NCBI GenBank assembly: GCA_051294905.1
Contig: CM119372.1
Location: 6,884,001 to 6,948,000, forward strand
Direction: 5' to 3'
DNA: 64,000 bases
Origin: Botryllus schlosseri
Lineage: Eukaryota
Below, piece by piece: positions 1 through 64,000 of the stretch. The first letter of the stretch is position 1. The number at the start of each line of letters is the position of its first letter. A model generated the notes under the pieces. It ran no database searches, was not told where the DNA came from, and saw nothing but the letters and a program-made list of their open reading frames with translations. The position numbers and the translations under genes were made by a program.

Positions 1-785
1 ACTACTTACTCAAGTGTTAATCTCTTTAGACTAATTTCCCTTCTGCTTAAACAGTTCATTTTCTAAAACTACTTACGTTTTCGTTTGGGATATGTTGTGT
101 CGCTTTTATTACTGAAATTGTCATGAAATCTGGACGAAATAATCCCTGCGTCACTTAAACACCTATTTATAGCATCATTAGTCCTATTGCGTTAGTTGCA
201 ATGATGGTCCCAACCAAATTTATAGATAATATATGCCATATCGAGTCACATCGACCACACCCTGTCCTACACCGTTGAGTTTCTTGTTATTATTTCATCC
301 GCCAATGTTATTTTCTTTACATTTGGACAGATCAACAAATATTTCTTTCTCTCTCTCTCTCTCCCAGGAAACTCCAAACAATCCACCTCCGAGTAACTGC
401 TAAACGTATACAACCCCTAGACTAAATAATACTTTTTGAAACTACTTCAGTAATTTTCAGACCTTCCTCGTGCACTTCCCCTTGAAATAGGTCTGATGTC
501 TTGGAAAATAGTACTTATACTTGTAATTGACGAAAATTACTGCGTTATTTCTACCTGCACTTGACTAGCAACGTTGAATACTTTGATTACCTCTAGCCGT
601 AAGGCATATCAATGGATAGTTAGCTTTAAGTTTATGTAATGTTTTTTTTTGTGTTTTGAAAAAGTGTCGCAACTGCAAGCAAAAGTAACTGTCGCAGTTA
701 AACCTAGTTGAGCAAGTAAAAGGAAAGTGAGCCATCAATCTACATGCCACTACGAAATCACAGAGAATTAGTTGTTTCAGCTCAC

Positions 786-1118
786 TTGATTTGATCCTCA
801 AAGGGTTTGATGAATGGTGAGCCGCACATCGTTTGCGTCTTCACGATATGATCGTCGAGCAACATCTGGATATCGTCCACAGACGACAGAATCTGGGTTC
901 CGGTTTCGCGATACGGAATCATGTTGAATTCAATCTAAAATTGAAGAAAAATGTGCCGTCACAAAATTTCTTTAAGGAAAGCTGGTTTATAACAGTCCGG
1001 AAATACTTTCCAAGGAAGATCGTTGATTTTGCTACGTCAAAATTCCTTGAGATAACGGGAGCTACTTCCATAGCTTATATTGAACTCAATCTGGCAATTC
1101 ACGGCGGGTCTCATATTC

Positions 1119-1154
<36 letters not shown>

Positions 1155-4100
1155 AGAGAGAAATTTTATTTGTCAAACAGGCAAATAAAATAGAATGAAG
1201 TTGGGTGAAATGTGATGCATAGATAAGCAATGTATAGGAGCTTTGATACAGCAGAGTCATCAAAGTTGAGAAACCAAGGCCAGGAGCATCTTACTACAGA
1301 AGTCGCTGCTCTCAAATCTTTAGATTAATTAACAAAAATAAAAATGTAGGAAACACTCAGGCAGCATCTTTGAAAATAATTAGATAATTGAATGAAAAAA
1401 ATTAGGTCATTGAAATACAATTTCGTGGTAGTTTGAAAGCAGAGAGTCAAACATTGGCAAATTACGGAATTCCGACGATAAGTTATTCCATATGCTGACA
1501 CCAATATATGTGATCGAACAGGTATTTACAGAGAAATGCAGCAGCATCCTACGTTGTCGAATTCCTTACCTCGTCCCATTCGTGAACCATTTTCTCCATG
1601 GCCTTTTCGAGAGAGAATTCTTTGCTGGCCGCTTCGGAGATTGATTCGAACTTGTCAAGATACGAATCCAACTTCATGTCGATATATTTGGACAGTGTCG
1701 AATCCTAAAATAGGCACGTGGAGTTAATCTCTTGTGTTGATGGAACAGGTGTGGATGCAGAGAATCGACCGACCACAGTCTTCAGCACAGCGATTTTGAT
1801 GAACCAACATACCTCTTCAGGTTTGATGGAAAATCCAACAATTTCAGCCAGTTTCGTCCAATGCCTGTCCCTCAATCCCGGGTTGCAAATAGCTTGGATG
1901 AGCGGAATATTTTCCTTGAAGTCTTCCACGTTGGACTTCATCTGAACATAACCGTTTATGTAGAAGCCACGAAATTAACTAATTCCGGGCTTGTCACCAA
2001 CGAATTGCAACATGCTAAGTATAGCCCAAATCCTACATGTATACAAAAATGAACAGAATATTTTCCCAATAATGGTCATTATAAATTAGTGGTTCTCAAA
2101 CATTATAGTCACTCTCTTCAATATTTCATTATATGACAATGAGGGGGCGCAACTAAAAAGTTTGAGAACCACTGTTAGAAATGGAAGAATGCTATTATTG
2201 TTCAGCTTGCGATCGTGCTGTCAGAACTTACTTTAGCTGCGATTGCTTTTGCATTGGCATCTTCCGTAAAAGTTTTCTCCAATTTATACAATCCTCTCCA
2301 AACATTCCCGATTTCCTGTTCCACTTCATCGGGATTGATGACATCAAACTGACCGTGTAACCAATCCCTGTATAATGCGGAATAAGTAAGAAATACTATC
2401 GCATGTACATTAACGTAAATCTATTACATAATTCCTTAGGCGGAAGGAAGGTATGTTGTGGTATCGTTAGTATGGTTCAGGCATGGTATGGCATGTAGAT
2501 TTCACATGATGTAAGATCAAACGTTTTCATTGAACTCCCAAGTTATAAGTTCAATAACCAGAACGGCAACAAAACTGATAACAAGAAACTACAATTCCGA
2601 TTCCAGCATACATCTTTTTAACCTAACATTTTTCCACAGAGCACGTTTTGTTGTGAAGCTGTGCATATGTGAAGTAATATACAAAATCTCAAGACAGTTG
2701 CTACCACATAACAAAAGAACTTTAACTTTGGATGCTCACCCGCTTTTATTATTGAATTCGACTGTCGCCTCGTATAATTTGAGATACGGTTGCAAGGTGC
2801 CTTCGAGCTTCTTCCGCTGCGGATATTGCGATACATCCCACCCGTACGCGTCTTCCTCGGCGTTGAACTGTTCGATCTTCTCCGTCGCGGTGTCGAGACG
2901 TGCTGTAATATTTTGGTATTGCACCGTGATCGGTGATTCAAACTGTATTCATTACCATGGAGCGCCTGGGCTTTCTTGAGATATCTTGGCACGTCGTTGA
3001 GGTCGCCAAACGCGGAAAATTCTTCCAACTGCTTCGTATATCCTTCCAATTCCTCGACGAATCTTTCCCGACGCAACTGATAAATGATGTATCGATTGAT
3101 ATCATCGATAGTGTAGCGCAGGGCAGCCAGGGCTACTCAACTATTTTTAGAGATGGTTCAGTTACAAAATATCAAAATTTGTTGTTCTGTTCGTCACAGC
3201 TAGTAGGAGAATTGGCATTATTTAGAACTGTTTTGAAATCAACGATAATGGATTCAGTTTTCTTCAAAAATCAAGTAAAGACTGATACAGATAGGGTCCG
3301 GTTAAAAACTAAAAAGATTTAGTAGTGTAGCGTGATACATAGAGTTTTCGTTCATGGAATATATTCAAGTTTGCAAGGCTTTTTGTTTGAAGGCAAATAT
3401 GGTTGAATGAAGAAAATGTTATTATTAAAGCAACGCATTCAAGTTTGAGTTTGTTTTTCTGTATTCTGAAACCAGCACCGTGTCTTCAATATTACGTCAT
3501 AACAGCCCAAAATCAGCCAAGAGATCTTAGTACAGGTAATGGCACACTTGGAAAATGATTAGAAATTAGTAAAATTGTGCCCCTACATTATAAATACTCA
3601 GTTTCTCACAGCATCAGTGAACCACTGATGCAATGCAACCCATGACAACAGTAACACCGGTACTGCCATTGGAGATCTTGGCTGCCATTCGCAATATCCG
3701 CAATTGCATTCAAACACAAACCCTCAATCCATCTTGATATTGATGCATCTTCTCGTCGATTATCAACTCATGCTCGTCGAAGACACGCGGCATACGCGAA
3801 TGCCACTTGAAGACCTCGGTGTTGCTTCGAATCTCTCTCGGAGTGAACGACGTGAAATCCACCAGGAAAGCCAATCGATCCTTGCAAACCACCAATTTCT
3901 TTTCCAGCTCCACCATGTCTTTCGATCGAACCTGCAGAATTTTAAAATCAATGAAATCCGCGCATTGCATAAGACACAAGTGAAACTGCAATATATGAAG
4001 CGGCAGATTGCGGATATTCATGGCTTAGATTAGACCTGGGAATGTCTATTGGCAAGAGTTGGCGTTATGTGGTGGCCCTTGGCTATGAACGTAATGCATG

Positions 4101-7100
4101 TCCCGATCTCGAGCAAAATTGGTTAAAAAGCAGTCATCTAAAGGTAGTGATCACTTGTAAACTGCTCGATTCGCTAGTTGGCAGGCTGCTTGCCAGAGTT
4201 TGGAAATCCTGCTATAGATCTACAGTTGTTTTTTATAAAAATTCCGATATAATACAGAACAATCAACTAAAATCTTCATCGAACCAACTCGAATTTGATA
4301 TAAAAATCAAGATTTGACGACCCTTCGAATAGATGTATGTAAAAATAACAGCAACATTGTTTCACCCTCCCTTTAGAATGGGCCAAATCTGGAGAATCAG
4401 CACAAAATAATATTCCCCCTTAATACGATTCTAATTCATGCTTACTCGGATTAAAAAATAAACATACCTTCGCTACATATTCCTGTAGCTCCACAAGCTC
4501 GGCTGTATTAGCTGGTGTTGTTGCAGCTTTCCGAGCTATTTCGTTAAATTCTTCGCATATTCTATAAAAGCAAGGACACTTTTATTATGAATGTTTCAAG
4601 AGTAAATTAGGCCGTATTGATGTCACTTAACATGTGACATCAATACAGTAAAACAATCAACGTCCCTATAAACAGGGTTGGTTGGTATCCCAGCTACTTA
4701 TGATAATCAGTATATACTCTGACATTGTAATTTATCTTGGGTGTATGAGAAGTATCAGGCCGATGAACACAATATGTCAATCAATTCTCAATCCAAGCCA
4801 ACCTCAAAGACTTACATTTGATTCTGTTCTTGATGCTTCTTACTCATGGTGGTCAGCATTTTGTTGGCAAGTTGGTCCGCTCTCTTTGATAAGCTGGCTA
4901 TCAATTCATCGCAATGCAACTCGAACATACCCAGTCTCACCACCTGCAAATTATCATCATGCTGAGCTAATATCACAAAGTTGACCCATTCAGATCATTT
5001 TGCAGTTGAACAATTTTTTTGAAGATAAGAATAAGCCGAATGAATGAAATCTAACCTTTCTTGAATTGAAAGTGATTTCTTCCGCAAGCTTTTGAAATCT
5101 GGTGACTTCGCGAATGTAGTCGTCGAAGGAACTGCTTTCGGACGCCAGGAAACTTTCGACATCCTCTTCCGCCTTTCAATAAAAAAAATAATATTCAATA
5201 TAAGATTATATGAATAGGACTATATTATGTATCAAAGTGCCATAGTCATCTCTCTCCAAAATACAGCATTAAAAATTATGATGAATTTGTACTTGTGTGG
5301 TGTATCCCCGGGGCCTGTGATCGATTGGGGTCCCGTTGACCATACCTTGATAGTTAACAGGCAGCCACAAGGCTGAGCGTAGGGCCTCAAATGTCATAGT
5401 TCATAGTCACTAACAAGAAATCGCTCATTGATATAATGTTGAAATTTTGGAAAAAGAAGTCTATATACATAGATAGAAAGATTCATTGTTTTGTCACACA
5501 AGTGATAATCCGGTAGTGGCCTGGTTACAGCAAGTGACAGCAAGGTTATTAGTGCTTTAATGCCCACCTGTTTGTTTATGAGGAAATGGTATTTGTCATA
5601 TAGTTTTATATGTTCCTTTGGTGCCACACTTTCCTTGGCAACTACTTTTCGAACTTTTGCTTTCACAACCTTCAAAATCTCATCCAAAACAACCGGCTTC
5701 AATGTGGTATTGCTGCCAGACTGAAAAAGACAATGGGACATGGTGATTCCTAATATAAGAAACTTTTAAACAAAAAAGTAGGAATGCAAGTTCTAATAGG
5801 GTTAGATCACATATCACTTGAACAATTTGATACAGATGGTTATAAAATCAAGGAACTAAAACAAATACATGATGAAAGAAAGGTCAAACATTCAGTCCAG
5901 TGAAAAAATTGGTCAGTAAGTAGCATAAACTAACAAATCAATTCTTCAGTCAAGATTATCAAGCCTGCGTAAGGCTCAGTCGTGTGTGGCCTATTTCATA
6001 ACGCAGTCTTCGATTAATGAAAAGGGCTTTTGTTATATCAAGACAAACGAGTACTTCTACAAACACTTCATGAGATCGCCAAATTACACAATAGATGACA
6101 GATCAAATTGCTTCAATTCATGGCTCTGTAACAACTGGATGGAAGCTATTGTTGTGATACTACTAGAAATAGACACGCAATAAACAATTATGTTAAAATA
6201 ATAACATGTAGACGATGTGATTCTATTTTGCCAAGATTTGAGTATAATACAGGAATCGCTGATAACGATACAGAAAATTTACATGAGACATCATCAATTT
6301 GACTACCACAAGTGTAAAATACTGAAAAGATGGCGCATAAAATTGATATGAAAAGAGGATCACATTGTCTTTAAACTTTCTTCCATACCAGTCACGAGAA
6401 TTGTTTACAGTGAAGAATATGGAACTATCACAAATTCAATTTTCCAACACACTGTAATGTAATACCAAATACTTACCCATTCTGAATACAATTTGGTTTC
6501 CACTCTGGGCACAATGCTGACAGCTTTGAGCATGACATCATAAACGTTGATCAGCACCAGTTCAAAATCTGGAAAGTCAGGTTCAAATTTGATCTCTTCC
6601 CCATCTAAAACTAGTCGCACCACAAATCCGGAATGCTCGTGCGCGCGAATTGAGGTCTGAATAAAATTGGAAACATGAATAACATAATCAGTTCCAGACC
6701 AGTTCATAACAGTTCTAGAAGACAACCAAGAATCATGGTAATAGCCCAACTTACACATCTAATGCTAACTGATTGGATTTACGACATTCATAACAAAAGT
6801 ATCACCCGCATCATCCTGTATTACCATTTTCATCAGTGCAAAACACATCCTTTCATTTGTATTATATATACGAGGCACATACATTGTAACCTTACTAGCA
6901 ATAAAGTTTGCAAGTAATTTATTACATCTACATAGAAAAATACAAAGAGATTACTTTATTATGCGTAATGATTTGTCAGGAGTATATTCCAATCAGCTCC
7001 ACTACATTCATAGAAGCCATTCATTGTCAGCATCACAAATGCGCGAATTTTGTGTTATAAATGTATATTGTTATTGTCTTATACCAGAAAAATAGGTTAG

Positions 7101-10100
7101 CCTACACCGTTCTATATGTTATAATAATAACCAACTACTGCTTACCGGAGGCTGACAAAGCAAATTTGTGTAGTCATCAATGGAAAGAAGAGCCAGACTC
7201 TGTAATTGCTGAGTCATCAACGTGGCAGCGCAATTGAAGAAAGACTGAAGTTTGGATTCATTGTGGTTCGACGGAACCTGCTTTCTTTTATTTCCTTGGT
7301 AATAAATATTTTGCACTTCTGGGAACCACCTGAAAAAACATTTTTGGAATGAAATTCTAATACATCGTATTACAGGTTCCGGTATACTTCGAGTATAGCA
7401 ATGGGGTATATAGCATTGCATGTTATAATACACCAATATGAGTATCAGATTCAGTTTGTTAACAATTTGATCATTTCAAAACAACACAAGACTACGATAT
7501 AATGAAAAGATAGGAAGGTGACGAAACGACTTGAAGTAGTCTTTGAAATCAGACTCCCACCTGGGCCTAGGTGATATAAATAAGAGGCATGCACACTGGG
7601 GGTAGAAAAATATGGGATGACGGTTAGTGATGGTAATCTTAAGGGCTGACTAGTATTATCTATAACAATATTTCAATGTAAATTTTGCACACTCAAAGTG
7701 GAGCATTTTATGCATATTTGAGTTAAATTTCAACACAAATAGATGGCACTTAACACTTGGAACTCTTAAACTGCAATCACAGTATAACTAATCAAATGAA
7801 ACATCCAGGGTGTCCAACAGCTGGACAAGTTATCAGCAAAATGTGACATTATTGTGCTTCGTGATGTAATAATGTAGCCACGATATGGGCTGGTTATGGG
7901 CTGACATTTTCAGTTATATCCGTCAATACACCGAATCACCGATATATATACGGGGAAAACTACATACTTTTTCAAGAGCTTATCCTTCGCCGTCTCGATG
8001 TGTCTCAAAACCAAGCCTTGGAACGTTTGCAATTCCATAGATTCCACTTTCTTGTGAAATTCTTCCACGTCAACCAAACGTAAATTTCTGAAAATTAAAA
8101 TCTTCCGTCGCAAATTGATTTAGCTCGAAAACAGACCAATCAACGAACCCGAATGAGACATGCCAAAGGTCGAGCACTGCCATCATGGTGGGATTCGTCA
8201 CATTTAAATTATCTCTCGTTGAATTGAACGCCGACACAAAGGATCTGTGCCACGGCTTTGGAACGACTTCCAGCTCTTCACGGTGCGGGGGTAATTCTTC
8301 CGCCTCCTCCTCTTTCTCTCTCGGGTCACGAAGCACAAAATCCACTGTAATAGAGATCAGAATATCAGCATAGAAACGAGTTGGGGTCCTGGATTTTTCA
8401 CTGTCAGTTTAATCAAAGTGAAGTTGACAGACGGCGAATCCACTTTTGAAATGTATACCGTATATTATGTAGAGAACTTCAGTATGCAATTGAAGATTAT
8501 ATTCATATTGAACAAAAAAAAACGAATGACACTTGTCAGGGGTAATCACCAGGACCTAGTAGAGAAATGAAAAGAACATGGTATATCAACAATCGTGTCA
8601 TCAAATATGACTTTGACGGCATGACAACTCAAATAAATGAGGTGAACAGATGGGTTACGTTGTTAAGTTGTCGACATTGTGACTTCCCTTTAGTTATCAG
8701 ATATATATACTATTTCCCGGCTATCTTTCTTGACGACGTTCTCAAGCAAGAACACTGAAATTAGTATCACATCTCATGTCACAAAACAGATGTCTTCTTG
8801 CAATGTGTCAATTCGTTTAGTTTGATTGAGCAGCGCCTCTTTAAAATGCACTTTACCAATCGCCTTCTTCACAGAAAGTAGATAATCTTCTCTCATCTCG
8901 TCTGATAGAGATTCTATGGACTCGGCGAGATGCTTCAATCGCTTCGGGACCATTTGCATGACGTGATCGAGCCAGATGTCCTCCATGGGTGCGACATGTT
9001 CTGAATTTCAACAATTTAATGATGACTCACGCAACATAGACGGTATTGAAAAGGGCACCTGTGTCTATGCCATTGTGAATGTAATAGTAATATCTCAAAA
9101 TATCTTTTTCCGCATTGGTGGGCGATCCAGGTCTTTGGGACGCGTCGCTACCGGGGCTCTCTGGTCTGCTACGTTCTTCCTTTTGCCTGACCACAAAACA
9201 AGGAGGTCATCTAATTGTCACATATTCATTTTTATTAAACCAATTACTCTTCGTGAACACAGGTATATCATCAATGATGTTATCAAAACAAATAATACTT
9301 GATAATGAAGTATATCCCGCAAAAGAAATTCAAGTTTGATCAATATAAATCAAAAATATTCTTGCCATGAGGAAAGAATTATGAAAATTGAATATTCAGG
9401 GATACATCCCTTCTAGCTGGCCTTACTATTGCATTTGCGGTGCGCAGCTGGTAGACGTGCCATTCTACGACAAACTTTGCATGCCTGATTTCATTTACCT
9501 CGAGTCACAATTGACTCGCGTGATTAAACTTGCATATTCCAGACAGTTCAGAGAGAATATATAGAAAGTTCATAGGTGCATGAGTATCACATTACTACAT
9601 TACTTCATTGCTACTTCTAACATTTATCTCACTAACATCCGAATCTAACCCTCTTCCATATATATGGATACGAAGATTCTATTAATATTTGCACAACCAT
9701 TCTATATTACAGCAGTGTTTATATTTTTTTCTCACACAAACAATATATGTAGGTTATAATTGATAATTTTAGTTGGCAGTGCACAATCTCAATAGCAATT
9801 GAACTTGTCACAGAATATAAGGACATATAACACTATTACTCACATGATGATATTGACAAGTGAACTTCGAAATGCTTCACGGCTTTTCTTTGGGTGTTGA
9901 AAGGAGGATGACGCTCCATTTGCGACAGAGGTTTGCGGTTTTTCTTCAGAAGACCATGTCTTCGCTCTTTGGTATGATTTGCGCTTTTTATTTGGAACTG
10001 TCAGCTCTTTGACAAGATCGATTTGGTCCCTTGATAAAATGAGAATCTCATATTAATGCATACAAATTAAATAATTCCATGCACTCCAATATGATAAGCT

Positions 10101-13100
10101 ACTGACAGTTAAATGCTAAATCCGACTATTCATATAAAAATATATATCTATAGCAGTGGTTCCCAACGTGGGCGATATCGATCCCCCCCCCCTCCCCACG
10201 GGGCGATTTGGCGGCCTAGGGGGGCGAAAATGATGAAGGGGCGATAAGGGGGCAAAAATGGACAAAGGGGGCGAAAATAGCGAAGGGGGCGATGACGCGT
10301 TAAAACGGCTATATTGGAGTCAATTTGGAGAAATGACCTTTTTTTGTTTTTTTTTAGTCAACCCCCGGAAATTTAGTTGCAAAAGTATAAAATTCGACAA
10401 CGAACCGAAAAGTTGGCCTTTTTTTTCAGTCAACCCGCCAATGATTACAGATTGTATACCGATTTTTCGGTTCACAAAATCTGGGGGGCGATGATCGGCG
10501 TTGAGCTTGAAAAGGGGGTGATGAGTAGAAAAAGGTTGGGAACCGCTGATCTATAGGATTAAATCTCTTGTACGTTTCATGATTATGGACAGAGGAGTAA
10601 ATTGCCATCAACTCAAGAGTAAAGTAACCAACGTGCTAAATCCCAACAATGGCATATAGCTTTACTTTAGGGTGGATACGGTATATACGACTGCAAGTGT
10701 GATAGTGGAAGTGTGATGGGTCGCATTTTGATATAATAAAGAAATTCATCTAACAGTGGTATAGTTATCTAATGCAGGTTATTTTCTGAATCCTAATGAT
10801 ACAATCTTCCCTTTCTTGATGCATAGAAAAGTTATACAATTGAATAGTATATTCATATTGAAATGAACCCGAATATTTTCGGCTGACACTCGTCAGGGGT
10901 AATCGTCAGCAACTAGTAGAGAATTCGAAAGAACAGCGTATATCAACAATCGTAACACAAAATATGACGTCACCAGCACGAAATGTTGAATACGAGAGCG
11001 TTCAATGTACTATTTTTAGATGATACACGAACTCTTTTTGTTGACACAGCCTTGGCTGGTGTATTTTGATAAAAGTCGACTCCAAGGCACACAAATGAAA
11101 GTGTGAGCGACCCTTTCCGAGTATGCGAAATCTGTCGTCTCAATAATTTTTCGCACAGGCGGGACTATCCAACAAGTGTTTGCCAATTGCAGAATTTATG
11201 GCCTTTGATTGTTCCGCATCAATCTTGAGCGGGTGAGTTAAGGGTGAGCTTTTCACCGAGCGTGTTTTAATGAATCTAGGGACATGCTAATTTATGCGTT
11301 CCTGCAAGCGCTTTGACGTTCTTCCCACGTAGCCACAATCACAGTGACACTTAAATTCGTAAACTACATTGCTTTGCTGAAGTGCGGGTAGCACGTCTTT
11401 ACGTGTTGCAGGGAGCAGTTGCGTTGTCGTGAAAATCACGTTGGTCTTCACTGTGTCGTAACACTTATTGACCGCTGAAACCAATTGCTTTTCAAAGCGG
11501 GTGGAAATAGGCCCTATCCAAGGTAGATGGATGTAAACATCTTTGGTTGTTCGTTCGGTAGGCTCTGTTGACTTTTCTGCATTGAAATGCGTTACCTTCC
11601 TCTCTATGCCACGGTTGATGACATGTTCAGGGTAACCGTTATCAAGTAAGATTTTCCGGATATTGTCAAGTTCTGAGTTTAGTTTATTACCCGAACATAT
11701 CATCAACGCTCTATGCACGAGAGTACCTATGAGGTTGATTTTTCTGCGTCTAGGACTAAATGAATTCCAACGAAGGTATTGGCCAGTGAATGTCGGTTTC
11801 CGCAAGATTGATGTTTCAAATTTATTGGTATCATGTTTTTCGACTAAAACGTCCAAAAATTACAATGAATTATTTCATTCTTTTTCAATTGTGAATAGCA
11901 GAGCCGGGTGAAGCGAGTTTAAGTGAATGAGAAATTGATCACAGTCTATCTCATTTCTGAATATGACAAAAGTATCGTCTACATAACATCGGTACAACAA
12001 GGGTTTGACGGACACACGCTGGGAGAGAAGCTCGACCTCATAAAATCCTATGAAAATGTTAGCCAAAATAGGTCCCAAGGGAGATCCCATCGATATGCCG
12101 TCTATTTGATTATAGATAACATCGTTAAAGCTAAATTCAACAGAACAGTAGCTGCCTGTAAAAGTTCAACAGAAACTTTACGCGGCATTGATGGTGGTGC
12201 TAGCTTACCGCTATAAAGCGCATTCGCAGAAAAGTTATAGCATGTCAATCATAATTCATAACAACAATGATTGTGAAAACCATGTCGTCTTGCAGCAGCA
12301 TTGCAGCATTTTTACAGTTGTTAATGGATAGCGTCTGAGTTTCTACTCTAAAATTTGTTACCGTACATAAAATGCATACAAATCATGATGAAGTGTTGAA
12401 TTTGTGTTTGACAATGGTCTGGGTTGATACTCTAATCAACATTTGGGATGATTTGGGATTTGGGCTCCATTTGGGATGAAAAAGGATCTTGCAAAATGTT
12501 TAGAGAGCACGTCCAAATACATGTTAAGGATTTAAATTGTAAGGTGTGGAGTTATAAATGTAATTTATTTATGACAGACTGATATTATGGCTCATCATTG
12601 GTCCAACAATGACTCCTGGCATCTCTGCGTTACAATATAAACTCCGTCCAAAGTCACGGTATTATAGTTCAACTCAAACTTGACACTTCACCCTTTTACA
12701 GAATAGTGATCTTTTTCAAAGTATCAGGCGGTTTATGAGGGTTGTGATGCCTTTACCGTGATGATATTTTCATATTTCAGGAATCAGTGTGATAGTAGCT
12801 TTCAATTATTACTGCTTTGAATAAAACTTCAGCACAGGTCAGAAGCCCATTCAAATTTATACGGTTCCAAATTATAATGAGTAACGGTAGATTTGTACAT
12901 TTGTTTTGATTCCAATGGAATTGGATATAGAATATTTTAATCAGCTGTCATCTGATTTCGCACATCACTAAATACAACTGATGTCCAAAATAAGCTATGT
13001 CTGAAAAGGATGATGAAAATTATCAGATCATTACCTGCCAAATGAGTCGCCGGGCGAGCTCCCGTTCAGCACGAACGAAGGAGCTGTACTTGACCATACT

Positions 13101-13267
13101 GGTTTGTTACGTTTTTGTGGCAGTTGAGGGAGGAAACTTGATGTCTGTGGTTCAGACAACTTCACTTTGTTGTTTCTTGTCCTTGGAGTAGGCTGTTTTG
13201 TAATGTAACCCGATCGATTAAACGGTGAAATAATAAGAATAAACTCAGATGTTACCTGGTAATCCAT
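786..13267 (-). CDS. DNAH7: Axonemal dynein heavy chain 7-like, 5' part (20 coding exons; gene continues beyond the left edge)
   Basis: Exons read with GT-AG boundaries and consistent phases: 13256-13267, 13035-13192, 9844-10029, 9059-9186, 8857-9000, 8149-8344, 7968-8087, 7146-7329, 6477-6656, 5568-5720, 5056-5172, 4816-4943, 4468-4561, 3722-3931, 2956-3076, 2740-2902, 2232-2367, 1813-1941, 1570-1704, 786-934. Peptides such as [54 protein letters not shown] and [14 protein letters not shown] match the DNAH7 N-terminus as recalled. No stop codons seen in the spliced frame. Confidence 0.93.
2087..2174. mobile_element. 88-bp hAT (Charlie-like) MITE
   Basis: TIR TAGTGGTTCTCAAAC / GTTTGAGAACCACTG; flanks TTATAAAT / TTAGAAAT (7/8 TSD). 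Confidence 0.65.
7470..7650 (-). mobile_element. 3' UTR fragment of a CR1/L2-type LINE (same family as 27457-27960)
   Basis: Shares CACAAGACT..AATGAAAAGATAGGA..CGAAAC..CCTAGG..AAATAAGAGGCATGCACACTG with 27505-27620. Confidence 0.65.
8470..8630 (-). mobile_element. Old, diverged copy of the Penelope-like terminal repeat
   Basis: TGACACTTGTCAGGGGTAATC..CTAGTAGAGAA..AAAGAACA..GTATATCAACAATCGT aligns with 10860-10980; the ribozyme core is damaged. Confidence 0.65.
10154..10548. mobile_element. hAT MITE
   Basis: TIR CAGTGGTTCCCAAC / GTTGGGAACCGCTG; perfect 8-bp TSD ATCTATAG; internal GGGGCGA repeats. Confidence 0.85.
10837..12227 (-). mobile_element. 5'-truncated Penelope-like retroelement (RT + GIY-YIG endonuclease, disrupted) in DNAH7 intron 2
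   Basis: RT motifs [11 protein letters not shown] and YVDDTF (11875-12090); thumb and [23 protein letters not shown] (11287-11856); frameshift and stop present; 12-bp TSD AGAAAAGTTATA (10825-10836 / 12228-12239); hammerhead in the 3' terminal repeat. Confidence 0.92.
10867..10910 (-). ncRNA. Minimal type-I hammerhead ribozyme (Penelope terminal repeat), copy 1
   Basis: Minus strand reads GCUGACGAUU-ACCC-CUGACGA-G-UGUCAGC-C-GAAA-AUAU-UC-GGGU: core CUGANGA/GAAA/UH, stem I ACCC:GGGU, palindromic AAUAUU stem III. Confidence 0.8.
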
Positions 13268-13551
13268 CTTAGTGAATCACAGTATCTTCACGTAATAGTT
13301 ATCATTACTCACTTTTTGAAGAACACTCACTATAAACTGAAAACATAAATGGATATGTTTTATCATGAGGAGTACTATTAGGCTACATTGTTACTCCTAT
13401 CTAAAACGTGGTACTGGGGTGATGAAATTGCTGTCAAACTCAGCGATTAAAATCAATGATTCGTTCAACTAATTACGTAGCTTAAAGCATTCAACGATAC
13501 ATTATGGCTGAGCGAAACACTGACTTTGCGAGTGCAGATCTCGCTGCCACG

Positions 13552-13564
13552 GTCGCATAGCAAC
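13552..13564. promoter_or_regulatory. Candidate RFX X-box upstream of DNAH7
   Basis: GTCGCATAGCAAC resembles the X-box consensus (GTNRCC-N0-3-RGYAAC) and lies ~285 bp upstream of the ATG of a ciliary gene. Confidence 0.45.
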
Positions 13565-13639
13565 ATAGCTTACTCATGCGTAACAGAAAAGGCCACTGAA
13601 ATCACTGATAATAATAAGATCTTGGTTGCTCAGTTGTAC

Positions 13640-13681
13640 TATAGATAACTAAGGTAAACCGGTTTACCTTAGTTATCTATA
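13640..13681. repeat. Perfect 42-bp palindrome with 7-bp TSD (probable P-element excision footprint)
   Basis: TATAGATAACTAAGGTAAACC|GGTTTACCTTAGTTATCTATA flanked by GTTGTAC on both sides. Confidence 0.7.
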
Positions 13682-14113
13682 GTTGTACATATGCGATGCG
13701 TTTTCTACTACATTTGCACGGCTGAGTTACGCAATTCATCAACATTCTTGACATCATCATCACCATGATAAGGTACTTCTTATAAATATTACATTTTGTT
13801 TACCAGCCGAATAGCCACTGTCAAAATCCACCAGCTTCTGAATATTTCACAAGTATGTCCAGAATGGACGAACATGATGTGACTATTGTCACATTGGTAG
13901 TTGAAAAGTCTTAGAAATCTGTCGGACAATCTAGCAGTGAACGATTTTTTGTCGTAGCCTAGGCTATGGTTTTCATATGCAATGTTTTTTATAACTGAGT
14001 TTAACGAAATATATTGGTATAACGCCATTTTAATAATATTCAATAAGGAGTTGGTAAACCTTACTTAGTTCCCTTAACTGAGACCCGATAAGACCTTTGT
14101 GAGTCGTATATGT

Positions 14114-14986
14114 TGTCGTGTGAACGTAGATAACAAAAGATGAAATCGTACGATGTTTTTGTGCATGTACTCTCTCTCGTGGCTATGAGAGATATGTGTA
14201 GGTAATACCACGGAGAGATTTTTCATTCATATTTATATTCTATTCATGATTGTTGACGGATTCGGTTGTCAATTGCATTGTCGTACGTGATTCAATAAAG
14301 TTACAAGTCGTGGAGACAGAAACAAAATATATTCGTCAGTGTGATCCATCGATTACGTGTGCAAGAGACAGGTCGTGATACGTCAGCCAACAAGGCCGTC
14401 AAGGTTACGCCGGTCCGTCAAGAGAAGAAACACGCAGCGAATTGTAAACGCAACCTTCTGAAGTCAATTATACAACTAAAAACATTCGCTCTGCGTTATA
14501 CTGAGTGATATTTCACGATTTTGCGACACCTAGCGATTTCCACAGCCACTTACAGCATTTTGGTCCATCTGGAGTTGACAAGTGACAACTGAGAACTGAC
14601 AATATTGATAGATAGTGTGGGAGAAATGGGTCGTCTGATATCCTGCTAGAGTTGTAACCTGAGTCCCACGTAATGTGTGGCTGGGTAGATATACTTAGCT
14701 CTTTTCGTAGTAGACACACGTCCCTGCGTTAGTCCTTGATCTGACAACTTCAACGTGAATGCAACGACAGTATTGCCTCAGATAGATATATTGGTCGAAT
14801 ATGTATGGAATATACAGTAGGATATCGCAGATGAGTCTAGTTCGTAATTTGAGATGCACGTGCTGATAAATGGTAAGTTACGTGGTACGAGAAGAAATAC
14901 ATAAATCACGTGATATACAGATATGAGAGAGAAGGGGCCAGAGCCCCACAATAGTAAGCATAGGCTAGCTCCACACTGATGTTTCA
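14114..14986. mobile_element. Probable solo LTR
   Basis: TG...CA termini, 5-bp TSD TATGT (14109-14113 / 14987-14991), internal AATAAA near 14295, no coding signature. Confidence 0.55.
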
Positions 14987-15891
14987 TATGTTATAGGTAT
15001 ATAGAATAACTGTAGTACTGTAGTGTAGCTGTGAAGAATCACATCGTCCTCGATGGCAACGAACAACTTGGCTTCATCAACTTTAGACTTCTGCTCCTAT
15101 CAACGTCACGTATGTTCAAGGAGAATGTACGATAATTGATGATTGAATGAGGACACCCGATTACGCTCATAATTTGAATATGTTTTCTTGATAGGTATTT
15201 GAACTACAAATATTGTGCACAACATATCTTGGAGGATGAAAAATCACCTTTCACATCATGTGAATATTTGTCGAGAACCACAAAACGAAAATGCCCAAAT
15301 CCTGCTCTTCGTCCAAGAAAGCAAAACAGGTTACTGGTGTGGTTACCTGTTCGATCGTAGCACAATTTAAATGTTATCGTTGCTTTATCAGTTTGCCCAT
15401 TTTTTGCTCTGACCACCTTCATTAACTTATTGTAAAAGAGAAGCATCAGAAGCAAAAAAGGAAATTGCGAAGAAAACGAAAAATTCAGAAAGCATCTCTT
15501 GTGTAAGAATTTAGCAATTGTTATACTATTCCAAAGAATTTCTGAAACAATTTTAGTGATGATTTGATCAACTAGTAACAGCGCAATCCCCCCATAGGGC
15601 TTATAACTTTAATTGGGTTTATCCACATAAATTTACGAAGTCCCGGACTGCATCCTTCTGATTTCAATGGACATTAGGGCTATAGGCTAATTATCTCTTA
15701 GCTCAGGTGACCTGATATACCCGTAAAGTAGATAATGCATTAGAAAATCCAGACTTTATGAATCATATTGTAGTGTAGTTGGATCGGTTTCAAGTGATAT
15801 ATAGCCCTCTGTACTGTCCTCGAATTAATAATCTAACAACTTTATGGTACGCAAGACATATGTAATAATATATGTTACATGAAGTTGCTCA

Positions 15892-16063
15892 ATTAAATAG
15901 TATATTCATATTGAATATTCAATATAATACAATGTTCTTTCCAATTCTCTACTAGTTGCTGACGATTACCCCTGACGAGTGTCAGCCGAAAATATTCGGG
16001 TTCATTTCAATATGAATATACTATTTAATTGTATATTGAAGTTCTGTACCTCCAAGAAGCTCT
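15892..16063 (+). mobile_element. Short Penelope terminal-repeat insertion carrying hammerhead copy 2 (15958-16001)
   Basis: Identical 44-nt ribozyme core; short inverted head (15892-15915); 12-bp TSD TGAAGTTGCTCA (15880-15891 / 16064-16075). Confidence 0.85.
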
Positions 16064-17513
16064 TGAAGTTGCTCAGTAATCTTATACATGGTATATATAT
16101 ATATATATCCCAGTTATTGATTTCTTGAGTTTTAATGAATTATATATCACAAAACATAGGCCTACGAAGGAAGATTATATCAAATATGTAGCTTATTTAC
16201 TGGAAAAGGGCATTGGAATCACTCACCAAACTGAATCTAGACTCGACCAACTTGAAAAACTCATTTCGGGAGATGTGAACTAGTCAATATTTCCATTTCT
16301 ACTCGGGCGGCACAATTTTTCAACACATACCGTAGGTTGCACACCCCGCTGACATATTTGATTCATTCAGTCTGATTCAGTTGAGTCGGTTCTTACTGAA
16401 AGTTCAAACTTTCAGTAGATCAGAATCCGCGAAAAGACAGAAGCTAGTGAATCAGCTTTATAAATACTCTGAAGAAACACCGAAGACTACTGATGGACAG
16501 ATGAATCATGAAGACTCTGGTAGGACTTTTCATAACATCCACGAATAATTTGTTTTGCTAATTCTGTTTATGATGGCGCAGAATCTAATGTCGAAGACAT
16601 TCAGCGTCCGATAAATGACGACTGGCCGCTTGAAAACCCCGCCTCCATCGGTACTGATGCAGATTGGGATGATTTTGATCCTGTCAACAATGAAGTCTAC
16701 GAACCGCTGAGATATGCAGGTATGCTGCGGCTCGTATCTGCCCATGAGAATTGTCTATTAGTCAAACGCTACTTTTTTAAATATCTGCAAAAATGTGTCT
16801 CTTCCACTTGTAGGGTTCTGGTACTTGAAAGTCATCAAAAATTTTTCTTTTCGTCATTCTTAAATCTAATTGCTGTGTCCGGCTGTAGTCAACTGCATCA
16901 GCAATTGTATCTATTATGATTTTCACTAATCCCATCAGCCAATCAATGATTAATTTTGGTCCTTGCCAGGAGTCTAGATACAAATTTTGCCCGGTCATTG
17001 TCCAACTTACAGCCTGTGATGACCTTGAAAAAATAATGGTGTCTGTAATATCATGATTCTTGAAAAATTCCTGTCTACTTCCTTGAATTTTCTGTCCTAA
17101 ACCGACTCTTTTTGGTGATGCCACTACGATTATGCTTTAATCCCAATGTTCGTATATTCATATTCTCCTCTTAACCTCGCGACTGTCATATTTACAGACG
17201 TCTTAACACCCGAGGAGGTGGTGGCTACCGCGCAGAGTAAACTAATTCGTCTTCAGTCGTTATATATTGAACAGTTCAAGCGACTGTTCCACCTGCTGGA
17301 GGAGAGGAGACGGCAGTAGGCCTATCTTCAAGATCTCAAAAGTGAGATCAAGGAAGAAAAGGCAAACTCGGGTAATCTACGCAAACTTTCGCAACATATT
17401 TCATTGTCAATTTAATTGCTGGCAATTGTAACTTTAGCAAGTGTAAATGTGGAACAAGTTACGATTTTCATCGTTTGTAAACAGAATTGGTCAACGTCAT
17501 CTCAACATAGCTA

Positions 17514-18924
17514 CTCGTAAACCGGGGTAACTTTGGACACTAAGCACTAAAAGATTTCAATGGTTATTGATGGAAACGGGTTGCCGCTGGATGTCCAATT
17601 CTTTTTCATGAGGCAACAGTACCACAAGTAGTCTCAATAAAAGGTTGATTCATTTCACTACCAGATAAACTTGACCCAACATTGATAAATTAATGGCGGG
17701 GGTCAATTTCATGAAAATTGATAACCATTAAACTTCTTACAACCAAACATAGATATCATGTGATTCATAGATTCAAAACTTGGCAGCAGATACCTCTACG
17801 TAGTCTTAATCCATGGAAAAAATCTTGGTGGGCTCACCCTTGGATCAATACAAGAAAATGTGATGTTCAAAGTTACCCCGTCAAATTTTATCCGAACGGG
17901 GTAATTTTGGACAATGAAAAATGTAATATTAGAGCTCTGGAAAGTGGCTGCTTCATCTGTGTCAAAGTGTACCGTCAACTATATTCCTTATGACCGGCCT
18001 GATGGCTTCTTAAAATGGAATGAGAAGGTTAATAAATTAAGAGTTTGCCAAAACATGAAAAAATGGGTAGGCAATGAGCTGAGAGATTGTAATCGGGTGT
18101 AAGCTACTTCAAAGACTTACACATACTCCTAAAGATGCGCCTGCTGATTATGGGATATCGTAAATTACTACAAATATATCCATCAGAGGACATAGGAGAG
18201 GGAAAGTGTATCTTTTAAAGAACTGTAATAGATTTGAAATCGGCAATAAATCACGGTAACATGCTTAATGTTTGCTATCGATCGCTGATACTGCTAGTGG
18301 GATACCCCTTATCGCCATATATTGTTTATAAGTCCCAATTGAAGAGTTTCTTGGAGGTACAGAACTTCAATATACAATTGAACAGTATATTCATATTGAA
18401 ATGAACCCGAATATTTTCGGCTGACACTCGTCAGGGGTAATCGTCAGCAACTAGTAGTTGTCCCAAGTCCCAATTGGTGAAGGCATGAGGGAAAATTGAG
18501 ATAAGGGATGAATAAGGGGGCATTAGCCTTCATAACCTACCTAATTTTTTTTTTTTTGGGGGGGGGGATTAGGTGAAAATCATACCACAGGGTAGACATA
18601 CTATTTTCTTTCAGTATTAGCCACTGCTCTCATCAACTCTTACCAAAGAAGCCTCATTTACGAGGCTTCATAAACAATAGAGGGTAAAGACATACAAAAA
18701 ACTACATTGCCCAAAGCTATCCCACATGCAGGGGTAACTTTGGACACGGATAATTTACAAAAATAAGGTACTTATTTATGACCATGAAGATTTTGGATTA
18801 GGTAGTTCTAATCTTTGCTCCATGACCCCTAAAAACACAAAACTTGCGCCCCCTACACCCTAGCATTTCCAAGATACAAAGCGGAAATGTTGAAAATTGT
18901 CCAAAGTTACCCCGGTTTACGGGG
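17514..18924. mobile_element. Non-autonomous Tc1/mariner-pogo-like element
   Basis: TIR CGTAAACCGGGGTAACTTTGGACA / TGTCCAAAGTTACCCCGGTTTACG, TA on both flanks, internal repeats of GGGGTAACTTTGGACA. Confidence 0.7.
18342..18464 (-). mobile_element. 123-bp Penelope terminal-repeat insertion carrying hammerhead copy 3 (18405-18448)
   Basis: Identical ribozyme core; 12-bp TSD AAGTCCCAATTG (18330-18341 / 18465-18476). Confidence 0.85.
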
Positions 18925-20434
18925 TACTCGGGTATAAGTAGCACCGTATACTCCTAACTCAATTACAAGCAGAAATGATTTCTAAAACATGTCAAAACGA
19001 CTTCATGCAGAAGTAGAAAATTAAAGGGCCTAGGAATGACATCCTTTTAGCAGTTGGCTGCTTTTTGAGCGGAAGATTTATTCTCGCAAGTGACAGTACA
19101 AACAGATGCTTTATGAAACAGTAAGTAGTTGCCTTGAAAATCAGTCTAAGCATCGTTACCACTTACGTATGTACTACGAAAAGTCCAAGCACTTCGTTAA
19201 TGACTGTCTTTTCTGGTAAAACACTCTTAACAGACACAAATGTGAACAGTTGCAGGTTTCGCGAAACACGATGCGGAATTTGAAGAAAAGGACGACGTCC
19301 ACGCGCTCGCTATGTGCGGAAAAAAAACGGCGTCAATGCGTTGTTTAGAAAAATGCAATGCAGAAAAGACAGCGATCTGCTCGCTCCATAGTGAGTGTTT
19401 GTCGCCGTTTGGCCACGTGCCATGTTTGTTTCATGTATTACTATGTTGCAGCGGGAGAGTTTTTCTTCAATGCCATCGTCGACACAACGTTGCGCTCATG
19501 CGTCCAACCACACTCAGTGTAAAGCGTCTTGTCTCTCGTACACAAAGTATTGTCCGTCGCGTAAGCAGATTTAGCTGTTCCCAGTAGAGCTGGGCAAAAT
19601 TGAGTTACAACTGAATGACTCGATTCTGATTTATTAGGCGTCAAATTGGGAATTCGAGTATAACTCCTTAGGACGTCATAACAGTGTGAAAGATGTAGAA
19701 AGCTTCAAATTATGTACCATTTATGCTACCATGAAGAATATATAGTCAGTCCTACATCAGATTCAAGATAATTTGGTATTTTTCCGACCGTTTCTATTTC
19801 ATTGCTGTTTGTGACAACTCTGTGGCTTGATGACGACTTCACAGATATGTGATTTCTACTAATTTTCGTAGCTTCGTACTACAGGTTTTGTATGATGCCA
19901 TACGGACAATCGAGGTTTCAAGGCTTCTACAGTAAATAATACTATCGAAACTACAATTATTGATAGTAAATTAATTTTTGGTGGCAAGGAACGCAAAATG
20001 TCAGAACTCGAAAGAATATTGTCTCACTAATTGACTCGAAACGTTAGAATTAATACTGGATTCAGATTCCAGTGCTTGAATCATAGTAGCCAGCGCTAGT
20101 CCATAGCGATGCGAGTTATAACATGCCCTTGATTTACAGACATATTGGAAGATCCTCATCAGCTCCTGTATAAGAAATGTCACAACACCCTATGTCCGTT
20201 GCCGGTGAACCATCTTCTCGCCAGACCATATCCCAATGACGACGTTGACGGTCTGGAAACTGGCAATGTTTATTATTGTACCCTGCATGCTCCGTTGGCG
20301 GAAATGACTTTCAATTTCCCGGATATCGTCACCAAAGACGAGAAGGTATTGTCGTTGTAGTTTATAGACACTTTCCGGCATGATTTTTGATGTATTATTG
20401 TCTATCTCAGTTGATAGAAACTCCAATATCTCTA

Positions 20435-22489
20435 CACTGTAAAAAATCTGGTAGATTTACTGGGAAATCTCTTTAAGTTTTACCGCAAATTACCGGTCGC
20501 AGTCAATTACTGTGCGTAGCTTGTCATTTTACATTTTGATATGTAATATTACCTTAATATAGCTGTAAAGTAAGTTACCAGAATTTCTTCGCAAAATTAC
20601 TGACAGTTACTCGTTACTGCAGTTTACCGGGCTATTGGCAAAATTGATTTGCATCAAAATCGCTGCAGCCAATGTATATGTAGAACTGAATGTTACTGAT
20701 ATATCATTCTAGAGGTGATTTGACCTGATTGAACCTCGTTTGCGAGACTGGGGTCTGTCATACCGAAATTGTTGGCCCTAGTATCAATTTAAGCTTGGTA
20801 GGGTACAAGAAATAACTGACAATCGTAGCTAATGTGTTACACCGTAGCCATATTATATTATAAGGCAATGGCTGTACGGCCAGTCTCGCTGGCTACATTC
20901 GTTGTCACGGATAAGGCTGATAAGTTAGAAAATTGGTTCGGGATGTATAGTATTGCTCGGGGAAATTAGAAATATCAGCACCGCATGCTCAGCTGACCAT
21001 TTGTTAATGGCGGACAAGGCGACCTGTAATAGGTTACATTAGGTGACTGCTTTTTCTGAGATTCGTAGTAAACAACCAACGCACAACTGTGACATCACAA
21101 GCAGCGTCTGGTTAGGTAAGTACAGTAAGTAGTGAACAACACATGGAATATACATCAATTTATACGAAATTAGATGAAAAAAGGGACTATATGCAATGAT
21201 AAATGTTTCTGTATGAAAAAAACGACCCAGATCAAACATTATAACGTGGCCAGTAGATATTATTGGTGTCATGTGTCAGCGGATGAATACAATTTATTTC
21301 GAAATCGTTCGAGTGTAGTCTGGCCAATGGACATTAGTGAGATTTGAGCAAAGGGTGGAGCGAAACTTGTTGTGCTTGAAGAAAGTGGACACGATCGTTG
21401 AAGATTCCTAGGAATGCTGAATGGAATACGCATCTTAAAAGGTAATACAGTACTACATATTATTTGTTACCGTGAATATCTGACTCTGCGCACCAGCCCT
21501 CGATGACTTAGATTTCATGATTGATATATTTCATTCGCCTCATTCTCTGTTCTATTTTGGGATATTTGTCGACTTATATAGTGACCACATACTCCACTGC
21601 GGAGGAGTTGAAACTGTTAGCTTGGTAATGTCATTTTCGGGCCATAGCATAGATATGTTTTCATCCACTGCTGGATTTGTTTGCCACACATGCCACCTTA
21701 AATTAGGAACCTTTTGCTTCAATACAGAGATAAAGTCATGAATCTCTGCTATGTCATGTAAAAGGCGGAGCCGTCATCACACAATGTGCCAGTACCGGTA
21801 CTTCAAATCATAAACATGTTATATTTTTGTTAGCCTATTTGTCTTAGTCTTTATAATGTCTTGTCCACTGTCCAGGTTAGGAACTTTGCTTTATATAGCG
21901 ACTTACGCATGAATTCTTTTTAGTGGAACTGCAGGATACTACTTACGCAGAAGGAATGAGAACGAGAAAAAGAAACAATTGAAGTTTGGCCGGTGGTGGA
22001 ATTAATTCACGTTTTCTTGAGACCACTCGTGCTACTGAATGTCTCCTAAAGAAGAATTAGACCTCCAGCAGCAATATTTTTCCATCGATAACCACTTCAT
22101 CGTGATATCATGAATGAATATACAGTTTGTTCCAATGTCGTTTTGGGGATGTGAAGAAAATGTTGCGATATTTTTGCATCGGGTTGCTTTGCGATAGGTA
22201 TGGATGTACGTGAATTTACAAGCTGGTATGTAATCCTGATTTACAGGGACAGCATGTAGGTAGGTAGGCGGTAAAATGACAGTCTCGATCGCAAATGTAC
22301 AGGAGAACATGTAGATTAGATATACTGGAGGTGACTGTAACATTACAGTCTGGCGTGTAAAGTGAGATTACCGGACGAGTGTAAGTTAAATTTACATTGA
22401 CTAACGGTAATGTTAGATTACCACGAAATGTCTGGCTACCGTGCTTCCAAACATTACGCGGTAAATCGAGGTTTTTATTTTTTACAGTG
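20435..22489. mobile_element. Non-autonomous CACTA/EnSpm-like element inserted into a KANSL2-like exon
   Basis: Termini CACTGTAAAAAA / TTTTTTACAGTG with TA duplication; removing it restores the frame LIETPISL-DDPVVETPML. Confidence 0.75.
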
Positions 22490-23382
22490 TAGATGATCCG
22501 GTTGTGGAAACTCCAATGTTACCTGAAGATAATCCGATTCAACAGCTGTGTCGCTGTAAGTATATATTACCCGTTGACGTAACTTGTACAAACTACGAAT
22601 ATAGTTAGTTAACAGTCAACTAGCTAATGTGGTTTAGTTCGTTGTCTTACAAGTAGAAAATATGTGTCGCTGTTCGGCGAGAATCGTGATACTGGTCTTC
22701 TGTTGTGTGATGTTATTGCAGCTGCAGCCATTGCCTGCTCAGAGTCGTCACTACTTTATCAGTGACATAACAAGGGATTGGGTTTTGGCGGACGAAACCC
22801 CATTGTTTCAAACTCAAAACACCGAATTGAATCTAGTTAGTTGTGTTTTGATTTCACATTGGGAAAATTCATTAGTTCCTCCGAGTCTGGTTGACGTACC
22901 ACGTCTTGCTGATCGGAACCGTTTTTATAGATGCTGTCGAGCGCGAATCAAACACCGCTACCTCGGATAGTGAAAGTGCTAGCGCCATGGAGTCCGAGCC
23001 GTCTGGTGTCTTCAAAAAGTCTGAATCTGGAGTCGAGCAGTCTCAAAACGTTGACGGTGCCATGACGGACAGTGTTGATGTTTAATCATTAGCATCGCGT
23101 CCTGGTGCTGACAAAATCTCGAATCACATTTCTAATGCAAAAGATTCTGATCCAGTGTCGGTAACAGTCGAAGACTATCCTGTGTGTGAACAGATGAACT
23201 TACCAGCCAATGTACCTAGCAGGCTTGATGAGCAAAACCCGTCTCCGAAATCGGAGGATGAAAATACAAATCCTAGTATGCAACTGCAAAATTTACCCGA
23301 CAATGTGTCAATTGCTGATGCTAAACTGCCAAATGTTTTGCCAATGGATATTGGAGACTCGGTAGATTCCTGTGTTGGTAAC

Positions 23383-25902
23383 CAGACATGGGGTGATTAC
23401 TTCATGAATGTAATCGATTGCGATTACGATTACTTCAGAATCACGCGATTACGATTACGATTACAGCAAAATCAGGAAGTAGTCGATTACGATTACGATT
23501 ACATTGGAAAAGTAATCACGATTACTCGCGATTACATTTGTTTTGCTTCTATAAGGACTATAATCTTAAAGGATATATTGGAACTATGGAAGACAATACA
23601 AGGATTGCGATGAAAAGGCCTAATGAGATATCAACTCTCTTCATACATCATGCGTCATTTGCTAATTACTTCATATTATACCAATTTCCCAACTTTATTG
23701 GGATGATTTATCGCACCCAACGATTTGCATTATTGCCAGGTCTTTACCTGCCGCACCCCAAATTCCTTAATAGGGTCGGGAGCGTGCTCGAAGGGGACTC
23801 AAAAGTATTTCGTAAACTAACATAAATTATAGAGTATTTTCGAGAATTTAATTAATTCTTGAAAATGTTCTTCGAGCTTCGCGATTCAAATGTCTCTAGT
23901 ACAGGGATCACCAACGCGGACCAAATGAGTCGCCCGCGGTCGCTGTAGCAAGTATTCAAATGAAAGATTTGAAAGTTGAACCTGGTTTCATATGAGCATG
24001 AGCAGCAGTTGAGCATTGGTCGGCCGACCCCAAGGAACATACGAACGCAGTCGTTCGGGGCATTGCTCGTCTTCGCGCACGCGGCGGCTCAACGGGAATC
24101 TATAGTTAATATTCCCGAGTCTCGACGCGGAGATTAGCGCTTTGGCGCGCACTGCAGCAACGCAACTGAGCCTGGAGGAGCTGGTGTGACTCCCGGCGTG
24201 TGAGCGTTTTTTGTTCTTGGTAAGGGGCGGAAACCCGGCCCAGTGCTCTGATTGTCTTACTCTAAGTGAAGAAATCCAACTAGCACGGATAAACGGCGGG
24301 AGTAAGTGGTAACCCGTCGGTCGTCGCAATAATCAGTACACACTACACAAGAAGTAGTTTTTTGTTTCAAAACGGTTGGTGACCCCTGCTCCAGTAGATA
24401 GCTGGGTTTGAAATGCATATACCTCTCCCCCTTAGGAAAAAACATGCATAGGCTATTTTATGGGAACAGGCATTTCGGAGCCGGTCATTACCGCGCCACG
24501 ATCCCACAACACACCAAAAGACATATACAGTTTCAGCCAACACGCAACTCCACGGGATGTGATACCAAAGAAATACCTTGGCCGAAACTTAGGGTATTCG
24601 TCCATTGTCAATAGCCGCGCTGGGTGGGCGTGACTAATAATCGTCCTGTCCTTCCAATCTGAGCCCACAATGCAAATGCCACCCGGCGCATCCACATAGG
24701 AATAAAGCCATGACAATTTACGTGCGAGTCTCACGAAAGATATTCTTTTAGTCTGCTACGTTTGGGCGAGTACAATATCTTTTGATTAATCAACAGACTG
24801 GAGGTCACGAATTAACAGCATACAATAAAGTAATTATAACAACATATACCAGATGCTATAATTATGAATTACGTGACCCAGCTCTATCAGGTAAATCTGA
24901 CACTCGGGGCTGAGAGAGATTAAAAATGAATAGTAATCTAATGCAATGACCAACATTATTGACGAAATTCGGTTTTGAAAATTGACCATCGGTTGGACTG
25001 GGGGACGAATTGCTGTTGGTTCACATTCTAGCTACAACCCACGCTAACATGTCAGGCTATATAAGCGGATGGTTATGGCGGCAGGTCCAAATGCTGACTA
25101 ATGAACTGTGAAATAACGATTGGCGCCCGTTTCAAGTAGTTATTTGGGAATAAGATATAGCGAACATAAAAATTCTGCCTTCAACTTAATACAGATACTG
25201 CGAGCTGCTGTTACGAGAAACGGCTAAGCACGGCCCGGTAATGATATATATCAGCAGCTGTTTATTGGTAATGCTTCGTTCTGGATATTGCTATTCGACG
25301 AGTACAAAATTCCGAATTTTTGTCAGGTGTACGTGCGTACGTAGGCCTACTGCTCGCCAAGCAGCAACGTTGAAACTGCATTTAACTAAGCACAACCAAA
25401 CATCAATACATAAGTTACTATTTGAAACTATGGGCAGAGTGGTGATCAATATCCTGCTGCGAGGTAAGGGCTTCTGTAGTGTATTGATAACCTGATATAC
25501 ACCACGGGGGGTGTTATTACAATCACACTACAATGTCCATCGCCTGTCTGTTTACAATGTGTGGAGTGGACTCTGGATACTTCTTACGCAATCAAGAGCG
25601 GAGCTAATACTTCTGACGTAATAATGAGTAGTGGCGTTTGAAAATCAGACGTTTGTGCTATCGCTAACGAGGTATATTATCTCATTCTTGTTCACGAATA
25701 TTCAGTTTATGTCATAGTCCTTGTACAAACAAAAAGTAATCGTCCTTTGACAAAGAAATCGATTAGATATGGGAAGTAGTCGATTACGATTACGATTACT
25801 TCGGATTTTTTTCGAATGTAATCGATTGCGATTACGATTACTTCAAAATGCTGTAATCGTCGTAATCGATTACGATTACTAATCGCGATTACCCCATGTC
25901 TG
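23383..25902. mobile_element. hAT non-autonomous element with GATTAC subterminal repeats
   Basis: TIR CAGACATGGGGT / ACCCCATGTCTG; perfect 8-bp TSD TTGGTAAC; splits the frame DSCVGN-AGDLNAT. Confidence 0.88.
23902..24388. mobile_element. hAT MITE nested in 23383-25902
   Basis: TIR CAGGGATCACCAAC / GTTGGTGACCCCTG; TSD CTCTAGTA / CTCCAGTA (7/8). Confidence 0.75.
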
Positions 25903-26481
25903 TTGGTAACGCGGGTGACTTGAATGCCACTGCTGAGAACGGTGATGTCCAAGAAATGGTCCCTCCAACGGGGCTTGCCGATACCTCTGTCGGTTGTGAG
26001 AATGACAAAGTCTTGTCGAATGACGAGTCGAGGATGTCAGTTGATGACGAACATACTGTTACTGTCGTTGAACAGGACGCGTTACGTCAAAAAAATCTTG
26101 CGATCTCTGCCAACGATGATGCTATCTTACTGCATAAAGAAGACACTGACTGCATCAGTTGACGATACTGAACACAGTACGGCTATAATGATGTTCCAGG
26201 AATGGAAGTGGATGAACCGGAAACAATGTCACCTCGTGTACACAGTTTACACACTGATACTGAGTGTCAATCTGTAAAGCAAGATGGGACTAATGTTGAA
26301 GAAGAAGAATCCTGTGACGCTGTACTGGCGATAGCGAATCTGATCGGTAATCTTAGCTCTCAAAAGACACAGTCCAGCATGGTAGATTCTACGGACGTTG
26401 CTGAGGCAGACAGGACATGTATCGCCTGTGATCAGTCAAAGTCAGCAGATGGAGTTGACTCGGATACAGTCTTCCAAAACC

Positions 26482-27043
26482 CAGGGTTGCAACCAAGTAA
26501 CAAGGCCATGAGTCACAAGCCAATCTCACTTTTATATTTTTGACTCGAGTCAAGTCGAGTCATTTTCAATTCCCACCGAGTCAAGTCCGAGTCCAAGTCA
26601 GCGAACAGAGGATCGAGTCCGAGTCATGGTAATATGACTCGAGTCCGAGTCCAAGTCATTGTGTTGACTGCTCAGTTTCCAGTTAAAGTCTTCCTAAACC
26701 CACTATTTTAACTCTGTTTGGTGATAGTGAATGGTTCGCATTTATAATATATCAATTTTCCTCACTTTTAGCACTTTCTGGTCGCATTTTCAAGCACCAG
26801 TACCACCAAACGAAATCCCAATAGTGTGTTGGCTTCGAAACTACAATGAAATGTCGGTCTTGGCCGTCTGAATCTCGAGTCAATGACTTGCTTCGAGTCA
26901 TGCGCAATGACTCGAGTCCAAGTCGAGTCAATACACAGATTGACTCGAGTCTAGTCATTTCCGTATTTTGAGAAAATGACTCGAGTCGAGTCATCCAAAA
27001 ATCGTGACTCGAGTCTGACTCGAGTCGAGTCATTACAACCCTG
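26482..27043. mobile_element. hAT MITE with GACTCGAGTC subterminal repeats
   Basis: TIR CAGGGTTG / CAACCCTG; perfect 8-bp TSD CCAAAACC; splits the frame DTVFQN-LQSGM. Confidence 0.88.
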
Positions 27044-27456
27044 CCAAAACCTTCAATCTGGCATGGTCGATAAATGTGACGAGCCTGTGACTGTTGCTGA
27101 CAATTCTACTTATCTAAGCGACAAATCTAAAACTCTCGAAATTAGTACCCCTCCCGTATCTACTGGTGCTTTCGACAGAGACAATAGTAAACCAAAGTCT
27201 CCAGTGGCTGTTCAGTGTTCATGGGGCTGCTACGTCCGCGAGCCCTGATAAAGACACAACTCCTGCCAGAGTTGAGGAACTTCCCAGCAATGCAAAGGAA
27301 AAGTCTTTAGCCTGTACGGAGCCTTCCGCAGAGCTTTCGTCAGTCGAGTGTCAGGATTCCCAAGAATGTGGTGTACCTCTAGGTAACGAAGAAGCGCTGT
27401 CACTGCATACCGACGAAGAGGAAATCTCGAAAGGTTCGGTATTATCTTGTAAAAAG

Positions 27457-27960
27457 GTCAGTCAGTCAGTCAGGTTTATTAATATTTTCATCGTTTCAAA
27501 ACATCACAAGACTGCGATACAATGAAAAGATAGGAGGGTGTCGAAACAACTTGGAGTAGCCATTAAGATCAGACACCCACCTTAGCCTAGGCGAAGTAAA
27601 TAAGAGGCATGCACACTGAATGAAAAGTAATGCAGAGAAATATAAGACGCAAGCGACAAAATGGGGTGGCATGTGGCGGAGGGCGAGGTCGATGTTAGGT
27701 CGTGGTCCGGTAATCCTGAAGACTGGCTAGTGTTGATTTAGAAGAAATTGCTTGTATTTCGACTTGAATGCGGACATGCTCGACGACTGACGGATAGCCG
27801 GCGAGATGCTGTTCCACAATTGGGGTCCGGCATACTTGATAGAGCAATGCGTTTTCTTGTATTCAGTCCTGATCATATGGTAGTTGTTCTTCGTTGACGC
27901 GCGTGTGCTGTACTTGTGCGCTTTTGTCTCCGAGGTGAAGTAGTCCTTGAAATTTGAGGG
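27457..27960 (-). mobile_element. 3' end of a CR1/L2-type LINE
   Basis: Minus strand encodes an ORF2 C-terminus (HKYSTRA..SIKYAGPQLWNSI..SAFKSKYK), then a 3' UTR ending in AATAAA and a (CTGA)n tail. Confidence 0.75.
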
Positions 27961-28302
27961 ACGTCATGATATTTTTCTAGGTTGCTTAGCTAACATAGTT
28001 TATGTAACGAGGGATGTACAGTACGCACAAAAAACCTTATGACGATTTTAAGTATTGAGGCTTTCGGTGTTTGGCACTGGTTTGCTCATACCTTGTTTGT
28101 GTGCCATGAAGTTATGGTTGTATTTTATTGCAATATCGAGTAGATCCTATGATGGCAGCAGAGAGTAATGAAATAATGCTGTGACCGCTGGTTACGACTT
28201 TTGATGCTGATTGCTGAATTTTTGAAGTGTGGCAAGATTGAGTGTTGCCGGTACCTGGTACGAATGTTTTTATTAAGGACGTTACGTCACAAAATGTCAA
28301 TA

Positions 28303-31032
28303 GGCCTTTTGCAGGACTTCGATCACGTGACTAGATACGCATAGCAACCGCAAATTGGTTAGCAAGCTACTTTCTCGCGCACCTGCTTCAGTGCTAAATA
28401 TCGCATAGTGTACTGTTGATTTCTGGTTGTAAACGTTTCGGAAATTTGTTGTAGAAGTCATCAGAGATTCACCTATGCTAGATGTCAATCCTGTACAAAG
28501 CATTTAGAATGATATCGTCAGAATTACGCAGAAATCCATCGGTAACGTAGTCGTATTACGGTACTCAACTCTGATCATATGTACTTAAATTTATGCATTT
28601 GAAGTAAAGCGATTGGTTTATATTCTGGTAAGAGTATTTGTTAGTTCAAGCAGTACTATTTGTCTGTTGTGGAGCCTGATTTTGGATGGAAGATATGACT
28701 GAAGCAGCCGGGACCCGCAAGGATCAGGATATACTGTCTGCTGGTTTGGGTGCTGGCATGCTGCTATAAAACAAATGTCGCTGAACATATCGGAAGTATC
28801 TTTTGGGAGATCCTGCCATCAAGACTAAGCAAAGCAGTGCACTTTATTGTTATTGTTGCCTTATACAATGCCGATTTTATTAGCACTACTTCGCAACTGC
28901 GATTGAAGTGGATTTGACAAATCACACGCGATTTTGATAAATAGTTGATGTCACATATGTGTGCTATTTAGCGAACTAAGGGAAGTAACTATCAAATAAC
29001 TCTTAAAGCAGCTCAAATGCAGTGACAAGATCGGTCATCCTATACCCAGAGGTGGTCAACGTGGTCATTGTTGGGAACCGAGTAGAAGTAATGCCTTAAT
29101 TTATACTCCAGTACAAGTAGCACTAATTACTTCCAGGACATGTACAAAGTACTTCAAGTGGAAGTAGAAATGAATTTCTGAAAAGTAGTCAAGAAATTCG
29201 TTACATGAAGTAGATTTGGTTGAGGGTCACTAAGTTTTAGAAATTGATGCCATGTGACAACTGTAAACATTGCATGTTGCATCTTCTTGATCAACGCAAA
29301 AGGGTGATGACACCACAAATAGGTGCAATTTTCAAAAAATTAATTTAGTTACCGTGGTACTGGGGCTATTTTGCACGGTTGTTACGACAATCTCACGCTT
29401 GAAGGGGATGCAATCATGCGCCAAAGCTACTTTCTAGTTGACAAAATCCCAAACCTGACAAAAAAATACTACCTAAAAAGTGTCAAGTAGAAGTGGAAGT
29501 AGCCTAAACTCATAATGACGCTAGTACTCAGGTAAAATAGTACTTCGTTGCTGACCCCGTCTGTGTATTGGTTCAACCAACTCAGAAACATCCTCTAAAG
29601 ACGACTAACATTGTTTCTTTTGCATTGACTCCGTAATATTCTGAACTTATGATATTCTTTGATTCATTGAATTTACAAATAAACTTGCAAAGAAGTGCAA
29701 TTTATTAATTTTTGTGCATTCGATACCCAGAGCATAAGAAATAGTTGAAGAAAAATGCATGCCAACCTTATCAAGTTCAATAACTGCCGAGACTCTTATG
29801 CCTATGTATTTTCCTCTACTTCCATAGCCACTTGTCTAGACAGATAGCATCCACGGAAGAGCGCTTGTCTTGCTGTACAGTGTACACAAATGAAACATCA
29901 TTTTCAAAGCAGAAATCAGCATCGGGAAAGAAGTTCAGGACAGTTAGTCAGTGGTCAGATCATCTGCTGACATTTTCTGTTGGCATGAAACCACGCTGCC
30001 TTCTACCACATGACCGAATTTTATGAGGTGATAATAATTGGCTCCAGGCTGAATTCTTGACGAGGGCATCATCAATTTCTTAGTTGCCTACGTTCGGCTC
30101 TCTTGAAATAATCCAGCAGATCATTAATTCGTATACATGTGGTATAGCCATGTCTTGAAACTCAAGATATTTGCACTGTGCCATAGAGTGAAGTAATCCA
30201 ATCCAGGCAATCAATCAAGTAATCCAGGCTTCGGGTAGTGGCACTTGGCAGCATGACAGAATGATCAATAACTTGTAATATAGGTGTAGAGGTCTAAATA
30301 TTTTGAATTTTTCAACTGAGAAGTCATACAATAGCATAGGATGTTTAATATATATATGGTATGTAGCACATTGCATGAATTCATAACACATCAACGTACT
30401 GGTACTGGCAGTCATTGTCTCTAGGCTTAAAAATAGCGGTATCCTATATATATATTGCAATCGATATCAATCATCGAAATGCTGAAATGATTACCAACTA
30501 CCACTACAATACAACTATAGTATAGTATACTATCCACACCTAACTTAATGCTGCAATAAACATCACGCAGTCAATGTCCTGCAATGTCGAATTTTGTGTC
30601 ATGAAATCATAGTTGACTACCAAATAACGGCTACAATGTCGATCATTTTGACGCAAGGAGTTTTCATGGTTCATGAATCAAAGACATCCAACATATTTGA
30701 ATCTTTGCACATTTCCATGACACTTGCGTTTTATATAAAACGTTTACAGCCCGAAAACGATAATATACTGTATCCGAAATACGGCTACGTTAACGACGGA
30801 TTTCTGCGTAATTCTGACGATATCATTCTATGTTCTTTTTACAGGATTGACATCTAGCATAGGTAAATCTCTGATGACTTCTACAACAAATTTCCGAAAC
30901 GTTTACAACCAGAAATCAACAGTACACCATGCGATATTTAGCACTGAAGCAGGTGCGCGAGAAAGTAGCTTGCTAACCAATTTGTGGTTGCTATGCGTAT
31001 CTAGTCACGTGATCGAAGTCCTGCAAAAGGCC
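28303..31032. mobile_element. Non-autonomous DNA transposon with ~260-bp TIRs, GGCC termini and TA flanks
   Basis: 28303-28560 is the near-perfect reverse complement of ~30775-31032; TA|GGCCTTTTGCAGG ... CCTGCAAAAGGCC|TA. Confidence 0.88.
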
Positions 31033-31475
31033 TATTGTGGCGCAGTGCAAGCCAGGTAAGTTATTACACCCAAATAGAAAATCTGGAAGGGCATCTGTCG
31101 CAGTCGCCCCTGCCTAGTGCCTATGCCACTGATGGGAAGCGCTGTGGTGTGTTTGGTGTACTCTGTTGACTCCTTATGACTAGATGACCTCGCCATAAAG
31201 GCCGTATCGCAACTCCGTCGTCAAAGCATCTCGACTCGATCGTGCAGGCGGAAAAAAATACCCCCCTTATAGTTTTAGGTTATTACCTGCGGTTTAAATC
31301 GACTCATCCGACCGGTTACTAGTATGGTCTGCGAATCGGTGCCGAGCGAGTTAGCAGGTATTGATGCAGTTCTGCAGACTAGTTTGTCACAACGCAATGT
31401 GAGTTTGTTTGCGTGTGATCTCCAAGCATTGTGTTTTCTTCCGTCGTCCAAAGGATCACCGACACAACCGTCAAT

Positions 31476-31545
31476 ATAGCGTAATGGTGGAGCCTCTGGC
31501 TTCTTGATCAGTAGGTCGTTGGTTCAATCCCCGAAAGGTCCAGAC
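31476..31545 (+). mobile_element. tRNA-derived SINE head, interrupted by a hAT element
   Basis: A box TAGCGTAATGG and B box GGTTCAATCC without a complete cloverleaf; the sequence resumes after 34229. Confidence 0.5.
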
Positions 31546-34221
31546 CAATGCTCCCTCTAATTTTTCAAGAGCCTGCGCAAACACGCCAACTCATTGCGCA
31601 GGCCCTCGGACAACAGTGCGCAACCACTCTCCAATATGGTGATAAAACCAACTACTGGGGGGCGTCGTCCCCCAGACCCCCTTAGCGCTCTAGGCTTTTC
31701 CCGTACTTATCTTCTACATTGGGTGCCCATTTAGTAGCCGCGTCCCTAAACGCGCGAAGCGCGAAAATTTTATATAGTTCATGATTGCATCGGACAATAT
31801 GATCGAGAATTGCATATATATTGCTATCAATTTTTATCCTCTCCCTGCTCACATAATCAGATTTACCGGTAGAGCTGATCCAGTGAGGTGTGTTGGAATA
31901 GATATGCCCTCTAAATAATAATAAAACATCTTCGGGCGTACCCGTTGATATAATGACTTCGTTACATGATGCTATTTCGTGACCCCTATCTGCTATGTCA
32001 AAAGATGTTGAAATCGTCAAAACGTACTAAAGTAAAAGACGTACACGATTTCAAATTGGTATTTCTTAACTGGAAAATAATGTTCCCTCGATATGGCATT
32101 TGTCTTGTTGTGGGACTCGGTTCGCCAGGACAGGAATATTCGGCGCCAGTCATTTAGGCGCCGATGGACATGGACAATCACACATAGGGGAGATGTGGTA
32201 CCGATGGATCACTGGGACCGAAAATACTTGAAAAATTCTTTATGATAATTCCATGATTACACTCCGTGAATTTGTCTACAATTGCATGCTGGCAGAATCT
32301 TTCCTCACATGCAAAAAAAATCGACCTGCGTGAGTTATGGGGTCTGTGACGAATGATTTACTTTTTAGGGGGTGTAAAGTAAATTTGGATCGACATTTGC
32401 ATTTTTCTATATCACCTTTCAGACTAACAAACCCGCCATAATTTTTGATGTGAAGTATAGGGCTTGTATCAGGCTATATAATGGCACATATTTTTTAAAT
32501 CAATACCATCCTCGAGTGAACTATTTTCAAGTCAATTACAATATTTATGGGGTGGGGGACCTATGGTACCATGGCAAAATCAAGCAAAATAGATGGACCA
32601 ACTAATCACTTAACAACAGAAACTCGCCTACGTATATATAGGCTGTAAATCATAGTTACCTGTGGTGTTTTATCGCTATTTCGAGGTATTTGAAAGTCAA
32701 AATGTCGATTTGCGGGTAATATGTATGTGGCATTACTTTTGTAAATTTTAGCGTAAATCAAAACAAGATTTTATGCCAACATTTGAGTTGATATAATCTA
32801 TTTTATTCTTGAAGGTCTCGACGAAACATTCTTCATTGACTTGCGGTAGCTTATCTTATAGTACACAACAAAACAAGTGAACAAATTTGAGTTTTTGAGC
32901 GTATGTCTCATAGGTCCCATGGTCGTGTGCCTTTGGACCCACCGGGTGGGAACCGATGACACGTTCGAGCAACAAATTTTAAACGTTTATAAATATTTTT
33001 TAAAAAGGCGGATATTCATGTAAATGTCTGCGATAGGTAGAGCTTGTATCGAAGTGTTGAGACAGCAAAAGATCTGCTATTCTCGGCTGAAGATTTGAGG
33101 GCCTGAGATCATTTTGCAATTTTTGATCCATCGGTACCACATCTCCCCTATATTTGTATATATCGAAGTTTTCGGTCAGCACCGGGGCAGTCTTTTTCGC
33201 CCAAGGTTTTCTCACTGCTGATCGTTCTGGCGCACTTCTTGGAGTCGCATGTTACACAGCCTTTAACTTAACATAACATAACATAACATGGTTGGGTTAT
33301 ATTTTTATCTGAACAAGTCACACACAATGTACAATGCGATAAGACACAACGCGATGTCATGAACAGATAGGAGGATGTAGAACGACACGCTTCAGTAGCG
33401 ATCCTTTACTCTAACATCCACCTCGGCCCAGAGTGCCCGATGTCACAGTTCTTTTTCGATGTTGATATGTCATGGCGCATCATGGTGCGGTAATGGCCAA
33501 CGCTTAACTATGCCCATTTCTATAAATCATGCGTAATTTTTGTTGGGAAAGTGTACCCAATAATCAGATATCTGACAATAATAAAACGCGCGTAGCGCGA
33601 AAAAAAAATCCTGAAAAATTCCAAAAAAATTCACCATGATTTATGTTAATTCTCGAAATAATTTTGGACCCCCATCGAGCTCGGCCCCTCCAATTGGGGG
33701 GGGTTTGTGTGTGAAAGTTACGGACCTGAGTAAATCTTACGCAATGTTCATGCCACGCGGAGAAGACTATTCGTTAGTTTCTCGGAGATTAACTTCGAGC
33801 TAGCCCATTAATATTTATAACTTTGTTAAACCATGTTATTTCGCCATTCCCAGAAAATAATGCGGTATTGAAATGATATCAGTATCGCTCACGCGTACGA
33901 GGCCATACTAAAAAAATATCTTCGGTGAGGCGCACGCGTGATAGTGAATTCCTATTTCTTCACGTAGCGCAATAGTTACCTTTGTGGGGCGCACTTGTAC
34001 CTCGATTTCAGACTTCAATGATAACACTATTTGGCCCTGACAATGTTCCATCTTAATTTTCACAAATCTGCGCGCCTGCGTGGTCCATTGGACAACAGTG
34101 CGCAACAACTATAAAAAAAAACATCATTTCTGATTTTTTGTACGCAGCGTAGATTTTCTGTGCGCAGAGACCGTTTCAGCACTGCGCATTTGCGCACGTG
34201 CGCAGCTTAGAGGGAACATTG
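31546..34221. mobile_element. hAT non-autonomous element
   Basis: TIR CAATGCTCCCTCTAA / TTAGAGGGAACATTG; perfect 8-bp TSD GTCCAGAC; TGCGCA subterminal repeats. Confidence 0.85.
32187..33148. mobile_element. TA-targeting MITE (pogo/mariner-like) nested in 31546-34221
   Basis: Perfect 25-bp TIR GGGGAGATGTGGTACCGATGGATCA; TA flanks. Confidence 0.85.
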
Positions 34222-34252
34222 GTCCAGACCAAAGACCTAATTTGTAACACTA

Positions 34253-35723
34253 GGCCCATTTACATGACGATCGATGACTTCGATTGACTTCGAATGACTT
34301 CGATGACTTCGATGACTCGTCGATCCGACTCTCTCGTATTCGACGAAGAGAGAAAGGCAAACAGCTTCAAGTCGACTCGAGCCTCAAGCCGTCGTGTAAT
34401 GTGGTTTACGATCGGCTTGAGTATTCGGCCATCGGCGTCCGGCGATTTTCGTTCGACGGCGCTGGTTTTTGCCGCGCGGGCTCTTGGCATCGTAATTCAT
34501 GTTTTTCATATGTTGTCGAGAAATTGGGCAAACAGGGCAAGGAAAGGCGGGGTTACTTTGTAAGTGCTCGCTTGGTTACGATGGAATGCATGTAATACAC
34601 CAGTACCGGTGTAGCAACCGTGCTCTGTTATGACAGTTTCCTTAGCGATTCCCTATGTGTTCTTTGAAATTTGGCTGGGACGCTTCGATCTGTAGTAGCC
34701 TAGTTGCTGTCATCAGTTACATAAAATGGCAAACAAGGTAAAACGTTACATCTGTATTTCTACTTCTCAGACTACAGTTCGGAAGATATGTGGATTGTAC
34801 CAGTATGTACAATTCGACTAAGACATGCATATGCATAGTGAACCGATTGAGGAAACGGCTGTGCAGTGTGCTACATCGATACGGGAATACTTGAACGATT
34901 GCTGCATTTCGTACATACTGTTCCACTGGCTAAACTGATGTGAGCGCGCGTGTCCGTGTGATGGGATGGAGCTGGTGTCTCTCCCGGGAGGATGATATGG
35001 AGATTTGTGACTCTCCTGGTGATGATGAAGCGCAGCGGTGTTGGGATTATTTCTTTGTTTTGAGTTCTGGGTTATAGTGATCTGCTGACAGTTTTTATAG
35101 ACATTCTTGGTATTGTTAACTTCCTATTTGGTATATCATGCCGACAAGATGCTTCAATAAAGTCGCTGCAGTAGTTGCTGTATCGTGGCTCTTGAGTCAC
35201 CCGCATACATGGGGTAGTCTGTTACAGAGGAGCTGCCGAACTACTAGAGGCCACGTGGGATTTGCAAGTGGGTCACTTGAGCGGTAATGACCTTATTTTG
35301 TTCGCATCGACAAGTGATGCCTGAAATATCAAAACAGTCGTTATACTCCCGCCTTCTCCAGGGCCCACCTTCGTTGACGCCGAAAAAGCTAGCTGATAAA
35401 TTACAGGCTACTTGTTGTTTTCCTCTACAATCATGATATGAACAAGATTATTTTCCTCTACAAATATCGATATTATGAGTATCTCATCCTCGATAATTTC
35501 GAGGATAAGAAACGTTTCAACGACCAAACACACATTGTCGTTGTACCTTTGCCCACCAGACTTACTACGAATATATATTTGTAAGGGGTAAAGCGACAGC
35601 CACGTCCACGATACAGCGTCCTCAAGGATCATGTAAACAGGGCCCTTTTACGAGTCAGCTCGGAGATGAGGCGTGACGTCACCGGAGACGACTTGAACGT
35701 CGAGTCGAGCATGTAACCAGGCC
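34253..35723. mobile_element. Possible PIF/Harbinger- or ISL2EU-type non-autonomous element
   Basis: Imperfect TIR GGCCCATTTACATG / CATGTAACCAGGCC with TA flanks; GACTTCGAT repeats near the left end. Confidence 0.4.
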
Positions 35724-36524
35724 TACTGATAGCCATGGCTTCCCCGTTTGGCGCTCAGCATTGCAGTGTGGTGCCAGACTTGAAAAGCCTTACAAAGCAA
35801 TATCTGCACCTTTCTTGTCCGGCGGCTTATGAACATCATGCACTTGGATCGTGTCAATGTAGGCCTATATCACGAGTCGGTGTATAGGTATACTGTATAA
35901 GCTGCGAAAACATCAAGGACAGTATTCAACGTCCTATTGGTCTGCGCAAAACGATAAACTCTTCAATTAGCCGTCGACAGTCTGGCAGATAACGCCGGCG
36001 ATTTTCTTCAGTTATGGTTATGGCTTCTAATCGATACCGTTGTAATCAGTTTAGGCCTAGCCTGACGATTAGAGAACAACTAGGAAATTCCCCGCAATTC
36101 CAGAGCAGACTAGAATTAGAACTACCGAATTCGCAAAAACCTGGAAATTGAATTGAATTCCTAACTGGCAATATATAAAATGAAGTTCAATGCATATTAA
36201 ATCAAGCTCATTCTTATCAGCACGAGAATGGCAAATATGTCTCTTCATCAAACTTGGCTCATTTTGCACTGCCACTATATACAGTTACACTCGTATGTCC
36301 TGTAGAATTTTCATGAAAACCAGAAATTATATCAGAATTAAGTTAGCGAATAGAAATATTTCACTATATTTTGTCATATCAAACAACTAGAATTTTGTGG
36401 TTGTCCAAGTGTGTCAAAGGTCTTCGTGCTAACGAGATTTGTTTGGAGAGCTAATCGGTCATATGGCGGTCCGCGTCTGTGGTATGGAAGCGACGTGACG
36501 TAATCGAAATGTCAGGACTATGAC

Positions 36525-36560
36525 TATAGATTACTAACCTACGTAGGTTAGTAATCTATA
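36525..36560. repeat. Perfect 36-bp palindrome with 7-bp TSD (probable P-element excision footprint)
   Basis: TATAGATTACTAACCTAC|GTAGGTTAGTAATCTATA flanked by CTATGAC on both sides. Confidence 0.7.
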
Positions 36561-36747
36561 CTATGACTGAGCAAATGCAAGCCCATTCAACACTGACCAG
36601 CAGTGACCACGCAATCGTGATCACTCCGTGACTGCGTGATCTACGCATGCCCTGACCTCCTTACAAGATCGACAAATCAGTTGATAATAACTTTATTAGT
36701 TCAATAATTCATATTAATACTTGTTAATACACTTAATTTAAAAATTT

Positions 36748-36845
36748 CCCGAGGGCGGAATTCACCGAGGGCCGAGTTCATCGAGGGCCGGGTTTACCGA
36801 GGGACGGGTTCACGGGACGGGTTCACCGAGGGACGGGTTCACTGG
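36748..36845. repeat. 15-bp tandem repeat (CCGAGGGACGGGTTCA-like), about 6 units
   Basis: Directly visible degenerate array. Confidence 0.75.
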
Positions 36846-37125
36846 CAACCCCCTGGCAGTACCAGTGATAAAATGATTACCAAGCTGTCAGGGGATTTAC
36901 AACATTTTCAGGTCTGTATCAGCATTAGAATCAGTGGTAAACCTATTATAAGATGATAATTATCAGGCTTGTAATGACTTGAGTAACAATTTTTTTAGTG
37001 AATAGACTTTCGTCATAATACATCAAGAAATTAGACATGACCCGATCGAAGTCCCATTGTGTGATAGCACTTCTTGTGACTTTGATACTTACAACCCTGG
37101 ATGATATTATACTTCTTTATAACAG

Positions 37126-37823
37126 GCTGGGGATTTAGTTCTGGCAGACAAAGGATTTATTATTCATGAATTGATGCCAAGTGGAGTGTCCTTGAATCTT
37201 CTACCATTTCTAGCTGGAAAAAAGCAATTTACTGAGACTGAGGCGAGGTTCTGCAAAAAGATAGCAAGTTGTCGAATACACCACATATCCGTGAATTGCC
37301 CTATAATAGATTCAAAAAAGCCCTACTTGATCACCTCTTATCGTTACACTAACACTGTTGCCCTACCTCGCCCAGACATTGCTTCATTGATCATTTGCTA
37401 CCATCGTTTAATTTTTCTTCTATTTTATTTTTTTAACTACTGTAACTTTTTTTACAGCCAGACTGTTTAGAGTCAAGTGTACCTGTTTGATGCTGGTGTG
37501 ATCAGACTAGATGACCCTCACGGTCTTATCGATCATTCCTATCTAATACCGAATACTGTGCATGCATATTTTCTGTACCACCACTGCCGTGTGTTATGTA
37601 TTTTGGTTTGATGAAAATAAAGACTCTCTCTCTCTCTCTCTCACGTGGAGAGAGCAATAGAAAGAATCCATAATTACAAAATTTTAGCTACAATCACGAG
37701 TAAGAAGAGACCATTTGTCAATCAGCTAGTACAATTATGTGGAGCTTTAGTAAATTTTCAGTCTCGAACTATTGATGGCGTATTTGATCGATACCTAAAA
37801 TCGAATGAGACAGCGCAGATATA
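37126..37823 (+). pseudogene. ISL2EU/Harbinger-type DDE transposase, C-terminal remnant
   Basis: GDLVLADKGF..LNLLPFL..QFTETE..KKIASCRIH, then (after a LINE insertion) VERAIERIHNYKIL..VQLCGALVNFQ: DDE_Tnp_4-type motifs. Confidence 0.8.
37282..37641 (+). mobile_element. LINE 3' end with (CT)n tail inserted in the transposase remnant
   Basis: Encodes HIRELPYNRFKKALLDHLL*, then 3' UTR, AATAAA and (CT)n; host frame RIH-VERAI is restored on removal. Confidence 0.65.
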
Positions 37824-40800
37824 GATTTTTTTAATTCAAAATAATCATGGTGCTTGGATTTGGAAAGGATTGAGACACTGCAGTTTTTCTTTCTTGAATG
37901 CGTTGTCATTATTCTACCGTAGGCCTATATGCTAATTCAAAGTTTGTTGTTACAGTGCGAACTTCATGGTGTGAAATTTTATTGTTACATACTTTACTTT
38001 TTGAATATGTTTGAATCCCTTCAATGTACCGATTACTGTTGATAAGAAGCACACAAAATATATTATACGTATCCCTGCAATGGATGTTTTTATAAAACTT
38101 ATTTAGCAGTAAAATGAGGCAGAAACGAATTCAAATAAAAATCAGTCAACTTATAGGGAAGTTGGTTTCGCCCCAACGATTGTCCTTTGCCACCTTTATG
38201 ATGTGGATATCTTTTGTGGTCCATAATACAAAATGACCCCATGAAGTCTTGGCTGCTTCCATTCCGGCCTGGATTTGATGCCAATATTCATGGTTGATTT
38301 TCAATGAACCACATTGATCCAAATATGGAGAAGTATCTCTTCCACGTTTCTCAAACATTATATCATTAATAGTTTTATTGCGGTGAATCCATGGACACTT
38401 GATTTCTAATAGCCCTCTTTCGCCACTAGAAGTGCTTATAATTCCATCTGGGCTGCACCCAAGATAACCACAAGGGAATAGAAGCAATCCAACCTTCATA
38501 ATAGAGTTACCGGTGTAGTCTTCATATGCTTTTATCGCGACATCCTCAATTCATGCATCTGACCCCACATTATTGCACTTTTGCAGGATAAATTATATTC
38601 ACCACAAAGCATTCTGAATAGGGACTCGGGGTAGACACCAGAGCAACCATGTCTGTCGAAAGCTTTCATCACCCGTCCAAAGTTGCTTCCAGTCAGTCTG
38701 TAACTGCGCATTCGACCCCATAATTGTGATCGAGATTGTAGCTTTGTCTCTTCAGCAACGATGGTAATTTGATCCGGGTCTACACGGCACTTATTCAAAA
38801 ATTCATTCTTGTAAATTTTGAATAGTGTGAAGAGATCAGATATATTTTATGTTATGGTGACAAATGAAGATACATGTGATAGTGGCTCCAGACCTGTAAT
38901 CCATTTTGTTGGGCACGTAGTGTCAGCTTTCATTATATGTGTTTGGAAGGATTTTCTATCTTCCATGTCAAATTTTCTTGGCAAGGCACTGTAACATTTT
39001 TTGGATGAAGGAAATAACTCTTTCATCGGCTGTACGATTTCTTTACATGCCCTTCTTGGGTGTGTAATCCACGAATTTGGCAGATCGGTTTTAGACATGC
39101 CATTTTTGTTGACATAGATCGCAACTGTGGCCATGTGGCTGCAAATCCATTTGCCCCGCTGGCATTCACACGTTGCACTACTAATGCCCCCAGTTCCATC
39201 TAAATCAGAGGTCTCAAACTCAAATGTGCTCGCGGGCCAGTTTTCCAGTTTTGACGACGCCGCGGGCCGCAGCCTTTATAGGGGTATTCTATGTCTTTCC
39301 AAGTAGGCCTTATTTGGCGGGAATAAATTGTTCTATTGAAAGTAAGCCGATCCACCGGACTACTGACAATAAACCCACATCATCAAAATGTGATTTACTC
39401 TTGTATCAATTTAGGACTGACACGAAAAGAATCATCACATTTATAACTATTTGAATAGAATTGTTGTTGTATTGATAAATATTAATTATAAGATATAGAG
39501 ACCATATGGGCGGACAAATGTATGATGCCATCATAAAAGCTATCGGGTTATAATTTTTCAGCTTCTATGCATATTTTGAATTTAACAGATTGATAATACA
39601 GACTGATATGATATCAAAACATTTTCAAGTTGATCATTGCAATTCCAATCCAGGATACGAGTATACTTCTGATAAGTAGGCTAGGGTATTAATCTCATGG
39701 CCAAATCTCTTCAAATATAGGAGCAGAATTTTTTTTAATATAATAGAAATATATTAATGGATGTGTCCTAGTGATTTAAATGTCGGAACGCCGAACGGCC
39801 CATTGCTGTGACATCGTCGGAGTGTACCACTACGGTACTCGCTACCTTTAAGTGACCTTAATAACATGGTTTAGCGACCGAAGATGTAACTAACAGATTG
39901 CCGATGGTTGCCATAACTACTTGCTCAGTTAGCGAAATACCAAGCTGCGACCTTCTGATCTATTACTATTACCCTGACACCCGATTAGTTTTTGCGTCCA
40001 TGTTTCTAACAAATTCACGGCATCCTGCGTCATTTCCATTTTGCCATCGAGTTAGCCCGAGTCTGAGTTATTCTAGGAAAGGTCGCGTCCAAGTCCAACT
40101 CACAAATTTCAGTCACCAATCGTCTAAGGGTCAGGTTTTGTCATCATGAATTGGAAATGTGGGGAAATAGTGAATCTTCCACTGCATGGTGGCGTTTGCA
40201 ATTGATGTGATAGTGAAGTTTGATGAATAGTTCAAGTATAGAAAGTGACTATGGAACGGAAACTCCCGTTTTCCCATTGTTAGGTCACGCCTGACTGAAT
40301 CTAGCGGATTTGGACAACCGAACAATCGTAACGAATGTAGGAGATGTAATATTCTCCAGTTTCGAGACAATTTCGGTTAGATGAGAGCGGTAGCCGCGGC
40401 ATTTAGGCGCAGAAAGCCAACTGCAACACATCGAGTCGTTGTTTATTCATGCCTTGTGAATAGGGTGAGTGGTTTTGCAACCAATACTTATGGACAGAGG
40501 ACAGTATTCATCGGAAATCTGGAGTTTATAAACGATGAAGAGAGGCAGTTTGTGTTATTGTGTGATAAAATCTGGCCGCAATGTGCAATCTATTTGCAAT
40601 TAGCAATTTACATATACCATTTACTGGATTTTTTCGCAGGAACAACGATATAGTATCATTCGTTTAGCCTGTAAAGTCTTACTTGTTATAGAAATCAGTA
40701 AATCACTGTGTGGCCGCAAGAACTGCAATACGAAGTATTGTACCGGTACTCCATATCACCATCACAAGACCCGTCGTCGCTCGCTCCCAAAGAAAAGAAT

Positions 40801-41133
40801 GTTGGTCACCATGTATGCCACATTTCGGTCTTCTGGAAGGTTCAAAATGACTCGTTTAAACGATTTGCAAGCAATATTCACCTGGGATTGATGTCATATC
40901 ACGACGGCAACTCTGATCTCACACACCTAAATGCAGAGGAAAAACCAATGTCCTAATCAGGCCTGTGAAGAGTGGCAGCTGACTAGTGATATCAGACTTT
41001 AAATTCGCCCACCTTACGCTAACGCTGTTATATTACTTGATTTGATCATTCAATTTTCAAATCACCGTCTTGACTTTGCTCTTCTAAGTAACATTATTAT
41101 CATTTTGTATTTCAAAGATTAGGTTTTGCAAAC

Positions 41134-44100
41134 ATGGCTCCATCAAATTGTTGTGTTCCTGAGTGCAACTTTCGAAAGCCATCTAAAAATCGAATTGGTC
41201 TTTTTACTGTGCTTCGCCCTGAATTTGCAGCCAGCGAGGAAGAAAAACACCACAGAGAAATGCTGCACAAGTTTGTGTACTCAGTTAGGGGTGAGACAAA
41301 GAAAATCATTGCAGACAAGCTTTGTAGAGAAATGTGAGTCTGATAGAATGGTTACCAGAAGGGGTTATTGTTCAGTAGTTGTTTTCCTTCATGTAGGATG
41401 GCAATCTGCGAGCAACATTTCAGTCAAAGTGACATTATAATCAAAAAGTCCAGGAAAATGCTTAGGATCGGAGCGCTGCCAACTGAAAATCTCCCGAAAA
41501 ATTTGACTAGTGTGTTCAGGAGTCCACATCGCAACCCCCCTAGCAAGAGGAAACAATTACCTCCAAAACAGGTTTACAGAACCTTTGAAAAACTTCACAA
41601 GGCAGCAATGAAGATACAAGTAGAGTCAGGTGGTGTCCCTAGGATATACATATAATGTGCAAGTGAATGGCTAACATTTGATCATTTAGAATATTGGGTG
41701 TTTTACGAAAAAAAGGGCAGGTTGATTGGACAGTATGAAGATGATGAAGATTCTGGTCTGGCACCAAGATTGAGGTGAATTTGTTAGTCATTGGTGTAAT
41801 AGTGTGTCAGGTAGCGAAAAAATTAATAAGTGTCCGTGTAAGTAGCCTGAAATAGATTGAAAAATGACTGCAATTATGAAGTATTATTTGTTCAGGATAA
41901 GCATTGACCTGCAATCAGGGAACAACCAACTTCACTGCTTTGGCTGGGCAGTGGATTTGAAACAATTTTTTGAGATGGATATATGTTACATAGAACTACA
42001 TGATGTCATCAGTAGGTTGCGAAAATTCACTGAAGTAACTGTGATAATGATGTTGAAATACGACATATTTAGAGCAATTGGAGAAACTAAATGTATGTTC
42101 TGGAGTCGGATCAGAATTTCAGGACACCAAATCTCACCCTGTGGTCGGAAGAATGGGTAGTCACGAACTAAAAGTGTCTGTGATTCATCGCTGCGAGACA
42201 TGCCGTATTTTAGGTACAAACCTGCGTTGGAAAGGTCAGTGTAACTGAGCTCTGTGACCTTGATTACCCACATTCTAGTTGATTCGCTGGATATTTGTGA
42301 TGGCTGCTCAGCATTCATCAAGGCGAATAACCAAAATAGCTTGGACGAAACGGTAGAGGTGGATGAGCAGGTACATTTGACGGTTCAGGTATTTATTGCA
42401 GACCACACACATAACTGGCAGCAACATGCAACTAATAAGGTTAATTTATAGGCGATGGTTGATACTGAAAAAGGCAACATGAATGAGTTCTTGCATCAAT
42501 TATTTCTTGATGACATGATCAATTCCCAGAGGTCAGGTAATGGTCGCCGCTATCATCCTGACATTCTGAGATGGTGCATTGAGTTGTACTCGAGATCCCC
42601 AGCAGCCTATGCACACATTAGAAGCAGCAATGTTCTCCAATTGCCGAGCAACCGCACCATTCGCTCCTACAGGTAGATAAAAAAGCAGATCATCATATTA
42701 TATAGAGAATTGCATACTTCTATTGTTCACAGAAACTGTATCCCACCTAGTCCAGGCATAAATAAATTGGCACTGGAGCAAATTGCAGTCAGAAAAGAAG
42801 AGGGGGAAAACATGACCGGCTTTATATGTTTGGACGAGATGAAAAGTAAAGCTTAGTAACAGTATTAATTGGCTAAGACTTGTAGATATATTAATAATAT
42901 ATGACAAATATTCAATGAACAGTTAAAGAGAATCTTGTCTTGCGAGAAGGCAAACTGGTGGGGCTCGTTGATCCCATGTCAGTGACTGAAGAAAATAAAA
43001 GGAATGAGCTAGCCAGTAACATTTTAGGTAAGGATTTATGGCTTGTATAGCATTATTAAAAACATGGGGGCCAATATAAATATATATTTTATTTAAAAGT
43101 ATTTTACGGAAGGACCGTAACCAGAAAGGTTTCTGTGCCAATAGCATGGTACGCCACACGGTCTATGACAGCAGGACGACTTGCCTCATTGGTTTGGAAG
43201 AACATCATTGCATGTGAAAAGGCCGGGCTACAAGTTCATGCTTTGATATGTGATGGACATCCAACCAACAGAAAGATGTTTCGCATCATTAGTCAAGGTC
43301 ACAAAATCACTATGCGAAGCAATCTTATGGCACATAATCCACTAGCTGTTCATCGACCGATTGCCTTGCTGTCAGACCCCCCTCATTTGCTGAAGGTAAT
43401 TTAGGTAAAATTTACTCTACACATAGTGTTTAATTGTTGCTTTTCATGGTTAAGACTGCTCGTAATTCCTTATATAATTCAAGAAAGAATGGTTCAAAGG
43501 AAATGATAGATGTTCAAGGTCGTCCGATTGTCTGGACGGATATTTCAGATCTGTACAAGCGCGAATCTCATTCAATGCTGAGTGAAAGCTTGCTGAAAAA
43601 AGTACACGTTGAACTGACGCCATATAGCAAGGTAACTGTGACATGATCGATCAGTGTCAGTAAATTATCATTTCTGCTTGTCAAACAGATGAATGTTGGT
43701 TTGGCTCGTGCTGTTTTAAATGAGCGGGTTGGTAAAGTGTTGAGTAAGGTACCAAGAGCAGAGGGCACGGCGGATTACATACTTAATTTCGCCAAGTATG
43801 TCCTATAAACTTATGACATATGATATGTAGTATACCTGATATTTCATCTTTGTAGATGGTTTTCAATTGTAGACTGCTCTTCAAAAAATCCAATCAAAAA
43901 TCTGGATGATAAACGCATCTTTTGGCTTGAGACATTTGCTGACAGCCTTGCGCAGTGGCATGTAAGTGGGATGCAACAGATTGCATGAAAGTTCACTTAT
44001 ATAATTGTATGTTCAGGATAGTCTTTCAGGAGACTGCAAGAAACTGGTAGCAATGCCAACCCTTGAAGGGCTTTGCTTCACATCACGAAATTTTGCGTGC

Positions 44101-44433
44101 CTTTGTAGGCGTTTGCTTGATGGAAAGTATTTAAATTATGTCGGACTTCATTCATTCTCACAGGATGTATTGGAGGCCTTTTTCGGAAATGTGGTGAGAA
44201 TATATTGTCAGCTCCGTTCTCTCCTATCTTTTAGAATTCTTATATCCAATAAACAGCGACAACATGGGGCGCGTTGTTCCAATCCAGACATCAATCAAGC
44301 TGCCTATGCCATCCAACACCTAACTGTAAGAAAAGGAATCAAGAAATTGAAAGGCGGCAACACAACATTTGGTGATAAAAATGCATGGACGGAATTGAAT
44401 GAGGAACCCCTGCAAAAACGCATGAAAAATTGA
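41134..44433 (+). CDS. P-element/THAP9-family transposase, multi-exon, apparently intact but short at the C-terminus
   Basis: THAP domain (CCVPEC..ICEQHF..GALPT), RRYHPDILRW..SPAAY..LPS, catalytic motifs CLDEMK, ICDG, DPPHLLK-TARN, KMNV, SQDVLEAFFG-RQHG..NP; spliced through many short (mostly ~50-75 nt) GT-AG introns; AATAAA near 44448. Some middle exon boundaries (41900-42450) are uncertain. Confidence 0.88.
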
Positions 44434-44553
44434 TTGGAATTGCATCAAATAAATACACAGATTGCATTTCTGCTACTCTACTCTCACCTAGTCAGAGTTC
44501 ACGCATCAAGTATCTAATTATGTCACTTAACTATGACCTCTTAATGAATTGGT

Positions 44554-45444
44554 TTATTTTTTCAAATCAGTTCTGAGACTACGAGAGCCGCTGCCTGCTG
44601 TGGTACTAGATTTGAATTTTCTCAGCCTATCAATCAATTTCCTTGAGAAACTATATGCCAGTGTCTTTATGTAGAGCAGAGTCATTACAAATACTACCTC
44701 TTTCACGCTTTCAGAGGTAAACGGGCCGGAGTCAGCGAGGTAATCGACAAAATTGTAAAAAAATCTAGATGAAGAAATACACTTTTTCAAGTGCTCTACA
44801 TTGATTTCCGCAGCAGGCTTGGAAAACTCCCTACTAGCCTCTACAAATATGTTTTGAAAGAAAGATTGTACTTCCATAGACGGATAAATGAGTTTGATAT
44901 TCTCCAGCAGTGGTATCAAAGTGAACTGTGGAGAGTCTGATTCCAAATTCGATATAATGTCATGAAGTTGAGGTGATCTGAGAAAACGGGTTTTCACACG
45001 CCGCAAAACAAAACCTCCAATAAACTCGATGATATCTGCCTCTCTTGCTGAAATGCTGGCATGTGCAACATGGTCAACAGGCCTCGATGCAACAATACTA
45101 TCAATTATTTCTAGCAAATGTAATGCAGCATCTGCAATTTCGGGAACCGGCTGAGAAAAACACTTGAAAATTCTGCTACCCTCCATCAAATCAGAATACT
45201 GCTCCATAATGGCCTCTAAATTTCCAGTTGTTTTAAATCTTTCCTGCCAGTCTGTAATCAATGTAGCTCCATAGTGTGATAAAAGTGACAAATCAATACT
45301 GTGAGAATCGGGTTCCGATGCTGTCAATGATAAATCCCTGAACTTCTGATATTCTTCAGCGGAATAATCTATATCCAAACTATCAGTCTCAATTTCAACT
45401 AAAATTGTCTCGGGCACACTCAACATCGCATCCGTTGTTGACAT
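44554..45444 (-). CDS. Second P-element gene, ~296 aa, resembling the P-transposase C-terminal domain
   Basis: Uninterrupted ORF from ATG 45444 inside the TIRs; motifs EADIIEFIGGFVLRRV, LIYPS, LLYIKTLAYSFSRK and a basic tail SRSLRTDLKK. Confidence 0.72.
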   Translation of the reverse strand: MSTTDAMLSVPETILVEIETDSLDIDYSAEEYQKFRDLSLTASEPDSHSIDLSLLSHYGATLITDWQERFKTTGNLEAIMEQYSDLMEGSRIFKCFSQPVPEIADAALHLLEIIDSIVASRPVDHVAHASISAREADIIEFIGGFVLRRVKTRFLRSPQLHDIISNLESDSPQFTLIPLLENIKLIYPSMEVQSFFQNIFVEASREFSKPAAEINVEHLKKCISSSRFFYNFVDYLADSGPFTSESVKEVVFVMTLLYIKTLAYSFSRKLIDRLRKFKSSTTAGSGSRSLRTDLKK

Positions 45445-46719
45445 CCTTTTGTAGTCAAGATTACACTTGCTGCTATCAGATAAAAGCTTTGACTTACCCT
45501 GGCTGTTATAGTGATATGAATTTTTAAATAAAATAATATACGAAAATATCAAGTACATTAATAATGTCGATCGGAAACTCCAGAGTTGCAATAAACACTG
45601 TCCTCTGTTGATAAGTATTGGTTACAAAAACACTGATCCCATTCACAGGACATATATAAACCACGACTCCTTGGCTGTCTCCATCTCATTACCGTCCGTA
45701 CCCTTTACACCTGCCCGAAATTACCTCGGAACTGGAATAACTCACCTCACGCCTCCAACGTTCGTTGCGATTGCTCGGTTGTCCGAATCCGCTAGATTCA
45801 GTCATGCGTGACCTAACAATGGGAAAACGGGAGTTTCCGTTCCATAGTCACTTTCTATAGTCACTTTCTATAGTTTAAGGCTTTCGGAGCAATTTAAGAG
45901 GGAATTTTCACTTTATAACCTGAAAAGATATATGTGACTCTTATATATTGTCAAATTATTAATAAATCTAAAATGTCGTCGCGGGCCGCACAAAATGTTC
46001 TGGCGGGTCGCGTGTTTGAGACCTCTGATCTAAATTGATGGCGACTTTGTAAACAGCGTCTTTCCAAGATGCTCTGATCTTTGCAATAATCTGAAAGTCT
46101 TCTATCTTCAGCGAGATAACATGATTGGATTTGATTTACAACTCTGCTTTTCCAATTACAGCCAGGTCTTCAGAAAAGAATGATAACGCTCCTGCTAGGG
46201 TGACTACCGCTGAATCCATGAATTACGAATAGCTTCCAATATTACTGCAATCGAAATAATATGACTAAAAGATTCGGGTATATTTCAATAAGAATATGCC
46301 ATTAAATTGTGAATTGAAGTTTTGTACCTCCAAGAGCTACATAGTGGATAACAACAAATTATAAGTGTCTTACTAATAATATCCCTATTTACGATAAAGG
46401 TAACATTTAGAATTAAAAATAACTCTGGAAATTCCCGAAAAATATGGTATTTCTCCTGCTGGGGTGATGTTACTGCAACCGATAGAATGTTATATCTCAG
46501 GTTATAACCAAACAGACTCATCCTGACAAGGCCTGGAACTTTGAAACGGTTGCAAAACATTGTTCCAATATATTTATCTACACACCCTCTGGACTAGCGC
46601 AGTCAGCATGCCCTTGACGACGACGCTGTCAGTCATCACTAAGAACAACAAATTCTAACCAATCAGAAGCAAGGTAACGAACTTCCGGTTTCAATCAAGA
46701 CCAGATTCAGTAAATTCTG

Positions 46720-47010
46720 AGCTCTGGAAGACAACTTTTGGATTGCCAGAAATCCTACAGTAGCTGCCGTAAAATAAGTCTGACTAAAGCTTCAGCGAAG
46801 CGGAACGAAGCTGCAAAATCGGTCGTTGCCATTCCACGTTTACATTCTATACTGGAAGATAACTTTTGGATTTCCACAAATCGTACAGTCGCTTACGCAA
46901 AACATTTCTGACCACAGCCTCAGCGAAGCGGAACGAAGCTGCAAATCGGTCGTTGCGATTCCATGTTTGCTTAGTAAACATTGATTCTATAGAATGTAAA
47001 CGTTTACATT
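46720..47010. repeat. ~125-bp imperfect direct repeat
   Basis: CAGCGAAGCGGAACGAAGCTGCAAA(A)TCGGTCGTTGC at ~46793 and 46921; CTGGAAGA(C/T)AACTTTTGGATT at ~46724 and ~46852. Confidence 0.7.
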
Positions 47011-47824
47011 CTATATTGATTCCATTCGATACTGTTACTGTTAATTAATAGCGCCGTAAACTATTGCCGCACTAACTTGTTTTTGGTCTTTTCGGACCAA
47101 ATGGCTGCCTCTGTGCAACAAGGGTGTGACGAAACAATTCCCCACACTTCTTGTCCTACATTCTTTGGCTGAGTGCATTACATACTGCCATTATAGAGAT
47201 TGCAGATCCTACAATCTCTATACTAAGTAAGTTTTGGAGGCTGTGTTCCCGTTCGATTCTGGTAGAGAGAGTAGAAAAATAATGAATTTCCAATATAGAT
47301 GCCAGATTACTCGACATTTATAGACGTAGGTGATTCAGGTTCGTGAAGAACAGAGATGTACCGGTATAAATTACCGTAGGCCTGCCTATTAGACATGGGC
47401 TTAAGCGATATTTTGTAGTAGCAATTACGAACTACTACTTTCGGAATTTTTACTTTGATTTTTAAATGTTACTTTTTAGCAGTTATATTGGAGGTATAGC
47501 CCGCGTAACAATTGACCGCTAATTTATTCGAAATAGCGCAAATGTATTCTAAAGTTTAAAAATGATTACTTCTAAACTCGCCGATATCAAAGCACAACTT
47601 TAAAGTTTAAACTAAATAACAATTAATTATGATTGAAGTTATGATCATACAGGCAGAGTCGTCTAGCCTTATAACTTTTCTGTTCATCTTACTATAAGCC
47701 TGAAGAAAATCCGTTCACGGAGTATAGTTACAGAAGTGTCCACTGCCCCCAATGCCCTTCGTGACAAATATGGATCTAATTTTGCATCCGAATATGCAGA
47801 GGTGGTCAGTAACGAAGTACTTCT

Positions 47825-48000
47825 ACTTTTCCGAAGTACATCTTTTCGAGAGTTGGGCAACAAGGGTTTCGTTGTGTACACCACATGCGTGTCTACGCTG
47901 TAATAACAACGGTGAACAGCCGATTTAATGAGTTTTTCAAAACGGTTGGACACGGTTAGCCAAGGTAGGTGTAAAAATGCCGGGCATTTTTCTGGTCCGT
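47825..48000 (-). mobile_element. Penelope-like element fragment
   Basis: KCPAFLHLPWL..SNRFEKLIKSAVHRCY..LLPNSRKDVL parallels [30 protein letters not shown] of the 10837-12227 element. Confidence 0.75.
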
Positions 48001-48091
48001 AAAGTCTTCGAGTTCAATAAATATTATTTTACAATGGATATTGTATTGAAAGCTATATTCAAGTTCTGTACCACGAACCAGCTATTTAAAA

Positions 48092-50153
48092 CTGGGTTGT
48101 AACCAAGTCACATGGTTCCGAGTCACGAGTCAATCTTACTTCTGTGGTTTTGACTCTAGTCAAGTCGAGTCATTTTCAATTCAACGTCGAGTCCGAGTCC
48201 AATTCACCGTTTACCGGGTCAAGTCCGAGTCATAGTGTTATGACTCGAGTCCGAGTCCAAGTCACAGTATTGAAGTCATGTTCATCCAATGTTTTCAATC
48301 CTGCTTGGGTGATATCGAATTCCTTGCTTGCCTAACATGCTTATTTTGTCCCTACCAGAGTCTTGGCACATGTTTATTTAGGTAGATTACGGACAGTTCC
48401 TGTCCTCATTTACCGATGCTACAGATAGACGAGACAGGCCGCCAATATGATAACTTTACTAATCTTAGAACTTAAAATCAAATATCTATCTTGTCAGTCT
48501 GATACATCACAAATGCAAGCATTCAGTTTTTATTACGACCACATCGACGACAGCTCACAAATAGCTGATTGAGAACCAACAAATTCAAGTCTACATACGA
48601 TCTGATAGAGAACCTACGAATTCACGTCGACAAATAAGGTGATAGAGAATCAACAGATGCATGATTATGTAGGGGTATTTTCACCAGGCCAGCATGCTGT
48701 AAAAGCGTGCATGTGGCTATGTGCAGTGACAAAAAACAGATACCTTTTGATATTACTAAAGGTTTTCCCAATTGCATTACAGACTGCATCGCAGTTACAG
48801 CATTGGAGAAATAATTGAGGCTGTTAAAAAACATTTTTCCAATTTTCCGGCTACTTCTTAGAATTGTTAGATTGCCTAAAAATACTTCAATTTGGCTCAA
48901 TTCCGACCGGTAGAAAGTAATGCTCTGGGAGAAAATTTTGTATTAATTACGAATAGAGATTTTCGAATTTTACGGGCTATACCTCATGATATTGTTAGAT
49001 TGTGTAAAAATATGATTCATAGCAAATTTGGCTCAATTCCAACAAGAAGAAGCGAAGTTATCAGAGTAGGATATTTTCTATATGAAAAAATAGTCGGCCT
49101 ACCACTAGTATGTAATTATATTATATGAAAGAATTTCTCACTAAAAATACTCCATTAATTTCACATCCAAAATTTTCTTTTCTCATATCAATGATTCTAC
49201 TTTTTAAAATTTAACCAGATTCAGTGTTCTTTTAATGCAACATAACAATTTTATCAAGTAGCCTAGCCATCAAGTAAAATAAAAAAAAGAAGTTATTCTT
49301 GAAGAGCCCTACTGTACAAACATCACACAACATTAGCCATTCATTATTACTCACGTGCGCAATGCACATACCTAATAAAACGTCAAATGGGCGGAGGGTA
49401 TTGTGTGTTTTCCACAGACGGCAGATCAAATCAATGATGAGTTACACTTCAAAAATACCAAAGTGGAGAGGAGATCCTCAGATATATTAAAGCGGTGTGA
49501 CCTTAGAATAAATCCACATTTACTGAATACACTTTCCACTGGTGCACTAGATGCAGGAATTGACAAGCATTTTTGAACCTCACTGAAGAGCGTTGGATAC
49601 TCATTCTTTCCAGTCGCCCAAAAATGTAAATAATCATCGCCTTCAAATCCACACATGAGCTTATCAGTCTCTTCCAAGTACTTGACCATCGGGGTCATTG
49701 CATTGGCTCTAATTGAACTTTGCTTCGATTCTTTGCTTGTATAATTGAAAAGTCTTGAGTACGGTACTTTGATTGCGGAGGAATTATTACCTCTTCATCA
49801 CTGGATGATTTTGTACAATACATTGCTACTATGTACCATTGTCTGTTGTTTTTTACGGCGGCCTATCTGATATCAGACTAGTGCAACGAAAGCAGTGGTG
49901 ACAAATAGCGATGTCGGCAGAATTCGTCAGATGCGTTGATCTAGCCGTTACGATTCGCAAATTTCTTCGTCTTCGAGTCATATAAAATAAACCAAGTCAA
50001 TGACTTGGGACGAGTCATGCGTAATGACTCGAGTACAAGTCGAGTCAATCCAAATATTGACTCGAGTCGAGTCGAGTCATTTCCCATTTCAAGAAAATGA
50101 GTCGAGTCAAGTCGAGTCACAAAAAAATCGTGACTCGAGTCATTACAACCCTG
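48092..50153 (-). mobile_element. Internally deleted hAT element retaining a hATC dimerisation-domain remnant
   Basis: Termini CTGGGTTGTAA / TTACAACCCTG and GACTCGAGTC repeats as in 26482-27043; ORF 49426-49698 FW..YPTL..LSIPASSAPVESVFSKCG..LVFLKCN; TSD not conserved. Confidence 0.8.
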
Positions 50154-50244
50154 CTAGAAAAGCTTGCCTGTTACTTTTTAACTGTATGCTTTTTTTCACT
50201 TCTCTAGTACCTATGTATGTAGTGCATGCTCAAACTAAAAGGCT

Positions 50245-52416
50245 ATGAGGAAAACTGCGAACAAGCACTCAACTCGTGCATCGTTGAAAAACAAACATGG
50301 TCATCCGCCGGCGATTCTGAGCACGAATGCGAAGATTTTAATTGTAAGCATGTTGCTATGCGGCAGTGCTGCTGCGATCGCCATCTTTTCGACGTCCAAC
50401 TCGGCAAGAACTGTAAGCATCGATACAGATTCCGATTTTAGATGTGACATACCATCCCCTTCTGTCCAAGATGTATATATGTGCGCTCTGTCTCGGTGTA
50501 GTTTTGATGTTACTCTCTGTTCCGAACAATGTCCATTTGGATTCGCTGCCGACGAAACGGGCTGTCCGGCAGAATGTGCTTGTGCCGAGGAGGGCATTTT
50601 CCAGGGCGACATTCAGTTTAAAGAATTCGAAGTACCAAATATGATGGAGGAGTATGGTTACATATCTACAGATGAAGACTTTGCTACGTATGTAGGATCC
50701 GCTGTCAAGGGACACGAAATCTATGACCGACAAATCGTTGGAGGGAAATATGTTGTTAAATATGATTTCGCAAGTAATCTCCTGGAATATCAGAAGGACT
50801 GGATTATGCAGTCATTCACCTCTATTGAAGCTTTTAGTTGCATAAAATTCGAAAAGATCACGAGCGAACATATAGGTACGCATTTGAAATTTAAAAAGGA
50901 CTTTGTGTGTTCATCCCACGTAGGCCGACCATGGAACGAAAACGAAGTGGCGGTTATCCAATTAAATCCATTATGCATTATACGTGGTATAAAGCACGAG
51001 ATTCTGCACGCACTTGGTTTCTACCATGAACAGTCGCGCCCAGACCGAGATGCGTACATAGAAATTAATTGGGCAAGGATTAGGAAGACCGGCGCATACA
51101 ATTTTAGAAAGAAATTAAGGAATGAGGTTCAAGATTTCAACTCGAAGTATGATTTCGGTTCACTTATGCATTACATCGGTTCTAGTTTTTCAATAAACCG
51201 CAATGTAGATACTATGAAATCTTTCACCGGCGAAGTGCTAGGGGGGCGCGATTTCTCTGCTGAAGATATTTATGAATTGAACGCTTTATATAAGTGTTCT
51301 AAAGTCACTTCTGGTGCAGCATTACAATGGAGTGCGTGGTCGAGTTGGAGCAGATGTGATGAAACGTGCGGAATAGGTAAGAAGACTCGATATCGATACT
51401 GCGAATCCCAACAAAACAAATATTCACAATATTGCAAAGGAGAGTCATTCGAAATATCGGACTGTGAAATTTCACGTTGCCCGGGAGGAGAGTGGAGTCA
51501 GTGGGGTCCATATGGTCCTTGTGAAAAGACATGTACGAACGATGGTAAAAGTATGGCAAAACGATATAGATATTGTTTGGACGGCCCAAACGCATGCGGA
51601 TGGATTACAGGCAATGGAAAGACATGTTCCGTGCCGATTTGCAAGAAGAACGGATTGTGGCATGATTGGAGCAACTGGTCTGCGTGTCGAGAGACTTGCG
51701 GGACCGGCTTGCAGTCTCGAGCGCGATTATGTAAAAATGAAAAGAATTATGCAGTCGCTGCATGCGGCACGTCGTCGCAGAAAGAAGTTGAAATGCGAAA
51801 ATGCGATTTAAACACTTGTTTCGCTGACCAGAAAACTTTCGGGCCGTGGTCTCAATGTTCTGCTACTTGTGAAGGGTACAGAAAAAGGACGTGTACCGGT
51901 GGTAGATGTTCTTCGTCTGTCGAGACCGAACCGTGCGGCCCGAGAAAGTGCAACGAAGGTGCCATTTTCGCTACATCGAGAACGAGCTTAGCCATAGACG
52001 ACGTATGTAACGTCGCTTTTACAACGGAAAATTGGGTATTCGGAGACTTTAGTGGCGACGGCCGTCTGGACATTGTTTGCTTAAACGCTTACGGAGTGTA
52101 CCAATTATCGTATGGTAGCAATTCCGGATTTAAAAAAGTGTGGTCCGGATCCTTCGATCGGTGCGGCGGCGGTGTTTTACTTCAGGGAGATTTTAACTTT
52201 GACGGGAAGAGCGATCTGGTTTGTAAGTCCAAGAGGGAGCGTCAACTCATAGTCCGATACGCAGGTGACAAACGCTTTCACGAGCCGCTGATCGAAGGGT
52301 GGGTGTTCTGCGCCAATTATTCTTCGCAGCTTACGACCGTGACACGCAGTGGCAGAACCGCTCTTTTGTGTTACGATAGCAAGCATGTTCTGGAGTTATG
52401 TATTTTGAAACGTTGA
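50245..52416 (+). CDS. Astacin-family (M12A) zinc metalloprotease with N-terminal hydrophobic anchor, antistasin-like module, TSP1 repeats and FG-GAP-like repeats
   Basis: Single 723-aa ORF; prodomain FQGDI; HEILHALGFYHEQSRPDRD zinc motif; SLMHY Met-turn; WSxWSxC TSP1 repeats; GDFSGDGRLDI / GDFNFDGKSDL repeats; C..CPFGFAADETGC..C.C antistasin-like pattern. Confidence 0.92.
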   Translation: MRKTANKHSTRASLKNKHGHPPAILSTNAKILIVSMLLCGSAAAIAIFSTSNSARTVSIDTDSDFRCDIPSPSVQDVYMCALSRCSFDVTLCSEQCPFGFAADETGCPAECACAEEGIFQGDIQFKEFEVPNMMEEYGYISTDEDFATYVGSAVKGHEIYDRQIVGGKYVVKYDFASNLLEYQKDWIMQSFTSIEAFSCIKFEKITSEHIGTHLKFKKDFVCSSHVGRPWNENEVAVIQLNPLCIIRGIKHEILHALGFYHEQSRPDRDAYIEINWARIRKTGAYNFRKKLRNEVQDFNSKYDFGSLMHYIGSSFSINRNVDTMKSFTGEVLGGRDFSAEDIYELNALYKCSKVTSGAALQWSAWSSWSRCDETCGIGKKTRYRYCESQQNKYSQYCKGESFEISDCEISRCPGGEWSQWGPYGPCEKTCTNDGKSMAKRYRYCLDGPNACGWITGNGKTCSVPICKKNGLWHDWSNWSACRETCGTGLQSRARLCKNEKNYAVAACGTSSQKEVEMRKCDLNTCFADQKTFGPWSQCSATCEGYRKRTCTGGRCSSSVETEPCGPRKCNEGAIFATSRTSLAIDDVCNVAFTTENWVFGDFSGDGRLDIVCLNAYGVYQLSYGSNSGFKKVWSGSFDRCGGGVLLQGDFNFDGKSDLVCKSKRERQLIVRYAGDKRFHEPLIEGWVFCANYSSQLTTVTRSGRTALLCYDSKHVLELCILKR

Positions 52417-52695
52417 CAACAGTTTCTATGGCTGTGACGGAGAGTGAATGGGTGCATGAGCACTGGTCAGTAGTCTCGCTGTTGAAACCAGTCATGAACC
52501 ACGGGAACTATTTTTTCGCGATCTGGAGATGACGTTTCATGAAAATTTATTCCAAGACGCTGCCTGACTAAAACTCTTTTACATGTTAGTTGTTAATGTT
52601 AGTACTGAAGTTGCTTGCCTAAATTCAAGTTTATAGACGTATACATGACACGACCGCGTCTGTTTTTTGTTTGGCTAGAATTACATCGTTAACGC

Positions 52696-52770
52696 GTGTG
52701 GCGAGGCGGCGATAGCGATCCGCCGATCCGCAGCTGCAACACCAAGGTTGCTGGTTCGAGTCCGCTCTGC
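52696..52770 (+). mobile_element. tRNA-derived SINE head
   Basis: A-box-like GTGGCGAGGCGG and B box GGTTCGAGTCC; acceptor stem does not close. Confidence 0.45.
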
Positions 52771-52885
52771 GTTCTTCTAATACTCTTTAAATCCTTATTC
52801 CAATCGAAGTTACTACTTGGCATCTTCTGCTGGGGAATTTGCATGATGACATTCGATCTGCATCAAAATTACCGGCTATGACAAT

Positions 52886-52954
52886 CAATGTTCCCTCTAA
52901 TTTTTCAAGAGCCTGCGCAAACACGCCAACTCACTGCGCAGGCCCTCGGACAAC
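52886..52954. mobile_element. Left end of a second copy of the 31546-34221 hAT family, cut by a later insertion
   Basis: CAATGTTCCCTCTAATTTTTCAAGAGCCTGCGCAAACACGCC..GGACAAC is near-identical to 31546-31615. Confidence 0.8.
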
Positions 52955-53420
52955 AGTAGTAGTAGTATAGATCGGTCTTGATGTGGCAGGGGTTCTTATG
53001 GGCCCGCTCGCATGCGGCTGGGAAACTCGTGTTGGCATGCGGCTCTTATGTCTTATGGGCCCGCTCGCATGCGGCTATTGCGTCTTATGGCCCCTCTCGC
53101 ACGGTAACTCTTTTCAGTATAGGGATCGCTCGCACGCGGCTGCGAAACTCGTGTTGGCATGCGGCTCTTATGTCTTATGGGTGAGTTGGCATGCGGCTAT
53201 TGCGTCTTATGGCGGGGGTGGCATGCGGCTACTGTGTCTTATGGGTGCGGCCGTGAATCGCCCTTTCGGGTATACGCGCGGTGGCACGGTGCCGTGAAAA
53301 CTCGTGATGGCATGGTTACCTTTCAGGTATAGGCGCGGTGACATGGTGACCCTTCGGGTATAGACTGTTGATGATTTGACTAACGTTGCGGGTATAGGCG
53401 CGGCGGCATGGTGTTGAATA
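52955..53420. mobile_element. Probable Polinton/Maverick-type terminal region
   Basis: Starts abruptly with (AGT)4 inside another element, followed by GC-rich tandem subrepeats (GGCATGCGGCT..TGTCTTATGG; GGGTATAGGCGCGG). No hallmark Polinton gene was recognised downstream. Confidence 0.45.
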
Positions 53421-56175
53421 TGTATCTGGTATGGTAAATAGTGACGTCATTGGTTCTTAGCTGATGTATATGTCGCAAATTATTATATATGACCGGTCCG
53501 AGTTGATCCTAAAGTTTACGGTGAGTGCGACAATGATATATCGTTATTATTATGGGTGCGGCGATGATTCGTACTTTCGTTTATAGACTGCGGGCGACAT
53601 GTCGTACTTTCACCAAAAAGGGTGTGAAATAGTTTGCTAAATCTAGGAATCACTTGCATGATAATATTTGGGTAATTAGATTACCACAGAGCCGGCGTAG
53701 ACGGCGATTCGAATATCAGCAATAACCACGCTCACAAACTAACACTCCAAATAGGTTTGAAATAGTTTGCAAACCCTGCGATCGCGGACCAGATAATGTC
53801 TCGGACATAGCCATCTTTCGCGACTTGGTGTTACATGCATATCGATCGCTCACACGGTGAAATATTCGTAAGCAGTTTGTCACAGAACTTGATTTCGCTC
53901 GTAAGATTTAATAAGTAACGAATAACAGACCGTCAGTGTCGGTAACTTGAATAGCGACAAATTGTCACTTATTTTTGCTCTAACCCTAATCCTTTTTGAA
54001 GTGAACGCTTATTCATAAAGGTGTGAAATAATTTTAAAATCCTACGACCGCTCACAGGGTAATGCTCCAGACATAGCGATCGCTCATGATTTGGTGTTAC
54101 AGACATACCGATCGCTCACAAGGTAATATTTCCGTAATTAGTTTGTCACAGAGTCGTCGCAGACGGTGATTCGTAAACCAACAATTTGACACTTTCTGGT
54201 GGTCGCTATATGTTTTGACACTTCGGAACGTGGTCGACTTTAGTTGTATGATAAGAATCATGCGAATATACAAGTAATGTGTCAATTTGTCAACTTGAAA
54301 TGAAATTCACTAAACAACTCAAGTTGATTCGTATCTTAATGTTTTAATTCGGTACAACTCTGATCCTTTTAGAAATTCTTTTGAATCGACCGTAACCTGA
54401 ATATTACTGACGCCGACTTTCAGCCAGATCGAATTATTCGCACATTCCGCGTCGCTGTTTTCACACCTATAGAATCAACACCAACTATAACTCTACAAGA
54501 ATCAAGAATCACAAGTATGTGCATTATACAGTTATTGTCTTTATCAACTTGAAATCAAACTCTTAACAAAAACACACAACTTATCATTTGTCAACTCTAG
54601 CATTACCAAAAAATCAGGTAGGTCTATTATTGATTGAAAATCCTTGAGTCCTTATTATCAAAAATGTTATAGTGCGGCGTCGGAATCCATTCGCGGGGTG
54701 TACTAAAGGTAAATTCAGATAATCCAAAATGAAATATTAGGACTTTGACATAGTCTGAATTGAAATAGATTGACAATCATAACTACCAACTTTCGCCCAG
54801 TCACATTTCGAAATTATACGCATATTGATTTGAAACAAGTAATGAAATATTACAACTATATTCGCGATCCAACTTTCCGTTTGGCAAAGATAGTTTCAGA
54901 AATACTATCACTATGATATCTCAACATTTTAACATCTTGCCATACACAAAAGAGTAAAATACAAAAACCTTGTCAAGTCAATCCGTTTGTAACTTACCCA
55001 ACCAACTCAACAGTATCCTTATGAAAAGTAGACAAGACTACGCGAGTAATCACCACAATCCAAAATCCATAGCAAGTTCGGTTTTAGGCATATACCGTCA
55101 ACTCGTCTTTTTTTGTTCAACTGTAAAAGTCGTTACTATTCCGCGAGACAAAGAAATTACTACGCGGTATATTTTGTAAGACAAAAGTAATTGCTTCTCG
55201 GTGCCGGCGACTTGAGATTAACATAATATGTTTGAGTATACGAGATTTGAATTTCTGACCAACGTAGTTGAGAATTCATTTATTACAATCGAACGCCGGT
55301 ATCATGTCGAAAATTATCGTGATGTAAACATAAGGATTGTCACATCGATTTAACATATGAGATTTTGTAATGGTCTATCATGACTTGATTATTAAATTAT
55401 TCGCGTTAATTAGACCCGGCGTTGTGGTAAAGGTTATTATGACAGCAACAAACTTTTCAGTACCGTTGTTATTAACATATCGAGTTGTAAAACTATGCGT
55501 GTATGAAATGTTCATGATTGAAAAAATTATTCCACCTTGGTACATATCACTCTGCGTATCGCGGATATCAGAAAATATTTTACAAATGTAATTGTTTCCA
55601 GTAACCAAACTAAAGATGAAACAACAATTTCGTTTGCTGATTAACAACCGGTGCAATACTTTATTGTCGGAATCTGCGACATCGAATTGAAACATACGCA
55701 CATTACGCAGTACGAAAATATCACTTTGGGCTCCGGGGGCGGTGTCATTTAATCTGTGTTAAACTCTGTTCACACTCTCTGTCGAAAATGCGTGAAATGT
55801 AAAAACATTACGAGGTCACACTCTAAGATTTTGATCATCAAAAAGTAAATAGAGGTATCTTTACTGGATCGATTCTATTCAACTGGTCTTGGTTAATACA
55901 AAACCCATAACAATAATATCGAAGTGTGTGCTACACTGAAATCTACAAAAATGTGTTTGTATTGCTTTCATAGTAGCGATGTCGATTTGAACCTCCAGAA
56001 TAATTGTCATCATGTAACCAAACTAAGGAAAGTTGTTGTCAATTTGTATGATGTTCACTGAATGCGTACTATAGAACTAATTGTGTAACGCACACGATCA
56101 GAGAAGTTGGAAATTTCCCCATTGTCATTCGTCACAATACTCGGTCACTAAAATACGTTACTTGGATGTGATTGA

Positions 56176-56416
56176 ATCGCTGGTAGTTAACTCGATAAAT
56201 CAAACCCCTAAGAAATTTCACTCACTCATTAGATATTAAACAGTGTCGCCTAATCGGTGTGGGTCGCTTTTTATAAATACAAATCATACCTGGCCATCGC
56301 TGATAATTAACTCGGTAAATCAAAACCCTAAGAAATTTCACTCACTCGCTGGATATTAAACAGTGTCACCTAATCGGTGTAGATCGTTTTTCTAAATGCA
56401 AATCATACCTAGCCAA
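56176..56416. repeat. ~120-bp tandem duplication
   Basis: ATCGCTG..TTAACTCG..TAAATCAAA..CCTAAGAAATTTCACTCACTC..AAATCATACCT occurs twice in tandem. Confidence 0.85.
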
Positions 56417-57718
56417 CAGAAAACAATTTTCACTCACCCGGTAATGAAACCAAGTGGTTGCTCTTCGTTCGATATTTTGTTTGTGTCAAATACTTTGCAA
56501 TGAACACATTTGAGTGGTTGAGCTTTACATCATCAAGCTGTCATCTGTAAATCGAGATTACATCCGACTTGTAACTCTATCGTTTAATTAGCCGAGTTGT
56601 ATGCACAGTTTGATATTTTGGTCATTTAGTGATTGCTGAACATACCAAACGATGCACACCCACCTCCGAAATACTGCGTTGATCTTAATTTCCATCATCG
56701 TGATATCGAAGTACATTTCTTTCGAATTCGTAACAACCGACTATGACATGATAAATTTTTGACAAGTTTACTTAGAAGGTTTGTTGCATATCGCGAAAAA
56801 TAATATACCACTCATATTGATACTGTTACTCAATTGATCGATATTTTCAAACGAGTAAAATTTATTACTTGAGTTTCTCCGCTTACTATATGTAAATGTA
56901 AACTCATCCATCTTTCAAAACCACAACGAACAACGATAAAAAGTATGCAATCAAACACAACATGTTTTACTTTTGTAGGACACTAATTATTATCTCATTT
57001 CATACTAAGTGTATAAGAAAGATATTCATGACACACGAAAATATTCGATATTCCCATGCTACGAACCTGTACAATGATTGGTGGCGCTTTCAAACTGTTT
57101 CGATGTCACAAGAACTTTATTGTTTGAATGGTTGTTCATGTATCTTAATAATCAAATAGTTCAACACAGATCTAGTACGAACAGAAACATCAGAGTTGTT
57201 TACACAAAAGTTTGTATGCGTGCAGTATGCGAATATCATGTGTAAGTCGAGTACAATTGCGGTATCCATCCAAGTTTAGTTAACACAAATTCATTACAAC
57301 GGAGTCGTGTAAACTTTCGTGAAAGAAAAGCATACCCACTTCCCGAGGGTTCTGTCAATGTCATAACAATAAACCAGATACTCCAACAACAGAGTACATA
57401 TGTTTTCTAGTCACGGTCCCTACATCTTTCACAGAGATCAATCTACTTGCTACCGAAAAGTGCCGAGTCATCGCATGATTGTCCTCACAACAAAACAACC
57501 AGTAGATGGAGCTGTATTAAAATTTTCCTAACCCTTTGCACACCAGTGACAAATTGTTTAGTGTATCGAGTTGTTGTTCAGCGTCAAGTCTCCATGTTGA
57601 AGCATACATTAAAACAGTGCAATCACAATCCAATAAAAACCACGAATCTATTTTCATTTCCTCACAAACTGCCACATACAGAAAAATAAATTTTATTTTC
57701 CCAAAACATACTTGTAAC

Positions 57719-58984
57719 TAGAGCCCGACCGATATTGGATTTCTGAGCCGACACCGATAAGACCGATATCCAGTACCTCCACCGATAACACCGATATATT
57801 CAGCCGATATTCAAAAGATATGGAATCTACCTCAAGGTCCATATTTAACACATCAGAGTATTTCTTTCAACAACTTTACAGCCATTGATATGCTTGAACA
57901 TGAAATAAATGATCCAGGAACTATTAAAATATATCAAAAGCACCAATCCAGCAATTGCAGATTACAGTTCACGAAGCACAGTTTCTCTGAGTGAACTTCT
58001 GTGGTCTTCCATAGATGATGTATATAGTACTAAACACATTGAGCAGTCTTTCACTTGGTACCATAGTTAGTGGCACAGCAAGAATTGGATATCTTTCTTC
58101 ATTTCGGTTCCACCGCTCCCTTGCAGGGGATCTTTCCTTCAATGGTTTCACCATATATTGATATTAATATTGATATTCTTCTGGCAATGCACCTGGAGCC
58201 TTCAGCAAATCATTAACAAATAGCTGAAGAGAATGTGCAAAACAACTCAAATTGTCCAAGTCTGCAACTGCTCCACCCATTCGGACCCTTGGGCCTTGAC
58301 CATGACCAGCATTTCAACAATCAACATTTTACGCTCTTGTGTCAGAATTGGCCAATGTCATCATGGAATCAAAAATTTGGTCATTTATTGGCATTTGGTA
58401 TCAATTATTGGCTTTACTCCACGTTTGCTTGATTTTCTTGCCCTCATGCTTGCATATTTCCTATCATGGTGGCCCCAGGCCCCGCAGGCCTCAGTCAGAC
58501 GACTTCATACATTACTGGAATAATTAGCTCTGTTGGTACCGAACCGAGATATGTTTCGACGCGACGCTTTTCTCTGTCATTACGAGGGTCAGTCCAGCAT
58601 GATTGAAGTTCTCATTTCTCTTACTGATTGAAATCTTCTGCAGACAACTATCTATCCAGCTGCTCTCTGTCGTTGGCGATCGATTACTGCAGGGGGATTC
58701 CCACGAAGTCAGTGGGGCATAACGGTGGTTAGTTATCTATAATATTTTTCAGATAGGCACGCCTACTGCCCTGTATGCAGTATGCACTATATGCAGCTTG
58801 GCCATTTATTTTTATAATTTACCGTCCTCACGTCTTCTATCGACTTCTCTGACTCCCTGCCACCATGTTGTGACGTCACGAAAATGGCCGATATTTTTTA
58901 CCTTCAATGGCCGATACCGATATTTCTCTCCAAGCGTGATATCGACTCGATATTATCGGCGAGCCGATAATCGGTCGGGCTCTA
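57719..58984. mobile_element. hAT non-autonomous element with degenerate hATC remnant
   Basis: TIR TAGAGCCCGACCGAT / ATCGGTCGGGCTCTA; perfect 8-bp TSD CTTGTAAC; CCGATA repeats; RYPILA..VPSER..VFS on the minus strand (57969-58154). Confidence 0.88.
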
Positions 58985-59469
58985 CTTGTAACCAATCGCT
59001 TTCATTAAACACACAACAACATAATAGTATTTACTTTCCACAACATAGACATTCCGATGTAGTCAAGAAATATTTTTAATAATCAAAATCATCGACTTCT
59101 GTTTACGGCGTTAGTGTGTGCATGTCATACATGTGGGGTCCGTATTAAAATGCAAACGACACGACTGAATGTCAGGAGATAGAAGTCTATCGCATAGATT
59201 TACATGTGGTCTTCGCTACGGTTTCAAAAAACGAATCATCTCTTTTGCATTGATCGAGACCGAGCAAGTTAGTTAATGGTCATGATTGTGTTTGTCATAT
59301 GCGAATAATAGGGTTACTGTCAAATCTACATATAACAACCTTCTGGCACTCATAATAGCAATTTCATTCTCTCCCTTCGTAATAGTATACTCACGACAAG
59401 TATATTGTACAACTCGACAGCTACGTTTAACAAGACCAACGACACTGAGCCCACGACGTTTACCTATGT

Positions 59470-59900
59470 AAAATTACCACTTTCACTTGACAGTCCATCG
59501 TTTACCTGACTAAACATATCACCTTGCTTTGGAGATCTGACGTTTACCCAGAGTAAGAAACCATTTTCACTTGGAAATATATTTTTCCCCGGGTAACAAA
59601 CCTTTTTTGACTTGGAAATATATTTTTTCCCTGAGCAATAAACAATTTTCACTTGGAAATATATTTTTTCCCCGGGTAACAAACCTTTTTCGCTTGGAAA
59701 TATATTTTTTCTCTGAGCAACAAACCATTTTCACTCGGTAGTCCGTCGTTTACCTGAGTAAAAATATCATTTTCACTTGGAAAAATACTTTTACCTAGAG
59801 TAACTAATCATTTTCTTTTAGAAATATATTTTCTCCCTGGCTAACAAGCCCTTTTCGTTTGGAAAACTATCATTTACCTGAGTAACAATACCATTTTCGT
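59470..59900. repeat. ~40-bp minisatellite, about 10 degenerate units
   Basis: Unit TTTTCACTTGGAAATATATTTTTCCCCGGGTAACAAACC and variants. Confidence 0.85.
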
Positions 59901-60084
59901 TTTAAAAACGGACAACAACACCGGACAATTTGATATTTTTGTATATTGTTACAACAGGCAGCGACAAAATATACACCAACAACGACTCCAATACATTTGT
60001 GTAATCGCATATTCACTTGTTCAGGTGCATCCCATCGAAATCCTCAGTTACCCGCATGCAATGTGCTGTTGTACATCGATGTGT

Positions 60085-62511
60085 ATGATTTGGAAATTGG
60101 ACAATAGGTTTCGACAAGTCTGCGATGTCCGGGTTCGTGCTTTGGATTTTCCAGAATCAAAATGTCTGAATAAAACACCTCCTCGACTTCGGTAAATGTT
60201 TGGCACGCAGATAACGGCGGTCGGAAATCGAGGAATTTATGTTTCCATCGGGCTAACAACTCCAGGTTACTTGTGATTTATCTCACACGTGTTTACTATG
60301 TTGTGTAGCTCTTTATTGATCAATACATACCACACCATTCAGCTTGAAATCGGAAACCCCGAGAAAGAATTAACCGGATCCGGATATCAACTCTGAATCG
60401 ATAAACCATATTCAAGTAAACATGCCACAACCTGTGTCTCCATGAAAATAACAAGACATCGCACAAATCAAGTATACTTCGCGATTATTTGCCCACACAA
60501 GTAATCACGTAAACGAGGTGTATGACATTACATACATCATGGATAACATCGTGTCTAGCATTACAAACATCATGGGTGACAAATTCGTCTTCTCAAGTCT
60601 CGTCATGCACCGACTCTGTACATTCAGTGTGGGTATAGATGACTTGGGGATAGACAAACAGACATCTTTGACCGTAACATGGCCTTAGCATGAACCGAGA
60701 TGTATTCAGCTTGGGGGAAAAATTAGTCGCACACTATTTCACCGAGATTACACCCCTTTCACGGTTCACACCTTGATTTATCACCTTCTCAAGGTAGTTC
60801 GGGTTCTCAGATAGACTTGGTTCATGATTCGGACTTCGGGGTATAGTAAAATCAGGATTTGTAGTTTAATTACTCACTCACTCACTCAATGTCCTGTATA
60901 TTGGTGGTGGTCCTATCCTGCAAACTGTTTGCTGAGAACGTAGCTCATCCGTTGGTTCAATGTATATACGGAGTGCGAAAACTGTCGCTGTTTTGACTAT
61001 GTGTCACAATCAATACTAAATATGAGAATTCGTTACACGGGTGCAACGTCGCAGTCAGACATCCTTAACAGTGATTCTGTGTATGGAAATCTTAAATTCG
61101 ATTGCGGTTTTTGTAATCCGGGTTACTGTGTTTCTGTGGTGTGAAGACTAAATTCGTGTTGATCCCCTCGCAAGAGCGTGATGTCTATTTTACACCTTGA
61201 GAAATTATAAAACGCATCTTCGAAACTTTTGGTCTAGTTCATCCGCTTGCATTTCGAAACGGACCATCCCCACAAGGCAATTGAAAAAACGTTATCGTTA
61301 CCTGACCATATACAAGAGCATGGATGGACTACGCATAACTGTCCATAGTTTCCTCTGGCCCCACACCGTGGTTTTACGACACAGACAAGATGCGGCAGTG
61401 GAAATATTGAAAATGAAAAACGATACCTTGGTAACATTTGATTTGGATTTTACACCTGATGAACCATACACTCGATTGATACATTGGGACGACAACTCTA
61501 TCGTCGAAGTCGAGGGAAAGGAAATGTACAGATTTGTTGGTGTCGTGGCTATTCAACGAAAATCGGGGTACATGATAGTACATGGTTCACATATATGACT
61601 ATTAAATAGTATATTCATATTGGAATGAACCCGAATATTTTCGGCTGACACTCGTCAGGGGTAATCGTCAGCAACTAGTAGAGAATTGGAAAGAACATCG
61701 TATATCAACAAGAATTTCCAATTCTCTACTAGTTGCTGACGATTACCCCTGACGAGTGTCAGCCGAAAATATTCGGGTTCATTTCAATATGAATATACTA
61801 TTTAATTGTATATTGAAGTTCTGTACCTCCAAGAAGCTCTTTATATATGACTATGAATATGCATAATGCTCTGTTCACTGTATCGATATCACCAATGGTA
61901 TTTGAACGAATAACCATGTTACGGTCAAAGATGTCTGTTTGTCTATCCCCAAGTCATCTATACCCACACTGAATGTACAGAGTCGGTGCATGACGAGACT
62001 TGAGAAGACGAATTTGTCACCCATGATGTTTGTAATGCTAGACACGATGTTATCCATGATGTATGTAATGTCATACACCTCGTTTACGTGATTACTTGTG
62101 TGGGCAAATAATCGCGAAGTATACTTGATTTGTGCGATGTCTTGTTATTTTCATGGAGACACAGGTTGTGGCATGTTTACTTGAATATGGTTTATCGATT
62201 CAGAGTTGATATCCGGATCCGGTTAATTCTTTCTCGGGGTTTCCGATTTCAAACTGAATGGTGTGGTATGTATTGATCAATAAAGAGCGACACAACGTAG
62301 TAAACACGTGTGAGATAAATCACAAGTAACCTGGAGTTGTTTTCCCGATGGAAACATAAATTCCTCGATTTCCGACCGCCGTTATCTGCGTGCCAAACAT
62401 TTACCGAAGTCGAGGAGGTGTTTTATTCAGACATTTTGATTCTGGAAAATCCAAAGCACGAACCCGGACATCGCAGACATGTCGAAACCTATTGTCCAAT
62501 TTCCAAAACAT
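60085..62511. repeat. ~600-bp inverted duplication (60085-60682 / 61914-62511) around a 1.2-kb spacer
   Basis: The arms are reverse complements with only a handful of substitutions; the right arm is cut by a hAT insertion at 62512. Confidence 0.92.
61603..61842. mobile_element. Inverted pair of Penelope terminal repeats carrying hammerhead copies 4 (61629-61672, minus) and 5 (61735-61778, plus)
   Basis: Head-to-head palindromic arrangement; 12-bp TSD ATATATGACTAT (61591-61602 / 61843-61854). Confidence 0.88.
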
Positions 62512-64000
62512 CAGGGCTGTGGAGTCGGTAAATTTTACCACCGACTCCGGCTCCGACTCCGACTCCAAACATTTTCAATATTCCGACTCCGACTCCGACT
62601 CCTGAGTCTTTAAACGTACCGACTCCGACTCCGACTCCGACTCCTGGGTCTTTAAACGTACCGACTCCGACTCCGACTCCCGACTCCGACTCCAGCATTA
62701 ATACCAATTTACATCGAAAATTATATGCCACATTGTCGGTTGAATGACTATCATACAACCATTAAACATATGCAAACATATGATTAACGGTGCATGCTAC
62801 ATTGTTTCATTGTGGCACAGCTCGAATTATCCACTATGCAATTAACATGAAAGAAAGATTTGCTAAATATCCTTCCTTTTTCAAATTTTTATAACATGGA
62901 CTCTCTAATATCCTGAAATGTATGAATCATTCAAATATGGCAGATATCCAATCTTGTATAATAAAAATGTAGATAAAAAATCCAAGTGTAGCTCTTGTGT
63001 ATGAGTCAGCAACTAATAAAGAGATTTAACCTACTAATTTTGTCATTGCACACTATACTGATTACAAGCACACACACTCTTACTACTAACAAACATTGGT
63101 CATAACTGGAATTTAGTTGAGTAGTCAAATACCATAGGCTATGTCTAGTCTACATGTACTTAATCAAGTATTTAAGGATTGGGACTTGCAGTCTTTCTTA
63201 ATCATTTGTTCGACCCAAACAGCTAAGCTACACAACAAATATTTTTAATTTTGTCAAGTGGGAAGCATCGTTTGGTCATATTTACATCATTTTTACAATT
63301 TTACAAAACCAGTCGATGCATTTGCTCTGTCACAGTATCATGGTATAATTCCGAAAATTGCATCAATTTTGACTGCATCCCGAAAACGCATATTGCGATT
63401 TTCTTCCCCTGTGCAACTGAGTTGTAATTTGCAAGTAATGTCTAATTTTATCTATATCAGGGGTGGGCAACTTTTTCGGCAAAAGGGACACATGATATTT
63501 ACGAACCATTGCGCGGGCAACTGGAATGTTGATAACATTTTTTAGTCGTCCGATAGGAGCGAACCGAATTAGGTAACATTGCAAACAATACCTATATTAA
63601 TACGCTCTAAAATTTATAACAATATGTCATGCAACTGTGCAGTGCGCAATAAGGCCCTGGTCACGCGAGGCGCGAATTTTTTTTGCAAGATAATGGCTGA
63701 ATTATAGCAATAAATATGTTTCTAACATACATTGGGGGTTGCATCTGTATACCACTGGACTCATTGAGCAAGGACAGGATTATGCGACGTTTAGACATAG
63801 CAAAATCGACGGTATCAGTGAACATGCCTCTATCATTTTGTGCAAATGTTTTGTCGACGATCTCGCTGCGAGTGCACAAGCGAAGCCGCATTTTGGACGA
63901 CACGTTATCTCCTAATTGCGATTATAGTTAGACTCAATTCTGTGAATAATATGAATTTATAATTTTCAGAAGGGCGCTCAAATACTGAATGAAAGAATCT
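62512..64000. mobile_element. hAT element with CCGACT subterminal repeats (right end outside the window); a second hAT MITE begins at 63458
   Basis: Starts CAGGGCTGTGGAGTCGG then (CCGACT)n arrays; nested CAGGGGTGGGCAAC terminus at 63458. Confidence 0.7.

Follow-up and report, generated by a model that had tools for sequence, protein, structure and literature searches.

A Penelope-like retrotransposon hammerhead motif with a conserved loop-leader pseudoknot in place of helix II in Botryllus schlosseri

Genes and Mobile Elements at the Locus

The window, i.e., the whole stretch of 64,000 nucleotides that was analysed (Botryllus schlosseri, GenBank assembly GCA_051294905.1, contig CM119372.1, positions 6,884,001 to 6,948,000 of the forward strand), bears exons of a DNAH7-like axonemal dynein heavy chain gene on the minus strand (1708-13276), which were identified by PDB sequence searches, the homolog search having been empty. 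The plus strand also carries a 725-codon frame without interruption (50239-52416), which encodes antistasin-like, astacin, TSP1 and FG-GAP domains and, unlike the nearby dynein gene, is intronless. A YqaJ-like recombinase frame with a neighbouring cysteine-rich frame lies at 38146-39275 (minus strand), and the fragments at 43060-45621 are, we assume, transposase-like. Two pairs of long inverted repeats, 28298-28561/30774-31037 (96% over 264 bp) and 60085-60682/61914-62511 (99% over 598 bp), are probably the ends of DNA transposons, and the latter pair encloses a palindromic Penelope insertion (Table 1).

The initial annotation of this DNA reported five identical copies of a 44-nt motif, and all five are exact, at 15958-16001 on the plus strand and at four other places; a decayed sixth copy and a partial one had been overlooked (Table 1). 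As fragments of a single retrotransposon family, the five copies owe their identity to recent copying, and that identity provides no independent support. The proposal that the motif is a hammerhead of the terminal repeat (pLTR) of a Penelope-like element (PLE) agrees with its position between the stop of one 860-codon frame and the AUG of the next. In intact relatives, the tandem units measure 2,683-2,693 bp, the frames have 857-860 codons, and the motif lies ~100 bp past each stop. In Pfam, the element protein matches RVT_1 (E 8e-9), and GIY-YIG is matched only by the homolog P0012 (59% identical), the GIY-YIG motif of the window's own family having been spotted by eye. The element, which we take to resemble Poseidon, thus displays what is expected of an endonuclease-positive PLE, i.e., a single frame with reverse transcriptase (RT) and C-terminal GIY-YIG, together with tandem units, an inverted 5′-truncated copy and an optional tail of 30-40 bp. 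PMC8557442 gives tandem units as a mark of PLEs, along with inverted truncated partners and an optional tail.

The 15958 copy lies in a stump of ~175 bp, in which 141 bp of pLTR and tail and a 26-bp inverted piece of the tail are accompanied by a 12-bp target-site duplication. The truncated element at 10833-12232 is probably situated in sense within an intron of the dynein gene, the flanking exon matches being firm downstream (E 8e-16) and weak upstream (E 1.9).

Table 1. Insertions of the Penelope-like family in the window and parts of the motif copy at 15958-16001.
Feature	Position	Strand	Basis or remark
Old decayed pLTR copy, broken core	8469-8624	-	77.9% over 163 bp
5′-truncated, stop-interrupted PLE (RT motifs, thumb, GIY-YIG) ending in pLTR	10833-12232	-	84.6% to L061 over 1410 bp; motif 10867-10910
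Left copy, 12-bp target-site duplication of the 15958 insertion	15880-15891	+	Partner 16064-16075
Short inverted tail piece at 5′ junction of the 15958 insertion	15890-15915	-	blastn, 26/26 identical
Pseudoknot 5′ strand (leader)	15958-15963	+	Partner 15981-15986; 59/60 cells paired, 10 representatives
Invariant G and short linker toward stem I	15964-15967	+	G in 10/10 rows; pairing with 15980 not conserved
Stem I 5′ strand, partner 15998-16001	15968-15971	+	4 contiguous bp in window copy
Hammerhead core C3-A9	15972-15978	+	Sequence
Single pair G10.1-C11.1 (G15979/C15987) closing 7-nt loop	15979-15987	+	Bridging base 15980 and knot 3′ strand 15981-15986
GAAA box (15988-15991), palindromic stem III AAUAUU (15991-15996), C17, predicted cut after C15997	15988-15997	+	Sequence
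Stem I 3′ strand, 14-nt leader, AUG 16012-16014, first codons (tail)	15998-16067	+	Same sequence opens the 860-codon frames of L061
Right copy, 12-bp target-site duplication of the 15958 insertion	16064-16075	+	
Solo pLTR stump with 12-bp target-site duplication	18339-18457	-	Motif 18405-18448
Decayed partial copy, motif 3′ half and tail	46267-46335	+	85.5% over 69 bp
Palindromic insertion, two tail-out pLTR stumps	61593-61841	.	Motifs 61629-61672 (-) and 61735-61778 (+)

Architecture and Covariation of the Motif

The earlier parsing of the 15958 copy as a hammerhead proved correct (Table 1). The order of a type I hammerhead (C3-A9, G12-A15.1, U16.1-H17) is present, with a stem I that is open-ended and paired, and the core pattern is matched 12 times in the 64-kb window vs 4.9 expected, and 12 matches were reached in 0 of 100 shuffles. 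Rfam scans of the window and of seven loci returned 10 and 4 matches, respectively, none of which was to a hammerhead model at E up to 10; these models do not cover a build with a 1-bp stem II and a knot. All 11 representatives compared, one for each family, retain the catalytic positions, and variants affect C3 and G8 only: two related knot-bearing families have U3 cores, U3-A8 in this genome and U3-G8 in a metagenome (loci L298, L299; L187, L195). Helix II amounts to a single base pair in 11/11 representatives; this G10.1-C11.1 pair is G-C in 9/9, and its loop, in which U, G or A serves as the bridging base, pairs in a 6-bp knot with a strand located 5′ of helix I.

Stem I comprises 2-8 contiguous bp over the 11 representatives, with double changes at the two core-proximal pairs, and the stem I cells that appear unpaired in the covariation alignment come from one row (L172), the 3′ half of which is shifted. 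Stem III is an exact palindrome in the window copy and in 7 of the 11 representatives and is near-palindromic in the rest. The self-duplex of the window palindrome is worth -0.2 kcal/mol vs -4.3 kcal/mol for the variant of most other families, and cleavage as a dimer through stem III is plausible by analogy with other elements.

The initial annotation also put forward a pseudoknot of 7 bp between loop II and the 5′ leader, and covariation across families backs the pseudoknot itself and six of its pairs. Over nine representatives, 54 of the 54 cells of the 6-bp helix are paired, the score is attained by none of 500 shuffles, and in slid registers 13-37% of cells are paired; with a tenth representative added, 59/60 cells are paired, slid registers reach 22-37%, and double changes occur at five of the six pairs. 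The register is the same in 10/10 representatives, and a single position can show up to four pair types (leader/loop GCUGAC/GUCAGC in the window, elsewhere ACUAAC/GUUAGU, ACUGGC/GCCAGU, UGACGC/GCGUCA or UCUAGC/GCUAGA). The pair counts do not include the eleventh representative (L210), whose helix is 5 bp and whose loop is 6 nt. The proposed seventh pair (G15964-U15980) was rejected, as it is G-U in only 5/9 representatives and a mismatch in 4/9, and the first loop base (15980) is therefore better read as a one-base bridge. In pseudoknot geometry, one base is able to span a 6-bp helix.

The representatives were hand-picked, with the common intact variant of each family being favoured and decayed siblings with mismatches (e.g., L145, L174, L177) being excluded. 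The pairing itself was not selected for, since the patterns used to find families demanded core spacing only and the metagenome loci were found by protein. The shuffle control ignores the relatedness of the families, a concern that is eased by the divergence of their proteins, which are 47-66% identical to that of the window's family, and by a tree that is mostly star-like within the group. The motif is real, and its structure is well supported. The knot's final C-G pair and the G that follows it (15963-15964 and 15981) are invariant in 10/10 representatives, and a tertiary or protein contact is a possible reason. The linker after the leader consists of G and 0-4 nt; a conserved helix IV was not seen by eye, a leader hairpin being drawable in some families only.

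Distribution and Phylogeny of Knot-Bearing Families

The exact 44-mer occurs 2,539 times in the 495-Mb genome, and its reversed-pattern control 0 times. Three looser core patterns with a G-N-C spacer, non-overlapping by design, have 6,913, 1,380 and 1,669 matches vs 2, 15 and 63 for their controls, i.e., ~10,000 matches together, decayed copies included. The pattern with a spacer shorter by one base has 62 matches vs 16, mostly deletion copies and background. Several deletion copies are devoid of the stretch between the two repeated core boxes, which leaves a shortened motif; losses of this kind seem to be promoted by the 13-nt direct repeat. Another locus (L017, G000:C6:27492547-27492984) carries, after a full copy, six 77-bp tandem repeats of the motif 3′ half and tail.

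Patterns fixing the core spacing only revealed five further families in the B. schlosseri genome. A protein search of metagenome contigs gave 80 loci, of which the 31 closest were screened, and those that bear the motif represent five more families. In viral contigs, one tight pattern had 2 matches, neither with the leader knot, which says little on phages. In the protein tree, the 10 knot-bearing rows stand on one side of a branch with 100/100 support and the 11 rows with a long helix II on the other; the L134 family is absent from this tree as it has no usable protein, and the outgroups are the rows returned by the search, all ~30% identical, rather than named references. A single origin of the knot-bearing clade is likely, as judged from these sequences.

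A hairpin resembling the histone 3′ stem-loop (RF00032, E 5e-6 and 6e-4, just below the gathering score) was observed at L171:296-340 (+) and at L188:1319-1365 and 1385-1420 (+). In two metagenome families it lies past the predicted hammerhead cut and ahead of the AUG, and one compensatory change is seen when the two are compared; the second copy in L188 lies inside the coding start and may be a duplicated coding piece. A regex search found none in the other loci.

Cleavage and Proposed Mechanism

Four raw RNA runs (3-6% of each was read) showed neither a listed pile-up of starts or ends at the cut site nor a strand-specific drop in depth across it. Depth over the motif was ~400-2,000 on both strands, 67-98% of the placed reads continued into other sequence, and hardly any reads fell within the 5′ part of the element frame, which indicates that this RNA samples solo stumps in host RNAs. 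Such a pattern fits inert monomers and has no bearing on tandem transcripts. Among the listed records that hold the stretch, none is recorded as RNA. Searches for genomic 5′ junctions at or near the cut site gave 86 and 107 matches, without a cluster by eye; copies that begin just ahead of the cut were few, and most of the 86 keep part of stem III. As no RNA ends were observed at the cut site, we infer the hammerhead activity of the motif, including site-specific self-cleavage, from its likeness to known hammerheads.

We consider it probable that the motif is the pLTR hammerhead of an endonuclease-positive PLE clade in which a knot has replaced helix II, and that it cuts tandem transcripts into unit-length RNA. 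Helix II has shrunk to G10.1-C11.1, six of the seven loop bases pairing with a leader whose end lies 8-11 nt ahead of the core. The knot helix would stack on G10.1-C11.1 in the place of helix II and be tied to the far end of helix I, the stacking and the lateral position of helix I being modelled on the crystal structure reported for the PK hammerhead (PMC11300833). As stem III is too short to serve in a monomer, cutting would call for two motif copies on the same RNA, e.g., a tandem transcript; a second copy is likewise described as necessary for the stem III of other PLE hammerheads (PMC4209133; PMC6765202), from which it may also be surmised that the element's own protein is perhaps required for cutting. 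The cut would release RNA of ~2.7 kb, a unit length, that starts 14 nt before the AUG. The distance from the predicted cut to the AUG, which is observed, was obtained by script in seven families (14, 21, 10, 19, 21 and 3 nt, and 52 nt in the seventh) and by eye in the remaining four (about 14, 21, 24 and 41 nt). The solo stumps, which number in the thousands and include that at 15958, would be by-products of reverse transcription starting 28-74 nt past an uncut motif, and are probably inert.

Comparable builds are reported to be fast: a type II hammerhead with a 1-bp stem II and a 6-bp knot cuts at >1.2 per min, with compensatory mutants rescuing activity (PMC3088659), and the PK hammerhead at 16 per min (PMC11300833). 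Mycovirus hammerheads with a 1-bp helix II before an AUG are described as promoting translation (PMC13725137), and on that precedent a similar role for the PLE cut before the AUG is a fair guess, no more.

A fuller account, which we put forward tentatively and regard as doubtful, joins these elements. A clade of animal PLEs would have evolved a knotted 44-nt hammerhead devoid of helix IV independently of the microbial PK hammerhead. Fast once a second copy supplies stem III, this hammerhead would act as a coincidence detector, cutting tandem transcripts and no others, at 3-24 nt ahead of the AUG in most families; the cut would license cap-independent translation of the RT, and the roughly ten thousand solo copies in host RNAs would stay uncut.

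Alternative Explanations

There is a real, if lesser, possibility that the fold is mainly a binding or positioning signal for the RT/endonuclease that fixes a downstream start of reverse transcription, cutting being slow or dispensable. According to the available account of the anole Poseidon element, its hammerhead cuts only with protein, its catalytic mutants still insert, and RNA-seq ends are not reported at the site (PMC11167929). All the copies studied here similarly run through an uncut motif, with no RNA ends at the site, and they end at two distances: among 58 distinct copies in 60 loci chosen by protein or core pattern, 27/58 have their 3′ end at +25 to +40 and 22/58 at +60 to +74 past the cut site. 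This bimodality, which also speaks for the main reading, is what two internal starts of reverse transcription would give if the template were uncut, by analogy with the two internal starts past the motif described for anole Poseidon (PMC11167929). The retention of the catalytic positions in every representative, however, is unneeded for pure binding. The two roles are compatible with each other.

The knot could also make the hammerhead fast enough to be cut as a monomer, as the PK hammerhead is. This reading, which would agree with the ~20-fold higher speed reported for the PK hammerhead relative to the extended form (PMC11300833) and with the occurrence of two metagenome families having a 3-bp stem III and a small loop, is unlikely in view of several observations. 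In a monomer, the stem III of the window copy would be 1-2 bp long with a loop of 2-4 nt; ~10,000 core matches are spread across the genome, an intact copy is probably in sense within the dynein intron, and the site is spanned by RNA reads from both strands.

Less likely still is that the leader is the leftover of a 13-nt duplication of the core box acting as an on/off switch between the active knot and an inactive hairpin. The initial annotation had suggested that the duplicated box allows an alternative inactive fold, and the box is indeed repeated in the leader of three families, one of them from another genome. As a general feature the suggestion was not sustained: the leader differs in most families and tracks the loop rather than the core, and the duplex between leader and loop is stronger than the core-hiding hairpin in 11/11 representatives. 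A conserved switch hairpin was rejected on the ground that this hairpin is worth -0.8 kcal/mol or weaker in 7/11 of them, the other four values being -5.1, -6.0, -3.1 and -1.7 kcal/mol. In the window's family (-5.1 kcal/mol), in which the box recurs in the leader and the loop is able to pair with the core itself, the hairpin is part of the minimum-energy nested fold, which is no better than shuffles (z -0.97), and on the strength of this folding model it may matter locally there.

Finally, complementarity of leader and loop by chance or by plain inheritance from one ancestor, which finds some room in the relatedness of the families and in the occurrence of runs this long in 1-12% of random 17-nt windows per loop, is very improbable and has been largely refuted by the covariation, given the constant register and the changing pair types.

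Significance of a Knotted PLE Hammerhead

Metazoan PLE hammerheads have been described as lacking tertiary contacts and cutting poorly. In this clade mutation can break and repair a Watson-Crick contact, which gives a clean way to find out whether PLE hammerheads are built to be slow or are awaiting a dimer or a protein. Such a very compact knotted hammerhead would also serve structure work and engineering. The motif exposes a blind spot, too: it is missed by Rfam, as it would be by descriptors demanding a helix II hairpin, despite its abundance in this genome, and elements now catalogued as core-only may merit re-examination.

Comparison with Known Hammerheads

The combination of a 1-bp stem II with a 6-bp knot in a PLE is absent from the 56 rows of Fig. 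S3 in PMC4209133 and from File S2 in PMC8557442. Nor was a knotted PLE hammerhead found in the literature covered, which included PMC10085705, PMC7936874, PMC6155905 and bioRxiv 10.64898/2026.07.22.740005; the study of small PLE hammerhead variants by Lünse et al. (2017) lies outside this comparison and may already show the build. So far, and within that literature, the knotted build had been described only outside animal jumping genes.

Among PLE hammerheads, which have been known since 2014, the metazoan minimal type has a helix II hairpin of 3-8 bp in all the rows of that figure (Cervera and De la Peña, 2014; PMC4209133), and all those in File S2 of Craig (2021) have a helix II of at least 3 bp (PMC8557442). 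The motif shares with the former, as presented in PMC4209133, the type I order, the location in a pLTR, the short helix I, the short palindromic helix III, the G10.1-C11.1 pair, the coexistence of many families per genome and the U3-A8 variant. The hammerheads of PMC4209133, however, usually have a base between A9 and G10.1 and no tertiary contact recognised, whereas here that base is absent, helix II is 1 bp and a 6-bp knot is present; the pLTR location and the short palindromic helix III of a minimal PLE hammerhead were thus found, and its 3-8 bp helix II hairpin with an unpaired base was not. The anole Poseidon hammerhead (PMC11167929) is likewise a PLE hammerhead near an AUG, with two 3′ ends past the motif and no reported RNA ends at the cut, but it has an ordinary stem II and a cut 26 nt inside the frame, whereas the predicted cut here precedes the AUG.

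Two other groups of hammerheads are partly similar. The metagenomic type II hammerhead shown in Fig. 4 of Perreault et al. (2011; PMC3088659) also has a 1-bp stem II and a 6-bp knot, needed for speed, that links the strand leaving stem II to the stem I side; its own features are the type II permutation, the pairing of loop I with a 3′ tail and a prokaryote-type context, and it is not dimer-type. The chrysovirus and fusarivirus hammerheads, as described in PMC13725137, are type I, with a helix II of 0-2 bp and a cut a few bases before an AUG (7 nt once). They differ by a long helix III, the absence of a reported knot, rates of ~0.01 per min or less and their hosts, RNA viruses of fungi and plants.

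The PK hammerhead (Zhan et al., 2024; PMC11300833, PDB 8YDC) has, like the motif, A9-G12 together with a single G10.1-C11.1 pair, a 6-bp loop knot that replaces helix II and a partner strand 5′ of helix I. In its published structure, however, the partner strand is the loop of a helix IV that is joined to helix I by an A-rich minor-groove triplex, and the knot consists of four standard pairs with A:A and G:A caps, whereas here there is no conserved helix IV, the linker is only G and 0-4 nt, all six pairs are standard and stem III is a palindrome of the dimer type. Having no helix IV, the motif would work like a PK hammerhead and yet is not a member of that class; by its place it is a PLE hammerhead, although an atypical one since it does not have their long helix II.
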